A stretch of 64,000 nucleotides of DNA from Fimbriimonas ginsengisoli Gsoil 348 (GTDB lineage Bacteria; Armatimonadota; Fimbriimonadia; Fimbriimonadales; Fimbriimonadaceae), in assembly GCA_945881865.1 (NCBI GenBank), contig CAMCVK010000012.1:1498-65497 (forward strand). Reading direction: 5' to 3'. Positions 1 through 64,000 of the stretch are shown in pieces; the stretch's first letter is position 1, and every line of letters begins with the position of its first letter. Position numbers and translations under genes: made by a program. The notes beneath the pieces were generated by a model. It was not told the DNA's origin, ran no database searches, and saw nothing but the letters and a program-made list of their open reading frames with translations.

Positions 1-185
1 AACTCCGCAGTTTGTCGATCCTCATCCTTCCGACGGATTATTCGATAAGCAAGCCAACAAACCCGGAACAGTATGACAAGAATGCAAAGATTTGTAGTAA
101 AGTTCCATTCTTTACCTTGTACCATGAGCTTGACGATCGGCAGACTAAGGGCGACCAGAGCACAGACCCAGAGGCACAGTTTCAA
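1..185 (-). CDS. Small two-TM membrane protein, putative immunity protein (runs off window start; absent from ORF track)
   Basis: Manual translation from TTG at 185, one nt after the RHS stop at 187: MKLCLWVCALVALSLPIVKLMVQGKEWNFTTNLCILVILFRVCWLAYRIIRRKDEDRQTAE, open to position 1. Two hydrophobic helices followed by a basic tail. Confidence 0.6.
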   Translation of the reverse strand, partial: MKLCLWVCALVALSLPIVKLMVQGKEWNFTTNLCILVILFRVCWLAYRIIRRKDEDRQTAE

Positions 186-186
186 C

Positions 187-954
187 TTAATGGACAAGTA
201 ACTGGCCCGCCTTATCTAGAATTTGCTCGGCCTCCGGCCCCTCCGTGTCCATATTAACGATCATCATTAATAGCACTATTTGAGATATAGCGCATAATAC
301 CATAATAGAGGTTATGCCAACGCCTAATGCTAAATACGCGTAGTTCATGCCTAATTGTCGGGGATCGCATGCAATGCCGGCTTGAATCGCAAGTTGAGCA
401 TTGGATATTCCTACCAAAACAGAGTTCAGAAGCTGCTTCACAATTTTGTCCACCGGATCTTGCGGCTCCCAAAATGCCTCCACCATTCCGGCAAGGGCGA
501 GCAGTGCAACAACTCCTAAGTTGAGGGCAAATTTGCCTGTTTCATCTACATTACCAACCGGCTTATTGTGGCAATAAATAAACCAGTTGTTCCCATCCAT
601 CGCACTATCCTCATTGATAAACCTTCCGACGCTCGGTTCGGAGTACCTAGCCCGCATGTAGATCATCGCGGATTCGTCGTCGGTCTTGTGCCCAAGGTTG
701 GCGCAGTAGCGGCCGGTTGGTTCGGTGTAGATGATCCCAAGCCGCAGGTTCCCCCACGGGTCATAGCTCCGCCGGTTCGAGACGTTGTATCCCGAGCCAG
801 ACTTGCTTAACGTCGCCACCATGTTGCCGTGTCCATCATACACCGGATACCAGACGTCACCGTTGGTGGACCCAATATCCACCCCACGCGCCCCAAGGCC
901 GTAGTTTGTGATGTTGAGGACGCCCGGCTTCACCTCGACGTCCTGCATGCCCAT
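187..954 (-). CDS. Orphan RHS core plus hydrophobic C-terminal putative toxin domain (cassette 3)
   Basis: RHS-associated core motifs YDGHGN, YDPWG, YMRARY.EPSVGRFI.ED, NW..Y..N.PV..VDETGK. The C-terminal 115 aa (187-534) are hydrophobic and AT-richer. Confidence 0.85.
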   Translation of the reverse strand: MGMQDVEVKPGVLNITNYGLGARGVDIGSTNGDVWYPVYDGHGNMVATLSKSGSGYNVSNRRSYDPWGNLRLGIIYTEPTGRYCANLGHKTDDESAMIYMRARYSEPSVGRFINEDSAMDGNNWFIYCHNKPVGNVDETGKFALNLGVVALLALAGMVEAFWEPQDPVDKIVKQLLNSVLVGISNAQLAIQAGIACDPRQLGMNYAYLALGVGITSIMVLCAISQIVLLMMIVNMDTEGPEAEQILDKAGQLLVH

Positions 955-984
955 CTGCCCGTCGTAGCAGGTATGGCTTTAAAA

Positions 985-1158
985 TCATTCTCTCCCGACC
1001 AGGATGTAGATCAGCGCGAAGATCGCTACTCCGAGCACAATCCCGGCCAAGGGAAAAACGGCCCGAAACTCTGGTGAACGATTCGGCGATCTCAAGAGTA
1101 AGGCGAAGGCGACGAGACCACCCACTAGTCCCGCAACGGCCGCCATCGTAAGAATCAC
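985..1158 (-). CDS. Small two-TM membrane protein, putative immunity protein
   Basis: GTG at 1158 overlaps the TGA of the upstream RHS cassette (GTGA). VILTMAAVAGLVGGLVAFALLL and VFPLAGIVLGVAIFALIYILV are two TM helices. Confidence 0.65.
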   Translation of the reverse strand: MILTMAAVAGLVGGLVAFALLLRSPNRSPEFRAVFPLAGIVLGVAIFALIYILVGRE

Positions 1159-1808
1159 GATCCAACCATCTCTATTTCGATCAGGCAAACCACGATGATG
1201 CCGAGTTGAAGGCCAAAGAGGAACGAAATTGAGGCAACGATTCCTAAGCGGGGTGCGAGCTTTGCCAAGCCTATTCCGCTACCCCAGACCGGCCCACATC
1301 GCGCCAAAATGGCAAAGAGGGTTGCAGCACCACCGCCGGCAAATGCCATGGTTAACGCAGTTTGTTGACTAGGATTAAAACTTGGGTCATACTTCTGCAT
1401 TTCAGCTACCGCATACTCGAATCCTGCCAACACGCCGCCCAACGCTCCAAGGAAGGCGGAGGCCACGACGCCCCACCATGCTAATACGCCGGCGATCACG
1501 GCTTTACCCGTGTAGTCGATATTCAAGCACGGGTCGTTGCCACCGTAGACATACCAGTTATATCCGTCTCGCGCCGGGTCCTCGCTGATGAACCGGCCGA
1601 CGCTGGGTTCGTAATACCTCGCGCCCATGTAGATCATCGCGGATTCGTCGTCGGTTTTGTGGCCTAGGTTGGCGCAGTAGCGGCCGGTCGGTTCGGTGTA
1701 GATGCTCCCAAGCCGCAAGTTGCCCCACGGATCATAGCTCCGCCGGCTCGAAACGTTGTATCCCGATCCAGACTTGCTTAACGTCGCCACCATGTCGCCG
1801 TGTCCATC
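1155..1808 (-). pseudogene. Orphan RHS core fragment plus glycine-zipper hydrophobic C-terminal domain (cassette 2)
   Basis: Homology to the other cores begins abruptly at DGHGDMVATL (~1808). The core ends at IDYTGK. The CT (1155-1505) is Gly/Ala-rich and hydrophobic. The ORF extension upstream to 1931 is non-homologous. Confidence 0.8.
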
Positions 1809-1887
1809 ATCCTTGCGGAAATGGGTGGCGGCCAACAGATATTCGGGCCACAGGAGCAGCTTCGACGAATCTGTCATCAATCTGACT

Positions 1888-2319
1888 TCAAGGTTGATGG
1901 CCATTGGCCAAATATTGAAGAATGCCCGCACACGTGCTGGACTGCATCAATGGGAGAAGCTTCTTGGCATCCGAGCTGGTTTCCGATGAAATCGAATGCC
2001 ATCGCGTCGCAGCGTCTTGATCGTACAAGGTCTGTAGCTTCAGCCTAACCCCGTCGCGTTCATCACTGGACGCATAGAATTCTGCCGGATCCAGCCAGCA
2101 TCGAAGGAGCAAAGAAAGCTGCTCTAGTTGGCGACTAGTTAGCGTTTGGATCCCTTCTAGCAAAGCCACATTAGCCGCTAGCCACATTCGAAACGCAAGG
2201 CGCTCTTCGCGTGAAAGCCTTAGCCGCCAGGAAATGAACTGTAGCCGAGTGCACCGACTGGTTGCCGACCACATGGCGCGAAGCAAAAGGATCGGTATTA
2301 GTAGAATCTTCGTGATCAT
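1888..2319 (-). CDS. Hypothetical protein, putative immunity protein of RHS cassette 1
   Basis: ATG overlaps the RHS stop (TAATG at 2317-2321). Hydrophobic N-terminus MITKILLIPILLL. No recognisable family. Confidence 0.45.
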   Translation of the reverse strand: MITKILLIPILLLRAMWSATSRCTRLQFISWRLRLSREERLAFRMWLAANVALLEGIQTLTSRQLEQLSLLLRCWLDPAEFYASSDERDGVRLKLQTLYDQDAATRWHSISSETSSDAKKLLPLMQSSTCAGILQYLANGHQP

Positions 2320-3464
2320 TAGAGAAAGTCATTCAAGATAACGTACAGAGCGATCTGTAGGAAGCCGGCATACGCTTCATAGAAGCCTTTCACATTTTGT
2401 GCAATGCCACCAGAGGGCGCTGAACCGGCAAGTGCGAAGTACCCCGAAAGCATCCCGTTCGATGCGAGGAAGCCGGCTGTCGGCAAGCTCCCGTTCATGC
2501 CCATGCCCGTAGCACCAAGCCATGCAACAATGCCCACAAGAAATGGCGCGATAAGTCGGGCCATTGTAGAATTCATTAGGCCAGATTCCCACATTCTCAG
2601 TCCGTCGAAAAGAAGGGCTTCGGCTACCTTCCCGCTCTGATCTACGCAGAGGACTGGGGCGTTATCGACGTAAGTCATCCAATTAGTGCCATCCCGCGCT
2701 GGATCCTCACTAATGAACCTTCCGACGCTGGGTTCGTAGTATCGGGCGCGCATATAGATCATCGCGGATTCGTCGTCCGTCTTATGGCCAAGGTTGGCGC
2801 AGTAGCGGCCGTTTGGTTCGGTGTAGATGCTGCCGAGCCGCAGGTTCCCCCACGGGTCATAGCTACGCCGGTTCGAGACGTTGTATCCCGAGCCAGACTT
2901 GCTTAACGTCGCCACCATGTTGCCGTGTCCATCATACACCGGATACCAGACGTCCCCGTTCGTAGACCCAATATCCACCCCACGCGCCCCAAGGCCGTAG
3001 TTGGTGATGTTGAGAACCCCCGGCTTCACCTCGACGTCCTGCATGCCCATCTGCCCGTCATAGCGGTAGTAGTTGTGCGTGCTGGCCTTCGCCTTGTGCG
3101 TCCGCATCCCGTCAGCCCGGTAGTCGTACGTGGTCACCGTGTTGGTGTAGTACTTGTAGCTGAGCATGCGGTTGAGGCAGTCCCAGGTCGTCGTCGCTTC
3201 TCTTCCGTTGCTATAGGTCCGCGTAAGGCGGTTGCCCAAGATGTCGTTGGTGTAGTTGGTCGTGCTCATCGCGGTCAACCGGTTCAGGTTGTCCACCGCT
3301 GTCGCATCGTTGCGGTTCCCCGCCGCATCGTAGGACCATGTTTTGGATGCGCCCGCGAGACCATCGGTGGTCGAGAAGGACGTTAGATAGTTCCGCTCGG
3401 CCTCGTAGCCGTAAGTTTCCGTCCAGTCGGTTGCGAACTGCGTGGGAGCCGACTCATTCTTCAC
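2319..3464 (-). CDS. N-terminally truncated RHS/YD-repeat protein with hydrophobic C-terminal domain (cassette 1)
   Basis: YD repeats (WSYDAAGNR, YTNDILGNR, TWDCLNRM, YDYRADGMR, YRYDGQ) precede a core ending in VDQSGK and a 103-aa CT. Probable start is GTG 3464. The upstream part of the 486-aa ORF overlaps vapC and is not RHS-like. Confidence 0.85.
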   Translation of the reverse strand: MKNESAPTQFATDWTETYGYEAERNYLTSFSTTDGLAGASKTWSYDAAGNRNDATAVDNLNRLTAMSTTNYTNDILGNRLTRTYSNGREATTTWDCLNRMLSYKYYTNTVTTYDYRADGMRTHKAKASTHNYYRYDGQMGMQDVEVKPGVLNITNYGLGARGVDIGSTNGDVWYPVYDGHGNMVATLSKSGSGYNVSNRRSYDPWGNLRLGSIYTEPNGRYCANLGHKTDDESAMIYMRARYYEPSVGRFISEDPARDGTNWMTYVDNAPVLCVDQSGKVAEALLFDGLRMWESGLMNSTMARLIAPFLVGIVAWLGATGMGMNGSLPTAGFLASNGMLSGYFALAGSAPSGGIAQNVKGFYEAYAGFLQIALYVILNDFL

Positions 3465-3607
3465 GTAAAAGGTCGAGCTCGCACAATGGCTGGGGATCAG
3501 ACGCCTGCAGGAGGAGGGCAAGCAGAGCTTGCCCGGTGAAAAGCGGCGGCAGAGCCGCTCGCACTCCAAAAACGGAACCGTAGGCGCCCGGTTTTCATAA
3601 CCGGCAC

Positions 3608-4009
3608 TTATGCAACCGGCCAGAGACGGACCGGAAGAAGCTTCGCGTATCGCGAGAAGTCCTCGTCCGTTGTCAGGATCGGGATGTCGTGCCGGCTGGC
3701 GACCGCACAAATCAGGAAATCCGTCGGGCCACCTTGGATCCCGGATGCTCGGCACAGGTTCGAAAATTCGGCGGCGCACTCAAAGTCTTCGGGAGCAAGC
3801 CCAAGGTCGGGGAAGGCGCGGAGAATCCGAACCAGGGCGTCGAACTGCTCGCGAGAGCGGATGCCGGTGAGGATCTCCTGCCGAATCGGTCCGATGATCG
3901 CCGCCGAACCGGCCGAAACGAGCTCCGAAACCGCCGGCGCCGTACGACTGTCGGGAGATCGGCGTCGGAGAAGTGCCGACCAGGCCGAAGTGTCGACGAG
4001 TACGGTCAC
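3608..4009 (-). CDS. vapC: PIN-domain ribonuclease toxin, VapC family
   Basis: VLVDTSAWS N-terminus, QEIL, D.LI.A.A, LTTDEDF acidic PIN motifs. 133 aa, overlapping the antitoxin stop. Confidence 0.9.
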   Translation of the reverse strand: MTVLVDTSAWSALLRRRSPDSRTAPAVSELVSAGSAAIIGPIRQEILTGIRSREQFDALVRILRAFPDLGLAPEDFECAAEFSNLCRASGIQGGPTDFLICAVASRHDIPILTTDEDFSRYAKLLPVRLWPVA

Positions 4010-4206
4010 CTCGTTTGGCGCGCCGCCTTATAGTCGTAGGCCGGATCGTAATCAATCGTGCCCGCGAGGCCCAAAATTTCGAGTTGCTGATGCCGCCGAA
4101 CGTACTCCGACAGCGCAAGGTTCACCGCCTCTCGCTTCGTACCCAAGCCCGAGATGGAGAGCACCTGCGCCACGAGCGCATCATCCAGCTTTAAGTTCGA
4201 CGCCAT
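4006..4206 (-). CDS. vapB: Type II antitoxin, VapB (ribbon-helix-helix, DUF2191-like)
   Basis: 66 aa with SNLKLDDALV...TKREAVNLALSEYVRR...IDYDPAYDYKAAR. ATGA overlap with vapC. Confidence 0.85.
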   Translation of the reverse strand: MASNLKLDDALVAQVLSISGLGTKREAVNLALSEYVRRHQQLEILGLAGTIDYDPAYDYKAARQTR

Positions 4207-4223
4207 GTGTCAAGTGTGACACA
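4206..4223. promoter_or_regulatory. Palindrome abutting vapB start, candidate TA operator
   Basis: TGTGTCA-AGTG-TGACACA inverted repeat. RHH antitoxins usually autorepress through such sites (inference). Confidence 0.45.
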
Positions 4224-4359
4224 CGCGAACCGCGGAACCCTGGGACCCAATTTTTTCAGCAGTCCCACCGGGGTGCAACCCGCAGAAACCGGCCACGTAT
4301 GGAAGTCGTGGGATCGCGGGGCCGCTATACTTGCGGTAACGGATTCCAGGAAACGAAAG

Positions 4360-5454
4360 ATGAGTTTGTGGCAAAAGATTAAGGGCGAGTTCGTCGATAT
4401 CATCCAGTGGACGGATGACACGCAAAACACGATGGTGTATCGCTTCGAGCGATATGGCAACCAGATCAAGAACGAGGCCAAGCTAACCGTTCGCGAGTCG
4501 CAGGTTGCGGTCTTCGTAAACGAAGGCGAGATCGCAGACGTGTTCGACCCCGGCATGTACACGCTCACGACGCAGAACTTGCCGCTGCTTAGCACGCTCA
4601 AGGGCTGGCAATACGGCTTCAACTCGCCGTTCCTCGCCGAGGTCTACTTCGTTAACACGAAGCGGTTTACCGACCTCAAGTGGGGCACGATGAACCCGAT
4701 CATGATGCGCGATCCGGATTTCGGCATCGTGCGGGTGCGCGCTTTCGGTAGCTACACGATCTCGGTGAAAGACCCGAGCGCGTTCCTGAAGAACGTTGTC
4801 GGAACCAACGGCGAGTTCACGACCGACTCGGTCGTCAGCCAGATCCGAAACGTGATCGTCGCCAAGTTCAGCGACGTCATCGGCCAAGCCAAGATTCCGG
4901 TCCTCGACCTCGCGGGTCGCTACGGCGAGATGAGCGAGTTCCTCGTCCAAAACGTGCAGCCTTCGCTGGACATTTACGGGCTGGAATTGCACCAGATGCT
5001 CATCGAGAACATCTCGCTTCCGCCGGAAGTCGAGCAGGCGATCGACAAGCGCTCCAGCATGGGCGCGGTGGGCAACCTCGATAACTATCTGAAGTTCCAG
5101 GCTGCCGATACGATGGGCAAGGGCGGCGGAAGCAGCACCATGGGCGACGCGCTGGGCGCAGGCCTCGGCTTCGCCATGGCGAACCAGATGGCAAATGGAC
5201 TTGGTGGAGGTGGAACGCCAACCGCCGCAACCCCGCCGCCCGTTCCGGCCGAAGTGACATTCTTCGTCGCGGAGAACGGACAGCAGACGGGGCCTTTTGG
5301 GACCGGAGTGCTTCAGCAGAAGCTTGCCGCCGGAACGTTCGGGGCTGAATCGCTGGTTTGGCGTGCCGGAATGGCGCAATGGACCAAGGCCGGAGAAGTT
5401 GCCGATCTTGCCAACGTGTTTGGGTCGGTGCCGCCGCCGCTGCCTCCGCAGTAA
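4360..5454 (+). CDS. SPFH/band-7 (YdjI-like) protein with C-terminal GYF_2 domain
   Basis: GEFVDIIQW...LTVRESQVAVFVNEG...PF.AEVYFVN...KWGT.NP, then FFVAENGQQTGPF...LVWRAGMAQWTKA, ending VPPPLP. Confidence 0.8.
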   Translation: MSLWQKIKGEFVDIIQWTDDTQNTMVYRFERYGNQIKNEAKLTVRESQVAVFVNEGEIADVFDPGMYTLTTQNLPLLSTLKGWQYGFNSPFLAEVYFVNTKRFTDLKWGTMNPIMMRDPDFGIVRVRAFGSYTISVKDPSAFLKNVVGTNGEFTTDSVVSQIRNVIVAKFSDVIGQAKIPVLDLAGRYGEMSEFLVQNVQPSLDIYGLELHQMLIENISLPPEVEQAIDKRSSMGAVGNLDNYLKFQAADTMGKGGGSSTMGDALGAGLGFAMANQMANGLGGGGTPTAATPPPVPAEVTFFVAENGQQTGPFGTGVLQQKLAAGTFGAESLVWRAGMAQWTKAGEVADLANVFGSVPPPLPPQ

Positions 5455-5463
5455 GCTTCAAAC

Positions 5464-6567
5464 ATGAGTGTAGCGGCCGCCGAAGGGGCGAAGCGATTTC
5501 CTTGCGCACAGTGCGGTGCCCTGCTCATTTATGTGCCGGGAACGGCGGTTCTCACCTGCACCTATTGCGGGTTTGAGAACCCCATTCCCGTTTCGGCGGA
5601 GGAGATCGAGGAGCTCGATTTCCATAAGTATTTGGAGATCGCGCGTGACGACGCTACGGCCGAGCACACGCAAACCGTAAAGTGCAACGCGTGCGCGGCG
5701 GAGTTCACGGCAAGTGGTGATGTCACGGCCGACGTCTGTCCGTTTTGCGGCTCAACGGCCATCATCTCGGTTCCGGCAGAAGTTCGCATCCGCCCGCGCA
5801 GCCTTTTGCCGTTCCACCTCAACAAGCTGCTGGCGATGACCGCCCTGGAAAAGTGGCTGGCCTCGCAGTGGCTCTCACCCAACGACCTCAAGCGTCACGC
5901 CCGGGAGACCGGTGGACTGCAGGGAATCTACGTGCCGTACTGGACGTACGACACGAACACAACGACGGCGTACTCGGGAATGCGCGGCGAGCACCATTAC
6001 CGAACCGTGTACTACACGGATGACGAGGGAAACCAGCAGTCTCGGCAGGAGCGCTACACGCTTTGGTTTCCGGCCTCCGGCGTCGTCTTTAACCAATTCG
6101 ACGACGTTCTTGTGGTCGCAACCGACGTGGTGCCCCAAAAGCATGCGGAGGGACTGAAAAGCTGGGATCTGCCGAGCCTAGTCGCATACCAAGACGAGTT
6201 CCTTAGCGGATTCCGCGCGGTTCGATACAAGAAGCCGCTGGACGTTGGGTTCGAAGACGCCAAGGGACAAATGGCGCCGGTCATCGATTCTACGATTCGG
6301 TACGACATCGGCGGCGACGAGCAGCAGGTTCACACGGCAAGAACTCAATACGATCAGATCACGTTCAAGCACATTCTGCTTCCGGTTTGGCTTGGTGCCT
6401 ACCGCTATCGCGACAAGGTTTACAACTTTTTGGTGAACGCGCGAACCGGCGAAGTCCGCGGCGACGCACCGCTGTCGTTCTGGAAGATCCTGTTGCTCAC
6501 GCTTTTGGCGATTGCGCTTGTCGGTGGATTCCTTTACTTCTACTCGCAAAACCAATCGGGTCGTTAA
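5464..6567 (+). CDS. Zinc-ribbon membrane protein (YdjG-like partner of SPFH protein)
   Basis: Four CxxC pairs (CAQC, CTYC, CNAC, CPFC), YVPYWTYD, ILLPVWL, and a C-terminal TM helix. Confidence 0.7.
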   Translation: MSVAAAEGAKRFPCAQCGALLIYVPGTAVLTCTYCGFENPIPVSAEEIEELDFHKYLEIARDDATAEHTQTVKCNACAAEFTASGDVTADVCPFCGSTAIISVPAEVRIRPRSLLPFHLNKLLAMTALEKWLASQWLSPNDLKRHARETGGLQGIYVPYWTYDTNTTTAYSGMRGEHHYRTVYYTDDEGNQQSRQERYTLWFPASGVVFNQFDDVLVVATDVVPQKHAEGLKSWDLPSLVAYQDEFLSGFRAVRYKKPLDVGFEDAKGQMAPVIDSTIRYDIGGDEQQVHTARTQYDQITFKHILLPVWLGAYRYRDKVYNFLVNARTGEVRGDAPLSFWKILLLTLLAIALVGGFLYFYSQNQSGR

Positions 6568-7565
6568 CGGCGGGCGATAGCTTCGTTCGTAAGCGAACGG
6601 GCGATGTGGGTGGCGCGAAGGCCATCTTCTCCGGTCGGAATCTCGGAGAAGTCGCTGGTGCGAAGAGCGTTGCCCCAGGCCCGGTACATCTCGTGAAAGC
6701 CCTTTTCGCTGGCGCTAGGGCCAACAACGACGCCGTCGCCATCTCGTAGTTCAAGGCGCCAGGTGCTGCGGTCGTAGCGAATCGTGCCGCCGGTGCCAAT
6801 GATGTCGTAGCTGAACTGCGGGGCTGGCTCTCGAACCGTGTGGCCGTAAGAAAAACTCATCTCAACCATCGTGTGAACGCCGTTCGCGTGATCCAGATGG
6901 GCGTAAACGTGATCGGGTGCCTCGTAATCGGCGACCCACGCCGCCGCCACCGACTGCCGCACGACTTCGGAATCCAGCCACCAGCGGGCAAGGTCGATGA
7001 AGTGCACGCCGCAATCCACCATCGGTCCGCCTTCCTGCATGCGACCTTGCCAGACCGGGTTCTCACCCCAAATTCCGGCGGCGTTCGGCGCGTACCTTCC
7101 GTGAAGCCCCCAGTCGTAGATGAGCCGAAGACTGCGGACCTCGCCGATCTTGCCTTCCACTATCCAGTCGCGAATCTGCGATGCCACCGGACTGAAGCGG
7201 TAGACGAATCCGATCATCAGCGGCAAGTCCGCCGAAGCCATGTGGGTCACGAGCTTGACCGCTTCGGCATCGTCCATCGCGATGGGTTTTTCGCAGAGAA
7301 CGGGGAGGCGATGCCTGGCGCAATCCACGACGTTTTGCAGATGCGCCCCGGCTGGGGAGGCGATGGTCACGGCATCAAAACCCGCAGCAAAAAAGGCGGC
7401 AAGGTCGTCCGTTCCGAGCGGCGAACTGTGGTTTTTGGCAAAAGTCGCCGCTTTGCCTGGCGTCGGGTCATAAACGGCGGCGAGCTCCAAGCCGTCGACG
7501 GCGCGAATGGCCGGCGCGTGCCCAAAATCGGCCACCGAGCCGGCTCCCATCAAGCCGATGCGCAC
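6564..7565 (-). CDS. Gfo/Idh/MocA family oxidoreductase
   Basis: RIGLMGAG Rossmann start, CEKP, DCGVH. GTG start overlaps the upstream TAG. Confidence 0.9.
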   Translation of the reverse strand: MRIGLMGAGSVADFGHAPAIRAVDGLELAAVYDPTPGKAATFAKNHSSPLGTDDLAAFFAAGFDAVTIASPAGAHLQNVVDCARHRLPVLCEKPIAMDDAEAVKLVTHMASADLPLMIGFVYRFSPVASQIRDWIVEGKIGEVRSLRLIYDWGLHGRYAPNAAGIWGENPVWQGRMQEGGPMVDCGVHFIDLARWWLDSEVVRQSVAAAWVADYEAPDHVYAHLDHANGVHTMVEMSFSYGHTVREPAPQFSYDIIGTGGTIRYDRSTWRLELRDGDGVVVGPSASEKGFHEMYRAWGNALRTSDFSEIPTGEDGLRATHIARSLTNEAIARR

Positions 7566-8638
7566 TAGGCGAACGCCCACACGGTGCCGATGAGGGAGAA
7601 AACAACCAGTGCCCCCGACATCCACGGAAGGCAGCCAAGCTTTCTACGGCTGTTCGCGCTGATCTCGATGTGGCCGCTGGGCGTCTCGTGCCGGGAAACA
7701 ATGTTTGCGGCGACGCCTTTTTCTTGAAGCGTCTTCAGCGTCTCGACCAGCTTGGCCAAGTCAGCCTCGCTGGTTCGGCTCTTGATTTGAATCTCCATGA
7801 GCGTTCGCTCCAGCTCAAGGCCGTGCATTGCCGCAATCTTGTGGAGTTCCGACTGTTCTTCCGGAGTAAAGAACTGATCCATGTTCCGAAGCACGTACTC
7901 CGGATAGCTGATCTCGCCTGACTTAAACCGCTGCTCCAGTTCGATGTTCGACCACTGGGCTAGGAGGTTCTCGTCTGGATCGGGCGGGTTTTTAGGATTC
8001 ATCGGATCGGAACTGGCCTCGTGAAATCTGTGCCTTGCGGAAGGCGGAAGGACCGTAACCATAATACTGGCAGTTGGTAGCTGAAACGTGGCGATGATTT
8101 TTGCGGGAGAGGAAACTGCCTTGCGGAGCCCCTGCAGCTGCCGAAGCCTTAACAAAAAGTCGGCCGCTTTGCCGACCAAGACCTGCTTCTCGGCTGCCCG
8201 AATCATCTCCTCGAACACGGCGGCGTCGCCGGTGCTAATCCAGGCTTGGCTCGCCAGCAAGTCGGGCGGAAGAATGATTTTCGACTGGGCGACGATCAGC
8301 TCCCGAATGAGCAGCGAAACCCGCGCCAAGGACTCATCCGCCGTCAGAGTGAGAGCCACGTTACTCGTTCGCAGCCGGCTAAGCGTGACTTCCCGCAGGA
8401 TGCGTACAAGCTCAAACTTCTGATCATGCGGTAGATACGCGGGCAATCGCTGCAAAATGCGGGCCGTAGAAGGGCCGATTCGCACTGGCATACCGCCTCG
8501 CCAGGATCTCATCAGGCGCTCTGAGTAAGCGGCCGCGCCAAGTCCGTACTCCGATCGAATGGCTTGCAGCAATTCCGCCTCTTGTGCGGCGGATACGCTT
8601 TTCAACACTTCCGAAAATCGGGTCGAAAACGTGCCCAT
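7565..8638 (-). CDS. Hypothetical helical protein with C-terminal TM anchor
   Basis: Long open frame coupled to the next gene, with a C-terminal hydrophobic helix. No family recognised. Confidence 0.65.
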   Translation of the reverse strand: MGTFSTRFSEVLKSVSAAQEAELLQAIRSEYGLGAAAYSERLMRSWRGGMPVRIGPSTARILQRLPAYLPHDQKFELVRILREVTLSRLRTSNVALTLTADESLARVSLLIRELIVAQSKIILPPDLLASQAWISTGDAAVFEEMIRAAEKQVLVGKAADFLLRLRQLQGLRKAVSSPAKIIATFQLPTASIMVTVLPPSARHRFHEASSDPMNPKNPPDPDENLLAQWSNIELEQRFKSGEISYPEYVLRNMDQFFTPEEQSELHKIAAMHGLELERTLMEIQIKSRTSEADLAKLVETLKTLQEKGVAANIVSRHETPSGHIEISANSRRKLGCLPWMSGALVVFSLIGTVWAFA

Positions 8639-8740
8639 GTGGGCGATGTCGGTTGGTCGGGTGAGTGCAGATGGCACCGAGTAGCCCTCTCGCCAGCGAA
8701 TCTGGAACGGGCGCTTCGAACCTCTCACCGGAAATAGTCC

Positions 8741-9118
8741 TTACGGATTTACATTGGCACCGGGTGCTCCAATGGAACCCGGTTCTGGTTGAAGGGCCGG
8801 CCCGCTGCTGTTCCCATAACCTGGTTTTGCTGCCATTCCGGGCTCGCCTGGTTGGAGCCCCGAACCTTTCCCGGGCTTATCAAGGGTGTTGTCTAATTTC
8901 TCAGACTGAACTGAAGCCCCTTCGTTGTAGTGCGACTCCGTCTTTGTGCCACCGGTTTGCTCGGCGTTGCCCGCACTTGCGTACTTGTCGCCCTTCCACT
9001 CGCCGGGGGGATTCGGAGTTGTCGCGCTGTCAAAGCTCTCAAGCGAGACAAACCGGCATCCGCCCGCCATGATGGCAACGAAGGCGAGACCCAAGGCGAA
9101 GCGAATCTGCGAACGCAT
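8741..9118 (-). CDS. Small disordered lipoprotein
   Basis: Signal peptide with lipobox MAGG-C and a Gly/Pro/Ser-rich mature part. Confidence 0.7.
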   Translation of the reverse strand: MRSQIRFALGLAFVAIMAGGCRFVSLESFDSATTPNPPGEWKGDKYASAGNAEQTGGTKTESHYNEGASVQSEKLDNTLDKPGKGSGLQPGEPGMAAKPGYGNSSGPALQPEPGSIGAPGANVNP

Positions 9119-9229
9119 AGGATGAATTTACCCGCAAGTGCCTTGCTGAGACGATCCGGAATCCTCGATGCAAAGTATGGGAACTCGACTGGCCCACCTA
9201 GGCTTACTAGCATGTCACTGAGGAAAACC

Positions 9230-9769
9230 ATGAGAATTGCCGTTATCGCCATCGCCGGACTCGCCGCCATTGGAGGCGCCGCCATCTTTCGCGTCCAAGC
9301 CACCAAGAACGCCGGACCCGATTGGGTTGCCCAGCGCGCCAAACCGGCGATTTTACAGAGTTCGGACGGTAAGTCCGTGAACCTTGGCAAGCTGTACGGC
9401 AAGCAGCCGGTCGTTTTGGTTTTTTACCGGGGCATTTGGTGCCCGTATTGCAGCCAGCACCTCGGGACGGTAGCTGCCGCAGAGGCAGAGTTCAAGAAGG
9501 CTGGCGCAGCCGTCTTCTTTATTTCGTCGGAGCCGGCCGCGACCTTGAACGATATGCGAAAGCGACAGAACATCAGTTCGTTCTTCACGTTCCTCAGCGA
9601 TCCGGAAGCGAAGCTGGCCAAGTTCTACGGCGGAAAAAATCCGGCCGGATATCTTGATTCGGCGACGGTTGTAGTCAACCGCAAAGGATTCGTCACCTAC
9701 GGCGATGCAAACAAGAACTACCAGGTACGACCGACGGCCGAAACGATCTTAGCCGCCATTGCCAAGTAA
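9230..9769 (+). CDS. Secreted/membrane-anchored peroxiredoxin-like (AhpC/TSA, redoxin) protein
   Basis: VVLVFYRGIWCPYC and FLSDP motifs, N-terminal hydrophobic helix, AGGA RBS. Confidence 0.8.
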   Translation: MRIAVIAIAGLAAIGGAAIFRVQATKNAGPDWVAQRAKPAILQSSDGKSVNLGKLYGKQPVVLVFYRGIWCPYCSQHLGTVAAAEAEFKKAGAAVFFISSEPAATLNDMRKRQNISSFFTFLSDPEAKLAKFYGGKNPAGYLDSATVVVNRKGFVTYGDANKNYQVRPTAETILAAIAK

Positions 9770-10378
9770 GCGGACCTCGCCGAGATCCATCTGGTAGTAG
9801 CCACCGTACAAGCCTAGATCGCCGCGTTCGATAGCCCGTTGCACGGCAAACGAATCGCGGCGCAGGTTTTCCATCGTGAGCCTAACGTTCTCGACGACAG
9901 CGCGGTCGAAAAGACCCTCTGCTCCCCCAAGGCGAGCTCGGTGCACCGCCTTCTGGACGTCGAACCGAAGCGTGCCGCCCGCACTGCTCACTCGACCCGC
10001 TAGTAATTGCCCAATCGCGAGGCAGCCGGTATGCCCCAGGACCAAAACGAGCGGGACCTTAAGCTCCGTTACGGCGATATCCAGCATCCACTTGGCGCTA
10101 TCGCTGGCCACGTTGCCCGGAACGCGGCTAGCGAAAATACCGCCTAGCGGCTGGTCGAAAAGGATTTCGGGCGCAACCCGACTGTCGGAGCAGGCGACGA
10201 TCGCGGCCAACGGTTGCTGGTTCTCAGCAATATGCTGTAGCTCGGACTCGGAATAGGACTGAGCCTGAGGTCGCTGGGCACGGAATCGTTTGTGTCCAAG
10301 CCAAAGTTCCTGGAGCGATTTGGCGATTCGAGGATTTGACTCCGAGGACACCGCTTCCTCCCAACTCTGGCCAAACAT
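9749..10378 (-). CDS. Beta-class carbonic anhydrase
   Basis: CSDSRV and LGHTGC zinc-binding motifs. Confidence 0.9.
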   Translation of the reverse strand: MFGQSWEEAVSSESNPRIAKSLQELWLGHKRFRAQRPQAQSYSESELQHIAENQQPLAAIVACSDSRVAPEILFDQPLGGIFASRVPGNVASDSAKWMLDIAVTELKVPLVLVLGHTGCLAIGQLLAGRVSSAGGTLRFDVQKAVHRARLGGAEGLFDRAVVENVRLTMENLRRDSFAVQRAIERGDLGLYGGYYQMDLGEVRLLGNGG

Positions 10379-10512
10379 CTGCCAGTGATTCTACTTGGTC
10401 GGGTCCAAGTTTTTTAGGCCGTCGTTCTTAACCCTGGTTCCGACCAAAAAATGACGATTTGGATTTCTCAAAAACCGTTGGCGAGCGCCGCTTGGTCGGC
10501 GATAATCAGGGC

Positions 10513-11607
10513 ATGGCAGAACTCACTCGTCGCGACCTGATTGCCGGAGCTGGCGCCGTTGCGGGAACCGTCGCCCTGACCGGCGTGACGTCCCTGGAGG
10601 CTTTTGCCCAGGCGGAGAAGCCGGTAGGTTGGGCGATCCTTGGCCTAGGTGGCTACGCCAACAACCAAATTTTGCCGAACATGAAGTACTGCAAAAAGTC
10701 GAAGCCGGTCGCGGTCATCAGTGGCTCGCCGGATAAGGCGAGGAGGATTGCGGGCGAGTACGGAATCAGCGAGAAGGCGATCTACTCCTACGACAACATG
10801 GATTCGATCAAAAACAACCCGGAGATCGAGGTTGTTTACGTGATCACCCCTCCCGGCACGCACCATGAGTTCACGATCCGGGCCCTCAAAGCCGGAAAGC
10901 ACGTTTGCTGCGAAAAGCCGATGGCAAGTAACTCCAAGGAGTGCGAGGAAATGGTCGCCGAGGCGAAGAAGGCCGGGAAGCGACTTCAGATCGGCTATCG
11001 CTGCCACTTTGAAAACTACAACAAGGAAGCCATGCGCCTCTGCGCAACCGGTGCGCTGGGCCGCATTCGCACGATCCGAAGCGACCACGGCTTCACCCTT
11101 GGCGGACCCAACTGGCACACGAGCCGGAAGCTGGGTGGATTCGGGGCGATCTCGGAGATCGGCGTCTACGCCATCCAAGCGCTTTGCTACCTTGCCGGCG
11201 CGGACCCGCTCGAGGTCTGGGGCTCGCGGGAGAAAACCGATAGCCCGCTCTTCAAAGAAGTTGAGGACGTCAACCACTTCAACCTGCTTTTCCCGACCGG
11301 AATCCAGGGCATCGGCGCAACCGCTTACACCTGGAATGCAAACAACTACCGTGTGATGGGCAACCGCGGAAGCCTAAATGCCGAACCGGCTACCGGCTAC
11401 GGCGGACATCAGTTCCGGCTGAACGGCAAGGCCATCGAAGTTGAGCCCAATAACATGTGGGCCGACCAGATGGATCACCTCTCGGAGTGCGTCCGCGATC
11501 CGCAAAAGACGCTCATTGCTCCGGGCGAGATGGGCCTACGCGATATCAAGATCATCGAAGCCGTCCTGCGCTCCGCCGAAGAGAAGCGCGTCGTGAAGTT
11601 TGCCTAA
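10513..11607 (+). CDS. Tat-exported Gfo/Idh/MocA (glucose-fructose oxidoreductase-like)
   Basis: TRRDLI twin-arginine signal, [17 protein letters not shown]. Confidence 0.88.
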
Positions 11608-12506
11608 GCAGTGAGCATCGCCGCCCCGAGCACACCCGCGCTGTCGCCGTGCTCGGCGCGGAGAATCGGGGTCGAGAACGTCGGGTTAAAGACATGCTTC
11701 GCGACCTCTTTTGGTCCGTCGGTGTAGAGGCAGTCGAGGTTGCTGACGCCGCCACCCAGCACGATCGCGTGCGGGTCGAAGATATTCACCACCACCGCGA
11801 TAGCGCGACCGAAAAATTCCAGCAGCCGGTAACGGGTTTGAATCGCGGCGAGGTCGCCGTCGTCGGAAAGCGCGATGATCTCGGGAAGCTTACGTTCCCG
11901 CCCGGTGCAAGCATGGTAGAAGCGCTCCAGTGCCGGACCCGACAGCACGGTTTCGACCACCCCGCGCCGCCCGGAGTAGGTCAGCTCGCCCGAGGGGTCC
12001 GTTACGTTGTGGCCCCACTCGCCCGCGATGCCCTGCCCGCCGTTGAGCACCTGCCCGTTCACCACCAGTCCTCCGCCGACGCCGGTGCCCATGATGACGC
12101 CGAAAACGGTAGGGAAGCCACGAGCCGCGCCGAGGGTTGCCTCGGCAAGGGCGAAGCAATTCGCGTCGTTCGCCGCCACCAGCTGGGATTCCAGAGCCGC
12201 ACTCAGGTCGGCCACAAACGGGCGGCCGTTGAGGCACGTTGTATTCGAATTCTTGTGAAGCCCGGTAGAAGGGTCGAACGTGCCGGGGGTTCCGATGCCA
12301 ATCCGCTCCGGTCGGGGCGTGCCGGCCGCGACTTCCATTTCCTGGACGAGCTTGCCGATTTGCCCGACAATGTGCTCGTAGCCGCCATCGGCCTCCGTCG
12401 GGACCCGACGCCGATGCAGGACCTGGTTGTTGGCCGGGTCCAAAACCACCGCCTCGACCTTCGTTCCGCCGACATCAATCCCCCAGAGCGCGCGCTCGTT
12501 TTCCAC
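11604..12506 (-). CDS. ROK family sugar kinase (Mak/fructokinase-like)
   Basis: [38 protein letters not shown]. Confidence 0.9.
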
Positions 12507-12548
12507 GCGGGCGGTTTACCCGGATCTGTGCGGATAGGTCCCGGTAGG

Positions 12549-12579
12549 TTGACTCCGGGCCGGTTGGTTCGGCTAAAAT
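12549..12579 (+). promoter_or_regulatory. Sigma70-type promoter of groESL
   Basis: TTGACT at 12549 and TAAAAT at 12574, with a 19-nt spacer. Confidence 0.55.
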
Positions 12580-12605
12580 TAGCAGTCAAACGCGGAGACT
12601 GCCAA
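12579..12605 (+). promoter_or_regulatory. CIRCE element (HrcA operator)
   Basis: TTAGCAGTC-N9-GACTGCCAA versus consensus TTAGCACTC-N9-GAGTGCTAA, directly upstream of groES. Confidence 0.85.
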
Positions 12606-12629
12606 CGCGGTCCCGCCGAAGGAGAATTT

Positions 12630-12920
12630 ATGGCAACCCTAAAACCACTCGGAGATAAGGTCGTCGTCCAGGTTGTGGAACTGGAAGACAAGACGGCTAG
12701 CGGCATCTTTTTGCCCGACAGTGCCAAGAAGAAACCGCAAGAAGGAAAGGTCATCGCCATCGGCGAAGGTCGAACCCTGGACAGCGGCGAGAAGAACACG
12801 CTTACCGTTAAGGTGGGCGACCGCGTGCTGTTCAGCAAGTACGGCGGAAACGAGGTCACCCTCGACGGCGAGGAGTACACGATCCTCGACGAAGACCAGA
12901 TCTACGCGATTCTGGGCTGA
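12630..12920 (+). CDS. groES: Co-chaperonin GroES
   Basis: [10 protein letters not shown]...[19 protein letters not shown]...[14 protein letters not shown], with GGAG RBS. Confidence 0.98.
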
Positions 12921-12942
12921 GAGAGTTAGACGACGAGGGTAG

Positions 12943-15076
<2,134 letters not shown>

Positions 15077-15090
15077 GAGAGTCTCGTTAC

Positions 15091-15122
15091 GGTCTTATAG
15101 GACAAGGAAGTCCTATAAGACC
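15091..15122. repeat. Perfect 13-bp inverted repeat downstream of groEL (terminator or REP-like)
   Basis: GGTCTTATAGGAC-AAGGAA-GTCCTATAAGACC, with no U-tract. Confidence 0.7.
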
Positions 15123-15155
15123 TCCGAAAATACGCAGAATCGTTGAGTTTCTCGA

Positions 15156-15890
15156 ATGCCAGATCCTGACGAGCTGATAATACTATCCCGCAGAGACGAG
15201 GTTGAAGATGTGCCAGACCACACGGTCCTTTGGCGGTACATCGACCTGGCCAGCTTGATCTGGATGCTAACTGAGCAAGCTCTAGTGTTCAGATCTCCCA
15301 GGAGCTTCGAAGATAAATATGAGGGAGCGTGGCCTCACTCGGCCATAAAGCAGATTCAAAATAAGGTTGCATCCTCAAGCCTGCATCTCTTCGATGGACG
15401 TTTTCTAGATATTGTCCATGTGTCGTGCTGGCATGAATTCGATCATGAGAACCACCTGATGTGGAAGGCGTACGGACGGTTAAGCGGTGTCGCCATTCGA
15501 ACGACAGCAGGTGCCATCCGTTCTGCCTTCCCCGAGAACTTTGGGAGGGTGCGACGGATCAAATACGTAGATTTTTCAAAGGAACTTTGCTGGCCCGGGA
15601 ACCTGGACGAAGCTGTGCTTCGCAAGCGCCAGGAATTCTCGGGAGAGAACGAAGTACGAGTTCTTACTATCGGTGCGGACACTAGTCCGTCGTCGCTGGT
15701 TCGAGTAGTTGATGAGGATAGAATCGCACTTAGCATTGATCCAGAAAAGTTGATAGTCGAGATTGTTCTCTCCCATCAAATTTCCTTCCTCAAAGATGGT
15801 TTGGAGCAAGTTTTAACGAGTTTAGGGCTAACGATACCGCTACGCATTTCTAGCCTCTCGGCGTCGCCTCTGCGAGTATCATCGGAATGA
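15156..15890 (+). CDS. DUF2971-like protein
   Basis: LWRYID...FEDKYEG...VSCWH...MWKAY...GVAIRT...IKYVD...KR.EFSGENEVR pattern. AT-richer codon usage. Confidence 0.7.
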   Translation: MPDPDELIILSRRDEVEDVPDHTVLWRYIDLASLIWMLTEQALVFRSPRSFEDKYEGAWPHSAIKQIQNKVASSSLHLFDGRFLDIVHVSCWHEFDHENHLMWKAYGRLSGVAIRTTAGAIRSAFPENFGRVRRIKYVDFSKELCWPGNLDEAVLRKRQEFSGENEVRVLTIGADTSPSSLVRVVDEDRIALSIDPEKLIVEIVLSHQISFLKDGLEQVLTSLGLTIPLRISSLSASPLRVSSE

Positions 15891-16017
15891 GACAATCGTT
15901 AATGCCGAAGGCTTCTCCAAAGCCAGCGTGTACTCTAACTGCGTATAGGTTTGCTTCTTCCTGCGGCAGGGCTCGCATGATGTAGCGCCATAGGTCAATG
16001 AGGAGTCTGAAACTAAG

Positions 16018-16710
16018 ATGGGAATATCTACAATGTTACGCTCCTTTGCGCCTGGTAAGAGCGGCAAGTGCCCGTGGTGCTCAGTAACTGTGCAGTTTGC
16101 TTCCGCACGCGGAGCTGGGCCGCTATCATCCGAAGTGACTCAGTTAGAGCTAACTGGGATGGAGGGATTGTTGGTCTTTGCTCTCTGCCCCGCATGCAAT
16201 AAAGGGATAGTATCTCTACACCAGTACAGGTCTGGTCGCGGGATGGTGCTATTGGAATGCCTCTGGCCGCGCCAGCCGTCGCGCGGTCCTGTGCCGACGA
16301 CAGTTCCTGCGGACATTGCCGCCGACTATGTGGAAGCAAGTCTCGTCATCGGATACTCAACGAAGGCCAGTGCCGCTCTGAGCCGTCGCTGTCTCCAACA
16401 CTTGCTATGGGATAAGGGTTCGAAGCAGAGACAGCTCGGCGACCAGCTGACGGAAATGAAGCCGACCATGCCGTCTGCCCTCCAAGATTTTGTCGATCTG
16501 ATTCAGCTGTTCGGGAACCTTAGCGCCCATCCAAAAGAAAACAAAAACACCGGTGAAGTAATCGATGTCGAACCTGGAGAAGCGGAAGTAATGCTAGACG
16601 TGCTTGACAGCCTTTTCGACTTTTACTACGTGAAGCCAGCCAGATATCAGGAGCTTCTTGATTCAGTAAAGGCCAAGAAGGAAGCTTCTCAGGACGCCAA
16701 GCGCCAGTAG
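16018..16710 (+). CDS. DUF4145 (HEPN-like) domain protein with N-terminal Zn ribbon
   Basis: CPWC/CPAC, then DYVEA...ASAALSRRCLQ...GNLSAHP...LDSLFDFYYVKP. Confidence 0.8.
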   Translation: MGISTMLRSFAPGKSGKCPWCSVTVQFASARGAGPLSSEVTQLELTGMEGLLVFALCPACNKGIVSLHQYRSGRGMVLLECLWPRQPSRGPVPTTVPADIAADYVEASLVIGYSTKASAALSRRCLQHLLWDKGSKQRQLGDQLTEMKPTMPSALQDFVDLIQLFGNLSAHPKENKNTGEVIDVEPGEAEVMLDVLDSLFDFYYVKPARYQELLDSVKAKKEASQDAKRQ

Positions 16711-16814
16711 TTCCGAGCCGACTGAAAACCTGGCAGGCTCAGCGAGGACATTTTCAGTCGAGAGGAAATACTGAAGCGGTCGTTACGCGAGAGATACCGG
16801 AGGTAAGTTGAGAA

Positions 16815-17015
16815 GTGCGTACGGTTCGCGTATTCAAGTCTCATGAGGAAGCAGACGAAGCGGATCGGCAGTGGTACGCGAGCCTGACGCCCGACGAGCG
16901 AGTCGCGCTGGTCGCCCAAATGATCGACGATTTCAAGGGTCTTTATCCCGGCTTGGAGCCGAAGCAAAACCTGAAGGAACTGCTCGAACGCTGGAACCAG
17001 GACCTCGTTATTTAG
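16815..17015 (+). CDS. Small antitoxin-like protein (type usually found upstream of nucleotidyltransferase toxins)
   Basis: RTVRVFKSHEEADEADRQWYASLTPDERV motif, GGAGG upstream. Partner gene absent. Confidence 0.5.
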   Translation: MRTVRVFKSHEEADEADRQWYASLTPDERVALVAQMIDDFKGLYPGLEPKQNLKELLERWNQDLVI

Positions 17016-17061
17016 ACAGTGTCGCTCGCAAAGCTATCCTCTTGTGATAGCATTCTCGGGC

Positions 17062-17877
17062 ATGGCACTCGATGTAAAGTCACTTTGGGACTTCGGCAAC
17101 CCTGAACTCAGCGAAGCGCGGTTCCGCGCAGCACTGGAGACGGCCAGCGAAGAAGACGCACTGATTCTGCAGACGCAGATCGCCCGAACCTACGGTCTTC
17201 GCAAGGACTTCGACCGTGCCCGAGAGCACCTAATCTCGATCTTTGCGGTGACGACGAACGCCGGCCCGGAGGTTCGCGCCCGGTACATGCTTGAGCTTGG
17301 CCGAACCTTCGCCTCGGCGGCGCATCCACCCGAACTGCGGACCGACGAGAACAAGGAGCGCGCCCGCGCCGCCTACGAAAGCTCGCTGGCGATCGCCAAA
17401 TCCGCCCAGCTAGACGGCCTGGCGATCGACGCCATCCACATGCTCGCCTTTGTCGACACGGCTCCGGAAGACCAACTGAAATGGGGGCAGGAAGCCCTGG
17501 CGATCGTCGAGGCGTCCGCCCAGCCCGAGGCGAAGGCGTGGGAAGCGTCCATCCGAAACAACCTCGGCATGGCGCTGCACGGCCTCGGTCGGCTTGAAGA
17601 GGCGTTGGATCAGTTCCAAGAGGCGCTTGCGATCCGCGAGCGCGGAACGAACGCCGAGTCGATCCGCGTCGCGCAGTGGATGGTGGCCTGGACGTTTCGG
17701 TCTCTGGGTCGGACCGACGAAGCCATCGAAATCCAGCTGCGCCTCGAACAGGAATGCGACGCCGCCAACGCCCCCGACCAATATGTTTACGAGGAATTAG
17801 AGTTGTTGTATTGCCGTAAAGGGGACGAGGCGCGAGCCGATCAATACGCCGGGCTGAAAAAGACGCATTCGGAATAG
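17062..17877 (+). CDS. Tetratricopeptide repeat protein
   Basis: Helical repeats, e.g. IRNNLGMALHGLGRLEEALDQFQEAL. Confidence 0.8.
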   Translation: MALDVKSLWDFGNPELSEARFRAALETASEEDALILQTQIARTYGLRKDFDRAREHLISIFAVTTNAGPEVRARYMLELGRTFASAAHPPELRTDENKERARAAYESSLAIAKSAQLDGLAIDAIHMLAFVDTAPEDQLKWGQEALAIVEASAQPEAKAWEASIRNNLGMALHGLGRLEEALDQFQEALAIRERGTNAESIRVAQWMVAWTFRSLGRTDEAIEIQLRLEQECDAANAPDQYVYEELELLYCRKGDEARADQYAGLKKTHSE

Positions 17878-17888
17878 GCCGCCGCTGA

Positions 17889-18262
17889 GAATCCCGATAG
17901 GGATTCCGTCACAAAGCCGGGGGTTACGAAGCTACCCCCGGTAGGGCGACCACGAATCCACAACCCCAACGGGGTTGAGTCGCCTGCCGATTGGACATTA
18001 CGCGACCCGCTTCGGGGTCGGTCTTTTGGATATGCGCTTACCCTGGGTCGCTTCTCGACCCAGCGCTTTGGTCCGTGACCCGTTCCGGGTCAGAAGAGCC
18101 GTCGGTTTTCGCTGTAAAATAATGAAAAAGGCAATGTAGACTCAAATCGGCAGATGACTGGCATCTCCGTCCCGAATCCCAGCGGGATTCCAGAAATTAG
18201 CCCCGGGTCGCGAAGCGACCCGGGGACGTGAGGCCACCGTCTGAACGACCCGGGAAGGGTCG
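17889..18262. repeat. Cluster of nine short GC-rich hairpins (REP/BIME-like) between convergent genes
   Basis: Stems at 17889-17906, 17917-17941, 17961-17977, 18003-18020, 18043-18063, 18076-18092, 18174-18190, 18201-18225 and 18246-18262. Shared CGACCC/GGGTCG and GAATCCC/GGGATTC arms. Confidence 0.8.
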
Positions 18263-18289
18263 CAGACTCTCGCGCCCGCCGATTCGCGC

Positions 18290-19057
18290 TCAGGCCTTCT
18301 TTCGTCGGCGCAAAAGGGCCGTCGCGCCAAGACCAAGAACCGCCATGCTCGCCGGTTCTGGAACCGGCTCCGCCGTCTTTTCGACGTTGCCAAAGATTCG
18401 GATTCGGTAAGGCTCGTTGTCGGTGTCCATGATGCCGCCGACCATATTCAGGTTCAGCTCGCCGGTTGCGCTGAGGCCGTTCCAAGAGCTGCCGTCGATG
18501 CTGTCCAGTCGTTGCGCCGAAGCGGTGAAGCCGTCGGTCGAGAGACCAGCCCACGTCGTATCCGGGCTTACCCAATCGTTCGTGACGTACTGGGTTCCGG
18601 TCCAGAAGTCGACCACAACCTGAAGGTCCGTAATCTCATAGCCGTCGGCGACGGAGAAGGCGGCATCGAGGACGCTAGCTCTGCTACCCGCTCCGGCAAA
18701 CTGGTAGTTCGGATCCGACTCGTAGCTGCCTACGCCGGCCGCGGTTGATCCGTGCTGGCCAAGAACCGTCTCGCCTTCCGAGTTCTGACCGTTGCCCCAG
18801 GGGCCCACAACGAGTCCGCTCGTCTCATTTGGGCTAACGTCTTCGTCGCTATTGTAATTCAGTCCGCGAAGGAGCTTTGCGGTTACCAAAGAAGCGGCGT
18901 CACCCTCGGATCGACCGAGGAACTGCACGGACTGACCGTCGTTGTAGAAAGAATCAAGAACGTGACCGTCGCTGCCGTCCCAAGTAAGAGAAAATCCAGC
19001 GGCGTTCGAAGTGGCGGCCACGGCGCCAAGAGCAAGAATCAAAAGTGCGTTTTTCAT
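18290..19057 (-). CDS. PEP-CTERM sorting-domain surface protein
   Basis: Signal peptide plus C-terminal VPEPASMAVLGLGATALLRRRKKA. Confidence 0.92.
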   Translation of the reverse strand: MKNALLILALGAVAATSNAAGFSLTWDGSDGHVLDSFYNDGQSVQFLGRSEGDAASLVTAKLLRGLNYNSDEDVSPNETSGLVVGPWGNGQNSEGETVLGQHGSTAAGVGSYESDPNYQFAGAGSRASVLDAAFSVADGYEITDLQVVVDFWTGTQYVTNDWVSPDTTWAGLSTDGFTASAQRLDSIDGSSWNGLSATGELNLNMVGGIMDTDNEPYRIRIFGNVEKTAEPVPEPASMAVLGLGATALLRRRKKA

Positions 19058-19116
19058 GTTCATCTACCTACGAGGAGGATTATTGCTTAGTTGGAAGTGC
19101 ATCCCGCGACCTTGTT

Positions 19117-19830
19117 TCAGGTGTCACACGGATCCGGGGCAGAAGCAGCCCTTTGGCCCATCATGAAGACGAACAAGATGCTCCAGGCCGCCTCGCCCAA
19201 AACAGCAAAGCAATACTGAAGGTCTCGGGCGACCGAATAGATGCAGAACAGAATCGGAATCCAAAAGATCCAGCACAGCACGAGACCCGGCATGATGCGC
19301 TCGCGAATGTAACCGTGGCCGAAATTCGCCCGAACGCGAGCCCAGCCACGATCCCGCAAGTCGAACAGCAGCGTCGCGGTTGGAATGGAGATGAACGGCG
19401 AGAAGAGGGACATATCGACCAGCGTCTTGATGAAGAGGGTCTGGAAGTCGTTGCCGTCGCCAAACCACCGGCTCTGACCTTGGTAGAGCAGGTCCACTTG
19501 GATGCCGATGATGGAATAGACGAAGGCATTGAAAAGACACTTCTTCGCCCAGTCAAGGCTCGGTCGCTTCAGTTGGCCGGTGGCAAACTTTGCGATTTCG
19601 GGAATCACGCCGCCCGCGGCGGCTCCGGTCAGGGCGGCAAACAGTAATCCACCGCGCACCTTCCACTCTCCGAGCGTCGCCAAGGCAAGCTGAAAGTCTT
19701 TGCTCTGCGCGTAGGCGACAGCCAAGATGACCGCCCCGATCTGAATCGCAAGGATCGGGGGCCAGTGGTGGATCACGGCGTCTCGCCCGGGCCGAAGGAC
19801 GTCTTTCCAATCTCGGTCCGCACGCTGCAC
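19117..19830 (-). CDS. Multi-pass membrane protein, Mpv17/PMP22-like
   Basis: TM helices with K.LVD..LFSPF and WIFWIP...Y.V pattern. Confidence 0.55.
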   Translation of the reverse strand: MQRADRDWKDVLRPGRDAVIHHWPPILAIQIGAVILAVAYAQSKDFQLALATLGEWKVRGGLLFAALTGAAAGGVIPEIAKFATGQLKRPSLDWAKKCLFNAFVYSIIGIQVDLLYQGQSRWFGDGNDFQTLFIKTLVDMSLFSPFISIPTATLLFDLRDRGWARVRANFGHGYIRERIMPGLVLCWIFWIPILFCIYSVARDLQYCFAVLGEAAWSILFVFMMGQRAASAPDPCDT

Positions 19831-19894
19831 GCCCGCTAGTTTAGTCCACGTGGCGAATGAGCCAATCCCGCGTTATAATGGCGAGCAAGACGTC

Positions 19895-21073
19895 ATGCCA
19901 ATTGCCCTTATTCCCGCCCTATTCTCGGTCGTGCCCATGTTCGCCGCCGAGTCCGTACCCGTCGCCATGAAGCTGGTCTCGTCTGGTGCAACCCAGAAGG
20001 CCGGCGGCTACCGCCCGATTCGGGCCGAATTCGCCGCCGAGGCCGGAATTACCGCTAAGCCGGCAAACCTCGGAAACCCGCAGTTCGGTGCGATCAAAGC
20101 CGGCGAAAAGTCGTTCGCGTTCATCGTGGACGAGCCGGAAGGTAAGCCAGCGACGCTCTACGTCGACGCGAACGCCGACGGCGACCTGACCAACGACCCG
20201 GCCGCCGAATGGAAGCCGCGAGTTAACGGCAACTCCACGATGTACTTTGGCAACGCGAAGATCGACATCGGCAAGGGCGAGCCGGTCGAGGTGAAGTTCT
20301 ACCGCTTCGATCCTAAAGACGCCCAGCGCGCCGCCCTCAAAAACACCCTGCTTTACTACTTCGACTACGGCTATGAGCTGACGCTCGTGCTCGACAAGAA
20401 GCCGTTCACGACGTTCATCGCCGGAGAGCCGAGTGCCGAAACGTCGCTGACGATCGACCGAGACGGAAACGGCAAGATCAGCTACAGCAAAGAGACCGTC
20501 GCCGTCGGCAAGCCGTTTAACTTCACGGGAACGACCTACGAACTCGTGGTCGCCAACGGAACGCTGGCCCTAGGCAAGTCCGACAAGAAGCTGCCCAAGG
20601 CACCGCTTCCGCCGGACCTAGCCATCGGCAAAAAGGCGCTCAAGTTCGACTCGCCGACTCTCGAAGGCGGAAAGGTCTCCTTCCCGCGCGACTACAAGGG
20701 CAAACTCGTAATGCTCGACTTCTGGGCGACCTGGTGCGGACCCTGCATCGCCGAGCTCCCGAACGTCAAGGCCGCCTACGCGAAGTGGCACAAGGAAGGC
20801 TTCGACATTCTCGGCATCAGCTTCGACCAGAAAGACATGACCGCGAAGCTGAAGGATTTCACGACGAAGGAAGGCATGCCTTGGCGACACATCTACGAAG
20901 GGAAGTTCTGGAACACCACGATCGGCGAGATGTACGACGTCAGCGGTATTCCGTTCGTGCTCTTGGTGGACGGCGACACCGGTGAGATTCTTGCCGACGC
21001 GGAGAAGCTTCGCGGCCCCGGCATCACAGACTTCATCGGCGAGCAGCTGAAGAAAAAGAAAGCCAAGCGCTGA
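19895..21073 (+). CDS. Secreted TlpA-like thioredoxin/disulfide reductase with N-terminal extension
   Basis: MLDFWATWCGPC, ILGISFD, GIPFVLLVD, and a signal peptide. Confidence 0.88.
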   Translation: MPIALIPALFSVVPMFAAESVPVAMKLVSSGATQKAGGYRPIRAEFAAEAGITAKPANLGNPQFGAIKAGEKSFAFIVDEPEGKPATLYVDANADGDLTNDPAAEWKPRVNGNSTMYFGNAKIDIGKGEPVEVKFYRFDPKDAQRAALKNTLLYYFDYGYELTLVLDKKPFTTFIAGEPSAETSLTIDRDGNGKISYSKETVAVGKPFNFTGTTYELVVANGTLALGKSDKKLPKAPLPPDLAIGKKALKFDSPTLEGGKVSFPRDYKGKLVMLDFWATWCGPCIAELPNVKAAYAKWHKEGFDILGISFDQKDMTAKLKDFTTKEGMPWRHIYEGKFWNTTIGEMYDVSGIPFVLLVDGDTGEILADAEKLRGPGITDFIGEQLKKKKAKR

Positions 21074-21074
21074 T

Positions 21075-21650
21075 CTAGTCCACCAAAACGCGCTCTATCC
21101 GCTTGTCCGGATAGAGCCAAATCAACGCGACGACAAAGTACAGCACGCAACTGACGGCGGGGAAGGCAAGCGCCGTCGGGATTGCGACGAGATAGATGCC
21201 AAGGGAAAGATTTCCCTTGGCATCTTTGCCGATGGCCTTGGCCAAAGCGGAGTCTTTTCCGTGGTTATGAATTAGGACCTGCGTGAGGATCGCGTAGGCG
21301 ACGCCCGCCATCAGGAGCACCGCGCCGTAGCACGCCACCGGCACGGGCGCAAAATTGTTTTCGCCCATCTAGGCCGTGACGGTCGGGACGATGGAAAGCC
21401 AGAACAGAAGGTGAAGGTTGGCCCACAGCGTGCCGCCGCGTATGTGCCGAACGGCTTGGAACATGTGGTGGTGGTTGTTCCAGTAAATGCCCACGTAAAT
21501 GAAGCTCAGGACGTAACTGACAAAAATTGGAATCAGCGGCCGCAGAGTTTCCAGAGTTGCCCCGTGGGGAATCTTAATCTCCAGCACCATGATCGTGATG
21601 ATGATGGCAAGCACGCCGTCGCTAAACGCCTCGATTCGCCCTTTCGTCAT
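21075..21650 (-). pseudogene. TMEM175-family K+ channel interrupted by in-frame TAG at 21369-21371
   Basis: RIEAFSDGVLAIIITIMVLE, YWNNHH, then TA-(TAG)-MGEN where the family has TAWMGEN. Both halves are in the same frame. Confidence 0.85.
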
Positions 21651-21684
21651 GGGCGAGATTGTAACCGGAATTTTCCGACTTGGC

Positions 21685-21716
21685 TTGACTTAGAGCGCGC
21701 TCTAAGTAAGTAGATT
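21685..21716 (+). promoter_or_regulatory. MerR-type long-spacer promoter with palindromic operator
   Basis: TTGACT, then the perfect 20-bp palindrome ACTTAGAGCGCGCTCTAAGT (21688-21707), then TAGATT after a 20-nt spacer. Confidence 0.8.
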
Positions 21717-21723
21717 AGTCGTA

Positions 21724-22188
21724 ATGAACGTTCAGGAGGAAGCGGGATTGTCAATCGCGGAAGCCGCGTCGGTTACGGGCCTGTCGGCACACACGCTCCG
21801 CTACTACGAGCGGGCCGGGCTGTTGCCTTCGATCTCGCGAAACCAGGGCGGGCACCGGCGATACCTGGCGCAAGACCTCAATTTGCTGATCTTCCTGACC
21901 CGGCTTCGAATGACCGGAATGCCGATTCATCAGGTTCGGGAGTACGCAACGCTGGCCCGTACCGGTGAGTCAACGACATTGGAGCGAAAAGCACTTCTCG
22001 AACGGCATCGGGAAAACGTCTGCCGCCGGATCGGTGAGCTGGAGCGGAACTTGGCCGTGCTGGACTTCAAAATTGGGCTTTACGCAAGCGGCTGGGCACC
22101 CATCGGCAGCCACGACCCGCAGCTCACCGAACTGAAGAGACTTTGTACGGAAATCGACTTGCAGGAAGGGAACGGAGAAACATCATGA
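21724..22188 (+). CDS. MerR family transcriptional regulator (AdhR-like)
   Basis: LSIAEAASVTGLSAHTLRYYERAGLL...GHRRY...LRMTGMPI. Confidence 0.92.
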   Translation: MNVQEEAGLSIAEAASVTGLSAHTLRYYERAGLLPSISRNQGGHRRYLAQDLNLLIFLTRLRMTGMPIHQVREYATLARTGESTTLERKALLERHRENVCRRIGELERNLAVLDFKIGLYASGWAPIGSHDPQLTELKRLCTEIDLQEGNGETS

Positions 22189-23186
22189 CAAAACGAACCA
22201 TCGGAAATGACGAAGTAGGCGCCATCGGCCTCGGTTGCATGGGAATGTCCTATGCCTACGGACCCGCCGACGAAGCGGAATCCGTCTCGGTTCTGCGGCG
22301 GGCGCTGGAACTTGGCGTAAACCATTGGGACACCGCCGACATGTACGGCTCGGGCGCTAACGAGATCTTGCTCGCAAAGGTCTTGAAGGACCACCGCGAC
22401 GAGGTGTTCTTGGCGACGAAGTTTGCCAATGTCTACGACCGAACGCTGACGAGCCACCAAGATCTGGTTGCCGGTAACGCCGGTTGGATCGTCGACGGTA
22501 CGCCGGAATACGTGCACCGCGCGTTCGAAGTGTCGGCCCAGCGGCTTGGCGTGGACCACGTCGACCTTTACTACCAGCACCGCGTGGACGACCGGGTTGC
22601 CATCGAGGAAACCGTCGGCGCGATGGCCGAACTGGTTGCGGCCGGAAAGGTCCGCTATCTTGGCCTGAGTGAAGTCTCGGCGGAATCGATTCGTCGCGCC
22701 CATGCCGTTCACCCGATTGCGGCCGTGCAGTGCGAACTTTCGCTCTGGACGCGCGACTTTGTCGAAGACGTCGTCCCCGTTTGCGACGAACTGGGAATCA
22801 CTTTCGTGCCGTACTCGCCGCTCGGCCGTGGCTTCTTAACCGGCCAGATCAAGAGCATCGACGACCTTCCGGAAGACGACTGGCGACGGTCAAATCCGCG
22901 CTTCCAGGGCGATGCGTTTGCGAAGAACTTCGAAATCGTGGAGCAGGTGAAGCTCATCGCCGCCGCGCACGATGCCACTCCGGCTCAGGTCGCTCTGGCT
23001 TGGGTGCTGGCGCTTTCGCCGGGCTTCGCGCCGATTCCCGGTACCAAGCGCGTGAAGTATCTGGAGGAGAATGCGGCGGCCGCCGATCTCGAGCTCACGC
23101 CGACCGAGATCGAAACGCTGACCGCGATCGAGCCCCCGGTTGGCAGCCGCTATCCGGCTGCGTTCGCGGGCTTCCTCAAGCGCTAA
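22185..23186 (+). CDS. Aldo/keto reductase
   Basis: IGLGCMGMS, WDTADMYG, LATKF, YYQHRVD, VPYSPLGRG, PIPGTKR. ATGA overlap with merR. Confidence 0.95.
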   Translation: MTKRTIGNDEVGAIGLGCMGMSYAYGPADEAESVSVLRRALELGVNHWDTADMYGSGANEILLAKVLKDHRDEVFLATKFANVYDRTLTSHQDLVAGNAGWIVDGTPEYVHRAFEVSAQRLGVDHVDLYYQHRVDDRVAIEETVGAMAELVAAGKVRYLGLSEVSAESIRRAHAVHPIAAVQCELSLWTRDFVEDVVPVCDELGITFVPYSPLGRGFLTGQIKSIDDLPEDDWRRSNPRFQGDAFAKNFEIVEQVKLIAAAHDATPAQVALAWVLALSPGFAPIPGTKRVKYLEENAAAADLELTPTEIETLTAIEPPVGSRYPAAFAGFLKR

Positions 23187-24424
23187 CCCGCCGTCGGGTC
23201 GTCGACCGTTCCGATGAAAACCGGGAGTCCCGACTCCCGGTGGAAGATGATGAAACCAAATGGCCGGTCGAGAACAAAGTCGATCCGTTGTCTCGGTTCG
23301 GGTGCCGCCGACTTCGACTCCACCGAAATTCCAGTTGCGGCGGCCGCTTTCGTGCCCGATTCGTCGACTTCGATGAACGTTTTCTGGACTGCCTGGCTCA
23401 CGTTGGTAAGGCTATCGGTCGGGTCCATCGGGGTGAAGTCCCCGCGGGTGAAGATTTTCTTCGCGCCCAGTCGCTGGATCGGTGGCTGTAGGTCGAAAGT
23501 ATTCGAGAACTTGAATTTGGGCAGGCCGAGGTTTACGTCAACGAGTTCGCCCGTCAACATCGCCGCTTCCCAGTCTTTCAGCTCAAACTTCCGAATCTCC
23601 GCGGTGGGCGAAGCTTCCTTCGGAAACCGTAGGAGCGCCATCGCGTAGACCTGGCCAACGTAGCCGAGATGCAGGACGTCAAACTTCGGGGTTGATTTGT
23701 AGGCGAGTTCCATCTCCGCAAACATCATCGGGACGTCTTTCTCCCCCTTTTGATTGGTGAACGGAGTCGGTCGGGTCTGGCTCGCTTCGAACTCCTTTTG
23801 CCACTTTCCTTCGAAGGCGATGGCGTTCACCAAGACCAGTCGGTCGTCCGGCTTAAAGGACTCGAAGAGCACCGGAATCATGTGTCGCGTCTTCTGTTTC
23901 ACCCAGCCGTTGACCAAAGCGACGGCTGCCGCGTTGTCTTCCGGAAGCGCGGCTGTTTCGGCGAGATAGCCCGACGTGAGGCGGCCGATGTACTTGCTGG
24001 TGATCTCCGGCGGCGTCCGCCAAAACAGTCCGTTGGCGATGCTCAGAGAGCCGTCCTCCTGGAGGACTCGGGTTGCGGCGGAGGCTTCTTTCGTCAGTGT
24101 CGCGGACGATGTGCTCGAAAGTGCGCCCAAAAGCTCCTTTTGGGTGGTGCCCGCCGTGCCCTCGGCGAGCATGCCAAACGCCAACTGCGCACTCAGCGGA
24201 GAAACCAGCGAGTTCACATCGGTTTCGGGAAGGACTTCGGCACAGTATCGTCGGGTGAAGGCGAGGGCAGAATCGGAAAACTTGGCTGCCTCGATCTTCT
24301 CGCCGGGGGTTGGCATCGGCACCGAGCTGCGCGCTTGGTTCGAGGAGCTCGGCGTGCACGCGGCGACAACCAGCGCGGCGAGAACGATGGCAAGCGAAGA
24401 CTCGAGGCGGGGTGCGTTTGGCAT
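23183..24424 (-). CDS. Serpin (serine protease inhibitor), lipoprotein
   Basis: Lipobox VVAA-C, LVSPLS, LVLVNAIAFEGKW, LPKF, hinge VDESGTKAAAATG, F.LDRPF. Confidence 0.92.
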   Translation of the reverse strand: MPNAPRLESSLAIVLAALVVAACTPSSSNQARSSVPMPTPGEKIEAAKFSDSALAFTRRYCAEVLPETDVNSLVSPLSAQLAFGMLAEGTAGTTQKELLGALSSTSSATLTKEASAATRVLQEDGSLSIANGLFWRTPPEITSKYIGRLTSGYLAETAALPEDNAAAVALVNGWVKQKTRHMIPVLFESFKPDDRLVLVNAIAFEGKWQKEFEASQTRPTPFTNQKGEKDVPMMFAEMELAYKSTPKFDVLHLGYVGQVYAMALLRFPKEASPTAEIRKFELKDWEAAMLTGELVDVNLGLPKFKFSNTFDLQPPIQRLGAKKIFTRGDFTPMDPTDSLTNVSQAVQKTFIEVDESGTKAAAATGISVESKSAAPEPRQRIDFVLDRPFGFIIFHRESGLPVFIGTVDDPTAG

Positions 24425-24523
24425 TACAGTTAGGTGTGCGGTCGTACCCGATTCGTTCAAAGAGTGTTGCACTGTTTCCGGGAATGGGACCTATAGAATT
24501 CTTGCCTCCGGTAAACTGAGAGG

Positions 24524-25780
24524 ATGCCCGTAGAGATCCTGATGCCGGAGCTCGGCGAATCTGTTCATGAAGGAACCGTGAGCCGCTGGCTGAAGAAAGA
24601 AGGTGATTTCGTCAAAGAGGACGAGCCCGTAGTTGAGATTACGACCGACAAGGTGAATACGGAGCTTCCGTCGCCGGCCTCTGGCATTCTCACGAAGATT
24701 TTGATTCCCGAGGGTGGCCTTGTGGAGGTTTTCAAGGCGATGGGCATTATCGACGCCGAGGGAGCCGCAACTGCGAAAACCCCCGAACCTGCCGTACCGG
24801 TGGCCGAAGCGGTCGCTACCGAAACTCCGATGCCCGTCGGCGATCTGACGCTCCATACGGGCGAGCATAAGTTTTACACCCCGGTGGTTCGGGCCATGGC
24901 AAAGGACAACAATGTCTCCGAAGCCGACTTGAACGCGATCGCCGGAACTGGCGAAGGTGGCCGCGTCACGAAGAAAGACGTTCAGGCATTTATCGCCGCC
25001 CGCGCGGTTGGGTCGACGGTCGCGGTTCCCGCCCCCGCACCGGTCGCCGCAAAGCCGGTGGTTGCATCGGTTGCCGGACCAGACCAGGAACTCACTCCGC
25101 TGGTCGGCATGCGAAAGATGATCGCCGACGCCATGATTCGCGCGTCGCAGATTCCAACCGTCTCGACCGTCACCGCCGTTGACGTCACCCACATGGTGAA
25201 GTTCCGCGAGATCAACAAGGAATCGTTCCTTGAGACCCACGGAGTTAAGCTCACCTACACACCGTTCTTCATTAAGGCTCTTGCCGAGACATTGGTCGAC
25301 TTCCCGCTGGTGAACGCGCAGCTGACGCCGGACAACCAGATTCTGAAGACAAAGGGAATCCACATTGGCGTTGCCGTCGCGCTTGGCGCGAAGGGCGACG
25401 AAGGGCTGATCGTTCCGGTCATCCGAGACTGCCATACGAAGACGCTGATTCAGGTTGCGAAGGACCTCGACGCCATCGCAAAGAAAGCCCGTGCGAACAA
25501 GCTCGGCGTCGCAGACGTGCAGGGCGGAACTTTCACCCTGACGAACCCAGGCACCTACGGAGCCTTGTTTGGAACACCGATGATCAACGCGCCGCAGTCG
25601 GCAATTCTGGGCGCTTACGCGATCCAGAAGCAGCCGGTGATCGTGGACGACATGATCGCGATCCGTTCCATCATGCACCTGGTCCTCACCTACGACCACC
25701 GCCTCATCGACGGCATGCTGGCCGGCAAGTTCCTTGCCGCGGTGCGCGATCGACTGCAGAACTTCGACTTCTTTAAGTAA
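24524..25780 (+). CDS. 2-oxoacid dehydrogenase E2 dihydrolipoamide acyltransferase
   Basis: Lipoyl domain (ITTDKVNTELPSP), E3-binding GTGEGGRVTKKD, catalytic YDHRLIDG. Confidence 0.93.
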   Translation: MPVEILMPELGESVHEGTVSRWLKKEGDFVKEDEPVVEITTDKVNTELPSPASGILTKILIPEGGLVEVFKAMGIIDAEGAATAKTPEPAVPVAEAVATETPMPVGDLTLHTGEHKFYTPVVRAMAKDNNVSEADLNAIAGTGEGGRVTKKDVQAFIAARAVGSTVAVPAPAPVAAKPVVASVAGPDQELTPLVGMRKMIADAMIRASQIPTVSTVTAVDVTHMVKFREINKESFLETHGVKLTYTPFFIKALAETLVDFPLVNAQLTPDNQILKTKGIHIGVAVALGAKGDEGLIVPVIRDCHTKTLIQVAKDLDAIAKKARANKLGVADVQGGTFTLTNPGTYGALFGTPMINAPQSAILGAYAIQKQPVIVDDMIAIRSIMHLVLTYDHRLIDGMLAGKFLAAVRDRLQNFDFFK

Positions 25781-26619
25781 TGCCGGAACTCCCGGAGGTC
25801 GAATCGGTCTGCCGCCTCATGCGGCGGGTCTTGGTTGGTCAGCCGATTCGCGCGGTGGAGATCGTCGAGGACAACATCGTGTTCGCGGGAGCCCCCCGCG
25901 AAGCGTTCGTCGCGTCACTCGATGGGGCGACGGTGCAAGCCGTCGGTCGGAGGGGCAAATTCTGGTGGCTGGAGCTGGACCGCAAGCCGATGGTATTTGG
26001 CCACCTCGGCATGAACGGCTGGATCCGCGAGCTTGGCAAAGATTCGATGCGACTTCACTCGCACGGCGAAGCTCCGCTCGATGACGAAGCCGGCCGCCCC
26101 CGGTTCATGAAGTGGCGTTTGGAAACCGATCTCGGCGCGGTTGCGATGACGGATAGCCGTCGATTTGCGCGAGTCTGGTTGGGTGACTCACCGGAAACGG
26201 ACAAGCAGGTCCTGAGGCTCGGGCCGGATGCGTTCACCGACCTGCCTTCCGTTGCCGTCTTTTCAGAGCTGGTTAGAAAAAGGAAGACACCGATCAAGGC
26301 CCTTTTACTTAACCAGTCTTTTCTAGCCGGAATCGGGAATTGGATCGCCGACGAGACGCTGTTTCACGCCGGGATTCGGCCCTCGCGGTTAGCGAGTGAC
26401 TTGTCCGCGGAGGAATCTGCCCGGCTGCACGATTCGATTCGGATGGTACTCGCGTTGGCCGTTTCCGTAGACGCCAACTACCAAAAGTTTCCCGACAACT
26501 GGCTGTTCCACTTCCGCTGGGGTGGCGGGAAAGGGAAGGACCTCATCGAGGGCGATGAGATCCTTCGGGAAACCGTGGGTGGCCGGACGACCGCGTGGGT
26601 CCCCTCCCGCCAACGGTAG
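25780..26619 (+). CDS. mutM: Formamidopyrimidine-DNA glycosylase (Fpg/Nei)
   Basis: MPELPEVE, HLGMNG, LGPDA, AGIGNWIADE, zinc-less C-terminus GGRTTAWVP. Confidence 0.92.
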   Translation: MPELPEVESVCRLMRRVLVGQPIRAVEIVEDNIVFAGAPREAFVASLDGATVQAVGRRGKFWWLELDRKPMVFGHLGMNGWIRELGKDSMRLHSHGEAPLDDEAGRPRFMKWRLETDLGAVAMTDSRRFARVWLGDSPETDKQVLRLGPDAFTDLPSVAVFSELVRKRKTPIKALLLNQSFLAGIGNWIADETLFHAGIRPSRLASDLSAEESARLHDSIRMVLALAVSVDANYQKFPDNWLFHFRWGGGKGKDLIEGDEILRETVGGRTTAWVPSRQR

Positions 26620-26620
26620 G

Positions 26621-28108
26621 TTACTTAGCCGGGACGAGGCGAATGATCTTGTCCGGCTGGTTCAGCGCGACATAGACGAAGCCGTCCGGGCCGACCGTGA
26701 CCTCGCGAACGCGTCCCATGCCGTAGACAATCTCCTCGCGCTCGACGAGCTGGCTATCCTTCACGCGGATGCGATCCACGTTCTGACCGCTTAGGCCGCC
26801 GGCAACCAGGTCGCCCTTCCAACCGGGGAACGCGGAACCCTTAACCGTGTCGAGTCCGCAAGCGCCAATCGAAGGCAACCAGCGGAACGCCGGGCCGTTA
26901 ACGTTCTCGTTAGGCTTGGGGAACGGAGTCGCGATCGGGGAATCGTTATAGTTGATGCCGTGCCCAACGTTTGGCCAGCCGTAGTTGGCGCCCTTCACCA
27001 CGAGATTCAGCTCATCGCCGCCGCGCGGCGCGTGCTCGGTATCCCACAGGCCGCCCTGCAGATCGAACGTGAGCCCTTGCGGGTTTCGGTGGCCATAGGA
27101 CCAAATCTGCGGGATCACGCCCTTCGCCTTGTCGGCGTCTGAAACAAATGGGTTGTCCTTCGGGATCGAACCATCCTCATTCACGCGATAAATCTTGCCG
27201 TTTGGTCGGGTGAGGTCAGGTGCCTTCGCCTGGTCGCCCCGATCGCCGATGCCAAAGAAGATGTGTCCCTTCTGGTCGAAGACGATGCGTGTGCCAAAGT
27301 GGACGCCGGAGCCAGTAAAAGTGTTGGGGGCGCATTCGAAAATCGTCTGTTCGTCCGTCCACACGGCGTTGTCACCGCTAAACTTCAGCTTGCCGCGAAC
27401 GATCTTCGTCATTCCGGAGCGCGGGTTCATCTTCGACGGCTCGGTAAAGCCAAGATAGACCCAGCCATTCTTGCGGTAATCCGGGTGAACGGCAACCTCC
27501 ATCAGGCCACCTTGGCCGATTTCCCGCGACTCTGGGATGCCCGTGACATCGCCAACGGCTTTTCCATTTCGAACCGTGCTGAGCTTGCCCGACCGGTTGG
27601 TGACGAGCATCAGGCCATTCGGCAGCCAGTCGATCGCCCACGGCGTTCGCAGACCCTGGTCTGTGTCAACAACCGTCTCGATTCGGTAGCTCGCTCGCTG
27701 GGAGGCGTAAACGCCGTTGGTCTCTTTCGGTCCGCCGCTCTCGGCACGGAGGAAGCCCGCCTGCATTTCGCGGATGTGGACCACCAAGCCCCACATTTCC
27801 GCCTCGGTCAAAGTTTCACCGTACGCCTCCATCCCCATGTCCTTCACGCCGTTCTTGATGGCGTCGAAGTACGGCCGGTCGTTCTTTTGGTCGAAACCTG
27901 CTCGGGTGAGGAGGGTTTTCGTTCCGGCACCGCCGCCCTGGCCGTTTGCCCCGTGGCACTTGGCGCACGTTTCGTTGTACAGCTTCGACATATTCGAAGC
28001 TTGGCCAAGTGCGGTGGAACGAGGCGAGGCGGTTTCGGCGGCTGGCATCGGCGACATACAGGCCACCGCGAGCACCGTTCCACCAAAAATGAGTCCGTAG
28101 CGAAGCAT
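26621..28108 (-). CDS. PQQ-dependent sugar dehydrogenase with N-terminal cytochrome c
   Basis: CAKCH heme motif, GQGGLMEVAVHP, SYGHRNPQG, EHAPRGGDELN, NYGWP. Confidence 0.9.
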   Translation of the reverse strand: MLRYGLIFGGTVLAVACMSPMPAAETASPRSTALGQASNMSKLYNETCAKCHGANGQGGGAGTKTLLTRAGFDQKNDRPYFDAIKNGVKDMGMEAYGETLTEAEMWGLVVHIREMQAGFLRAESGGPKETNGVYASQRASYRIETVVDTDQGLRTPWAIDWLPNGLMLVTNRSGKLSTVRNGKAVGDVTGIPESREIGQGGLMEVAVHPDYRKNGWVYLGFTEPSKMNPRSGMTKIVRGKLKFSGDNAVWTDEQTIFECAPNTFTGSGVHFGTRIVFDQKGHIFFGIGDRGDQAKAPDLTRPNGKIYRVNEDGSIPKDNPFVSDADKAKGVIPQIWSYGHRNPQGLTFDLQGGLWDTEHAPRGGDELNLVVKGANYGWPNVGHGINYNDSPIATPFPKPNENVNGPAFRWLPSIGACGLDTVKGSAFPGWKGDLVAGGLSGQNVDRIRVKDSQLVEREEIVYGMGRVREVTVGPDGFVYVALNQPDKIIRLVPAK

Positions 28109-28176
28109 CGTACGGGCATGTTACCTAGCGAAAATTCTGGGAAGGCAACGGTTGTGGAGGATTCATACTGTTCCGG

Positions 28177-29274
28177 ATGCGGATCGCCTTTGTGTGCACC
28201 CACGCCGAGTCGCTGGGCGGTTCATACGTGCATGTCCGGGACGTCAGCACCGCCTTGATGGCCCGGGGCTACGTCGTCAAAGTGTTCATCGGCGGGACCG
28301 GGATTGTCACGGAGCAGCTTGAGAAGCGCGGAGTTCCGTATCAATCGCTGCAAAATCTCGCCCGTCCGATCTCACCCATTCGAGACATTGCCTCCGTGCT
28401 GGAGCTCAGTAGACACCTGCGGGCCTTCAGGCCAGATCTGATTTCCTGCCACAGCAGCAAAGCCGGAATCATCGGTCGGCTTGTAACATCTGGTGCGACA
28501 CCAAAGTTGTTCACTGCCCACGGCTGGGCGTTTGCGGATGGTGTCGGGCGCAAGGCTCGGCTCTACGAAAAGCTAGAACGCATGGTGGCACCACGCGCTC
28601 GGCGGATCATCACGGTCTGTGAAGCCGACCGTGACGATGCCATCCGCCGCCGCATCGCTCCTCGCGAACAATTTGTCACCATCTACAACGGAATGCCGGA
28701 GGCCAGTTTTCGCGCCGATGTTGGCCGGCAACCGCCGCGAATCATCTCGGTTGCTAGGTTAGATACTCAAAAAGATCATCCCACGCTTCTTCGCGCGCTG
28801 GCTGCGCTTAGGAACTTGGAATGGAGTCTTGTTCTTGTCGGAGATGGACCGCGCCGGTCCGAGTTGGAAACCCTCGCGGGCTCGCTCGGGATCTCCAACC
28901 GGGTGACCTTTTTAGGCGTATCGCAAACGGTGGGTGAGGAGCTTGCCGCCTCGCAGATCTTCTGCCTCAGCTCGAACTACGAGGGCTTTCCGCGCTCCAC
29001 GCTGGAAGCAATGCGAACCGGTCTGCCGGTAATCGTAACCGACGTTAACGGATGCAAGGAGGCACTCATCGAAGGGAAGACCGGATTCAGCGTGCCGCCA
29101 CGCGATGTCGAAAGCTTGGCCGAACGCCTTGGGATCCTCATCCAACGCCCCGATCTGCGCGTGGAGATGGGCCAGCGAGGACGCGAACTTTTCGTCGAGC
29201 GATTCACTTTTGAGCGAATGCTCGACGAAATGCTGGCACTTTACGAAGAGGTTCTAGGCGAGGAGCTTTCGTAG
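28177..29274 (+). CDS. GT4 glycosyltransferase
   Basis: HSSKAG, FTAHG, VARLDTQKD, SNYEGFPRSTLEAM. Confidence 0.92.
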   Translation: MRIAFVCTHAESLGGSYVHVRDVSTALMARGYVVKVFIGGTGIVTEQLEKRGVPYQSLQNLARPISPIRDIASVLELSRHLRAFRPDLISCHSSKAGIIGRLVTSGATPKLFTAHGWAFADGVGRKARLYEKLERMVAPRARRIITVCEADRDDAIRRRIAPREQFVTIYNGMPEASFRADVGRQPPRIISVARLDTQKDHPTLLRALAALRNLEWSLVLVGDGPRRSELETLAGSLGISNRVTFLGVSQTVGEELAASQIFCLSSNYEGFPRSTLEAMRTGLPVIVTDVNGCKEALIEGKTGFSVPPRDVESLAERLGILIQRPDLRVEMGQRGRELFVERFTFERMLDEMLALYEEVLGEELS

Positions 29275-30081
29275 CGAGTCGCCGGTTTCCTTCAACCGCG
29301 CTTCGTCGCTCTCCAGGCCCTTCAGGCGGCTGCTGAACGGCTCCGCGACCACCGGCCCTTCGTAGCCAATGTTGCGCAACGCGCTGATGAAGCCCGCAAG
29401 GTCGATGACGCCCGTCTCCAGAGGAAGACGGCGGTCGTTGTCCTGAAGGTCGGCAAGGGCGACGCCTTCCGGCGCATCGTTCACGTGCACGTAGACGATC
29501 TTGGATTCGGGAACGGCTTCGATGTCCTCGACCGTGCCTTCGGACGTGTGCCAGTGCCAGCAGTCGAGCAGCAGTCCGGCGTTCGGGCCAACGGCAGCGG
29601 CGAGCTCAAGCATTCCAGCGAGATCGTAAACAAACTCATACTTTCCGGCGGCGCGCAACGACGGCGTGCCGACGAATTCGAGTCCGAACCGAACGCCTTC
29701 TTCGGCAAGGATCGCCGCCAGCGGCGCCAATCGCGACACGTGAAACTCGAAGTTCTCGTCGAACGTGCGCGTGTCCGACATCGGAAGGATCCAGGTGGCG
29801 CATCGGTCGAGGCCGATGCTGGCCGCCGCCGCTGCCGACTTGCGTAGGTTCTCTAGGCTCTCGTCGCTCGGCGGAGTATCTTGCCGGAAATCCACCGGCA
29901 GGCCAAATCCGGCGGCTTTGATGCCGGCGTCGGTGAGCAGGGAAGGAGCTTCCGCGGCTTCTTGAAGGGCCTTCCCGCCAAGTTCAATTCCGGCGAAGCC
30001 GCCAACCTTTGCGGCGGCGAGGTGGGAAGCAAGATCGGAAACGGAGACTCCAATGGCTCCGGCGCTAAGGGCACTGTACAT
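29254..30081 (-). CDS. Sugar phosphate isomerase/epimerase (AP endonuclease 2 TIM barrel)
   Basis: GLEFVG, LLLDCWHW, VHVNDAP, G.IDL..F...L...GYEGPVVAEPF. Confidence 0.85.
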   Translation of the reverse strand: MYSALSAGAIGVSVSDLASHLAAAKVGGFAGIELGGKALQEAAEAPSLLTDAGIKAAGFGLPVDFRQDTPPSDESLENLRKSAAAAASIGLDRCATWILPMSDTRTFDENFEFHVSRLAPLAAILAEEGVRFGLEFVGTPSLRAAGKYEFVYDLAGMLELAAAVGPNAGLLLDCWHWHTSEGTVEDIEAVPESKIVYVHVNDAPEGVALADLQDNDRRLPLETGVIDLAGFISALRNIGYEGPVVAEPFSSRLKGLESDEARLKETGDSLRKLLA

Positions 30082-30100
30082 CGTTCGAACCTTACCGCAG

Positions 30101-30442
30101 CTATCGAACCCAGTGCACGTCCACGATGCGACCGCCATCGAAGAGGAGCATGCAGGAGAGGACCGGCTTTGAGATGGTGATTTCGCGGGCTTCTTCGAAG
30201 GACTTGCCGACAATCTCGCCGTACAGGCCGGCGAGCAGGCCCATGTAGGTGGTCGCGTCGTCGGCCGAAGGAAAGCAGGCGAGGCCGTTCACGTTTTGCT
30301 GGTCCGGCAGCGTCACGTTGTTCGCCGCGTATCGGTTTTCCCCCACCGAAATAAGAAAAAGGCGATCTGGGAAGCCACCAAAGCCTCCCAACATCGCCTC
30401 ATCGAGGGTTAATCCACCCGGACGATCCGCAATCTGAGACAT
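30101..30442 (-). CDS. Hypothetical protein
   Basis: 113-aa ORF with host-like codon usage in a same-strand run. Confidence 0.65.
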   Translation of the reverse strand: MSQIADRPGGLTLDEAMLGGFGGFPDRLFLISVGENRYAANNVTLPDQQNVNGLACFPSADDATTYMGLLAGLYGEIVGKSFEEAREITISKPVLSCMLLFDGGRIVDVHWVR

Positions 30443-30477
30443 GTTCTCTATTTTGCGACGTTCGTCCGGTTGGAGTT

Positions 30478-31173
30478 TCAGTTTCCTTCTTCGTCCTTCT
30501 GCTCGAACTTCTTGCCGCCCATTTCGGCCAGCTTCTTCCTCTGAGCTTCGGTGAGGAGCTTGCCTAGTTCGTCATTCATGACCTTGCCGTTCTTAGCCAT
30601 GATCGCCTGGATCTCGTCGCGCTGGATTTCACCGTTGCGCATCTTCTCCATGACAGACTGGTTGGCTTCTCGCGACTTGTCCTGAAGCGCCTTCATTTTT
30701 GTCTTCTGGTCAGCCGTCATTTCGAGTGCCTTTTGCACGTCTTCGCGCGTAATGGCCTGGTTACCAGCGAGCTGGATCGTGATCTCTTTCAAGCGGGTCT
30801 GCTGTTCCGGCTTCAGGATCTTGGCGATCTCGGCGTCGCTTTCCTTCTGGAGCTTCTGGAAAGCAGCTTGCATGGCTTCTCGATCCGGTGGGCCGCCGGC
30901 GGCACGCAGCTCTTGGAATACGCTCATCATCTTGTCTTGTGATGCCTTCTGGGCGTCTTCGAGCTGGCGGGTCTGGTCGTCGGTTAGGGCGAGGTCTGCC
31001 TTAACGTCCTTTCGAGCCAGAATCATTGCGGCGGGCTGGGCGCCGCCCATTCCACGGCCCATTCGCATCATGCCGCCGCCTTGGCCGCCTCCACGAGGGA
31101 ATCCCTGCGCGAACGCGCTAACGGCGAGAATCGAAACGGCCACTACGGCCACGAGTTTGGTGATTGTTTTCAT
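30478..31173 (-). CDS. Periplasmic Spy/CpxP-like (LTxxQ repeat) helical protein
   Basis: Signal peptide plus repeated LTDDQ/LKPEQ/MTADQ/LTEAQ motifs. ATGA-coupled to the secretin. Confidence 0.7.
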   Translation of the reverse strand: MKTITKLVAVVAVSILAVSAFAQGFPRGGGQGGGMMRMGRGMGGAQPAAMILARKDVKADLALTDDQTRQLEDAQKASQDKMMSVFQELRAAGGPPDREAMQAAFQKLQKESDAEIAKILKPEQQTRLKEITIQLAGNQAITREDVQKALEMTADQKTKMKALQDKSREANQSVMEKMRNGEIQRDEIQAIMAKNGKVMNDELGKLLTEAQRKKLAEMGGKKFEQKDEEGN

Positions 31174-33617
31174 GAGTTTCCTCCGGTCTTCTTCTCTTCA
31201 GTCTTCTTTTCTTCGGTCTTCTTAACGGGGGTTTTTGGCGGGATGCCGGTCTTCGGCGGAATCGCCTTGTTGACTTCGATCTGTTGCGCCGGGCTGAGGC
31301 CCTTTACCGTTCGCTCCCGCAGGTTCTTGGCGTCCATGTCGTCGCGCACGACGCGCGGGGTGAGAAACACCAGGAGCTCGGTTTTTTGCTTGGTCTTGCT
31401 GCTCGACTTGAACAGCTCACCCAAAATCGGGATGTCGCCGAGCAACGGCACCTTGCGAACCTTCGAAGTCACCGTGCTGCGGATGATTCCGCCGAGAACG
31501 ATCGTCTCTCCGTCTCGAACCGAAACCGTGGTGTCGGCTTGCCGCTGGTTCACGATGGGAGCGTTGAAGCTGGTGTAGCCCTGCAGGTCGTTTGCCGTCT
31601 GCGTCACGTCCATCGTCACAAAGCCGTTCGCCGTAATCCGAGGCGTTACGTTGAGCACGATGCCAACATCCTGGAACGCATAGTTGTAGGTGAGGTTGCC
31701 GTTGGCGTCCTCCCGTGAACTGAGAACGTATGGCACGCTTTGCGAGATATTGATCTCGGCCTGCACGTTGTTCGACGTGAAGATCTTAGGCGTTGAGAGC
31801 ACCTGGAACCGATCGTCGCTCTTCAGGGCGTTAACGATGACGTCGAGGTTGCCGCCGGTGATGGTGTACTTGAAGCCGCCGTTCGTTGTGTCCTGGGTAC
31901 CCGGGAAAGTGGTTGCCGCATTGCCGGTCACTCCCGTTTGGTTGAACGCCTTGTCCTGCGCGTACTTCCACTCAAAGCCGAACTTGTTCGTCTCGTCGAG
32001 GGTCGCTTCCACGATCAGGGTCTCGATCATGACCTGCTCCGGAATCTTGTCCAACTGGCCGATGATCGACTTCACGAGTTCCGCGGATTCGGGCGTTCCA
32101 ACCACGATGATCGAGTTGGTGTTCGGGTCGGCAATGGTAGTCACCTGACCCGCGAGATCGCGAATGTTGACGATTCGTCCGCTGGCATCGCGGGCCGGTG
32201 GATTTTGGTTGCGATTCTGGTTGTTCTGTCCGCCGCCAAATCCCTGGCCACCGAAGAAGCCAAAGCCCTGGGCGACGCCGACGCGCGTGAGAAGCTCACC
32301 CTCATCCGCGTTCGGGTTGGCCAGCTCAACCGCCAGATCATTCGGCGACAGGTTGTTATTTCCGCCGAGTCCGCCGCCACCGTTATTTCGGTTTTGGTTG
32401 TTACGGTTCTGGTTGTTGGTCCCGGTTCGGCCCATGTTGTTTGTGCCGCCTCGGTTGGTGCCGGTGCCGGTTCGCTGCCCAAAGGCCTGGTTCAGCAGGT
32501 TCGCGACGCTATCGGCCCGAGCATTATCCAAAGGAATAACGAACGTCGACGACTGGATGGGCACATCCTTGTCGAGCTCTTTCACGATCTGCGACACCAG
32601 TTCCTGGTTCTCGGCGGTCGCCGTAACGATGAGGCTGTTGCTTCGGGTGTCGGAAGTGACCGACCCCTGACCGGTATTTTGGTTCTGCCGGAATGCACCG
32701 AAGAAGCCGCCGAATCCGCCGCCACCTTGGTTCTGGTTCGTGGTTTGGCCGCGACCTTTCGGTGCATTCGCTGTCAGCACGTTCTGGATCGTCGGCTGGA
32801 CCTCGGATGCGACTGCATAGTCGAGCTTGTAGACGATCGGCTTTTGTGGAGCATCCGTTTCCTTGTCGAGCTGCTTGATCAGGTCGGCGACGTCGCGTTG
32901 CTGCTCGTTCGGCGCATTCACGATGACGGAATTGCTAAAGTCGTCCGAGCTCGCCTTTACGGTTGGAGCAGATTGCCCTCTTCCAAACTGAGCAAATGGA
33001 TTGCCGCCGCCACCACCGCGTCGGCCACCACCGCCACCGCCGCCTCCGAACAAGTTGAACGGAAATCCGCCGCCCTGATCTTGCGAGGCAAAGACCTCGT
33101 TAAGGACTCGCGCTAGAGCCGAGGCGCTGGCGAACTTAACCGGATACACCTTCAGGTCGTTCTTGGCGTTTCCGCCCATCATGCTCGCAAACATCGATGG
33201 GTCGAAGGAGGGTGCGGCTTGCGGTCGCTCCACTCGCTTTTTGATGACGAGCAGGCTGTCGTCTTTGACCAAGTCAAAGCCCTTCAGACTCAAAGTGGTG
33301 CTGAGGATTTGGAACGCATCCTTGAGGGGAATCGGCTTAGCACTTGTAATCGAGAGCCGATCCACCAATGCCGGATCCTTGACGATCGAAACGCCCGACG
33401 TCTTCTGGAACAGAGCAAGAATCATATCGACGTTCGCGTTGCGAAAGTCGAGCTTGATGCGGGTCTTCGGGTTGAGCTTGAGGCCCTCCCACGGCTTCTT
33501 CGCGGACGCCGACGACGTGGCTCCACCGCCAAAGTCGAACTGAGCCATGGCCGACATCGGAACGATGGTGGCAAGGCATAGGATTAAGAATTTATTTCGC
33601 AAGTGCATTGTCTCCAT
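31170..33617 (-). CDS. gspD: Type II secretion secretin GspD
   Basis: N0/N-domain repeats (SDTRSNSLIVTA, ADPNTNSIIV), QVMIETLIVE, VLSTPKI, KVPLLGDIPILGELF, ELLVFLTPRVV. Confidence 0.92.
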   Translation of the reverse strand: METMHLRNKFLILCLATIVPMSAMAQFDFGGGATSSASAKKPWEGLKLNPKTRIKLDFRNANVDMILALFQKTSGVSIVKDPALVDRLSITSAKPIPLKDAFQILSTTLSLKGFDLVKDDSLLVIKKRVERPQAAPSFDPSMFASMMGGNAKNDLKVYPVKFASASALARVLNEVFASQDQGGGFPFNLFGGGGGGGGRRGGGGGNPFAQFGRGQSAPTVKASSDDFSNSVIVNAPNEQQRDVADLIKQLDKETDAPQKPIVYKLDYAVASEVQPTIQNVLTANAPKGRGQTTNQNQGGGGFGGFFGAFRQNQNTGQGSVTSDTRSNSLIVTATAENQELVSQIVKELDKDVPIQSSTFVIPLDNARADSVANLLNQAFGQRTGTGTNRGGTNNMGRTGTNNQNRNNQNRNNGGGGLGGNNNLSPNDLAVELANPNADEGELLTRVGVAQGFGFFGGQGFGGGQNNQNRNQNPPARDASGRIVNIRDLAGQVTTIADPNTNSIIVVGTPESAELVKSIIGQLDKIPEQVMIETLIVEATLDETNKFGFEWKYAQDKAFNQTGVTGNAATTFPGTQDTTNGGFKYTITGGNLDVIVNALKSDDRFQVLSTPKIFTSNNVQAEINISQSVPYVLSSREDANGNLTYNYAFQDVGIVLNVTPRITANGFVTMDVTQTANDLQGYTSFNAPIVNQRQADTTVSVRDGETIVLGGIIRSTVTSKVRKVPLLGDIPILGELFKSSSKTKQKTELLVFLTPRVVRDDMDAKNLRERTVKGLSPAQQIEVNKAIPPKTGIPPKTPVKKTEEKKTEEKKTGGNS

Positions 33618-33632
33618 TCGAAAAATTGGTGA

Positions 33633-34379
33633 TCATTGTCCACCGATGACGATTTGTGCGGGGGGTGCTCCCGGGGCAATGTTGCCTCCGCCGCCCGGAA
33701 ACCCACCACCGGGAAATCCGCCGCCTTGAAAGCCTCCGCCGGGGAAGCCGCCACCGCGGCCGGCCGCAGGATTCGCGGTGCCAGGTAGGGGCTGGATGCC
33801 GATGTTACCGGTTACGGGCACGGTCATCGGACCAACCGGTCCGCCCTCGTAGCTGCCGTCCGGATTGATGAGAGAAACGGTTCTCGCCACGCCTTCATCG
33901 CCCAGCAAGACGATGGATTCTTGGGTGACGGTGAGCACTTTGCATGCCTTCCAGGTTTGGCCTGGTCTCAAGTACTCGCCTTCGCCGGTAGCGCTGTTCT
34001 CGACAAGCGCGTTCATCGCACCGTCCACTTCGGCAATGCCGGTAAATGTCCACCCACTCTGTCCACCTGCGAAAGTAGTGGGAATGATATTCGAGACGGT
34101 TGGCATGGTCGAAAGTCCATCCTTCTTCCGGAAGACGAGTGGCTTAAAAGCGTTTCGCGGCTCGGCCGCCGTCGCACGCTGAATCGGCGTGAACTTGGCG
34201 GTGTAGTCTTCGGGCAGATATTCATCCTTCTTTGCCGTGGTCGTCCGTACTGTCTTCTTCTTTGCCACGCCGGTTTTTGGCGCAGAATCGTCAAAGTACA
34301 CATATATAGCCGCCGCAACTGAAACGGAGATGAAGATCACCCAAAACATTCGGTTGTTCTTGCCTTCTGGTTTAGCCAC
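33633..34379 (-). CDS. GspC-like bitopic protein with Gly/Phe/Pro-rich tail
   Basis: N-terminal TM, RNAFKPL, FTGIAEVDG...ALVEN...YLRPGQ. Position between gspM and gspD. Confidence 0.55.
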   Translation of the reverse strand: MAKPEGKNNRMFWVIFISVSVAAAIYVYFDDSAPKTGVAKKKTVRTTTAKKDEYLPEDYTAKFTPIQRATAAEPRNAFKPLVFRKKDGLSTMPTVSNIIPTTFAGGQSGWTFTGIAEVDGAMNALVENSATGEGEYLRPGQTWKACKVLTVTQESIVLLGDEGVARTVSLINPDGSYEGGPVGPMTVPVTGNIGIQPLPGTANPAAGRGGGFPGGGFQGGGFPGGGFPGGGGNIAPGAPPAQIVIGGQ

Positions 34380-34986
34380 CTTTCGTTTGCTCCTTGGGTT
34401 GGGTTGTGCGGGAAGCCTTTTTTGTACCGGAAGGCGCCGTTGTCGGCTCGGCGAGTTTCGGCGGTTCCGGAGCAAGGTAGGCGATTAAGCCGATCGTTGC
34501 CGTCACTTTGTCCGAGGCTGAATCTGCCGATGCAATTTGTACTAAGTTCACGGCGAGCTTGTTTTCCTTACGCTCTAGGCGAGGAATGAGTGCCTTCACT
34601 TCGGCGAAGGAACCCTCCAGGGTTAGAACGTACGGAACCTGCGAAAGTTTTCCTCCCACCGCCATCCGCTGGGGTCGGAAAGAAATCATCTTGATTTTCG
34701 TTGGTTCGAGCAGACCGTTGACACTGGCCAGCGCGACAGGCGTCACGTTTTGCTCCGTCCCTGTCCATGCGTAGTCCGTAAGCCACTTGTTCGCGGATTC
34801 CGCCCGCTCCTCGGCGTTACGGGTGGCGATCTTCGCCTTCATCTCGTTTTTGCGCTGGCTCGTCGCCAGACCCTTAACCGTCGGCTTTTGACCCAAAAGC
34901 ATCCACAGCAAAAGAACGACCAAGATCAGAATCGAGGCGAGCGAGATGGCGTTGGGAACGGCTTGCTCCCGGTCTCGAAAGTTCAA
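34372..34986 (-). CDS. PilO/GspM-like protein
   Basis: TM, coiled coil, ferredoxin-like domain (LTLEGSFAEV). Operon position. Confidence 0.7.
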   Translation of the reverse strand: MNFRDREQAVPNAISLASILILVVLLLWMLLGQKPTVKGLATSQRKNEMKAKIATRNAEERAESANKWLTDYAWTGTEQNVTPVALASVNGLLEPTKIKMISFRPQRMAVGGKLSQVPYVLTLEGSFAEVKALIPRLERKENKLAVNLVQIASADSASDKVTATIGLIAYLAPEPPKLAEPTTAPSGTKKASRTTQPKEQTKGG

Positions 34987-36218
34987 GAGCGGCTCCTTTT
35001 AGATTGCATGAGAATGGGTAGGTTGCCGACCGGGAAGGCCGAAACGCTGAACTGAGTGACCGGAATCTTGTCAATGTTCGAATTATTGGCGAACACCAAC
35101 CGCACGTTTCGCAGCCGGGGCTGCGCGGCCAGCAAGCGAACGTAGTTCGCAACCGCTCCGCTTGTCTTTGCGATTCCCCGAAGCTGAAGCTCTTTGCCGC
35201 GTTCCAGCGAGATTCCCGTGAGCCAGACGCCGTCGGGCAGCTTGTCGGAAGCGGTGGTGAAGATATCGCCAAACGCCTGCGCGGGGGCGTAACCTCGACG
35301 AAGCTCGTTCTCAAAGTCTGTGAGCTTCACGGCGTCGGCCTCGGCAACTTTTTGGATACTTTGGAGCTTGCGAAGTTGCCGGCCGAACTTGGCTTCTTCC
35401 GCCCGCACCTTCGCCGCCGCGTCGTCGTAATCGGAATAGACGTAAAGGGCAAGCGCGCCCGCCGCCGCCGCCATCAGCAAGGCGGTCCGCATCTTCTGCG
35501 ATTTTTGCCGCGATTCTTCAGCCGCGACGGTTTCGGGCAACCGCAGGTTCAACGTACCTCCAGGATGTTCCGCAATCGCGGCTAGCGAGGAACTGCTCAC
35601 TTGGCGGTCGGCGCCGACCCAAGCGTTTGGTCCCGCCGCAATCGTCGGTGCGCAGGGAATACCGGCGATCGTGAACGTTCGGCAGACGTCGGCTTCCAGG
35701 TTTGGCCCCACCGTGACGATCCGGCTGTAGCAGGCGACTCCGGAGGAAACGATGTCAATCGCGATGCCGTCATCCGCGGGCTGAACCACCGCGGCCTCGC
35801 GCATACCAGCTTTTGCCGCCAGCAGCGCCGAACCGAGCGAAGCAGGCACGACCCGCCGAACCTTGATTCCGGCGGTGGCGAGTTGGGCTTGGGCAGATCG
35901 GATATCGGTTGCCGAAGCCGCTACGACAAGTGCCAGATGGCCCCCGTCTGCGGTGTCTTCCGTCAGCGTGAAGTCGAAGGCCAACTCCTTCAAGCTCAGC
36001 GGGAATAGCTCCTCGGCCCGAATGAGTAGGATCTGTCGATTCTCGGCGTACGAGACGTGAGGCAAGCGGGTTGTACGGACAAAGACGCTTCGCCGGCCAA
36101 GGGCGAGAATCGCCTCTCGTCCAGAAAGGCCGTCCAGCGAGTTCCGGGTGGTTCCCGTTCGTCCGTCGTAGGCCGTGTAGCCACGCGACGACCATTCAAT
36201 CACAAGGTCTGGGGTCAT
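34983..36218 (-). CDS. GspL/PilM-PilN-like protein
   Basis: Actin-like cytoplasmic domain, TM, then PilN domain (LPDGVWLTGISL...LRGIA). Confidence 0.75.
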   Translation of the reverse strand: MTPDLVIEWSSRGYTAYDGRTGTTRNSLDGLSGREAILALGRRSVFVRTTRLPHVSYAENRQILLIRAEELFPLSLKELAFDFTLTEDTADGGHLALVVAASATDIRSAQAQLATAGIKVRRVVPASLGSALLAAKAGMREAAVVQPADDGIAIDIVSSGVACYSRIVTVGPNLEADVCRTFTIAGIPCAPTIAAGPNAWVGADRQVSSSSLAAIAEHPGGTLNLRLPETVAAEESRQKSQKMRTALLMAAAAGALALYVYSDYDDAAAKVRAEEAKFGRQLRKLQSIQKVAEADAVKLTDFENELRRGYAPAQAFGDIFTTASDKLPDGVWLTGISLERGKELQLRGIAKTSGAVANYVRLLAAQPRLRNVRLVFANNSNIDKIPVTQFSVSAFPVGNLPILMQSKRSRS

Positions 36219-37498
36219 GAGCGTTTCTCCACAATCGTGACGGTTGCGGTTGGGTCGGTTTGCCAGTACCAGCGGGTTCTCATATCGTTATAGGGCGGGG
36301 TTGAAATGGAGATCACTTTAATTCGGTCGTTTTGGACGTCGACGATGGCCTCGAGCGGGACCGAAGCGGAACCAGCTTTGCCGACGACGCGGACGAGGAA
36401 CGTGTCGCTATACACGGTAAAGCGAGCGGCGGTTTGCTGCAAGACGGTTCCGGTCATTCCCGGGATCGACGTAACGTCACCGAGGCTCTCGAATCCCTGG
36501 CTTTGGCGCTGCAAGATCGCCTGGACGATGTCCGGCGTCAACTCCGGCACCGAGGACAGAACACTCTCGTCGGCAGTGTTTAGGTTGATTTTTCCTTGGA
36601 TACGGGGTGCGCCGCTCGTGGTGAGGTTGTCGAGCACCGTGCGCTGCTGGTTGGCTCCGGCCAGACCCGGGAGGGCCAGAAGCTCGGCGAGCGTCCAGTT
36701 CTTGCGGGCAGCAATTTGGTTCGATAGCTGAAAGTTGAAGTTCAGCGGCGGTTGGCGAAGTCGCTGGGCGTTTGTGCCCTGCGCGTTGACATTGATTTTT
36801 GCCGTGCCGGTCGGGGTCACTTCGGGACTGAAGCTGTACGCGGTGAGTAAATCGTAGAGAATCGGAGTTTCGCCGTTTCGCCCTGGAACGAGTCCGCTCG
36901 AGGTGATGCTCTCGACCGTGTTGTAAAGCACGTCGGCGGTGAAGCCCTTGACCTGGAGAAGCTCATCCACCGTTTCAAAGTTTGCGAGCTTGGCGTTGTA
37001 ACCGTTCGTCAGGTTGTTGTAGTACTCGTCCTTGGCGCCTTCCGGACGGGCATCTCGCGAGCCTTCGCGGAAGTCTAGGAGAGACTCGATCTGCTCGGTT
37101 GTCAGCGGGAGCTTCTGAAGCTGCGCCTCGGTGGCCGAGTTCAGGTTTAGCAAACCGGCCGTATCGACGATCTGCATGCGGAAGGTCAAGTCGTCGACTT
37201 CGAACTCTTCATCGCCCCGATTGCCGAGGGTTGCCCAGCTATCGGTGCTCAGCGTCGGCTTTTTGGTCACGGTCGAGGAGGTGCCGGTGGTCGATTCTCG
37301 GCTGGCGACGATCTCGGCAAGGGCACGCTGCAACCCGGTCTCGGCCGCTCGCTTCGCCCGTTCCAGCTCGTTTCGCTGGATGACATCCCGCACGATGGTC
37401 CGCTGGTTCCCCGCAACGACGACGAGGACGCTCACCAGAGCGGCCAATACCGCCAGGGTGAAAATGAAAACCGAGCCAGATTGGTGCCGACGGTTCAC
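36215..37498 (-). CDS. gspK: Minor pseudopilin GspK
   Basis: RRHQSG|SVFIFTL prepilin site, D..GLLNLN, IESLLDFR, FETVDELLQVKG, HhH motifs. Confidence 0.85.
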   Translation of the reverse strand: MNRRHQSGSVFIFTLAVLAALVSVLVVVAGNQRTIVRDVIQRNELERAKRAAETGLQRALAEIVASRESTTGTSSTVTKKPTLSTDSWATLGNRGDEEFEVDDLTFRMQIVDTAGLLNLNSATEAQLQKLPLTTEQIESLLDFREGSRDARPEGAKDEYYNNLTNGYNAKLANFETVDELLQVKGFTADVLYNTVESITSSGLVPGRNGETPILYDLLTAYSFSPEVTPTGTAKINVNAQGTNAQRLRQPPLNFNFQLSNQIAARKNWTLAELLALPGLAGANQQRTVLDNLTTSGAPRIQGKINLNTADESVLSSVPELTPDIVQAILQRQSQGFESLGDVTSIPGMTGTVLQQTAARFTVYSDTFLVRVVGKAGSASVPLEAIVDVQNDRIKVISISTPPYNDMRTRWYWQTDPTATVTIVEKRS

Positions 37499-38220
37499 TA
37501 GCCACCCTCCGTGATCGGGTTGTCCCGGGTGACGTCGCTGGCCGCCATCTTCACCGTGAAGGTGCGCTCGGCCTCCCCGTCGGTGGTGTAGCTCACTCGA
37601 ACTGCGGCAGGTAAGCGTTTGGTTGGCTGGGTTCGAGTGTCCCAGGCCGCAATCCAAGACGTACCGTCATAGAACTCAAAACTTAGCCCGCTGATGTTGC
37701 TGGCAAGGGTCGTTTCCGTTCCGCCCTGGGTCGGGTCGCCGTCACCGGGGCGTTGGGTTCGCAGATAGACCGCTCCAGTTGCCGCCCCCGAAGGCTGCCC
37801 CGTCGCAGAAGGGGAGATTCCGACTTCCGCAACGCCTCCGCGCGGCCCAATCGTTTCGTTGGCGGTTTCAAAGGTCAGGTTGCGGTCGAGAACGCTCGCC
37901 GGGAGGCGGCTCCCGGTAACGGAGAAAGTAAGGGTATCGGCGTCGCCGGTGCCATCGCCTTGGTTGATCAGCCCGGCGCTCGCCACAAAGTAGGTCGTCT
38001 CCGTCGTTGCGTTCGGAGTGAGGTATGCCCTCAGGAGCAACGACCGGACGGTGGACTCGAATGTCTCGGAAGAGCGGTCGCGCGCGTCGCTGTCAGAAAG
38101 GCGCTCGTCGTAGCGGATTCCGGCGCTTAGCGCTTGGGCGGCGGCGGCGTACAGGATGGTCATCAGCACGACGACGGCTAAGACTTCCACCAAAGTAAGG
38201 CCCGCTTGCCTGCGTCTCAA
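37498..38220 (-). CDS. gspJ: Minor pseudopilin GspJ-like
   Basis: RRRQAG|LTLVEVL, LSFEFYDGTSW...LPAAVRV. Confidence 0.8.
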   Translation of the reverse strand: MRRRQAGLTLVEVLAVVVLMTILYAAAAQALSAGIRYDERLSDSDARDRSSETFESTVRSLLLRAYLTPNATTETTYFVASAGLINQGDGTGDADTLTFSVTGSRLPASVLDRNLTFETANETIGPRGGVAEVGISPSATGQPSGAATGAVYLRTQRPGDGDPTQGGTETTLASNISGLSFEFYDGTSWIAAWDTRTQPTKRLPAAVRVSYTTDGEAERTFTVKMAASDVTRDNPITEGG

Positions 38221-38615
38221 TTCGTGCCCCCGGCGGTCGTCGTCTCGGCCGGTTGCCGGTAGATCAACCCGGTGTAGCGCGAGCTGATGCTATCGCCAAT
38301 CTCCGCCGTCAGGGTTACCGCCTCCAGGTCCGTCGTCCCGGTGGTGCTAACTTCGGCATTCCATTGAATCTCAGGGTGGCCTTCGGCCGCAAAATCGCCG
38401 CCGGTCGTTCCGTTGAACACGTCCTCGGTCGCGGTGATCTCGTCAAACTTCTGAACGAGCAACTGGTTAAGTAGCTCGACCTGCCGGGTTCGCGTTTGGT
38501 TCTTCGCCATCGCGCTCAGTCCGCCCATCACCGAGGTGATACCCACCCCGAGCAGGACGATGGAGACCAGAGCCTCCACCAATGTGAAGCCCCCCCGTTG
38601 GCGTCGCCTATGCAC
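38217..38615 (-). CDS. gspI: Minor pseudopilin GspI-like
   Basis: RQRGG|FTLVEALV. Confidence 0.8.
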   Translation of the reverse strand: MHRRRQRGGFTLVEALVSIVLLGVGITSVMGGLSAMAKNQTRTRQVELLNQLLVQKFDEITATEDVFNGTTGGDFAAEGHPEIQWNAEVSTTGTTDLEAVTLTAEIGDSISSRYTGLIYRQPAETTTAGGTN

Positions 38616-39138
38616 GTTTCTCGTACTCTCCCGCGGGCCAATTCTCTTCCTGGGCGTCTGGCAAGGGCCCGCGAATCGCTTCGCCAAATCCACGCCGGTC
38701 AACGTTGAGCGACCGAGTCTGTTCGTTGAGAACCAACGTCACGCCACCACCGTTGCTCGTACCATCCGGATAGAACGTAACTTCCCAATCGTTGGACTGC
38801 GAGTCCTGCGTTCCTTTACGGAACACGTTCGCGGTTGCACCAGATACGAGGGAGAGAGATTTCACGGTGGTGGGGGTCGCGTCGGGTTCGTTAGGATTGG
38901 CGCTGTCTTGTTGGATGACGAGCTGAGATTGATCGTCGCTGAGGCGAAGACGGACGGTCTCCCCGGTTCGAATCGCGGTTTCGCGGGCGATGGAGGGCAA
39001 CCGGTTGAGGCTGCCCCAGAACTCTCGTTCCCGGTTTGACTGCTCCCAGGTGACCACACGCGGCACCACCACGCCGACCAAGATCAGCAACAGGGCAATC
39101 ACCGTGCTGAGCTCAATCAAGGTGAAGCCGCGTCTAAT
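38608..39138 (-). CDS. gspH: Minor pseudopilin GspH-like (apparent ATT start)
   Basis: IRRG|FTLIELSTV, VTFYPDGTSNGG. The prepilin leader is only obtained from ATT at 39138. Confidence 0.8.
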   Translation of the reverse strand: MRRGFTLIELSTVIALLLILVGVVVPRVVTWEQSNREREFWGSLNRLPSIARETAIRTGETVRLRLSDDQSQLVIQQDSANPNEPDATPTTVKSLSLVSGATANVFRKGTQDSQSNDWEVTFYPDGTSNGGGVTLVLNEQTRSLNVDRRGFGEAIRGPLPDAQEENWPAGEYEKRA

Positions 39139-39621
39139 TTACTCCTCCTCGCTCACGTCGGCAGCCTCGCCTTCGCCGCCCTGTTGGCCGTCGCTTCCGT
39201 AGCTGCGAAGGCCAAAGGATTCGGCGCCGCTCTGGCCGGGATACTCGTATTCATACGGGTTCCCCCAGGGGTCGGCGGGAACATCCTTCGTGATGTAGGG
39301 TCCCTTCCAGTTGCTCACATCGGCCGGTTGGAGTCGGAGCGCTTGCAAGCCTTCCTCCGTGCTTGGATAGCGGCCGGTGTCGAGGCGAAAAGCGTTGATA
39401 GAACCCGCGAGGGTGCTGATATCCGACTTTGCCTTGGCGATCTTTGCATCGCTCGTTCGCCCGATTACTTTCGGAACGACAAGCGCAGCAAGAATCGCGA
39501 TGATCAGGATAACGACCATCAATTCGATGAGGGTAAAGCCCCGCTTCCGCCTTGCGGAGCCGGCGGCCCGGTTAGTTCCCGAAGCCGTTGGGAAGCACTG
39601 CGTTAGGAGGTTGGGTTTCAT
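39139..39621 (-). CDS. gspG: Major pseudopilin GspG
   Basis: RKRG|FTLIELMVV, FRLDTGRYPSTEEGLQAL, WKGPY, DPWGNPY.Y. Confidence 0.95.
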   Translation of the reverse strand: MKPNLLTQCFPTASGTNRAAGSARRKRGFTLIELMVVILIIAILAALVVPKVIGRTSDAKIAKAKSDISTLAGSINAFRLDTGRYPSTEEGLQALRLQPADVSNWKGPYITKDVPADPWGNPYEYEYPGQSGAESFGLRSYGSDGQQGGEGEAADVSEEE

Positions 39622-39676
39622 ATTTCCAGCTTGATTCATTCTGCAATTCATGGGTGACTAAACTTCTGAAGAAAGG

Positions 39677-40882
39677 CTATTTCGCGAGGTCCTGGGCGGC
39701 GAAAATCGGGAGGGCGACGCTGAGAACAACGAACCCTACGAACGCTCCCATGAACAAGACAATGAGGGGCTCCACCAAGGCGGTGAGCCGCTTTGTTCCA
39801 TTATCAACTTCAAAGTCGAGGCTGTCGCTCACACGTCCCAGCATTTTTGGTAGGTCGCCAGTTTCTTCGCCGATCGCGACCATGTGGGTGAGAACCGGTG
39901 GGAACGCGCCTGCATCGCGCATGGAATCCGCGATTGAGCGACCTTCCTTAACTTCCTCTTCCACCATTCGTGACTTTTCGAGAAAAACTCGGTTACCGGC
40001 GGCCTGACCGGCCAGGCTAAGCGCCTCCAAAATGGGAACGCCGCCGTAGACGAGCGTGCCAAGAACGCGCGCAAATCGCGAAACGGTCGCCTTTTGGATG
40101 ACGGGACCGATGACCGGTGCCTTCAGCAGGAACTGGTCCTTTGTTCTGGCTCCAGCGTCAGTCATCACCCAGGCCCGGAAGGCGACGACGAAGGCTACGA
40201 TTCCGCCGATCACGAGCGCCCAGTTGTTCGTGAGGAAGCCGGTGGTAGCCAGCAAGATCTGGGTCGTTACCGGGAGGTCGCTGCCAAGGTCGGCGAAGAT
40301 TCCCGAAAGACGCGGGACGACGAAGGTCAGCAGGAAGATGACCACGCCGACCGCGACCGTTGCCAGGATGATGGGATAGACCATCGCCGAGACGACCAGG
40401 CTCCTGCGCGCGACTTCCTTCTCTTGGAAATCGGCAAGTCGGCTGGCAACCTGCGGGAACTGGCCGCTGGCCTCACCCGCCCTCAGGGTCTGAATAAAGA
40501 CCGTTGGGAAGTACTTGGGATGCTTTCCGAGGGCCTCGGATACCGGTAACCCGGACCGAACGTCGTCGAGCGCCTGCTCGGCGATGTCCGTGAGCACGGC
40601 ACTTTCCGACTGCTCCGAGACGACTTGCAGCACACGGTCGAGCGGGAGGCCAGCGTCGGCGAGGTCGGCCATTCGCCGGGTGAAGAGGGCGAGCTCGGCC
40701 CGGTTCGGCTTTCCGCCCTTCGAGTTCGCCCGCTTGACGGCAACCCGGTGCTCTTTGATTTCGAGGACAAATCGGCCCTCGGCGAGAATCTGCGCCTTGG
40801 CAACCTCGACGTTTGCCGCGTCGAGGAATCCGGTTTTGCGCTTGCCCGAAGGTTCGAGCGCGGTGTAGGCGAAGGTTCCCAT
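39677..40882 (-). CDS. gspF: Inner-membrane platform GspF/PilC
   Basis: LALFTRRMA.L..AGLPL, AGEASG, YPIIL, IGEETGDLPKML, LVEPLIV. Confidence 0.93.
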   Translation of the reverse strand: MGTFAYTALEPSGKRKTGFLDAANVEVAKAQILAEGRFVLEIKEHRVAVKRANSKGGKPNRAELALFTRRMADLADAGLPLDRVLQVVSEQSESAVLTDIAEQALDDVRSGLPVSEALGKHPKYFPTVFIQTLRAGEASGQFPQVASRLADFQEKEVARRSLVVSAMVYPIILATVAVGVVIFLLTFVVPRLSGIFADLGSDLPVTTQILLATTGFLTNNWALVIGGIVAFVVAFRAWVMTDAGARTKDQFLLKAPVIGPVIQKATVSRFARVLGTLVYGGVPILEALSLAGQAAGNRVFLEKSRMVEEEVKEGRSIADSMRDAGAFPPVLTHMVAIGEETGDLPKMLGRVSDSLDFEVDNGTKRLTALVEPLIVLFMGAFVGFVVLSVALPIFAAQDLAK

Positions 40883-40884
40883 CC

Positions 40885-42474
40885 TTAGAATTCGTCCCTC
40901 TGGCAAACCCGCAAAATTTCTTCGGGGGTCGTTCGGCCAGCAAGAACGGCGATTCGGCCCTCGCCGAGGAGCGTGCGCATTCCTTGGCTAGCGATCGCAT
41001 AGTCGCGCATCGCATTGCTGGAGCTTTGCTCCACGGTCATGCGTCGAAGCGTTTCGTCGATTGTCAGCAGCTCGTAAAGGCCGACCCGGCCCCGATATCC
41101 CGATTTATTGCACTTATCGCAACCACGTCCGCGCCGGAACAAGCTGCCCTCGGGCACGGCATCGGGGTTGATTCCAATCGCCTGGAGCGATTCCGAAGTC
41201 GGAGTGATCTCCTCCGCGCAATTGGAGCAAATCTTTCGCACGAGTCGCTGGGCGATGACGCCCATCAGCGACGAGGCCACAAGATAGGGCTCCACTCCCA
41301 TGTCGAGAAGACGCGTTGTCGCGCCCGCCGAGTCGTTCGTGTGCAGCGTTGAGAAAACAAGGTGACCGGTGAGAGCGGCATTGATCGCGATGTCGGCGGT
41401 TTCCTGGTCGCGGATTTCGCCAACCATGATGACGTCGGGGTCCTGCCGAACGATGGATCGAAGCCCGTTCGCAAACGTCAGGCCGATGTTTGCCCGAACT
41501 TGAATCTGGCTAATTCCCGCGACCTGATACTCAACCGGGTCTTCGATGGTGAGAATATTCGTCGTCGGCGACCAGATCTCCTGCAGCGACGCGTAGAGCG
41601 ACGTGGACTTGCCAGAACCGGTTGGACCGGTGGCGAGGATAATGCCGTACGGAATCGAGATGAGCTTGCGGTATCGCTCCAGGACGTCCGGCTGCATGCC
41701 CAACTCTTCCAGGCCCAGCATCGCCGTGCCCTTGTCAAGAATTCGCATGACCGCGCGTTCGCCGTAAACCGTCGGAACAATCGAAAGTCGGATATCGACC
41801 GAGCGGCCGGCGATCGTGATCTTGATTCTTCCGTCTTGCGGAAGGCGGCGCTCGGCGATGTTGAGCTCGCCAAGAATCTTGAGGCGGGAAATCAGCGCCG
41901 CGTGCATCCGCTTCGGCGGGCGCATCATGTCTTGCAGCATGCCGTCGATTCGGTATCGAACCTTCACGTCCCGCTCGTATGGCTCGATATGGATGTCGCT
42001 GGCCCCGTCGCGAACGGCCTGGGCAAAGATTAGGTTCGCCATCTGCACGACGGCGGTTTCGCCCGCCATCTTCGTGAGGTCGGCTAGGTCGGTCGAATCA
42101 TCGACTTCGGCAATCGCCGAATCATCCCCCGGCAGCTGAGAAAGAATCCGCTCAAGGAAGAACTCCTCGATCTTCTCTTTGATCAGGGCCGGGTCGGCGA
42201 GCACCGCGTAGGTTGGCCGCCGGACCAAAATTCCCAAATCGTCTACCGCGCGCAGCCCGAGGAGGGAACCAACGGCAACCACAAGCGTCTCACCTTCTAT
42301 CGCAAGGGGCAGAACCTGGTGCTTGAGGGCGTACTCGCCCGGCGCAAGCTCAAGGGCCGCAACCTCGGGCTTAACGAGCGATAGGTCAACCGTTTCCATG
42401 CCGTCCGCATCCGGGCCGGACATCGGATCCGGAAGGTTATCGTCGGAAGGACGTAGGGAAAGGTTCAGGCTCAT
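40885..42474 (-). CDS. gspE: Secretion ATPase GspE/PilB
   Basis: ASDIHIEP, ERRLPQDGR, GPTGSGKST, TIEDPVEY, RQDPDVIMVGEIRD, CxxC Zn motifs. Confidence 0.95.
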   Translation of the reverse strand: MSLNLSLRPSDDNLPDPMSGPDADGMETVDLSLVKPEVAALELAPGEYALKHQVLPLAIEGETLVVAVGSLLGLRAVDDLGILVRRPTYAVLADPALIKEKIEEFFLERILSQLPGDDSAIAEVDDSTDLADLTKMAGETAVVQMANLIFAQAVRDGASDIHIEPYERDVKVRYRIDGMLQDMMRPPKRMHAALISRLKILGELNIAERRLPQDGRIKITIAGRSVDIRLSIVPTVYGERAVMRILDKGTAMLGLEELGMQPDVLERYRKLISIPYGIILATGPTGSGKSTSLYASLQEIWSPTTNILTIEDPVEYQVAGISQIQVRANIGLTFANGLRSIVRQDPDVIMVGEIRDQETADIAINAALTGHLVFSTLHTNDSAGATTRLLDMGVEPYLVASSLMGVIAQRLVRKICSNCAEEITPTSESLQAIGINPDAVPEGSLFRRGRGCDKCNKSGYRGRVGLYELLTIDETLRRMTVEQSSSNAMRDYAIASQGMRTLLGEGRIAVLAGRTTPEEILRVCQRDEF

Positions 42475-43217
42475 AGATTGATTCGCTTTATCGAGTGAAG
42501 GACGGTTCGCGGAACCCAGCGAGGGTTCGACCGCAAATATGGTGACGTGCCGAAGAACGAAAAGTTCTCCGCCTCTCCCTCATCTTGCCCCCAACCATGC
42601 CGTAACCTACGGCCCTCTAGGACGTTCCGGTTCCTATCGCGACTTCTCTTCAGTCTATCTTCAGCGGGGATCACGCGCGACGAGCGGCAAAAATTTATCC
42701 TTCGGTAACTGTTTTCCCGTTCACCAGTTCGTGCATCCTGCCTTCCATCTGCACGATGCCACAGCTGTAACTGCCGTTTTTCGTTCCCTTAACCAATTCT
42801 GGAAAATTTTGAAGAATTTCCTGTCAGAGAACTTAGTTCGTCGTAAAGTTAAGTTGCCAATTCTGTTGGCATCTACTTTGGATTTTAGGACGGAGAGCAT
42901 ATTTTGTAGGCCCACTTCCCAGTGTCGGCCGACGACGACGCGAATGGCTAAGTTCGCCTCCTGAAAAAGCTCTACAATGTCCCCGTATATTTGCGGCCCG
43001 GTTGCCGCGCTCTTTAGTGTTTGTTTCGTCGTTAGCTACGGACAGTTTGCGTTCAGCGTGAACGGGAACCCGGTCACGGCTGAGTTGAAGTACCAGCGAG
43101 GGGTCGCCCAACCCAAGGTATCGCCGAATGCCCGGCGACAAAGGCGCAAGAAGCCGCCGGCCGGCTGAGCAAACCAAACGTTGCGCTCCAAATGGCAGTT
43201 TTGGGTAGGGTACGGGC

Positions 43218-45956
43218 ATGTTCGTAATGATCGGGCGATTTTCGCTTTGCCTAGCGGCTCTCAGCTATGGGTCGTTTGCCGCCGCACAGCTGGCCAATCC
43301 AACGCCGCCGGCGGCTCAGGCGCCGGCTCCCGCAAAGAAGACGCTCCTCAAGCCTTCCGAGTACAAGAACCTCGACTCGATCGTTGACGCCGACATCTGC
43401 AAAGATGGACGCTGGTCGCGATACATGCTGGTTCCCGTCGATGGCATCACGCGGCTGGAAATCCGCAAGAACGACGAGGCCACCACGTACACCATTCCCA
43501 ACGGAGCAGCCGCGCGGTTTTCCGACGATAGTCGTTACGCGGCCTACATGATCGTGCCGCCGCGAGAAGTCGCCGAGCGCTTGCGCGCCGAACGCAAACC
43601 GGTGATCTCGAAGCTCGGGATCCGCGAACTCGCATCCGGCACCGAAGTTCAGATCGAGGCCGTCGCCAGCTTCCAGATTTTGAAAGGCGGCAAGACACTG
43701 ATCGCACGCCGAACCCCGACCGAGGGCGATCCAGAAAGCCGCGCCGACCTGACGATTGTCGACCTCGCCACCCTGCGTCGAACCGCGATCACCAACGTTT
43801 CCGACTATGCGGCGAATGAGAAGGAAGATGCCCTCGCTCTAGAGGTCATCGGCGGCAACGGAGAGCGTGGCGTCCAGACTTACGAGATTTCGACCGGGGC
43901 CATGCGCACGGTTTATTGGAGCAAGGACGACATCGCTGGCCTCACCTGGGCGAAGGATGTCGACACCCTCGCCTTCATGGCGGGCACGGCAAAAGACAGT
44001 AAGGTTGGCGTGCCGTACCGGGTTCTGGTCAGCAAGAATCCTCGCGACCTTGCCCCGACGGTGGTGACGTACAGCACCGAGAAGGATGCCGGGATCCCCA
44101 AAGACCATCGAATTGCCGAGTTCCGTGGCCTCTCATTGAACGATGCCGGTACCCGCCTCGCTTTTGGCGTGCAGGCTTGGAAAGACAAACCGACGCCAAA
44201 GAAGCCGACCGAGTTCCCGGATGTTGAAGTTTGGAATGCGAAAGACGTAGATCTTGTCTCGCAGCAGAAGGTCCAAGCCAACGCAATCAAGGCTCAAACC
44301 AAATTGGTGATCTGGACGGTCGGCGCCGAAAAAGCTCGCATCGTGCAGGACGACCTGCGCGACGGCGTGAGTCCGATTGGCGACTTCTCGAAGGTCATCG
44401 TTAGCACCGAGCGCCCGTACGAATCTGCCGTCACCAGCGGCTGGACTTACCAAGATGTGAATCTTGTCGACAGTGAAACCGGCGCGGTCACGCCGGTCCT
44501 GAAGAAGGTGCATTTCGGCATCGTCCCGAGCCGGGAAGGGAAGTTCTTGGCCTACTTCCAGGACAAGCGATGGAAGCTCTACGACATTGCGAAAGCTCAG
44601 CACATCGACTTTGCCGCGACGAGCAAGGCGAATTTTGAGGACACCCTCGTCGACTACATCGTTCCGGAAAAGCCGCCGGTGGATACCCCAACGTGGTTTG
44701 CGAATGACGAAGCGGTCGTTGTTCGTGACGAGTTCGATGTATATCTCTATCGTCCGGCCACTAAGGGATTTGAGAAGATCACGAACGGTCGCGGAGATTC
44801 CATTTCGTCCGACGTTCTCGACATTCGGCGCGATCCAGACGGGATGAAGATCACGGATCCCATCTTCTTTTCGCAATTCAATCGGAAAACGAAGGCGAGC
44901 GGATTCGCGGTTCGATCGACCAGCGGCCAGTTCAAGACCCTCGCGATGGACGAGAAGCTACTCACGAGTCTGAGGCAAGCCACCGAGACCGACCGGGTCC
45001 TGTTCGTCATGGGCTCGTTCGCCGAGTCCCCGAACATTTACGTTACGAACACCGCTTTCTCCGCGATCAAGCCGATCACGAAGACGAACCCGCAGCTGAA
45101 GGACGCGCTTTGGGGCAAATCGGTCCTCGTCAACTACAAGAGCCGATGGGGAGTCGAGCTGCAGGGCATCCTGATGTATCCGGCCGATTACTCGCCAGAC
45201 CGCCGCTACCCCATGGTGACCTACATCTACGAGAGGCTTAGCGACGACCTTCACCGCTTCGTTCGGCCGATCGAGTTCTCGTCCTACAACGAGCAGATCT
45301 TCGCCCAGAACGGCTACTTCGTCTTCAAACCAGACATTGCCTACCGAGAATCCAGCCCGGGACAGGACGCGGTCGACTGTCTGGAGCCAGCCGTGCAAGC
45401 GGTTCTCAAGCTGCGGGCTGGGGTCGATCCGGATCGACTCGGACTGATGGGCCACTCCTGGGGTGGCTACCAGACCGCGTTCGTCACGACGGTAAGCAAG
45501 CTATTTAAGGTCGGGGTTGCGGGTGCACCGCTCACCGAATTGACGAGCATGTACAACATGAACTACGGGAACGCCGGGATTGCGAACCAGATCATCTTCG
45601 AAACGAGCCAGGGCCGATTCGCCAAGCCGTTCTGGGAGATGCCCAAGAACTATCTCGATAACAGCCCGATCTGGCAGGCGAAGAATCGCACGGCTCCGCT
45701 ACTCATGACGTTCGGCGACGCCGATGGCGCGGTCGACTGGAAGCAGGGCCTGATGTTCTACAACACGTTGCGGCGGCAAGGGAAACCGTGCGTCATGCTG
45801 CTGTACCCGGGCGAAAATCACAACTTCACCCGCCGGCCCAACCAGTTGGATTACGGCAAGCGGCTGCGCCACTTCATGGACGTTTACTTGAAGGGCGCGA
45901 AGCCGGAAACGTGGATCACGGACGGCGTGCCCTTCACGCCGTTGGCCGATCGGTAG
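43218..45956 (+). CDS. Secreted S9 prolyl oligopeptidase family protein
   Basis: Signal peptide, beta-propeller, GHSWGGY nucleophile elbow, GDADGAV, GENH. Confidence 0.9.
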   Translation: MFVMIGRFSLCLAALSYGSFAAAQLANPTPPAAQAPAPAKKTLLKPSEYKNLDSIVDADICKDGRWSRYMLVPVDGITRLEIRKNDEATTYTIPNGAAARFSDDSRYAAYMIVPPREVAERLRAERKPVISKLGIRELASGTEVQIEAVASFQILKGGKTLIARRTPTEGDPESRADLTIVDLATLRRTAITNVSDYAANEKEDALALEVIGGNGERGVQTYEISTGAMRTVYWSKDDIAGLTWAKDVDTLAFMAGTAKDSKVGVPYRVLVSKNPRDLAPTVVTYSTEKDAGIPKDHRIAEFRGLSLNDAGTRLAFGVQAWKDKPTPKKPTEFPDVEVWNAKDVDLVSQQKVQANAIKAQTKLVIWTVGAEKARIVQDDLRDGVSPIGDFSKVIVSTERPYESAVTSGWTYQDVNLVDSETGAVTPVLKKVHFGIVPSREGKFLAYFQDKRWKLYDIAKAQHIDFAATSKANFEDTLVDYIVPEKPPVDTPTWFANDEAVVVRDEFDVYLYRPATKGFEKITNGRGDSISSDVLDIRRDPDGMKITDPIFFSQFNRKTKASGFAVRSTSGQFKTLAMDEKLLTSLRQATETDRVLFVMGSFAESPNIYVTNTAFSAIKPITKTNPQLKDALWGKSVLVNYKSRWGVELQGILMYPADYSPDRRYPMVTYIYERLSDDLHRFVRPIEFSSYNEQIFAQNGYFVFKPDIAYRESSPGQDAVDCLEPAVQAVLKLRAGVDPDRLGLMGHSWGGYQTAFVTTVSKLFKVGVAGAPLTELTSMYNMNYGNAGIANQIIFETSQGRFAKPFWEMPKNYLDNSPIWQAKNRTAPLLMTFGDADGAVDWKQGLMFYNTLRRQGKPCVMLLYPGENHNFTRRPNQLDYGKRLRHFMDVYLKGAKPETWITDGVPFTPLADR

Positions 45957-45957
45957 C

Positions 45958-47196
45958 GTGGCCGATGTTGTCGTTGTAGGCGCCGGAGCGGCGGGAATCA
46001 TCGCCGCCTGGCGGGCCGCTTCGCTCGGCGCGTCGGTTCGACTCATCGAGAAGACGAACCGGCTGGGGACGAAAATCCTGATCTCCGGCGGCGGAAAGTG
46101 CAACATCACGCACGACGGGCCGCTGGAGGACGTCCTCAAGGCATTCCGGCCGAACGAAGCCAGGTTCATCCGGCCTTCCTGCTACCGCTTCCGGAATCAC
46201 GAAATCGTCGAGATGCTGACCAGCCGTGGGCTGAGGGTCTACACACGTCCCGACGGAAGGATTTTCCCGGTGGATCAGACCGCTAAGGACGTCGTGGCCA
46301 TTTTGCAAAGCTATTTGGATGACGTTCGCGTTCGGCTTGAGCTGGAAAGTTCGGTTTTGGCCATCACCGCGACAAATGGGAAGATCCGCGGCATCGAGAC
46401 GTCGGCGGGGCCGATTCCGACCGATCGCCTCGTGGTCGCCGTTGGCGGAGCAAGCTATCCCAGCAGCGGCACGACCGGTGACGGCTGGCCCTGGCTGGAA
46501 GGTCTTGGGCACACCATCGTGAAGCCGCGCGCGGCGCTCTCCCCGATCTATCTCGACGCCGAGAATCTTCAACCGGAGTTTAGCGGCGTAGCTTTGCGGA
46601 GCGTCACGCTGCGTGCGCGGAAAAACGGCAAGGAAATCGACCGCTGGACCGGCGACCTTTTGTTCACGCACAAAGGGGTCAGCGGGCCAAACGCGCTAGG
46701 GATCAGCCGGATCGTCGCCGAGCATTTTGGCGGCGGACCGGTAACGCTGGACGTTGACCTCTTTCCAAACGAGCCTCCCGAAGACCTCGCGGCGCGCCTA
46801 CTGGCCTTCTCGCAGGCAAACCCAACTCGTCGTGTCGTCACGTTTTTTGAAGAGGTCGTTCCCGAACGGCTTCAGGCGTTCGTGCTGGCGCAAGCCGCCA
46901 TCGAGTCGACGACGGTGTTTGGCAAGCTAGAAAGAAAATCGCGTAACCGCCTCGCCGACACGCTTCGTCGGTTGGAGCTTGGCCGGGTTCGTCATGTGCC
47001 GCTAGAGAAAGGGGAAGTCACCGCCGGAGGTGTATCGCTAGATGAAGTCGACCCGCAAACGATGACCAGCCGTAAGGTGCAGGGCCTGTTTCTTTGCGGG
47101 GAAGTGATGGATATTGCGGGACCCGTGGGCGGCTACAACCTCCAGGCCGCGTTTGCCACCGGATTTGTTGCCGGCGAGACCGCCGCAAAGGCGTAA
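45958..47196 (+). CDS. NAD(P)/FAD-dependent oxidoreductase, HI0933/BaiN family
   Basis: VGAGAAG, KILISGGGKCN, GRIFP, LFTHKGVSGP, VTAGGV, GGYNLQAAF. Confidence 0.92.
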   Translation: MADVVVVGAGAAGIIAAWRAASLGASVRLIEKTNRLGTKILISGGGKCNITHDGPLEDVLKAFRPNEARFIRPSCYRFRNHEIVEMLTSRGLRVYTRPDGRIFPVDQTAKDVVAILQSYLDDVRVRLELESSVLAITATNGKIRGIETSAGPIPTDRLVVAVGGASYPSSGTTGDGWPWLEGLGHTIVKPRAALSPIYLDAENLQPEFSGVALRSVTLRARKNGKEIDRWTGDLLFTHKGVSGPNALGISRIVAEHFGGGPVTLDVDLFPNEPPEDLAARLLAFSQANPTRRVVTFFEEVVPERLQAFVLAQAAIESTTVFGKLERKSRNRLADTLRRLELGRVRHVPLEKGEVTAGGVSLDEVDPQTMTSRKVQGLFLCGEVMDIAGPVGGYNLQAAFATGFVAGETAAKA

Positions 47197-47205
47197 AATC
47201 GCCGC

Positions 47206-49182
47206 GTGAAAGATCTGCACGCTCCGGAGTATCGAAACCGCGTCTATGCGGGAGTTCTTGGAAAAATCATCGGCGTCTACGTGGGTCGCCCGTTCGAGCA
47301 GTGGCCGCAAGCCCAAATCGAGGCCAAGTTTGGCGAGATCGACCGATATGTCGCCGAAGAAGCCGGCGTGCCGTTGGTAGTTACCGATGACGATATTTCG
47401 GGCACGTTCACGTTCTTTCGCGCTTTCGAAGACCACGGCTTTGATCCGGATTTGACGCCGGAGCAGATCGGCAATACCTGGATGAACTACATCATCGAGA
47501 ATCGCGCGATTCTGTGGTGGGGTGGCGTGGGCATGTCGACCGAGCACACCGCGTTCCGGCGCATGCAGGATGGAGTGAAAGCACCGGAAAGCGGATCCAT
47601 CGCCCTCAACGGCCAGGTTGTCGCGGAGCAGATCGGAGCTCAGATTTTCATCGATGCCTGGGGGCTGATGTGCCCGGGCGATCCGGTGCTTGCGGCTGAC
47701 TTTGCCCGGCGAGCAGGTTCCGTAAGCCACGACGGCGAAGCCGTCTACGGAGCCCAAATGGTGGCCGCGATGGTCGCCGCGGCGTTCACGCACGACACGC
47801 CGGAGGCCGTCATCGAGGCGGCTTTGCCGGTGATTCCGGCGGATTGCCTCATTCGAAAATGTATCGACGACGTTTGGGAGTCGTTCAAACGCGGCGATAG
47901 CTGGCGAACCGGGCTGAAAATGATCCAGGCGAAGTGGGGCTACGACACCTACGGCGGCGGCTGCCACATCCTCCCGAACCACGCCCTCGTTATCCACGGC
48001 TTGCTTCACGGGCGTGGCGACTTCCGCGAGAGCATGCGCGTCACCAACACTTGCGCCTACGACACGGACTGCAACGCCGCTAACGTCGGCTGCATCGTTG
48101 GCGTGATGCGCGGATTGGCCGCGTTCGAGGGCGAATACGACTGGCGCGGGCCGGTCGCGGATCGAATGTTCCTTCCGACCGCCGATGGCGGCCGGGCGAT
48201 CACCGACGCGGTTCAGGAAGCCGACGCGATCATCCGGGCGGCATGCGCGCTCCAGAAGTCTGCCGCACCGGCAAAGAAGGCGAAGTTCAATTTTGAATTC
48301 CCAGGTTCCGTGCAGGGTTTCGAGGGCGAAGTGCTGAACGTGGAGGGTGCGTTGCAGGTTCAAGCTCCGGGCGCGTGGACGCGGACCTTTACGACGAAGT
48401 CGGACCGCGAGATGGGCGGATACGGTGTCTTGGCGAGTCCAACCCTTTACTCCGGTCAGGTCGTCACGCTGACCATTCAGGCGTCCTCGCCGTTCCAGAT
48501 TGGCCTGGAGATCGCCACCGACACCGTGGAAACGATCCTCTCGGAGCCTTACGAAGGTTCCGCCGACGTGCAGACGGTGCGCTTTACCGTGCCGGATACC
48601 AATGGAGCCCCGATTCAGCGGCTCGGCGTGCTCTCAGAAGCGGCGTTTCATATCCACAAAATCGACTTCTCCGGAACTCCGAACGTTCGGCTCGGCCGCC
48701 ATACGAAAGGGGAAGTTTGGCGCACCGCATGGGTCAGCGCGGTCGATGAATGGAATAACTGGGGGCCGGAAGACTTCCGTATCATCCAAAACCGAGGCAC
48801 CGGCCAGATTCTGTGCGGTACGCACGATTGGGCGAACTACTCCATCGAAACCACGGTGACCCCGCGCCTTTGCGAGTCCACCGGCATCGCGGTCAACGTT
48901 CAGGGCCTGCGCCGGCGGGTGGCGCTGAGAATCCGGCGAGATGGGCTGGCCGTCCTGGAAAGCGTTTTCGACGACAACGTCGTGCAGGTGGCCGCCCCGT
49001 TCGAGTGGAACTTTGACGATGCGATTCTGCTCCGGCTGGAGGCAAACGGGGAGGATGTCCGCGCGTTCGTGAACGGCGCGCAGATTCTCGAAACTCGCTC
49101 GCGGCTCACCCACGGCGGCGTTGCGCTTCTCGTGGAGTATGGGCGCGTGGAGTTCGGACCGGTAACCATCGCGCCGTTGTAG
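47206..49182 (+). CDS. ADP-ribosylglycohydrolase family protein with C-terminal beta-sandwich domain
   Basis: GKIIGV..G.P.E, VTDDD, AQIFID, VSHDGE, YDTDCNAANVG. Confidence 0.85.
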   Translation: MKDLHAPEYRNRVYAGVLGKIIGVYVGRPFEQWPQAQIEAKFGEIDRYVAEEAGVPLVVTDDDISGTFTFFRAFEDHGFDPDLTPEQIGNTWMNYIIENRAILWWGGVGMSTEHTAFRRMQDGVKAPESGSIALNGQVVAEQIGAQIFIDAWGLMCPGDPVLAADFARRAGSVSHDGEAVYGAQMVAAMVAAAFTHDTPEAVIEAALPVIPADCLIRKCIDDVWESFKRGDSWRTGLKMIQAKWGYDTYGGGCHILPNHALVIHGLLHGRGDFRESMRVTNTCAYDTDCNAANVGCIVGVMRGLAAFEGEYDWRGPVADRMFLPTADGGRAITDAVQEADAIIRAACALQKSAAPAKKAKFNFEFPGSVQGFEGEVLNVEGALQVQAPGAWTRTFTTKSDREMGGYGVLASPTLYSGQVVTLTIQASSPFQIGLEIATDTVETILSEPYEGSADVQTVRFTVPDTNGAPIQRLGVLSEAAFHIHKIDFSGTPNVRLGRHTKGEVWRTAWVSAVDEWNNWGPEDFRIIQNRGTGQILCGTHDWANYSIETTVTPRLCESTGIAVNVQGLRRRVALRIRRDGLAVLESVFDDNVVQVAAPFEWNFDDAILLRLEANGEDVRAFVNGAQILETRSRLTHGGVALLVEYGRVEFGPVTIAPL

Positions 49183-49204
49183 GCACGGGTACCCTCCGTT
49201 GCCA

Positions 49205-50452
49205 ATGAAAATCCTTGTCGTAGGGGCGGGCGGCCGAGAACATGCCCTGGTTTGGAAGCTCGCCCAGTCCGCCGAGGTCATATGTGCGCCCGGAAATGCC
49301 GGAATCGCGCAGGAAGTGCCGTGCTTCGCGGTGAATCCGATGGAATCAGATCGGGTTGTTGCCCTAGCAAAGACCGAAAACGTGGACCTCGTGGTGGTCG
49401 GGCCGGAGGATCCTCTTGTGAACGGGCTTGCGGATGCGCTCCGCGCGGCAGGAATTGCGACCTTCGGGCCGGGACGGGACGGCGCGCAAATCGAGGCGAG
49501 CAAGGCATTTTCAAAGGAACTGATGGCGGCCGCCTCGGTTCCGACCCCAGAGTTTCGGGTGTTCACGGAAGCCGAACCGGCAAAAGCCTACGCGCGCCAG
49601 CGGTTTGCGGATGGCTTTCCTGTCGTCGTAAAGGCTTCCGGCAACGCGCTCGGGAAAGGCGTCGTCGTCTGCGACACCGAGTTTGAAGCGGAAGACGCCA
49701 TTCGTCGCATGCTCGTCGACCGCGTCTTCGGTGATGCCGGTCGTGAAATCATAATCGAGGACCGCCTGAACGGTTTCGAGTTCAGCATCCTCAGCATCGT
49801 AGGGGATCACAATTTCGTCAGCCTGCCAATCGCGCGGGACCATAAGCGAATCGGCGACGGTAACGTTGGCCCAAACACCGGAGGAATGGGCGCGTTTTCG
49901 CCGGTGGCTTCCGTCCCGGCTGAGATGGTCAAAGACGCCGAGGACCGTCTCGTCGCCCCGATTCTGGCCGCCCTCCGTGAGCGCGGCATTCCCTTCCGCG
50001 GAACGCTTTTCAGCGGCATCATGACCCACAACGGGCAGCCGTTTTGCTTGGAATACAACGCGAGGTTTGGTGATCCGGAGACTCAGCCGTTGATGATGCG
50101 GCTCGGCGCAGGCTTCCCGGAGGCTTTGTACGCCGCCGCGACGGGCGAAGTCGTGCCCGAGATTGAAGTCCTCGACCGTGCCGCCGTTGGCGTGGTGGTA
50201 GCAAGCGCCGGCTATCCTGGGGAGGTCGTGAAGGGCATTCCTATGGAGATCGCTCCAGCGCCCGAGGGGTCAAAAGTCTTTCACGCCGGAACAAAGATGC
50301 AGTTGGGCCGTCTCACCACCAACGGCGGACGCGTGGTCTGCGCGGTGGGAACCGGACAAAGTGTGGAAGAAGCTAGGGCGTGCGCTTACCGGGCCGCGGA
50401 CACGGTGAATTTCGTTGGCGCCTACCGGCGCAGCGACATCGCCGCAGAATAG
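49205..50452 (+). CDS. purD: Phosphoribosylamine-glycine ligase
   Basis: KILVVGAGGREHAL, VVGPEDPL, KASGNALGKGV, GPNTGGMGA, EYNARFGDPETQ, TNGGRV. Confidence 0.96.
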   Translation: MKILVVGAGGREHALVWKLAQSAEVICAPGNAGIAQEVPCFAVNPMESDRVVALAKTENVDLVVVGPEDPLVNGLADALRAAGIATFGPGRDGAQIEASKAFSKELMAAASVPTPEFRVFTEAEPAKAYARQRFADGFPVVVKASGNALGKGVVVCDTEFEAEDAIRRMLVDRVFGDAGREIIIEDRLNGFEFSILSIVGDHNFVSLPIARDHKRIGDGNVGPNTGGMGAFSPVASVPAEMVKDAEDRLVAPILAALRERGIPFRGTLFSGIMTHNGQPFCLEYNARFGDPETQPLMMRLGAGFPEALYAAATGEVVPEIEVLDRAAVGVVVASAGYPGEVVKGIPMEIAPAPEGSKVFHAGTKMQLGRLTTNGGRVVCAVGTGQSVEEARACAYRAADTVNFVGAYRRSDIAAE

Positions 50453-50462
50453 AACGCAAAAA

Positions 50463-50490
50463 AAGGGGGCGAGAAAAATCTCGGCCCCCA
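50463..50490. terminator. GC hairpin preceded by A-run between purD and purB
   Basis: GGGGGCGAGA-AAAA-TCTCGGCCCCC, with an A-tract 5' (U-tract on the minus strand). Confidence 0.4.
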
Positions 50491-50602
50491 CTCTCCGTTC
50501 TGCGATCCGTCCTGCTCAAGTCGGCAAGAACGATCCCTTTGACGGTGCCAACGCGGGATTGTTCCGGGTTACGCGACAAATGTTGGCTGGTACCCTCAAG
50601 GC

Positions 50603-51898
50603 ATGATTGATCGGTATACGACTCCGGCGATGAACGCGATTTGGTCCCGTGAGGCGAAGTACCAGGTGTGGGAAGACGTCGAGCTTGCGATTGTAGAGGC
50701 GCACGCAGAGCTAGGAACGGTTCCAAGCTCCGCCGTGGATGTGATCCGCGAGAAGGCGACGTTTGACCTTGAGCGCTGCGACGAAATCGAATTAGAAACC
50801 CGCCACGACCTCATGGCCTTTGTGCGGAATCTCAGCGAAAACGTTGGGGAAGAGGGCCGCTACATCCACATGGGCGTCACCAGCTACGACGTCATCGACA
50901 CCGCGCTGGGCATCATGCTCCGAAACTCGGCCGACGTGCTGCTTGCTTCTGCGCATCGCCTCGCTACGGAAATTCGCCGACTTGCAGAGACCCACATCGA
51001 CACCCCCTGCATTGGCCGCACCCATGGCATCCACGCCGAGCCGGTCACATTCGGGTTTAAATGCGCGAACTGGTACGCCGAGCTGAGCCGTAACATCGAG
51101 CGGCTTCAAATCGCCCGGGCTGACGTTGCGATGGGTAAAGTCTCGGGTGCCGTCGGAATTCACGCGATCACTTCACCGGAGATGGAGTCGATTGTCTGCC
51201 GAAAGCTTGGCCTTTCGCCCGAGCCCGCCTCAACGCAGATCATCAACCGAGACCGGCACGCCGGGTTCCTCAATACGTTGGCCTTGATGGGCGCCGGACT
51301 CGAGCGCATCGCAACCGAACTGCGAAACCTCCAGCGCACCGAGATTTTGGAGGTTCAGGAGGCGTTTGCCAAGGGCCAAACCGGCAGCAGCGCCATGCCC
51401 CACAAGCGGAACCCTTGGAATAGCGAGACGGTTTGCGGACTCGCCCGTCTACTGCGAGCCAACTCCCACGCGATGTTAGAGAGCGTCGCCACATGGCACG
51501 AGCGCGACCTGACGAACTCGTCGCTGGAGCGAATCATCTTCCCGGATTCGTGCCAACTCGCCGACTTCATGCTGAACCGCCTCACCGCGATCCTGGCTGG
51601 GCTCAACGTTTTCCCCGAGCGCATGATGCAAAACATGCGGATGATGGGCGACCTCGTGTTCAGCGAGCACGTCATGATTGCCCTCGTTCAGTCCGGCATG
51701 AGCCGGGAAGAGGCCTACAAAGTGGCCCAATCGAACGCATCGAAGGCGTGGGAAGGCCACGACTTCAAGACCTCCGTCGCCAACGACGAACGGGTCACGA
51801 GCCGCCTGACGTCGGCCGAAGTCGAAGAGCTGTTCAGCCTGGAACACCACCTGCGGCACGCCCGGCACACCCTTTCGGCCGTCGGCATCGGGTCGTGA
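50603..51898 (+). CDS. purB: Adenylosuccinate lyase
   Basis: MIDRY, H.G.TSYDV, GRTHGIHAEP, GSSAMPHKRNP, WHERDL. Confidence 0.96.
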   Translation: MIDRYTTPAMNAIWSREAKYQVWEDVELAIVEAHAELGTVPSSAVDVIREKATFDLERCDEIELETRHDLMAFVRNLSENVGEEGRYIHMGVTSYDVIDTALGIMLRNSADVLLASAHRLATEIRRLAETHIDTPCIGRTHGIHAEPVTFGFKCANWYAELSRNIERLQIARADVAMGKVSGAVGIHAITSPEMESIVCRKLGLSPEPASTQIINRDRHAGFLNTLALMGAGLERIATELRNLQRTEILEVQEAFAKGQTGSSAMPHKRNPWNSETVCGLARLLRANSHAMLESVATWHERDLTNSSLERIIFPDSCQLADFMLNRLTAILAGLNVFPERMMQNMRMMGDLVFSEHVMIALVQSGMSREEAYKVAQSNASKAWEGHDFKTSVANDERVTSRLTSAEVEELFSLEHHLRHARHTLSAVGIGS

Positions 51899-51902
51899 CC
51901 CG

Positions 51903-52526
51903 GTGTGCGCTCGCTACCACGTCATCTCGCCGATTCACGAGCTGACCGACCTGCTCGACGCCCCGTTCACGCTGCCAACGGGGTGGCTGGCGGGTGACAT
52001 TCTGCCGTCAAACCTGGCTCCGGTTGGATTGCAGGGCGGCTGGACGACGATGAAGTGGGGGTTCGTTCCGCCGTGGGTCGAAGATCCGGTGAAAGCGAAG
52101 ATCTTCATCAACGCGCGCAGCGAGACGGTCGCCGAATTGCCCAGCTTCCGGCAGGCTTTCCGCGCAACCCGCTGCATCGTTCCGGCCGATCTCTTCTACG
52201 AATGGAAGGAGGTACCGGTCGGAACGCCGTCGCTGTTCGGTGGGCCGGCGGACCGATATGAGAAGCAGCTGATGTCCTTTCGCATGACTTCCGGACGGCC
52301 GTTTGCGATGGCGGGAATCTACACGCAATCGAAGGGCGGGGATCGGTTCGCCGTCCTCACATGCGACCCAAACGCGCTACTTGGCACGATTCACGACCGA
52401 ATGCCGTGCATTCTAAATCCCGATCAATTGCACGCATGGTTAGACCCGCAAACGCCGCGCGGGGAACTGGAACGCCTCCTTACACCGTATCCCGCATCCG
52501 AGATGGTTGGCGCCGACGTTGGGTAG
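51903..52526 (+). CDS. SOS response-associated peptidase (SRAP/HMCES/YedK)
   Basis: N-terminal M-C-A-R-Y, MKWG, INARSET, FYEW, IHDRMP. Confidence 0.92.
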   Translation: MCARYHVISPIHELTDLLDAPFTLPTGWLAGDILPSNLAPVGLQGGWTTMKWGFVPPWVEDPVKAKIFINARSETVAELPSFRQAFRATRCIVPADLFYEWKEVPVGTPSLFGGPADRYEKQLMSFRMTSGRPFAMAGIYTQSKGGDRFAVLTCDPNALLGTIHDRMPCILNPDQLHAWLDPQTPRGELERLLTPYPASEMVGADVG

Positions 52527-52589
52527 CTGCCGATGAAACTCGGTCCGAAATTGGGAACGTTTTTGGACCGGCTCGAATAAACTAATCCG

Positions 52590-53246
52590 ATGCCCGACCG
52601 AAAGATCCGCGTGATGATTGCCGAAGACGACACGGCCCTGCGAAGGTCGCTTGTTGAGCTTCTGAACCTTGAGGAGGATCTCGTCGTGGTTTCAAACGTG
52701 GGGAACGGTGCGCAGGCACTAGCCGAAGCCGGAGTGCTGAAGCCGGATGTGATCCTCACCGACATCGACATGCCACAGGTCACGGGCATCGAGCTCACCC
52801 GCGAGATTCGAAAAATGCTGCCGGATCTTGCCGTGGTTGTGCTAACCAAGTTCGGCGATGACGATAACGTGTTTTCCGCAATCAAAGCGGGCGCCATCGG
52901 CTATGTCCTGAAGGACTCCGGATTCAACGAGATCGCCGGCGCGGTTCGCATGGCGGTGAACGGGGAAGGGTTCCTCAGCCCGGCCATCGTGGGCAAGGTG
53001 CTGTTTGAGTTCAAACGGCTCTCAAAGTCGGCCTTGCACAACCGCCAGGCTTTTGCCGAACTTTCGCGGCGTGAAGTTGAAGTGCTGGAGTGCATCGCCG
53101 CCGGAATGAAGAACGCCGCCATCGCGGACAAGCTGTTCCTCAGTGAGAAAACCGTAAAAAGCCACGTTGGTTCGATCCTTAAGAAGCTCCACGTCAACGA
53201 CCGAGCGGAAGCGGCGGCGCTTGCCCAGCAAAGCGGCGTCATCTAA
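52590..53246 (+). CDS. NarL/LuxR family response regulator (orphan)
   Basis: VMIAEDD, TDIDMP, GYVLK, LSRREVEVL...TVKSHV..ILKKL. Confidence 0.95.
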   Translation: MPDRKIRVMIAEDDTALRRSLVELLNLEEDLVVVSNVGNGAQALAEAGVLKPDVILTDIDMPQVTGIELTREIRKMLPDLAVVVLTKFGDDDNVFSAIKAGAIGYVLKDSGFNEIAGAVRMAVNGEGFLSPAIVGKVLFEFKRLSKSALHNRQAFAELSRREVEVLECIAAGMKNAAIADKLFLSEKTVKSHVGSILKKLHVNDRAEAAALAQQSGVI

Positions 53247-54023
53247 TTGGTGGAGTACCAAGCCTGGCAACTCGGGCTGGTAGGCCTTGCCGCTTTCATC
53301 ATCGGATTCTCGAAGACGGGAATTCCCGGCACGGGGATCCTCATGGTGCCGATGATGGCGGCCGTTTTTGGCGGGCGACTCTCGATCGGCGCGACGCTTC
53401 CGCTTCTGATCGCCGCCGACTGCTTCGCGGTTGCCTTCTATCGCCACCACGCCGACTGGCAACATCTGAAGAAACTGGCGCCCTGGGTCATTCTCGGCAT
53501 TATCGTCGGGGCAATCACGCTGTTTCTACTGGGCCGATTGCACCTGAAGTTTGACCCGCTTACGCCAATCATCGGCGGGATCGTGCTGGTCATGCTTGTG
53601 CTTAGCCTGTTGCGCGGAAAGCTCGGCGACCGCCTCGTGCCGACCTCGCGCGAGGGCGTCGTCGCCACCGGCGCGCTCGCTGGATTCACGACGATGGTCT
53701 CGAACGCGGCCGGGCCGATCATGCAGATCTACCTGGTGGCGACCGGCATGGCGAAAAAGGAGCTGATGGGTACCACGGCTTGGTACTTCTTCATTTTTAA
53801 CCTCACCAAGGTTCCATTCTTGATTGCGATCGATCTCGACAACCCAAGCGAGCCGCTTTTTACCGCAAGCACCCTTTGGCTGGACCTCGCCGTTTTGCCT
53901 ATCTTGGTGGTCGGTGCTTTGACGGGGAAGGCGTTGCTGCCGTTCATTCCGCAAAAAGCGTTCAATGCAATTGTCCTCACTTTGGCCGCCGCCGGAGCGA
54001 TACGTCTGCTGTTTCCGGCGTAA
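53247..54023 (+). CDS. Sulfite exporter TauE/SafE family membrane protein
   Basis: GFSKTGIPG, GFTTMVSNAAGP, and multiple TM helices. Confidence 0.88.
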   Translation: MVEYQAWQLGLVGLAAFIIGFSKTGIPGTGILMVPMMAAVFGGRLSIGATLPLLIAADCFAVAFYRHHADWQHLKKLAPWVILGIIVGAITLFLLGRLHLKFDPLTPIIGGIVLVMLVLSLLRGKLGDRLVPTSREGVVATGALAGFTTMVSNAAGPIMQIYLVATGMAKKELMGTTAWYFFIFNLTKVPFLIAIDLDNPSEPLFTASTLWLDLAVLPILVVGALTGKALLPFIPQKAFNAIVLTLAAAGAIRLLFPA

Positions 54024-54107
54024 TTTATGCCGCTCGAACCGGGCCGATAACTTGCCCGGCGGGTATACCGTAGGAGAAGGAGCGTATCCCGCCTCCAGGA
54101 GAAACCG

Positions 54108-55124
54108 TTGTCGAACTTAACCGAAGAATTTCCTTCCATCAGCTCAAATGACCTGAAACAGTATCTCCGGGAGATGCTCTTCATTCGCCGCTTCGAAGAG
54201 CAGTGCAACATCGCTTACCGCGCCGGACTTGCGGGCGGCTACATGCACACGTACATCGGCATGGAAGCCCTGGCCAGCGGCTGGATCAACTCGATCCGTA
54301 AAGGCTACGATTACGTGATCACCGCTTACCGCGACCACGCCCACGCGCTTCTGCTGGGAACCGACGCCGTTGCCGTCATGGCCGAGATCATCGGTCGAAA
54401 GGGCGGAACTGCCGGCGGAAAGGGTGGCTCGATGCACATTTACGACCCGGAGAACGGCTTCTACGGTGGCTGGGGAATCGTGGGCGGCCACGTTCCGCTT
54501 GGCGCGGGACTTGCCTACGCAGCCCGATACCGCAACGAGGATCGCGTTGTGCTCAACTTCATGGGCGACGGCGCGGCCAACCAGGGCGTGGTTTACGAAA
54601 CCCTGAACATGGCGTCGCTCTACGACCTGCCGTGCATCTTCATCGTGGAGAACAACGAGTTCGCGATGGGAACCCGACTTGAGTACCACGCCGCCGACCC
54701 CGAACTTTGGAAGCGCGGCCAGCCGTACAACATGAAGTGCGAGCGAGTGGACGGCATGGACGTCATCCAGATGCGAAAAGATGCCCAGCGCATCATCGAC
54801 TGGGTTCGCGAGAACCAGAAGCCGTACTGGGTCGAAGTCATGACCTACCGCTACGCCGGCCACGGCGCCGCCGACAACGACCGCCAGCTCTACCGAACCA
54901 AGGAAGAAGAGGAAGTTGCCTGGGCGCGAGACCCGATCGCTCGACTTCGCAAGTACCTCATCGAGAACAACATCATGTCCGAGGAGGCCATCGAAGCCGT
55001 TGAGGCCGAGACCGAAGCCGAGGCGCTTGCCGTGCTTGAAAAGGCCAAGGAAAGTCCATTCCCCGATACGGACGAGGTTTACGACAACATTTACACCGAC
55101 ATGACGCCGGAGAAAGGACACTAA
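54108..55124 (+). CDS. pdhA: Pyruvate dehydrogenase E1 alpha
   Basis: RRFEE, YRDH, GKGGSMH, MGDGAANQG, ENNEFAMGT, TYRY.GH, DPI. Confidence 0.93.
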   Translation: MSNLTEEFPSISSNDLKQYLREMLFIRRFEEQCNIAYRAGLAGGYMHTYIGMEALASGWINSIRKGYDYVITAYRDHAHALLLGTDAVAVMAEIIGRKGGTAGGKGGSMHIYDPENGFYGGWGIVGGHVPLGAGLAYAARYRNEDRVVLNFMGDGAANQGVVYETLNMASLYDLPCIFIVENNEFAMGTRLEYHAADPELWKRGQPYNMKCERVDGMDVIQMRKDAQRIIDWVRENQKPYWVEVMTYRYAGHGAADNDRQLYRTKEEEEVAWARDPIARLRKYLIENNIMSEEAIEAVEAETEAEALAVLEKAKESPFPDTDEVYDNIYTDMTPEKGH

Positions 55125-55125
55125 G

Positions 55126-56130
55126 ATGCCGAACATGATTGAGCTGAGCTATCGCGAAGCCCTGCAAAAGGGAATCGTCGAAGAAATGGAGCGCGACCAA
55201 AACGTCTTCCTCATGGGAGAGGACATTGGCCGCTACCAGGGCACCTTTAAGGTCACCCGCGGCCTGGTCGAGAAGTTTGGCCAGCGCGACAACCGCTACA
55301 ACCTCCGGATTCTGGACACGCCGATCACCGAAGCTGGCTTTGCCGGAATCGCGACCGGTGCCGCAATGGCGGGTCTGCGACCAATCGTCGAGTTCATGAC
55401 CATGAGCTTCTCGATCCTCGCGCTCGACCAGATCATCAACCACACCGCGAAGATTCACTACATGACGAACGGCGTCGTGAAGTGCCCGATCGTCTTCCGT
55501 GGTCCCGGTGGCGCAGCCAAGCAGCTGTCGGCGCAGCACTCCCACAGCATGGAGGGCTGGTACGCCCACGTTCCCGGTCTTAAGGTGCTCGCACCTTCGA
55601 CTCCGGCCGACGTCTACGGCATGATGAAATCGGCCGTCCGAGACGACAACCCGGTCATCCTTTACGAAAACCCGGGCCTCTACGCCATCAAGGGGATGGT
55701 TCCGGAGGACGATGCGGCCTTCACTGTGCCAATCGGCAAGGCGGCCATTCTCCGCGAAGGTAAGGACATCTCGCTCGTCGGTTACTCGCGAATGACGCAG
55801 ATCAACCTCGAAGTGGCCGAGCTGCTGGCGAAGGACGGAATCGACGCCGAAGTCGTCGACGTCCGCTCGCTCCTCCCGCTGGACACCGAGACGATCTACG
55901 CTTCGGTTAAGAAGACGCACCGCGCGGTTGTGGTCTACGAAGACTGGCGAAGCGGCGGCTTTGGCGCCGAGATCGCGGCCCGAATCGGGGAAGATTGCTT
56001 CGACGATCTGGACGCCCCGGTGCTTCGCGTGGGCGGCCTTAACGTTCCCATGCCGTACGCGCGCAACCTCGAGCTTCAGTGCATCCCGGACGCGGACGAC
56101 GTACTCGCGGCCGTCCGCAAAGCGTTCTGA
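55126..56130 (+). CDS. pdhB: Pyruvate dehydrogenase E1 beta
   Basis: MGEDIG, DTPITEAGF, EFMTMSFS..A.DQI.N, SAQHS, PMPYA..LE. Confidence 0.93.
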   Translation: MPNMIELSYREALQKGIVEEMERDQNVFLMGEDIGRYQGTFKVTRGLVEKFGQRDNRYNLRILDTPITEAGFAGIATGAAMAGLRPIVEFMTMSFSILALDQIINHTAKIHYMTNGVVKCPIVFRGPGGAAKQLSAQHSHSMEGWYAHVPGLKVLAPSTPADVYGMMKSAVRDDNPVILYENPGLYAIKGMVPEDDAAFTVPIGKAAILREGKDISLVGYSRMTQINLEVAELLAKDGIDAEVVDVRSLLPLDTETIYASVKKTHRAVVVYEDWRSGGFGAEIAARIGEDCFDDLDAPVLRVGGLNVPMPYARNLELQCIPDADDVLAAVRKAF

Positions 56131-56143
56131 GCTGAAACTGAAA

Positions 56144-56169
56144 GAGGGTTCTCGGTAACGAGAACCCTC
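56144..56169. terminator. Perfect 11-bp hairpin after pdhB
   Basis: GAGGGTTCTCG-GTAA-CGAGAACCCTC. Confidence 0.6.
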
Positions 56170-56229
56170 GTAGTTCTACCAGTTTAGGCCAAAAACGATT
56201 TGTTTTTTGCATTCTTCCGGTTTTCGCCC

Positions 56230-56258
56230 TTGACAATATCCTCAGAAAGCCTTAGGCT
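56230..56258 (+). promoter_or_regulatory. Sigma70 promoter, lipoprotein copy 1
   Basis: TTGACA-17nt-TAGGCT, with T-rich upstream element. Confidence 0.7.
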
Positions 56259-56283
56259 GATATCTTGTCTGAATAGGAAGCAT

Positions 56284-57102
56284 ATGCAATTCAAGCCAAC
56301 TCACTTTATTCTTGGAGCCTGCGTCGTCACGGCTCTTGCCTGCGGCGGCGGTGGCGGCACCTCCAACCAATCTGGTATCGAGACTGACCCTAAGCAGCGA
56401 TCGTATACCCCGATCAACTTGACTTACGACAACACGACGGTCGACATCAAGATCAACGGTGCGGACATTCTCAACTCGGCAAGCGCGCCGATCGGGAAGA
56501 GCCTCGTTGCTTGGCCCGCGACGACCGCTCTCGTTCCGAGCTTCCGAACCACCTCGCCACAGACGCCAGCCGGACAGGTGCCTTACGAAATCAAGAAGAC
56601 TGGCGGCGCGGTCCTCACGCTCCCAACCCTAGCTGCCAAGCAAACGGCGTCAGATCGGCACCTGTTCGTCATCAGCGGCACCGAGTCGGCAATTCGCGGC
56701 TTCTACATTCCGTTCTTGGTTCCTAACGATACAAACCCGGTCGCGGTCGTCAGTGTCACTCACTTAGCGGCGCCCACCTTCGCTGGTTCGGCTGCGGTTC
56801 CGGCTGCCGTCGACGTCCACCTCACGGCACCCGGTGCGGCTCCCACCCTTACCACCAAGGCCATCATCGGAATCTTGTATCAGACCTTTCCGGACGTCTT
56901 CAGCCCATTCGGCTATAAGTTCGTCGCGGCCGCGGGTGCGGGTGCGAAGGACGTCGTCATCACGGCTAAGGACTCCTTGACCGTGGTTGCTCGAAGGAGC
57001 ATCACGATCACGAAGAACTTCAACCACTTCATCATCCTCAGCCGAAACGCGGGTGTCCCGACGGTTTACAGCTACGACTACAAGTACTGGAACCTTCCGT
57101 AA
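56284..57102 (+). CDS. DUF4397-like lipoprotein, tandem copy 1
   Basis: Lipobox ALA-C, two repeats of a strand-H/N-L-x-P...VD(I/V) motif, C-terminus YSYDYKYWNLP. Confidence 0.8.
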   Translation: MQFKPTHFILGACVVTALACGGGGGTSNQSGIETDPKQRSYTPINLTYDNTTVDIKINGADILNSASAPIGKSLVAWPATTALVPSFRTTSPQTPAGQVPYEIKKTGGAVLTLPTLAAKQTASDRHLFVISGTESAIRGFYIPFLVPNDTNPVAVVSVTHLAAPTFAGSAAVPAAVDVHLTAPGAAPTLTTKAIIGILYQTFPDVFSPFGYKFVAAAGAGAKDVVITAKDSLTVVARRSITITKNFNHFIILSRNAGVPTVYSYDYKYWNLP

Positions 57103-57118
57103 GGAACGTCTCGTCCTT

Positions 57119-57149
57119 GCCCCCGCCGGTCTCGGCGGGGGCTTTTTTT
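57119..57149 (+). terminator. Rho-independent terminator
   Basis: GCCCCCGCCG-GTCT-CGGCGGGGGC-T7. Confidence 0.92.
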
Positions 57150-57243
57150 GTTCCAATTCGGCTCGCATCGGCAGAAGGCGAAGTGTTGTGAGCGTATAAA
57201 GGCAAACCGTTTTGTTTTTTTAGGGTTAGGTGATCTTTCCCCC

Positions 57244-57272
57244 TTGACTTTTTCTTCAGAACTCCTTAACAT
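57244..57272 (+). promoter_or_regulatory. Sigma70 promoter, lipoprotein copy 2
   Basis: TTGACT-17nt-TAACAT. Confidence 0.7.
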
Positions 57273-57297
57273 AGGCAGTTGTCCGAATAGGAAGCAT

Positions 57298-58089
57298 GTG
57301 CAATTCAAACCAACCCACATTTTCCTTGGAGCCATCATCGTTACGGCTCTTGCCTGCGGTGGTAAGGTCGGCAGCCTTGACAACAAGCCGAAGCAGCGTT
57401 CCTACACCCCGATTAACTTGAGCTACGACAATACATCTGTCGATATCAAGATCAATGGTGCTGACATCCTTAACTCGGCAAGCGCACCGGTCGGGAAGAA
57501 CCTCGCGGCTTGGCCGACGACAACTTCGCTTGTTCCTAGCTTCCGCAACACCTCGCCCGCAACGCCCGCAGGTCAGGTCGGTTACGAAATCAAGATGACC
57601 GGCGGATCGGTTCTTACGCGACCGAGTGCTACCGCTGAGCACACCCAAGCAGACCGGCAGCTGTTCATCATCAGTGGCACCGAGAGCGCGATTCGCGGCT
57701 CCTACATTCCGTTCCTGGTTCCGGATGAGTCGAACCCGATAGCCGTTCTGAGCGTCGTGCACTTAGCTTCTCCCGCCTTCGCTGCCTTTCCTGGCGTGCC
57801 TGCGAGTGTAGACATCTTCTTAACTGCTCCAGGTGCCCCGCCGACCGCTGCGACGAAAATCATGTCTCCCATTCGGTACACGACGGAAGACACAGGAGGT
57901 TACAAGTTCTTGGCAGCTACAGATGCGGGCGAGAAGGATGTTGTGATCACGGCAACGGATTCGTTGACCGTATTTTCCCGAAAGAGCATCACGATCACGA
58001 AGAACTTCAACCACTTCATCATCCTCAGCCGAAACGCTGGCGCACCGGCCGTTTACAGCTACGACTACAAGTACTGGAACCTTCCGTAG
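57298..58089 (+). CDS. DUF4397-like lipoprotein, tandem copy 2 (GTG start)
   Basis: Paralog of copy 1 with the same signal peptide frame and C-terminus. Confidence 0.8.
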   Translation: MQFKPTHIFLGAIIVTALACGGKVGSLDNKPKQRSYTPINLSYDNTSVDIKINGADILNSASAPVGKNLAAWPTTTSLVPSFRNTSPATPAGQVGYEIKMTGGSVLTRPSATAEHTQADRQLFIISGTESAIRGSYIPFLVPDESNPIAVLSVVHLASPAFAAFPGVPASVDIFLTAPGAPPTAATKIMSPIRYTTEDTGGYKFLAATDAGEKDVVITATDSLTVFSRKSITITKNFNHFIILSRNAGAPAVYSYDYKYWNLP

Positions 58090-58104
58090 GGAACGTTTAG
58101 TCTT

Positions 58105-58135
58105 GCCCCCGCCGGTTTCGGCGGGGGCTTTTTTT
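58105..58135 (+). terminator. Rho-independent terminator
   Basis: GCCCCCGCCG-GTTT-CGGCGGGGGC-T7. Confidence 0.92.
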
Positions 58136-58229
58136 ATCCCGTTTCGGCTGGCATCGGCAGAAGACGAAGTGTTGTGAGCGTATAAAGACAAACCGTTTTG
58201 TTTTTTTAGGGGTAGGTGATTTTTCCCCC

Positions 58230-58258
58230 TTGACTTTTCCTTAATAAATCCTCATGAT
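58230..58258 (+). promoter_or_regulatory. Sigma70 promoter, lipoprotein copy 3
   Basis: TTGACT-17nt-CATGAT. Confidence 0.68.
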
Positions 58259-58283
58259 AGGTCCTTGTCTGGAGAGGAAGCAT

Positions 58284-59075
58284 ATGCAATTCAAACCAAC
58301 TCACTTTTTTCTTGGAGCCTGCGTCGTCACCGCTCTTGCCTGCGGTGGCGGTAGCAGTTCGCCCGATCTCAGCGCCAAGAAGCGCTCGTACACCCCGATC
58401 AACTTGACGTACGACAACACGACCGTCGACATCAAGATCAACGGCGAGGACATTCTCAACTCGGCAAGCGCGCCGCTCGGCAAGGGCCTCGTCGCATGGC
58501 CGGCAACGAGTGCACTCGTTCCGAGCTTCCGAACCACCTCGCCCGCAACTCCGGCCGGCCAGGTCGGTTACGAAGTCAAGCGGACCGGCGGAGCGGTCCT
58601 CTCACTCCCGACGGCCAAGGCACTGCATACGCAGGCAGATCGCCAACTGTTCGTCGTCACCGGAACCCGGAGCGCGATTCGCGGCTTCTACATTCCGTTC
58701 CTCGTCCCGGATGATTCGAATCCGATCGCCGTTCTCAGCGTAACCAGCCTGGCATACCCAACAAACCCGGATGGGGTTCCTCTTGACGTCCACCTGACCG
58801 CCCGCGGTGCAGCTCCAACGGCCGCCACGAGGGTGATAACTGGGATCGCGGATTCGACGTCGCCGACGTCAACTAGCCCCTTCGGCTACAAATTCCTCGC
58901 GGCCGCTGATGCGGGTGCGAAGGACGTCGTCATCACGACAAAGGACGGCACGTTCGTAGTTTTTCGAAAGAGCATGACCATCACGAAAAACTTCAACCAC
59001 TTCATCATCCTCAGCCGAGAAAATGGTATCCCGGCGCTCTACAGCTACGACTACAAGTACTGGAACCTTCCGTAA
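58284..59075 (+). CDS. DUF4397-like lipoprotein, tandem copy 3
   Basis: Paralog, as above. Confidence 0.8.
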   Translation: MQFKPTHFFLGACVVTALACGGGSSSPDLSAKKRSYTPINLTYDNTTVDIKINGEDILNSASAPLGKGLVAWPATSALVPSFRTTSPATPAGQVGYEVKRTGGAVLSLPTAKALHTQADRQLFVVTGTRSAIRGFYIPFLVPDDSNPIAVLSVTSLAYPTNPDGVPLDVHLTARGAAPTAATRVITGIADSTSPTSTSPFGYKFLAAADAGAKDVVITTKDGTFVVFRKSMTITKNFNHFIILSRENGIPALYSYDYKYWNLP

Positions 59076-59090
59076 GGGGCGTCTAGTCTT

Positions 59091-59121
59091 GCCCCCGCCG
59101 TTTACCGGCGGGGGCTTTTTT
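59091..59121 (+). terminator. Rho-independent terminator
   Basis: GCCCCCGCCG-TTTAC-CGGCGGGGGC-T6. Confidence 0.92.
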
Positions 59122-59212
59122 GTTTGTTCCGCGCCTACCGTTTGCGCGCCCCGTAGTCCTACTGGTTTTCAAGAAACCGGCTTGGCGGCTCACCTGCATG
59201 TGATATTTCCTC

Positions 59213-59241
59213 TTGACTTTCGGCGAGTCAATCCTTATGAT
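59213..59241 (+). promoter_or_regulatory. Sigma70 promoter, lipoprotein copy 4
   Basis: TTGACT-17nt-TATGAT. Confidence 0.72.
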
Positions 59242-59266
59242 ATGTCCTTGTCTGGAGAGGAAGCTT

Positions 59267-60058
59267 ATGCAATTCAAACCAACCCACTTTTTCCTTGGTG
59301 CCATTATCGTCACGGCTCTTGCCTGCGGTGGCGGTAGCAGTTCGCCCGATCTCAGCGCCAAGAAGCGCTCGTACACCCCGATCAACCTGACGTACGACAA
59401 CACGACCGTCGACATCAAGATCAACGGCGCGGACATTCTCAACTCGGCAAGCGCGCCGCTCGGCAAGGGCCTCGTCGCATGGCCGGCAACGAGTGCACTC
59501 GTTCCGAGCTTCCGGACCACTTCGCCCGCGACTCCGGCCGGCCAGGTGAGCTACGAAATCAAGAAGACCGGCGGAGCGGTCCTCACTCTGCCGACGGCAA
59601 AGGCACTACATACTCAGGCAGATCGACAGTTGTTCGTGATCACCGGAACCGAGAGCGCGATTCGCGGATTCTTCATTCCGTTCCTCGTCCCGGATGATTC
59701 GAATCCGGTCGCGGTTCTCAGCGTGGCCATGCTGGCAGCGCCATCCAACCCCAGTTCATCGAGTATTGACGTCCACTTGACCGCCCGGGGTGCAGCTCCA
59801 ACGGCCGCCACGAAGGTGATCACGGGGATCCAGGATTCGTCTTCGCCGACGTCAACTAGCCCCTTCGGCTACAAGTTCATCGCGGCCGCTGATGCGGGTG
59901 CGAAGGACGTCGTCATTACGCCGAAAGACACCTTGGGCGTTGTTCTTCGAAACAACATCACCATCAGGAAAAACTTCAATCACTTCATCATCCTCAGCCG
60001 ATTCAATGGTAATCCGGCGCTCTACAGCTACGACTACGAGTACTGGAACCTTCCGTAA
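59267..60058 (+). CDS. DUF4397-like lipoprotein, tandem copy 4
   Basis: Paralog ending YSYDYEYWNLP. Confidence 0.8.
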   Translation: MQFKPTHFFLGAIIVTALACGGGSSSPDLSAKKRSYTPINLTYDNTTVDIKINGADILNSASAPLGKGLVAWPATSALVPSFRTTSPATPAGQVSYEIKKTGGAVLTLPTAKALHTQADRQLFVITGTESAIRGFFIPFLVPDDSNPVAVLSVAMLAAPSNPSSSSIDVHLTARGAAPTAATKVITGIQDSSSPTSTSPFGYKFIAAADAGAKDVVITPKDTLGVVLRNNITIRKNFNHFIILSRFNGNPALYSYDYEYWNLP

Positions 60059-60073
60059 GGGACGTCTAGTCTT

Positions 60074-60103
60074 GCCCCCGCCGGTTTCGGCGGGGGCTTT
60101 TTT
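60074..60103 (+). terminator. Rho-independent terminator
   Basis: GCCCCCGCCG-GTTT-CGGCGGGGGC-T6. Confidence 0.92.
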
Positions 60104-60105
60104 GT

Positions 60106-60552
60106 ATGCCTACCCTTCATCTCATGTGCGGATTGCCCTGCGCGGGAAAGACGACCCTCGCGAAGCGGCTTGAGATCGAGTACAACGCGTTACGCCTGAC
60201 GCCGGACGAGTGGCACATCGCATTGTTTGGCCCGGAGCCGGACGACGAGCGGCACACCCAGATTGAAGGGGTGATGTGGACCGTTGCCGCGCGAGTTCTC
60301 CAAATGGGCCAGGACGTCATCCTGGATTTTGGTTTTTGGTCCCGCGAGGAGCGGGACGACTTCCGCGCCCGGGCGGCCGCCCTCGGAGCAGACTGCCGTG
60401 TGCACTACCTGCACGCTACACTACAAACTCTCCAACAGCGGGCCATTGAGAGAAACGCCCAGCTTCCGGACCACACGTTTGAAGTGGGTCCGGAAGAGCT
60501 TGCCGACTGGTTCTGCCGGTTCGAGGCCCCGACCGACAACGAACTGGGTTAA
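60106..60552 (+). CDS. P-loop kinase / AAA_33 family protein
   Basis: LHLMCGLPCAGKTT Walker A, LTPDEW, VILDFGFWSREER. Confidence 0.85.
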   Translation: MPTLHLMCGLPCAGKTTLAKRLEIEYNALRLTPDEWHIALFGPEPDDERHTQIEGVMWTVAARVLQMGQDVILDFGFWSREERDDFRARAAALGADCRVHYLHATLQTLQQRAIERNAQLPDHTFEVGPEELADWFCRFEAPTDNELG

Positions 60553-63398
60553 CCCTTCGGCGGAACGAGCTCGAAGCCCATGTTTCGGCCTTTGTCTTTC
60601 GCCGGAACACCCTTCGCCATCCATTCCGGCATTGGGGTTGCCATCAGATAGTGGTCGAAGAACTGCTTCATGCGGATCGAAAGGTCCTTGCGGTTCTTCC
60701 GCTGAATCAAGTTATGGTCCTCATCGTTGTACACGACCAGCCAAGATGGCTTGCCGAGGCGGCGCAGCGCGGTGAAGTACTCGATGCTCTGCGTGTAGGG
60801 AACCGCGCCGTCCTTGTCGTTATGCATGATCATCAGCGGCGTCTTCACCTTATCGGCAAAGAAGATCGGCGAGTTTTCGATGTAGCGGAGCGTGCTGTTC
60901 CATGGCGTTCCGCCGATTCGGCTCTGCTGCCGCTCGTATTGGAACTGCCGCACCAGGCCCGACCCGTAGCGGATGCCGCCGTAGGCCGAGAACATGTTGG
61001 AAACCGGGGCGCCGGCTTCGGCGGCAGCAAACATATCCGTCTCCGTGACCATGTAGGCCACCTGGTATCCGCCCCAGCTTTGGCCCTGAATGCCGAGCCG
61101 CTTGGGGTCCACGTAGCCGCGATCGACGATGGAATTCACGCCGCTGACGATGGCGCTGATCGCGCTCTCGCCCGGGTAGCCGACCTTGTACGGGATGTCT
61201 GGCACGAAGACGACGTAGCCGTTGCTGCAATACAACGGAATGTTGACCGTGGAAGCCGACGGAGCCGGCACTCGGTGGGCGAACAGGCCGTCGCTGTCGC
61301 GCTCGTAGAAGTACGTGATCATCGGATACTTCTTCGCGTAGTCGAAGTTCTCCGGCTTGTAGAGCATGCCGTCCAGCTTTACGCCGTCGGCGCTTCGCCA
61401 CGAAACGAGTTCGACAGTGAGCCAGTTGAAGTCCTTCTGCTGCGGATTCGCATCGGTGAGGAGGATCGGCTTCTCAAAGTTGAGGTTCGAAACCCAAAGG
61501 TTCGGGTACTCGGTGACCGTTTCCTGCGAGAACAGGACCGTGTCCGAGACTCGGCCGGTCGATACGAGCGTGTACGCCTTTGGCCCGGAAAGCAGCGTTT
61601 TGAGGCCGCCTTTCTCGAGCCGCGCGATGCCGCGCTGCTTCGTTTGATCGCTAAAAGTGGCGAGCATCAGAGAGTCCAGCGACTGGATCTCCGGCTTCTC
61701 GGGGTCGATGATGATTCGGCTAAACGACGTGCCGCTTAGGCGACCAAAGGTTAGCTGCTTGGGCTTCGCCTTTCCGGTCGGATCGACCGCCCAAAGGTCG
61801 TACTTGTCCTTCAGGATCACGCGATCTTCGTTGGCCGTCCATCCTTGCGTGCCGTAGGAAGGCGGTGCATCCGGGTGGTCGTCGTCGAGGTCGAAGAGCG
61901 GGGTCGGAATGGTCGCCTGATGCTCGACGGACGTTCGCTTGCCGTCCGTGCTGATCGTGGTCACCGTCTTGGCGAACTCGTCGATGACGACGGCGTACTT
62001 GCCGGTCGGGCTCATCGAGACCGCGCCCCGGAGTTTGGTCGCGATCTGGTTTCTCGTGCCGGTCTTCACGTCCACCAAGAAAGCGTCTTCGTACTGACCG
62101 TCCCAAGACATCAGCTGCCGGTAGGGAAGGTTCGTCTCGGCAAGGGCCACATCGCCGTCGCCTTTGTCGGCGATCACCAGCGAGGGGAGCTCTGGCGATT
62201 CCAGCTGGGTCGTCTTTCCGCTTTCGGGTTCAAAGATCGCGTCGTACGTGCGCTCGCGCTCGGTCCTGGCCTGCAACAACTGCTGCGGCTGAAGCACCGG
62301 GTCCTGCCAGCTCCAAACGTCCACGGCGACCTTTTCGTCATCCGGAACTTCTTTGTCTTCGACCGGCTTTGGTCCGATGGGGAAAAACAAACGACGGCCT
62401 TTTTCCGACCAGCGCACCGAGCCGAACTCCGAGACGACAAAGTTCGTCGGGTTCTTCGGTTCGGTAATGCGCGTCAGCTTTTCCGACTTGGGATCGAAGA
62501 GATACAGCGACTGGGCCGGCTTCTTGGCCGCGTAATCGTCCTTGTCCGTCGTGAAGGCGAGTCGCTTGGAGCTTGCATCCAGCACCAGCCGGGCGTATCG
62601 CCCAAGGCCCTTTGCGGCGACCTTTGTGTTGCCGGTGCTCAGTTCGCGCCATTCGACGCGGTCGTTCGCGCCGTCCTTCTCGCTGATGGACAGCGCGATG
62701 ACGCTGCCGTCCCTGCTCCAGGCAAAGCTGGCCAGGTTCTCGATCTTGGATTCTTGGCCGTTCGCCAGGTTCAGCAGTTGGAAGGTTTGTCCTGGCCGGT
62801 GGTCGTCCTTTTTCTTCGGTGCCTTGTCGTCTTTCTTCGGCTCCGCTGCTTTTGGCTCCGCTGCTTTTGGCTCCGCTGGCCTGGGCTCCGCTGCTTTGGG
62901 TTCAGCGGGCTTTGGCTCGGGCGGCTTAGGTGCTTCTTTCGCCGGCTCTAATCGGTAAAGCAGATAGTTCGAACCTTCGGGGGCGAAGCTCACGCTCGCG
63001 ACCTTCTCGATGGTCCGCACCTTCGACGTCGTCAGATCGACGAGAACCAGGTTGTTCTTCGGCTGATCTTCCGGCTTCACCTTGTCGCGGCGGGCTTTTC
63101 GGGCCTCAAGGAACGCCGGAACCTGCGTGCCAAAGGCAAACTTGCTGTCCCGGGTAATCGTCCAGGAAGTCAGCCGGGGAACCTTAATCGTTCCGCTGCC
63201 GTCCGCACGGCGAATCTCCGCTTCGCTGTCGCCCTCCTGCGGACGATAGACGTAACCAACCCAGCGGCCATCCCTCGAGACCACCGGGCTCGCAATGCTT
63301 CGCCAACCGTCATACACCGATGCATCGAGCGGCTTCTTGTCGCCCCCAAATGCCAACGCCGCGATGAGAATCGCGCCGGCCCCCAACCAATATCGCAT
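60549..63398 (-). CDS. Secreted S9 prolyl oligopeptidase family protein
   Basis: Signal peptide, GQSWGGY, NDKDGAV, DEDH. Paralog of 43218-45956. Confidence 0.9.
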   Translation of the reverse strand: MRYWLGAGAILIAALAFGGDKKPLDASVYDGWRSIASPVVSRDGRWVGYVYRPQEGDSEAEIRRADGSGTIKVPRLTSWTITRDSKFAFGTQVPAFLEARKARRDKVKPEDQPKNNLVLVDLTTSKVRTIEKVASVSFAPEGSNYLLYRLEPAKEAPKPPEPKPAEPKAAEPRPAEPKAAEPKAAEPKKDDKAPKKKDDHRPGQTFQLLNLANGQESKIENLASFAWSRDGSVIALSISEKDGANDRVEWRELSTGNTKVAAKGLGRYARLVLDASSKRLAFTTDKDDYAAKKPAQSLYLFDPKSEKLTRITEPKNPTNFVVSEFGSVRWSEKGRRLFFPIGPKPVEDKEVPDDEKVAVDVWSWQDPVLQPQQLLQARTERERTYDAIFEPESGKTTQLESPELPSLVIADKGDGDVALAETNLPYRQLMSWDGQYEDAFLVDVKTGTRNQIATKLRGAVSMSPTGKYAVVIDEFAKTVTTISTDGKRTSVEHQATIPTPLFDLDDDHPDAPPSYGTQGWTANEDRVILKDKYDLWAVDPTGKAKPKQLTFGRLSGTSFSRIIIDPEKPEIQSLDSLMLATFSDQTKQRGIARLEKGGLKTLLSGPKAYTLVSTGRVSDTVLFSQETVTEYPNLWVSNLNFEKPILLTDANPQQKDFNWLTVELVSWRSADGVKLDGMLYKPENFDYAKKYPMITYFYERDSDGLFAHRVPAPSASTVNIPLYCSNGYVVFVPDIPYKVGYPGESAISAIVSGVNSIVDRGYVDPKRLGIQGQSWGGYQVAYMVTETDMFAAAEAGAPVSNMFSAYGGIRYGSGLVRQFQYERQQSRIGGTPWNSTLRYIENSPIFFADKVKTPLMIMHNDKDGAVPYTQSIEYFTALRRLGKPSWLVVYNDEDHNLIQRKNRKDLSIRMKQFFDHYLMATPMPEWMAKGVPAKDKGRNMGFELVPPKG
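62839..62928 (-). repeat. Six-unit 15-bp coding tandem repeat (PKAAE-like linker)
   Basis: GGCTCCGCTGCTTTT x2 perfect plus four degenerate units, encoding KPPEPKPAEPKAAEPRPAEPKAAEPKAAEP. Confidence 0.85.
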
Positions 63399-63491
63399 GC
63401 ATTGAACTTACATCAAAAACGGCCGCCGTAGTTTCCAATCTGGTTGGAAGTGCATCCGCCGCGATGAAAACCGGCGGTACCCTAGTCGCAA

Positions 63492-64000
63492 ATGTCGCTT
63501 GCCAATAAGATCGCCGATTTCGCCACCACTCTCGACTACGAAGACCTGACCCCGGCGGCCATCCACGAGGTGAAGCGACGAACCATCGACAGCTTTGCCT
63601 GCGCGATGGGTGCCTGGACGGCCGAGCCGGCGCGAATTGCCCGCCACCTGGCAATGTTCTCCACCAGCGAGCTTGGAGCCACGGTCATCGGAACGCGACA
63701 CAAAACGACGCCGGACCAGGCGGCCTTCGCGAACGGCGTGCAGATTCGCTACCTCGACTACAACGACACGTACCTCAGCAAGGAGCCTGCTCACCCTTCC
63801 GACAACCTCGCCGCGATCTTCGCGATCGGCCAGGCGTTCGAGCTCACGGGCCAGGACGCGATCCTCGGCGCGGTCATCGCCTACGAGATTCAGTGCCGAC
63901 TCTGCGACGCCTACAGCATCCGCAGCCGAGGTTGGGATCACGTCACGTACGGCGCGTTCTCGACGGTTGCCGGTTCGGGCGCGATGCTCGGCTTCGATGA
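63492..64000 (+). CDS. prpD: MmgE/PrpD family (2-methylcitrate dehydratase), partial
   Basis: Manual translation MSLANKIADFA...KRRTIDSFAC...AAFANG..IRYLDYNDTY.SKEPAHPSDN...AYEI...RGWDHVT. Runs off the window end. Confidence 0.9.
   Translation, partial: MSLANKIADFATTLDYEDLTPAAIHEVKRRTIDSFACAMGAWTAEPARIARHLAMFSTSELGATVIGTRHKTTPDQAAFANGVQIRYLDYNDTYLSKEPAHPSDNLAAIFAIGQAFELTGQDAILGAVIAYEIQCRLCDAYSIRSRGWDHVTYGAFSTVAGSGAMLGFD

Follow-up and report, generated by a model that had tools for sequence, protein, structure and literature searches.

Three 5'-truncated rhs genes stand in a row at the left end of a 64,000-nucleotide stretch of DNA from Fimbriimonas ginsengisoli Gsoil 348 (the window). N-terminally truncated Rhs genes are routinely dismissed as pseudogenes or silent spare parts, and a first, sequence-only reading had taken this array for a donor library serving a full-length rhs elsewhere. 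The Rhs-associated core model TIGR03696 matched all three minus-strand open reading frames with 57.4, 59.0 and 49.9 bits (cut-off 32.5) at 2631-2861, 1506-1736 and 535-765. Together with alignments, these matches confirmed the three same-strand cores of differing 5' extent (~3464, ~1808 and ~968) that had been read from the letters. The extents are nested: gene 1 runs from a GTG at 3464, homology in cassette 2 begins at 1808 and that in cassette 3 at 966, equivalent to 3062 in gene 1.

Gene 1 (2319-3464, minus strand; defined by TIGR03696 and alignments) encodes 381 residues and is composed of a YD-repeat stub (3464-2934), the Rhs-associated core (2933-2628) and a hydrophobic tip, CT1 (2627-2322). 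Its stop overlaps the ATG of immunity candidate 1 (TAATG at 2319), a minus-strand frame of 143 codons at 1888-2319 with a predicted N-terminal hydrophobic helix (ORF list and hydropathy). Cassette 2 (1155-1931, minus strand; TIGR03696, alignment and hydropathy) joins core homology at 1808-1503 to the tip CT2 at 1502-1158, which has 115 residues, a GRAVY of 1.10 and three hydrophobic segments; the 41 codons that precede 1808 do not derive from an Rhs gene. Immunity candidate 2 (985-1158, minus strand) starts with a GTG at 1158 that overlaps the cassette 2 stop (GTGA at 1158-1155) and is predicted from sequence and hydropathy to be a 57-residue protein with two transmembrane helices; its family hints are weak and below threshold. 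Cassette 3 (187-954, minus strand; TIGR03696 and alignment) begins with an ATG at 954, and its core extends to 532, followed by the hydrophobic, 114-residue tip CT3 (531-190). Immunity candidate 3 (82 residues, three hydrophobic segments by ORF list and hydropathy) occupies 1-197 on the minus strand, and its TTG at 197 overlaps the cassette 3 stop at 187-189. The array was expected to continue beyond position 1, and it does so slightly: immunity candidate 3 ends 48 nt left of the window, at C12:1449, beside a fourth core stub (C12:1139-1453) that shares 91-93% identity with the other copies across 126 nt. This stub is cut by a palindromic repeat and has a DUF559 remnant alongside, and the array stops at rpsG.

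The cores end at VDQSGK (2628), IDYTGK (1503) and VDETGK (532), in keeping with the DxxG/K boundary proposed earlier, and the alignments lose similarity beyond that point. The motif is a DxxGK variant of the DPxGL-type cleavage motif, and full-length relatives have DxxGK too. Among 63 relatives D254, D275 and G278 are invariant and D230/D231 nearly so. The many synonymous core-to-core changes noticed at first sight are reflected in dN/dS values of 0.05-0.09 for the 192 conserved nt and 0.10-0.16 when all 306 nt are counted; farther upstream, the 129 nt common to gene 1 and cassette 3 differ by 7 synonymous and 0 non-synonymous changes.

By contrast with the cores, the three tips (~100-115 aa) are unrelated in sequence by pairwise BLAST, with a hydrophobic, helical character in common; each is followed by its own small frame, so that the distinct tip and coupled ORF per core described earlier stand. 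A single diversified tip family was considered and rejected, since the only significant similarity was a weak match between CT1 and the tip of a full-length Rhs on contig L011 (E = 7e-6 without composition correction). Tips and immunity ORFs matched no family above cut-off in Pfam, NCBIfam or PADLOC, and the sub-threshold hints among them were to LPD39, a holin-like family and ABZJ_00895. Against 1.8 billion representatives CT1 found itself and one 206-aa protein at 38% identity, and the relatives of CT3 were itself and its copy in the related contig L028; no function can be transferred from either search. L028 carries a diverged homologue of cassette 3 in the same position, with a tip 59% identical (dN/dS 0.12), and immunity candidate 3 has co-diverged with it (53% identity, dN/dS 0.27). 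Unrelated tips, overlapping frames, co-replacement (see below) and co-divergence point to each tip and its adjoining small ORF as a putative pair of variable toxin and cognate immunity protein.

Gene 1 had been read as headless, and this is confirmed: it matches only the last ~28% of the ~1,400-aa Rhs proteins of related Fimbriimonadaceae; the last ~370 residues of the 1,374-aa Rhs of L011 align with it from residue 9. It corresponds to residues 912-1152 of a solved Rhs of 1,402 aa (PDB 8h8b), and its best Foldseek matches are Rhs cocoons, with TM-scores of 0.13-0.18 when normalised to the target. The AlphaFold model consists of a beta-hairpin stub and three long helices in the tip, the core plug being poorly predicted (pLDDT 38-49). 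The large YD-repeat cocoon is absent: gene 1 has ~170 aa of YD repeats and cassettes 2 and 3 have none. An N-terminal delivery region was not found either, the N-terminus of gene 1 (VKNESAPTQFATD) being hydrophilic and DUF6531 missing from the genome. Gene 1 is an rhs that lacks ~72% of its 5' end, comprising the signal peptide, the DUF6531 head and most of the YD cocoon.

The truncation boundary lies at ~3481 (GAGCTC), 16 nt before the GTG, in a junction region (3465-3607) that we scanned for homology, repeats and terminators. Homology to the related contigs L028 and L058 begins exactly at 3481, and the DNA upstream differs. A longer frame reaching to 3779 was rejected as the true start, because it overlaps vapC and because the upstream DNA is entirely different in these two contigs. 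No recognisable promoter or Shine-Dalgarno sequence precedes the GTG at 3464, and the promoter and terminator scan gave counts at or below shuffled expectation; a terminator-like hairpin follows vapC at 3576-3593. A 55-nt REP-like repeat at 3517-3571 has ~25 dispersed copies in the genome. The conserved 31-nt element upstream of gene 1 was rejected as an rhs-specific regulatory or att site, being REP-like with ~25 dispersed genome copies; this element also occurs near rhs cassettes in other genomes. Where the rhs head would be expected stands a VapBC type II toxin-antitoxin pair on the minus strand (3608-4206), with overlapping vapC (3608-4009; PIN, PF01850, 1.2e-15) and vapB (4006-4206; VapB_antitoxin, PF09957, 6.2e-16). 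It is a neighbour and not part of the Rhs system, and the gene tables of sister lineages L028 and L109 show AraC and DUF4440 in its place.

The same truncated gene is found in five other metagenome contigs (L027, L028, L058, L109 and L110), and all six sampled copies of the locus are headless. An independent 541-kb contig from another assembly has the locus too, with unchanged gene order and an identical product of gene 1. The start of gene 1 is common to L027, L028, L109 and L110, and the frame is intact in our copy, L027 and L028. Three of the five related copies are damaged, which indicates that some lineages can do without gene 1: in L058 the start codon is replaced by GTA, L110 carries a frameshift from G5 to G4 that may be an assembly error, and in L109 the cassettes are deleted and the head is fused to DUF559.

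Cassette modules are swapped when the conserved head and core undergo homologous recombination, as the sequence-only reading had supposed from known loci. In L027 a 1.7-kb tract containing tip 1 and immunity 1 is replaced relative to our copy, with crossovers at ~3357 (in the head) and ~1650 (in the core of cassette 2) and flanks that are essentially identical; the two sequences are identical from about 1606 leftward, within cassette 2. Outside the tract they differ at seven positions: one is in the left flank, and the others are six mismatches in the right flank, in the ~800 nt to the left of the window, of which two lie outside the rhs genes.

Across five alleles of the truncated head, codons 1-147 show dN/dS of 0.02-0.07, and codons 1-134, which are not shared with other cassettes, 0.02-0.03; 50 of the 60 segregating sites fall at third codon positions. 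Between our copy and L028 the head carries 30 synonymous and 4 non-synonymous changes (binomial p = 1.5e-15). Against L110, pS is 0.221 for the head, compared with 0.214 for vapC, 0.202 for vapB and 0.233 for Band7, and pN/pS is 0.040 compared with 0.11, 0.10 and 0.015, respectively. The head thus has dN/dS as low as neighbouring housekeeping genes and synonymous divergence equal to that of its flanks. The marks of neutral, pseudogene-like evolution (dN/dS near 1, stops, frameshifts) are not those of gene 1, although three alleles are damaged. Judged by these substitution patterns, the amino-acid sequence of gene 1 is under strong purifying selection, and because the synonymous divergence of the head matches that of the flanks, we infer that selection acted in situ. 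Imports from functional donors are not needed to explain the low dN/dS relative to L110 or L028, where the head and adjacent genes are equally diverged at synonymous sites; relative to L027 such an import is a possible source. In principle, recombination with full-length alleles that exist in the population outside our sample could have supplied the selected sequence, and L027 shows that imports of this kind occur.

The same start kept intact in L027 and L028, together with the low dN/dS of the head (0.02-0.05), means that gene 1 behaves as a stand-alone selected gene. The sequence-only reading had held that a genome with no other rhs core, along with short proteins of the same start that are intact and expressed in relatives, would mark these genes as independent rather than as cassettes; short intact proteins with this start were found, in L027 and L028, whereas other cores do exist in the genome. 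On this evidence we consider it likely that the locus is what remains, at the 3' end, of an Rhs polymorphic-toxin locus of the Fimbriimonadaceae type, in which modules are swapped and a headless gene 1 is under selection. Gene 1, with its ~170 aa of YD repeats, self-cleaving core, hydrophobic tip of ~100 aa and coupled immunity gene, is followed by two more deeply truncated core-tip-immunity cassettes and then by a core stub, and several lineages have inherited it headless, with boundary and start unchanged. It would be translated, and its core would probably still cleave after DxxG, freeing a helical, membrane-active tip of small size. Each tip would be neutralised by the small membrane protein coupled to it, and at minimum the array may provide immunity against the Rhs tips of neighbours. 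Against this reading count the three damaged copies, the lack of a recognisable promoter or Shine-Dalgarno sequence, the poorly predicted core plug, the possible supply of sequence from full-length alleles, and the fact that a stub of 280 aa cannot form the closed cocoon needed by known Rhs toxins.

A more specific proposal, possible though in our view doubtful, is that the headless 'mini-Rhs' is a functional stand-alone module, with the YD stub and autoproteolytic core as a self-cleaving carrier of ~100-aa membrane-active helical peptides that dispenses with both the cocoon and any known secretion head. It would then be a bacteriocin-like weapon released in another way, or an intracellular module of the addiction or abortive-infection type that the coupled membrane immunity protein restrains. 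Such a function would explain retention in lineages that lack every full-length Rhs.

That the array is instead a decaying relic, an immunity island whose toxin ORFs are non-functional and whose small immunity genes protect against neighbours' Rhs tips, is unlikely. It would fit the missing delivery domain, the damage to three of five related copies, decayed core remnants on contigs C19 and C23, and the roughly one third of genus genomes in which cores are present and DUF6531 is absent; orphan immunity islands are moreover well known (PMC5361080 and bioRxiv 10.1101/2025.05.03.651265). However, decay does not account for a head whose purifying selection equals that of housekeeping neighbours at equal synonymous divergence. 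Translational coupling to an immunity gene selects against stops and frameshifts only, not against amino-acid changes, and the dN/dS of CT3 is low as well (0.12).

The silent library of tips and immunities, recombining onto an expressed full-length rhs either in this genome or, as a weaker version has it, in other strains that receive the DNA by transfer, is quite improbable. In its favour, the cassettes and their homologous cores do exist, strains are seen to exchange modules through the core, and other species of the genus have full-length Rhs genes followed by short cassettes. Within this genome the library is contradicted. The assembly (98.2% complete, 26 contigs) holds ten Rhs cores, the longest open frame with a core being 486 aa, and a genome-wide search found no full-length rhs, YD shell or accessory genes, with YD repeats confined to three short heads and DUF6531 on none of the contigs; tblastn of the 1,374-aa Rhs of L011 against it matched residues 979-1320 and nothing in 1-978. 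Since there is no full-length rhs, the array cannot serve as an in-cell reservoir for a master gene; it is not a local reservoir. The weaker form lacks a known recipient with enough homology: among proteins of 687-2,186 aa in a database of 5.8 billion, the best is 56% identical to the gene 1 head, and the matches of at least 89% identity number 5, all truncated. All six sampled loci being headless also speaks against a library, which would not hold the non-shared codons 1-134 at such low dN/dS. Loss or collapse of a full-length rhs in this metagenome-derived assembly is scarcely credible: repeated cores can break assemblies and a contig end is 1.1 kb away from the array, but the head junction is inside the contig, the locus recurs on the 541-kb contig, the truncation boundary is common to four other samples, and a 4-kb shell of largely unique sequence has left no YD-shell or DUF6531 signal on any of the 26 contigs.

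What sets this case apart is a truncated Rhs that lacks a full-length partner in its genome and in the 5.8-billion-protein database, yet combines housekeeping-level purifying selection with ongoing swapping of tips and immunities between strains. If our reading is right, a headless Rhs gene serves a selected function in its own right, be it immunity expression, a cocoon-independent toxin or another, and surveys that discard such genes give an incomplete picture of the polymorphic-toxin repertoire. With this locus, Rhs cassette dynamics also reach into the Armatimonadota, and several families of small hydrophobic tips with almost no relatives are added.

Among the closest known systems are the full-length Rhs of Fimbriimonadaceae (about 1,370-1,430 aa; L011 5067-9191, L026 3419-7693), which are 45-56% identical over the last ~280 aa of shell and core and share the DxxGK core end, short tips (that of L011 mildly hydrophobic) and core remnants downstream. 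They differ in having a signal peptide, DUF6531 and a full YD shell, and in being preceded by a secreted protein of ~460-520 aa and a C39-peptidase-like protein, none of which occurs in the window's genome. In enterobacteria, orphan rhs arrays arise by C-terminal displacement (Jackson et al. 2009; Koskiniemi et al. 2014, as cited in PMC5727410) and likewise consist of same-strand 5'-truncated core fragments, each with its own tip and cognate immunity, that recombine homologously through the core. Those cassettes lie downstream of a full-length secreted rhs able to capture them, whereas in our array even the first gene is headless and no full-length rhs, PAAR/VgrG-type head or DUF6531 occurs in the genome. 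Orphan immunity arrays of Vibrio cholerae and gut Bacteroidales share immunity kept without a deliverable effector and successive displacement; they usually keep the immunity genes with mere stubs of effectors (the two reports cited above), while our array keeps complete core-tip ORFs intact. The orphan Rhs modules of Snodgrassella alvi are transcribed and toxic (Steele et al. 2017, PMC5727410), and they resemble ours in that long arrays of truncated Rhs are not all silenced, in purifying selection on core and toxin domains, and in diversity generated by recombination rather than mutation. The S. alvi arrays start with a complete T6SS-linked Rhs, whereas in the window's lineage the truncated gene is under purifying selection with no complete partner. 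Finally, with 381 aa gene 1 fits the length and architecture of the 'Rhs toxin pseudogenes' (350-799 aa, N-terminally truncated; bioRxiv 10.1101/2025.05.08.652813); these are assumed to be untranscribed and decaying, whereas gene 1 keeps its start in several lineages at a dN/dS of 0.02-0.05.

A profile search placed the TIGR03696 Rhs-associated core above cut-off in three minus-strand ORFs at the left end of the window (G000:C12:1498-65497), within a genome of 3.23 Mb in 26 contigs (60% GC, 98.2% complete) whose closest named relatives are Armatimonadetes or Fimbriimonadaceae MAGs. The first of these, gene 1 (2319-3464, minus strand), starts with GTG, reaches its core end VDQSGK at 2628 and continues into a 102-aa tip, CT1; its frame is open up to 3779, but vapC overlaps it there. 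A TAATG overlap couples it to candidate immunity ORF 1 (1888-2319, minus strand; 143 aa, one N-terminal hydrophobic helix). The more deeply truncated cassettes 2 (1155-1931, minus strand; core end IDYTGK at 1503; 115-aa tip CT2) and 3 (187-954, minus strand; core end VDETGK at 532; 114-aa tip CT3) are followed by candidate immunity ORF 2 (985-1158, minus strand), with 57 aa, two transmembrane helices and a GTGA overlap with its cassette, and candidate immunity ORF 3 (1-197, minus strand), with 82 aa and three hydrophobic segments, which overlaps cassette 3 and extends 48 nt past the window. A direct repeat of 300 nt, present three times, marks the cores, whose aligned 5' extents are nested: cassette 3 resembles gene 1 from window position 966 (gene 1 position 3062), and the similarity of cassette 2 to gene 1 begins only at 1808. 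Past the DxxGK end the three sequences are unrelated. Most core-versus-core differences are synonymous: the conserved 192 nt give a dN/dS of 0.05-0.09, and the 129 nt that gene 1 and cassette 3 share upstream of the core hold seven synonymous and no non-synonymous changes. Since cores, nested extents, distinct tips with coupled small ORFs and mostly synonymous differences were all found as the sequence-only reading had described them, its description was accurate; its interpretation was supported in part. We conclude that the locus is a headless Rhs cassette array.

That gene 1 lacks its head was borne out by comparison with longer Rhs proteins. One of these, a 1,374-aa Rhs that begins with a signal peptide, is encoded at the related MAG locus L011, and only its C-terminal ~370 residues can be aligned with gene 1, beginning at gene 1 residue 9; in tblastn against our whole genome its matches were confined to its residues 979-1320. 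In RhsP, a 1,402-aa protein of solved structure (PDB 8h8b), the part that aligns with gene 1 is residues 912-1152. An AlphaFold model of gene 1 (mean pLDDT 67) has a confident beta-hairpin stub (residues 10-200), a poorly defined plug (220-280) and a tip of three long helices, and its top Foldseek matches are Rhs cocoons (Tse15, RhsP, RhsA and teneurins), with a target coverage of only 0.13-0.18. From these alignments and this coverage, what gene 1 retains is about the C-terminal 28% of a Fimbriimonadaceae Rhs. At two loci with full-length rhs, a conserved gene pair precedes it (L011 2668-5033 and L026 985-3467), encoding a secreted protein of ~460-520 aa and a protein of ~325-345 aa with a C39-peptidase-like C-terminal domain, possible export or processing partners; no homologues of either protein were found in the window's genome.

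A donor library for some complete rhs outside the array, as the sequence-only reading had suggested, needs a recipient, and none was found in this genome. The genome has ten TIGR03696 cores (three in the window's array, five that form an array on C10, and single cores on C9 and C11), and the longest open frame with a core has 486 aa. YD-repeat models (TIGR01643, PF05593) searched genome-wide matched only short heads on C9, C10 and C12, and DUF6531, which marks the heads of full-length Rhs relatives, is absent here; of the genus's 45 other genomes, 29 have it. The supposed library is thus without a recipient in this cell. The three further headless loci are a five-cassette array (G000:C10:68040-74813), where a frameshift separates a ~120-aa YD head from the first core, and two single short core-tip genes (C9:3622-4932 and C11:13950-14957, with the ends DSDGL and DPDGL), both followed by a small ORF. 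Decayed core remnants (C19:17600-22100 and C23:8600-10500), such as VYDGHGNMVATLSGSGWGYSISNRR... with its frame lost, adjoin small membrane ORFs and many palindromic repeat copies. The DUF6531 head is missing from 16 of the 45 other genomes, several of which still have Rhs cores (G012, G035, G008, G017 and G046); G012, 99% complete in four contigs, has eight. Headless-only genomes may therefore be common in the group.

The headless gene is conserved: close relatives of gene 1 were found by protein search (four, at 72-98% identity over the aligned part) and by metagenome scan (a fifth), giving a small sample of related loci (n=6) from metagenome assemblies. L027 (vapBC, headless gene, cassettes, rpsG) and L028 keep gene 1 intact with different tips; upstream, L028 shares Band7, a 367-aa gene and GFO_IDH with our genome, with AraC and DUF4440 replacing vapBC. 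Damaged alleles occur in L058 (AraC flank; start GTG changed to GTA), L109 (AraC flank; cassettes deleted, with DUF559 joined to the head after "NMVA") and L110 (vapBC flank; a G5-to-G4 frameshift, possibly an assembly error), so gene 1 is dispensable in some lineages. In all five contigs similarity to the window starts at the same point, GAGCTC at window ~3481, 16 nt before the start codon, and the truncation is thus old and shared. Just upstream, vapBC and a REP element (window 3482-4235) are exactly swapped for AraC and DUF4440 in sister lineages (L028 8242-9768), with both ends shared to the nucleotide and the right one coinciding with the rhs truncation boundary, which suggests a recombination-prone junction. 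The 55-nt REP-like element (window 3517-3571; GGCAAGCAGAGCTTGCC...GAAAAGCGGCGGCAGAGCCGC.CGCACTCCAAA) has ~25 dispersed genome copies, frequently as tandem pairs. Elsewhere in the genus its 31-nt hairpin core shows 94-97% conservation, and there, too, it adjoins short rhs cassettes (G014, G035 and G049).

From codon-level comparison we consider it probable that purifying selection acts on the truncated protein itself. Of 441 sites compared across five head alleles, 60 are variable, with 50 of these in third codon positions, and pairwise pS is 0.20-0.33 against a pN of 0.006-0.018. Gene 1 codons 1-134, single-copy in the genome, have a dN/dS of 0.020 versus L027 and 0.033 versus L028 (flanking genes, 0.028-0.058); over 177 codons, our genome and L028 differ by 30 synonymous and four non-synonymous changes (binomial p = 1.5e-15). 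The cleanest comparison is with L110, where synonymous divergence is uniform (head 0.221, vapC 0.214, vapB 0.202, Band7 0.233), as predicted for vertical co-divergence of an already truncated locus; the corresponding pN/pS values are 0.040, 0.11, 0.10 and 0.015. As a check for import of selected sequence from full-length genes, a query of full Rhs length, with words and scoring from the window's head only, was run against 5.8 billion proteins. The best of 2,595 matches among proteins of 687-2,186 aa was 56% identical to the head, and the matches in the short size range with at least 89% identity were all headless. A promoter scan gave no informative signal.

Recombination of cassettes through the conserved core, a part of the earlier interpretation that held, was seen directly. 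Our genome and L027 are essentially identical over window 4381-3358 (one mismatch) and again from ~1606 to past the window's left end (six mismatches down to position -790). Between ~3358 and ~1606 identity in the head falls to ~92%, almost entirely through synonymous changes, the core diverges next, and L027 has, in place of CT1 and immunity ORF 1, a hydrophobic tip of unrelated sequence and a membrane protein of 110 aa in which three segments are hydrophobic. With one crossover in the head and the other in the cassette 2 core, cassettes have here been exchanged naturally by way of conserved Rhs sequence, in a headless locus. The tip in L028 is different again; it looks soluble and is paired with a 120-aa immunity candidate in a reordered array, where CT3 is 59% identical (dN/dS 0.12) and immunity ORF 3 53% identical (dN/dS 0.27). 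Of the six differences between the near-identical sequences of our genome and L027 in 2.4 kb, four fall in cassette 3 (window 276, 373, 554 and 562) and are all non-synonymous (K131N, G134D, I194M and V227M), too few for a test.

The array had also been expected to continue beyond position 1; it does, but only for ~360 nt. Left of immunity ORF 3 lies a fourth core stub (C12:1139-1453), reading ...VDVKPGVLNVTNYGLGARGVDVGSTNGDVWYPVYDGHGNMVA. A palindromic repeat and a decayed DUF559 gene break it off after "NMVA"; next come rpsG (C12:132-605) and the contig end. On an independent 541-kb contig of another assembly the locus ends alike, beside rpsG-rpsL. The core is cut at the same codon (...YDGHGNMVA before, MSP... 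after) in C12 (606-1453), L028 (11404-11988) and L109 (1363-2400), each time by a palindromic repeat of ~45 nt. Behind the repeat comes an endonuclease-like gene of the DUF559 type (PF04480), which is decayed in C12 but intact in the other two. Another copy of this unit, at 75% identity, lies beside core remnants (C23:8642-9201), and the unit may be mobile or have spread through core recombination. The array sits directly downstream of rpsL-rpsG (L111 14354-15234); fusA-tuf are the usual genes there, and the str operon appears to be interrupted at this site.

CT1-CT3 are strongly hydrophobic (GRAVY 0.77-1.10) and alike in their hydrophobic, Gly/Ala-rich, helical character, not in sequence; their partners are small membrane proteins. 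No tip matched a family in Pfam, NCBIfam or PADLOC, and searches of 1.8 and 5.8 billion proteins turned up hardly any relatives of CT1 and CT3. We infer that the tips would most likely target the membrane and that their partners would neutralise them within it.

Orphan modules downstream of full-length rhs, captured by recombination, are established (bioRxiv 10.1101/2025.05.08.652813; PMC5727410), and by convention an N-truncated Rhs gene of 350-799 aa counts as a pseudogene (bioRxiv 10.1101/2025.05.08.652813). Snodgrassella alvi has many orphans that are both transcribed and toxic, and purifying selection acts on its Rhs domains (PMC5727410). Each array there has a complete Rhs at its start (PMC5727410), whereas our genome has none at all. 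As a second difference, selection seems demonstrable here on the truncated gene's own unique part, an unexpected signal.

Follow-up and report, generated by a model that had tools for sequence, protein, structure and literature searches.

A tandem array of four predicted lipoprotein genes of DUF4397/AlgF-like fold in an uncultured Fimbriimonas-like freshwater bacterium

Related folds and recombining lipoprotein families

DUF4397 (Pfam PF14344) is a widespread family of envelope proteins to which no function has been assigned. The two-domain lipoproteins of this family, such as the canonical copy of the genome studied here (G000 C10, L061:1411-2094), resemble the proteins encoded by the array described below (c1-c4) in their signal peptide, putative lipobox cysteine and Gly-rich tether, and in having two predicted tandem beta-sandwich domains within approximately 230 mature residues. 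The DUF4397 hallmark (V/I)R-x-x-H-x-S-P-D-A-P-x-V-D-V is replaced in c1-c4 by RSYTPINLTYDNTTVDIKING. Whereas the canonical gene occurs widely (171 matches) and as a single copy, the genes of the array subfamily stand in an array and are restricted to a single species cluster. AlgF of Pseudomonas aeruginosa (PF11182; PDB 6D10; PMC10641220) is a soluble periplasmic protein encoded in the alginate operon, whereas c1-c4 are predicted to be lipid-anchored, are multi-copy and have no flanking polysaccharide genes. Some DUF4397 proteins score on PF11182 as well. The best match among solved structures is the extracellular domain of mammalian PepT1/PepT2 (PDB 5A9D, 5A9I, 7PMX), a tandem two-sandwich module at the membrane that recruits a protein partner, trypsin (PMC4597091). 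This ectodomain, inserted into a eukaryotic MFS transporter, has 10-13% sequence identity to c1-c4, and the likeness is one of fold only.

With respect to organization, the Mycoplasma vlp/vsa and Borrelia vmp/vls genes are recombining tandem lipoprotein families. They have in common with the array the tandem paralogues, the conserved signal peptides and 5' regions, the variable mature parts and the gene conversion or unequal crossover between copies. They differ from it in their unrelated fold and in their hosts, the array being that of a free-living freshwater bacterium, and no on/off switch was seen in the array. The original prediction recognized no described system, which holds only in part, given the remote match to the DUF4397/AlgF fold and the precedents for loci in which tandem lipoprotein genes recombine.

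Organization of the array and its predicted products

The window, i.e., the whole 64,000-nucleotide stretch of DNA that was analysed, contains four direct-repeat units of approximately 1 kb in tandem, with a spacing of 983-1014 bp. Each unit consists of a TTGAC(A/T)-17-(-10) promoter, a conserved leader, a Shine-Dalgarno site, a gene for a lipoprotein of 263-272 aa and a terminator, and the encoded proteins are 71-86% identical to one another. The features of the array are the following:

56144..56169, no strand assigned: hairpin directly after the pdhB stop codon; ancestral left junction, also present upstream of the single-copy relative
56192..56258, plus strand: unit 1 control region, AAAACGATTT and T-run; -35 TTGACA at 56230-56235, 17-bp spacer, -10 TAGGCT at 56253-56258
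56275-56280: unit 1 Shine-Dalgarno site, AGGAAG
56284..57102, plus strand: c1, predicted lipoprotein of 272 aa, ATG start; signal peptide, ALAC followed by GGG, two beta-sandwich domains
57119..57149, plus strand: terminator 1, 10 G-C pairs and T-run
57204..57272, plus strand: unit 2 control region, AAACCGTTTT and T7; -35 TTGACT at 57244-57249, -10 TAACAT at 57267-57272
57298..58089, plus strand: c2, 263 aa, GTG start; most divergent copy, with the lowest codon adaptation
58105..58135, plus strand: terminator 2
58190..58258, plus strand: unit 3 control region; -35 TTGACT at 58230-58235, -10 CATGAT at 58253-58258
58284..59075, plus strand: c3, 263 aa; copy used for the AlphaFold2 model
59091..59121, plus strand: terminator 3
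59174..59241, plus strand: unit 4 control region; degenerate upstream element, -35 TTGACT at 59213-59218, -10 TATGAT at 59236-59241
59267..60058, plus strand: c4, 263 aa; differs between near-identical strains, mosaic with c3
60074..60103, plus strand: terminator 4
60124..60552, plus strand: small AAA_33 P-loop kinase-like gene, found 3' of the array in every array-bearing contig

The repeat, ORF, promoter and hairpin analyses bear out the four tandem units of the original prediction, each with promoter, leader, lipoprotein gene and terminator, as well as the GTG start in one copy and the differing -10 boxes. Three of the promoters were recovered by the promoter scan (TTGACT-17-TAACAT, TTGACT-17-CATGAT and TTGACT-17-TATGAT; three found versus 1.2 expected), while that of c1, TTGACA-17-TAGGCT, was picked by eye. 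In the related contig L074, the -10 box of unit 3 is TATGAT instead. The T-rich upstream element (AAAnCGnTTT and T-run), which had been assigned to every unit, is readily recognized in the first three units and degenerate in the fourth, whose more distal upstream spacer is similar to the pdhB-proximal one of unit 1. In a genome scan, AAAnCGnTTT followed by TTGAC in a promoter-like context was found only in the array and, therefore, no regulon can be defined. All four terminators have 10 G-C pairs followed by a T-run, and their hairpin occurs four times in the 3.2-Mb genome, always inside the array. The Rfam search at E<=1 gave only sub-threshold matches, located on the terminators, and the leader is therefore not assigned to an RNA family. 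The gene of the single-copy relative is surrounded by the same promoter, leader and terminator as the array units, which supports the proposal that the array genes would be transcribed independently, as monocistronic units.

The N-terminus of c1-c4, MQFKPTHFFLGACVVTALAC followed by GGG, has the basic n-region, the hydrophobic core and the cysteine at the cleavage site of a lipoprotein signal peptide, and this cysteine is invariant in all 16 full-length members of the family, distant ones included. The putative lipobox A-L-A-C (Ala at -3, Leu at -2), set beside the canonical [LVI][ASTVI][GAS]C, matches looser patterns, and it would also suit an AxA site of signal peptidase I. Among the predicted lipoproteins of this genome, a tether in which the cysteine is followed by GGG is common, with ALAC, AIAC, LLAC or LAAC preceding poly-Gly. 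The genome encodes LspA (signal peptidase II; PF01252 match of 116 bits on G000 C1) and BamA. Hence c1-c4 are predicted, from their sequences, to be lipid-anchored envelope proteins.

Searches of Pfam, NCBIfam and PDB sequences gave no match for c1-c4. For DUF4397 in particular, no Pfam match was obtained at E<=1 for c1-c4, nor at E<=5 for any of the 18 members of alignment A2, so that homology rests on profile-profile and predicted-structure evidence. The alignment of A2 by hhalign with A4, which contains bona fide 2xDUF4397 lipoproteins of Armatimonadota, spans both domains and has a probability of 97.4% (E 1.3e-11, 212 columns), and of 90% once the signal peptides are removed (E 1.7e-6, 181 columns). 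The AlphaFold2 model of c3 (pLDDT 72, pTM 0.75) is all-beta with two domains. Among PDB entries it is closest to the PepT1/PepT2 ectodomains (E 5e-7, TM 0.42-0.55), followed by AlgF-C, BcpA, pneumolysin and transthyretin, which is the same set as the structural neighbours reported for AlgF (PMC10641220), and its best BFVD matches are two DUF4397-annotated proteins (E 4e-8, TM 0.50-0.57). These comparisons place c1-c4 as putative, very divergent two-domain beta-sandwich lipoproteins of the DUF4397/AlgF/PepT-ectodomain type.

Variation, copy number and distribution

Variation among the proteins is not uniform, as had been predicted, with an entropy in domain 2 (0.71) that is twice that of domain 1 (0.37). 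Conserved parts are domain 1 and the C-terminal aromatic strand; the Gly/Ser tether has diversified, as have several segments of domain 2. The variable segments named originally were found again (post-Cys and residues ~157-167, ~184-198 and ~245-251) together with two more (~108-113 and ~221-229), whereas their concentration in loops was not significant (odds ratio 1.6, p=0.14, for variable sites in predicted loops). Positive selection on these segments is not supported, given that pN/pS is below 1 in all 15-codon windows, with a peak of 0.77, so that relaxed constraint and diversifying selection explain the variation equally well. Whole-gene dN/dS is 0.17-0.53 and dS between copies is 0.6-1.2.

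Evidence on copy number and mosaicism comes from metagenome assemblies. Related contigs carry one unit (L016), two (L073), three (L019 and L020) or, like the window, four (L017 and L018), so that the copy number is not fixed; the three-copy contigs could, however, have arisen by collapse during assembly, through a stretch of ~160 nt in which c3 and c4 do not differ. The c4 gene is a clear c3/c4 mosaic, with breakpoints at ~nt 139 and ~nt 529 (maximum chi-square p<0.0005). No promoter-flanking inverted repeats or invertible element were found at the array, the T6/T7 tracts are identical across assemblies, which leaves no variable homopolymer tract, and there are no silent promoterless cassettes, every copy having its own promoter and start codon. 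A diversity-generating retroelement is unlikely because the differences include indels and recombination blocks, instead of being point changes confined to one template region.

The close family is very small: a set of 5.8 billion proteins yielded 11 clusters of it, and one of 1.84 billion yielded 9 representatives. Of 45 other species of the genus, three have any match, all distant, and none has a close copy; a family pattern scan of public genome contigs found no relative. The array lies between pdhB and an S9 peptidase gene, at a junction that is variable and that in relatives is occupied by a PadR gene. The AAA_33 gene was not found by tblastn at the pdhB/S9 junction of the three genus relatives for which this junction was recovered (G044, G014 and G008).

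Possible roles and their significance

The array probably encodes a subfamily of lipid-anchored envelope proteins that is restricted to its lineage and evolves fast, each protein consisting of two DUF4397/AlgF-type beta-sandwich domains. The comparisons show that a complete monocistronic unit, with promoter, short leader, ORF and strong terminator, was duplicated in tandem at the pdhB/S9 junction, and that unequal crossing-over and gene conversion among the units have altered the copy number (1-4) and produced mosaic alleles in natural populations. AlgF and the PepT1/2 ectodomain share the tandem two-sandwich fold and lack a catalytic site, and by analogy c1-c4 may serve as binding or adaptor modules tethered to the membrane. 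Their partner would be a changing one (e.g., a phage, a grazer, a substrate or a further envelope protein), met by the variable face of domain 2, and the several separately promoted copies may provide a mixed repertoire.

A less probable, though still serious, alternative is that c1-c4 are periplasmic housekeeping adaptors, forming an AlgF-like scaffold of an envelope complex, with duplicates serving dosage and loop variation reflecting neutral drift under relaxed constraint. This would agree with the closest characterized bacterial fold relative, AlgF, being a periplasmic mediator of protein-protein interactions (PMC10641220). The pN/pS and dN/dS values given above also fit this role. Armatimonadota are not known to possess a system for the export of lipoproteins to the surface, which again favours the periplasm. 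Nonetheless, the dS between copies means that they have long been kept distinct and not homogenized, which is unexpected for pure dosage, and neither the absence of the family from nearly all genus mates nor the different copy numbers of close lineages is what a housekeeping role would lead to. It is rather unlikely that the array is a contingency locus, in which four separately promoted, surface-exposed alleles would be reshuffled by gene conversion and unequal crossover to present changing domain-2 surfaces to phages or grazers. A bolder variant of this reading, drawn from the PepT ectodomain and trypsin, is that c1-c4 may dock secreted peptidases, e.g., the neighbouring S9 enzyme, onto the envelope.

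The near-consensus -35 boxes, the strong Shine-Dalgarno site and the strong terminators could be read as those of a coat or S-layer that is abundant and made at very high levels from four strong promoters. Such a coat is very improbable, and neither the abundance nor the surface exposure originally proposed is supported, in view of the codon adaptation index (reference set: tuf, fusA, two groEL, dnaK, atpA, atpD and rpsJ), which lies at the 48th-80th percentile for c1-c4 versus the 98th-100th for tuf, groEL and the adjacent pdhAB (99th-100th for the latter). The proteins are moreover small (25 kDa) and are predicted to be lipid-anchored, with the fold of a binding module, and the family is absent from most of the genus. 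The -10 sequences by themselves suggest that expression may be graded among the copies. S10 and tuf are not within a large operon in this genome. The genus of the host is named for fimbriae, and a lipoprotein precursor with a family-wide conserved Arg just before the first strand, together with weak Foldseek matches to Bacteroides FimA/Mfa-like proteins (E 6e-5 to 1e-3), would recall type V pilus-like subunits; c1-c4 would then be cleaved after their conserved K(K/Q)R and would polymerize by donating their C-terminal aromatic strand YSYDYKYWNLP. This reading was rejected, its probability being minimal. The pilin matches are globally poor (TM 0.19-0.26, rmsd 17-20 A, for 3SY6, 3UFI, 4K4K, 4H40 and 5NF4) versus a TM of up to 0.57 for DUF4397/PepT. 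In the model, Cys20-Arg34 is a 13-residue disordered Gly/Ser tether (pLDDT <50) with strand 1 starting at residue 34, so that cutting there would neither take away a strand nor open a groove, and the C-terminal strand is predicted with high confidence to be an integral part of domain 2. The proteins have no Pfam match, PF06321 is absent from the genome (the control was positive in Bacteroides thetaiotaomicron), anchor or tip genes are missing and every gene is monocistronic. The C25 protease (PF01364) gave no match in the genome, and the control genomes were silent too.

The fast-evolving subfamily favoured here is real but otherwise fairly ordinary, being a tandem duplication of a monocistronic lipoprotein gene, and the pdhB/S9 peptidase junction is documented as a flexible genomic spot in uncultured freshwater Armatimonadota. 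This branch behaves like proteins that face a changing partner, given that it is lineage-restricted, with variable copy number, mosaic alleles and one variable domain, which suggests that the C-terminal domain has a role in binding. If the contingency locus were true, it would provide the first role for the large orphan DUF4397 family, that of a variable membrane-tethered receptor or decoy module.

Organization of the array and its genomic surroundings

The region between positions 56200 and 60103 of the window contains four head-to-tail repeat units, spaced by 983-1014 bp, each with a single ORF on the plus strand that codes for a predicted lipoprotein.

Lipoprotein genes of the array (window coordinates)
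56284-57102, plus strand: c1, 272 aa, ATG start
57298-58089, plus strand: c2, 263 aa, GTG start
58284-59075, plus strand: c3, 263 aa
59267-60058, plus strand: c4, 263 aa

The four proteins are 71-86% identical, with an invariant N-terminus (MQFKPTH...TALAC followed by GG) and a common C-terminus, YSYDY(K/E)YWNLP. A consensus scan placed the promoters TTGACT-17-TAACAT, TTGACT-17-CATGAT, and TTGACT-17-TATGAT in front of c2, c3, and c4, respectively (3 sites versus 1.2 expected), while that of c1 is TTGACA-17-TAGGCT. The same scan found four terminators in the array, each a stem of ten G-C pairs followed by a T-run, and this hairpin occurs four times in the entire 3.23-Mb assembly, all four inside the array. 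The AAAnCGnTTT element followed by TTGAC is likewise exclusive to the array when only promoter-like contexts are counted, with the element being degenerate in front of c4. The repeats, ORFs, promoters, and terminators of the original prediction were, therefore, all recovered, and its anatomy of the four units is accurate.

The window belongs to contig C12 of a 26-contig genome that is 98% complete and that encodes an Omp85/BamA protein and a signal peptidase II; no Pfam match to LolA was found in it. The nearest relative of the neighboring S9 peptidase is in a Fimbriimonas MAG, and a further lipoprotein encoded by the genome has homologues that NCBI names Fimbriimonadaceae or Armatimonadota. 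The array has pdhA and pdhB on its upstream side; downstream come a small kinase-like gene (AAA_33) and, in convergent orientation, an S9 peptidase gene. When window 56131-60552 was compared with the pdhB-S9 junction of three further species of the genus (L068, L069, and L070), a PadR regulator was seen in place of the array, and neither the lipoprotein gene nor the AAA_33 gene was found there by tblastn. One of these junctions has extra genes, coding for a membrane protein and for a protein of the prepilin type. This means that the array occupies a variable spot between conserved genes, and that the pdhB-S9 junction is flexible.

The AAA_33 P-loop kinase gene (60106-60552) is faintly zeta-toxin-like and always accompanies the array; its start is at most about 20 nt from the last terminator, and it overlaps the convergent peptidase gene at the 3' end of the latter. 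The peptidase gene, on the minus strand, contains at least five tandem 15-nt repeats near the N-terminus (62824-62928), which encode a Pro/Glu/Lys/Ala-rich (A/P)EPK(A/P) insert. In the comparison of the window with the conspecific contig L017, no 250-bp bin diverges more than this one (79% identity), which suggests that the repeat number varies.

Copy number and exchange between copies

The number of units at this site is not fixed across related metagenome contigs, and ranges from one to four.

Array units at the site
L016: 1
L073: 2, the second copy very divergent
L074: at least 2
L019, L020: 3
Window, L017, L018: 4

The single copy of L016, whose flanks are approximately 88% identical to the window, shares its upstream element, leader, Shine-Dalgarno site, and terminator with the array units, and its promoter is TTGACT-17-TAAGAT. 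This indicates that the duplicated piece was the whole monocistronic unit, which accounts for the independent transcription proposed for each copy. Synonymous divergence is 0.6-1.2 among c1, c2, and c3/c4, and 0.24 for c3 versus c4. Given that the flanking orthologues of the window and L016 differ by a dS of 0.25-0.33, the older duplications probably predate the split of these lineages. All copies together give a star-like tree of poor resolution, in which c2 has the longest branch.

The window is approximately 97% identical overall to the conspecific contigs L017 and L018, with identical blocks interspersed among blocks of 90-95% identity; this pattern may stem from a metagenome assembly that is strain-chimeric, or from homologous recombination being frequent in the population. 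Across window 47300-64000, blocks of 100% and 90-95% identity to L017 alternate every few hundred bases. At the protein level c1-c3 are 99-100% identical to their counterparts, while c4 reaches only 90%. Informative sites show that copy 4 of L017 is c4-like up to around nt 529 and c3-like beyond, and that the third gene of the three-copy contigs follows c3 up to around nt 139 and the c4 of L017 from there. The two breakpoints are sharply defined (maximum chi-square p<0.0005), and such mosaic copies are the hallmark of unequal crossing-over together with gene conversion. Nonetheless, the three-copy form (L019 and L020) could be an assembly collapse, because c3 and c4 show no differences across approximately 160 nt, which exceeds the assembler k-mer. 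The -10 box of c3 is polymorphic, being CATGAT in the window and TATGAT in L074. No phase-variation switch was found at the array.

Fold and distribution of the family

Sequence searches of Pfam, NCBIfam, and PDB gave no match. An AlphaFold2 model of c3, built from an 18-sequence alignment (pLDDT 72, pTM 0.75), predicts an all-beta protein of two domains, with the first strand starting at Arg34, directly after a disordered tether of 13 residues. In PDB the model is closest to the extracellular domains of PepT1/PepT2, which consist of two sandwiches (E 5e-7; TM 0.42-0.55), accompanied by the HGSNAT luminal domain, AlgF-C, BcpA, pneumolysin, and transthyretin, which is the same list as the published structural neighbors of AlgF (PMC10641220). 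The top two BFVD matches are annotated DUF4397 (E 4e-8, TM 0.50-0.57). Profile-profile comparison with bona fide 2xDUF4397 lipoproteins of Armatimonadota gave a probability of 97.4%, which was still 90% when signal peptides were removed on both sides (E 1.7e-6, 181 columns, both domains). From the structure matches and the independent profile alignment we conclude that c1-c4 are, by predicted fold, very divergent members of the DUF4397/AlgF-fold superfamily, beyond the reach of the Pfam model.

The family is narrow, with 11 clusters among 5.8 billion proteins and nine representatives, only one of them close, among 1.84 billion. Within the genus, 3 of 45 other species have a match, all distant (E 1e-10 to 1e-16). 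Distant members adjoin ppdK, the pyruvate phosphate dikinase gene, and this neighborhood is probably the more ancient location of the family. The source genome (G000) encodes at least ten such DUF4397/AlgF-fold lipoproteins in total, the four of the array included.

Distant members and other DUF4397-type lipoproteins (G014, another genome of the genus)
G000 C8:65239-65985 (L005:1498-2244), minus strand: distant member, single copy beside ppdK
G014 C1:1609788-1611425 (L009:601-2238): distant members, two tandem copies beside ppdK, complete genome
G000 C10: canonical DUF4397 lipoprotein
G000 C7: weak DUF4397 lipoprotein
G000 C2:87883-90112 (L006:1-2229): three paralogous lipoproteins of about 240 aa (MKFKPVPFFLALGIATALAC...), weak DUF4397 scores

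The genes of the C2 trio are only about 30 nt apart, operon-like, without individual terminators, and are followed by a GH19/lysozyme-like gene on the opposite strand.

Constraint, expression, and proposed role

Whole-gene dN/dS is 0.17-0.53. Scanned 15 codons at a time, pN has maxima over the tether (residues 21-33) and over residues 100-118, 150-168, 181-200, 216-230, and 241-250, with no pN/pS above 0.77. Mean entropy over ten close alleles drops from 0.84 in the tether to 0.71 in domain 2 and 0.37 in domain 1, and variability is not significantly enriched in predicted coil as such (p=0.14). Codon adaptation (CAI) was referenced to tuf, fusA, two groEL genes, dnaK, atpA, atpD, and rpsJ. Among all long ORFs, c1, c2, c3, and c4 are at the 80th, 48th, 70th, and 72nd percentiles versus the 100th and 99th for the adjacent pdhA and pdhB, so nothing points to exceptional abundance. 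The gene c2 unites the GTG start, a weaker -10 box, and the lowest CAI. Going by the -10 boxes, c4 would be expressed most strongly and c1 least. In this assembly rpsJ (S10) is solitary, and tuf and fusA are without the usual S10-spc ribosomal protein operon behind them (C15:7418-7726 and C19:25892-29757).

The original prediction, which saw graded expression of an abundant surface adhesin or S-layer, is supported only in part: its abundance is not borne out by CAI, and an S-layer role is disfavored by protein size, fold, CAI, and distribution. Type V pilin subunits are also disfavored, given that the c3 model matches pilins with a TM of only about 0.25, and that the genome encodes no FimA family member and no accessory pilus genes. 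In the model, moreover, only the disordered tether would be lost by a cut after Arg34, and domain 2 includes the C-terminal aromatic strand as an integral part. A periplasmic housekeeping adaptor, with loop variation arising by neutral drift, agrees with pN/pS values below 1, but it fits poorly with distinct copies kept over the long term and with a family missing from nearly all genus mates.

Neither of the characterized fold relatives, AlgF (PMC10641220) and the PepT ectodomain (PMC4597091), is catalytically active; both keep protein partners in position. By analogy, the array proteins may be anchored in the cell envelope by a lipid and act there as binding or adaptor modules, in which the scaffold would be provided by the conserved domain 1 and the side facing the partner by the variable domain 2. 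They may face the periplasm or the cell exterior, and their variation may be a response to phages or grazers or may simply be tolerated. The sequences show that a monocistronic unit was duplicated, that its copies recombined, and that constraint is uneven; the model and the profile comparison show a predicted fold of the DUF4397/AlgF type. This is a real, well-described tandem array with natural copy-number and mosaic variation, which on the predicted fold and profile matches is a new, highly divergent, lineage-specific member of the DUF4397/AlgF-fold lipoprotein superfamily.
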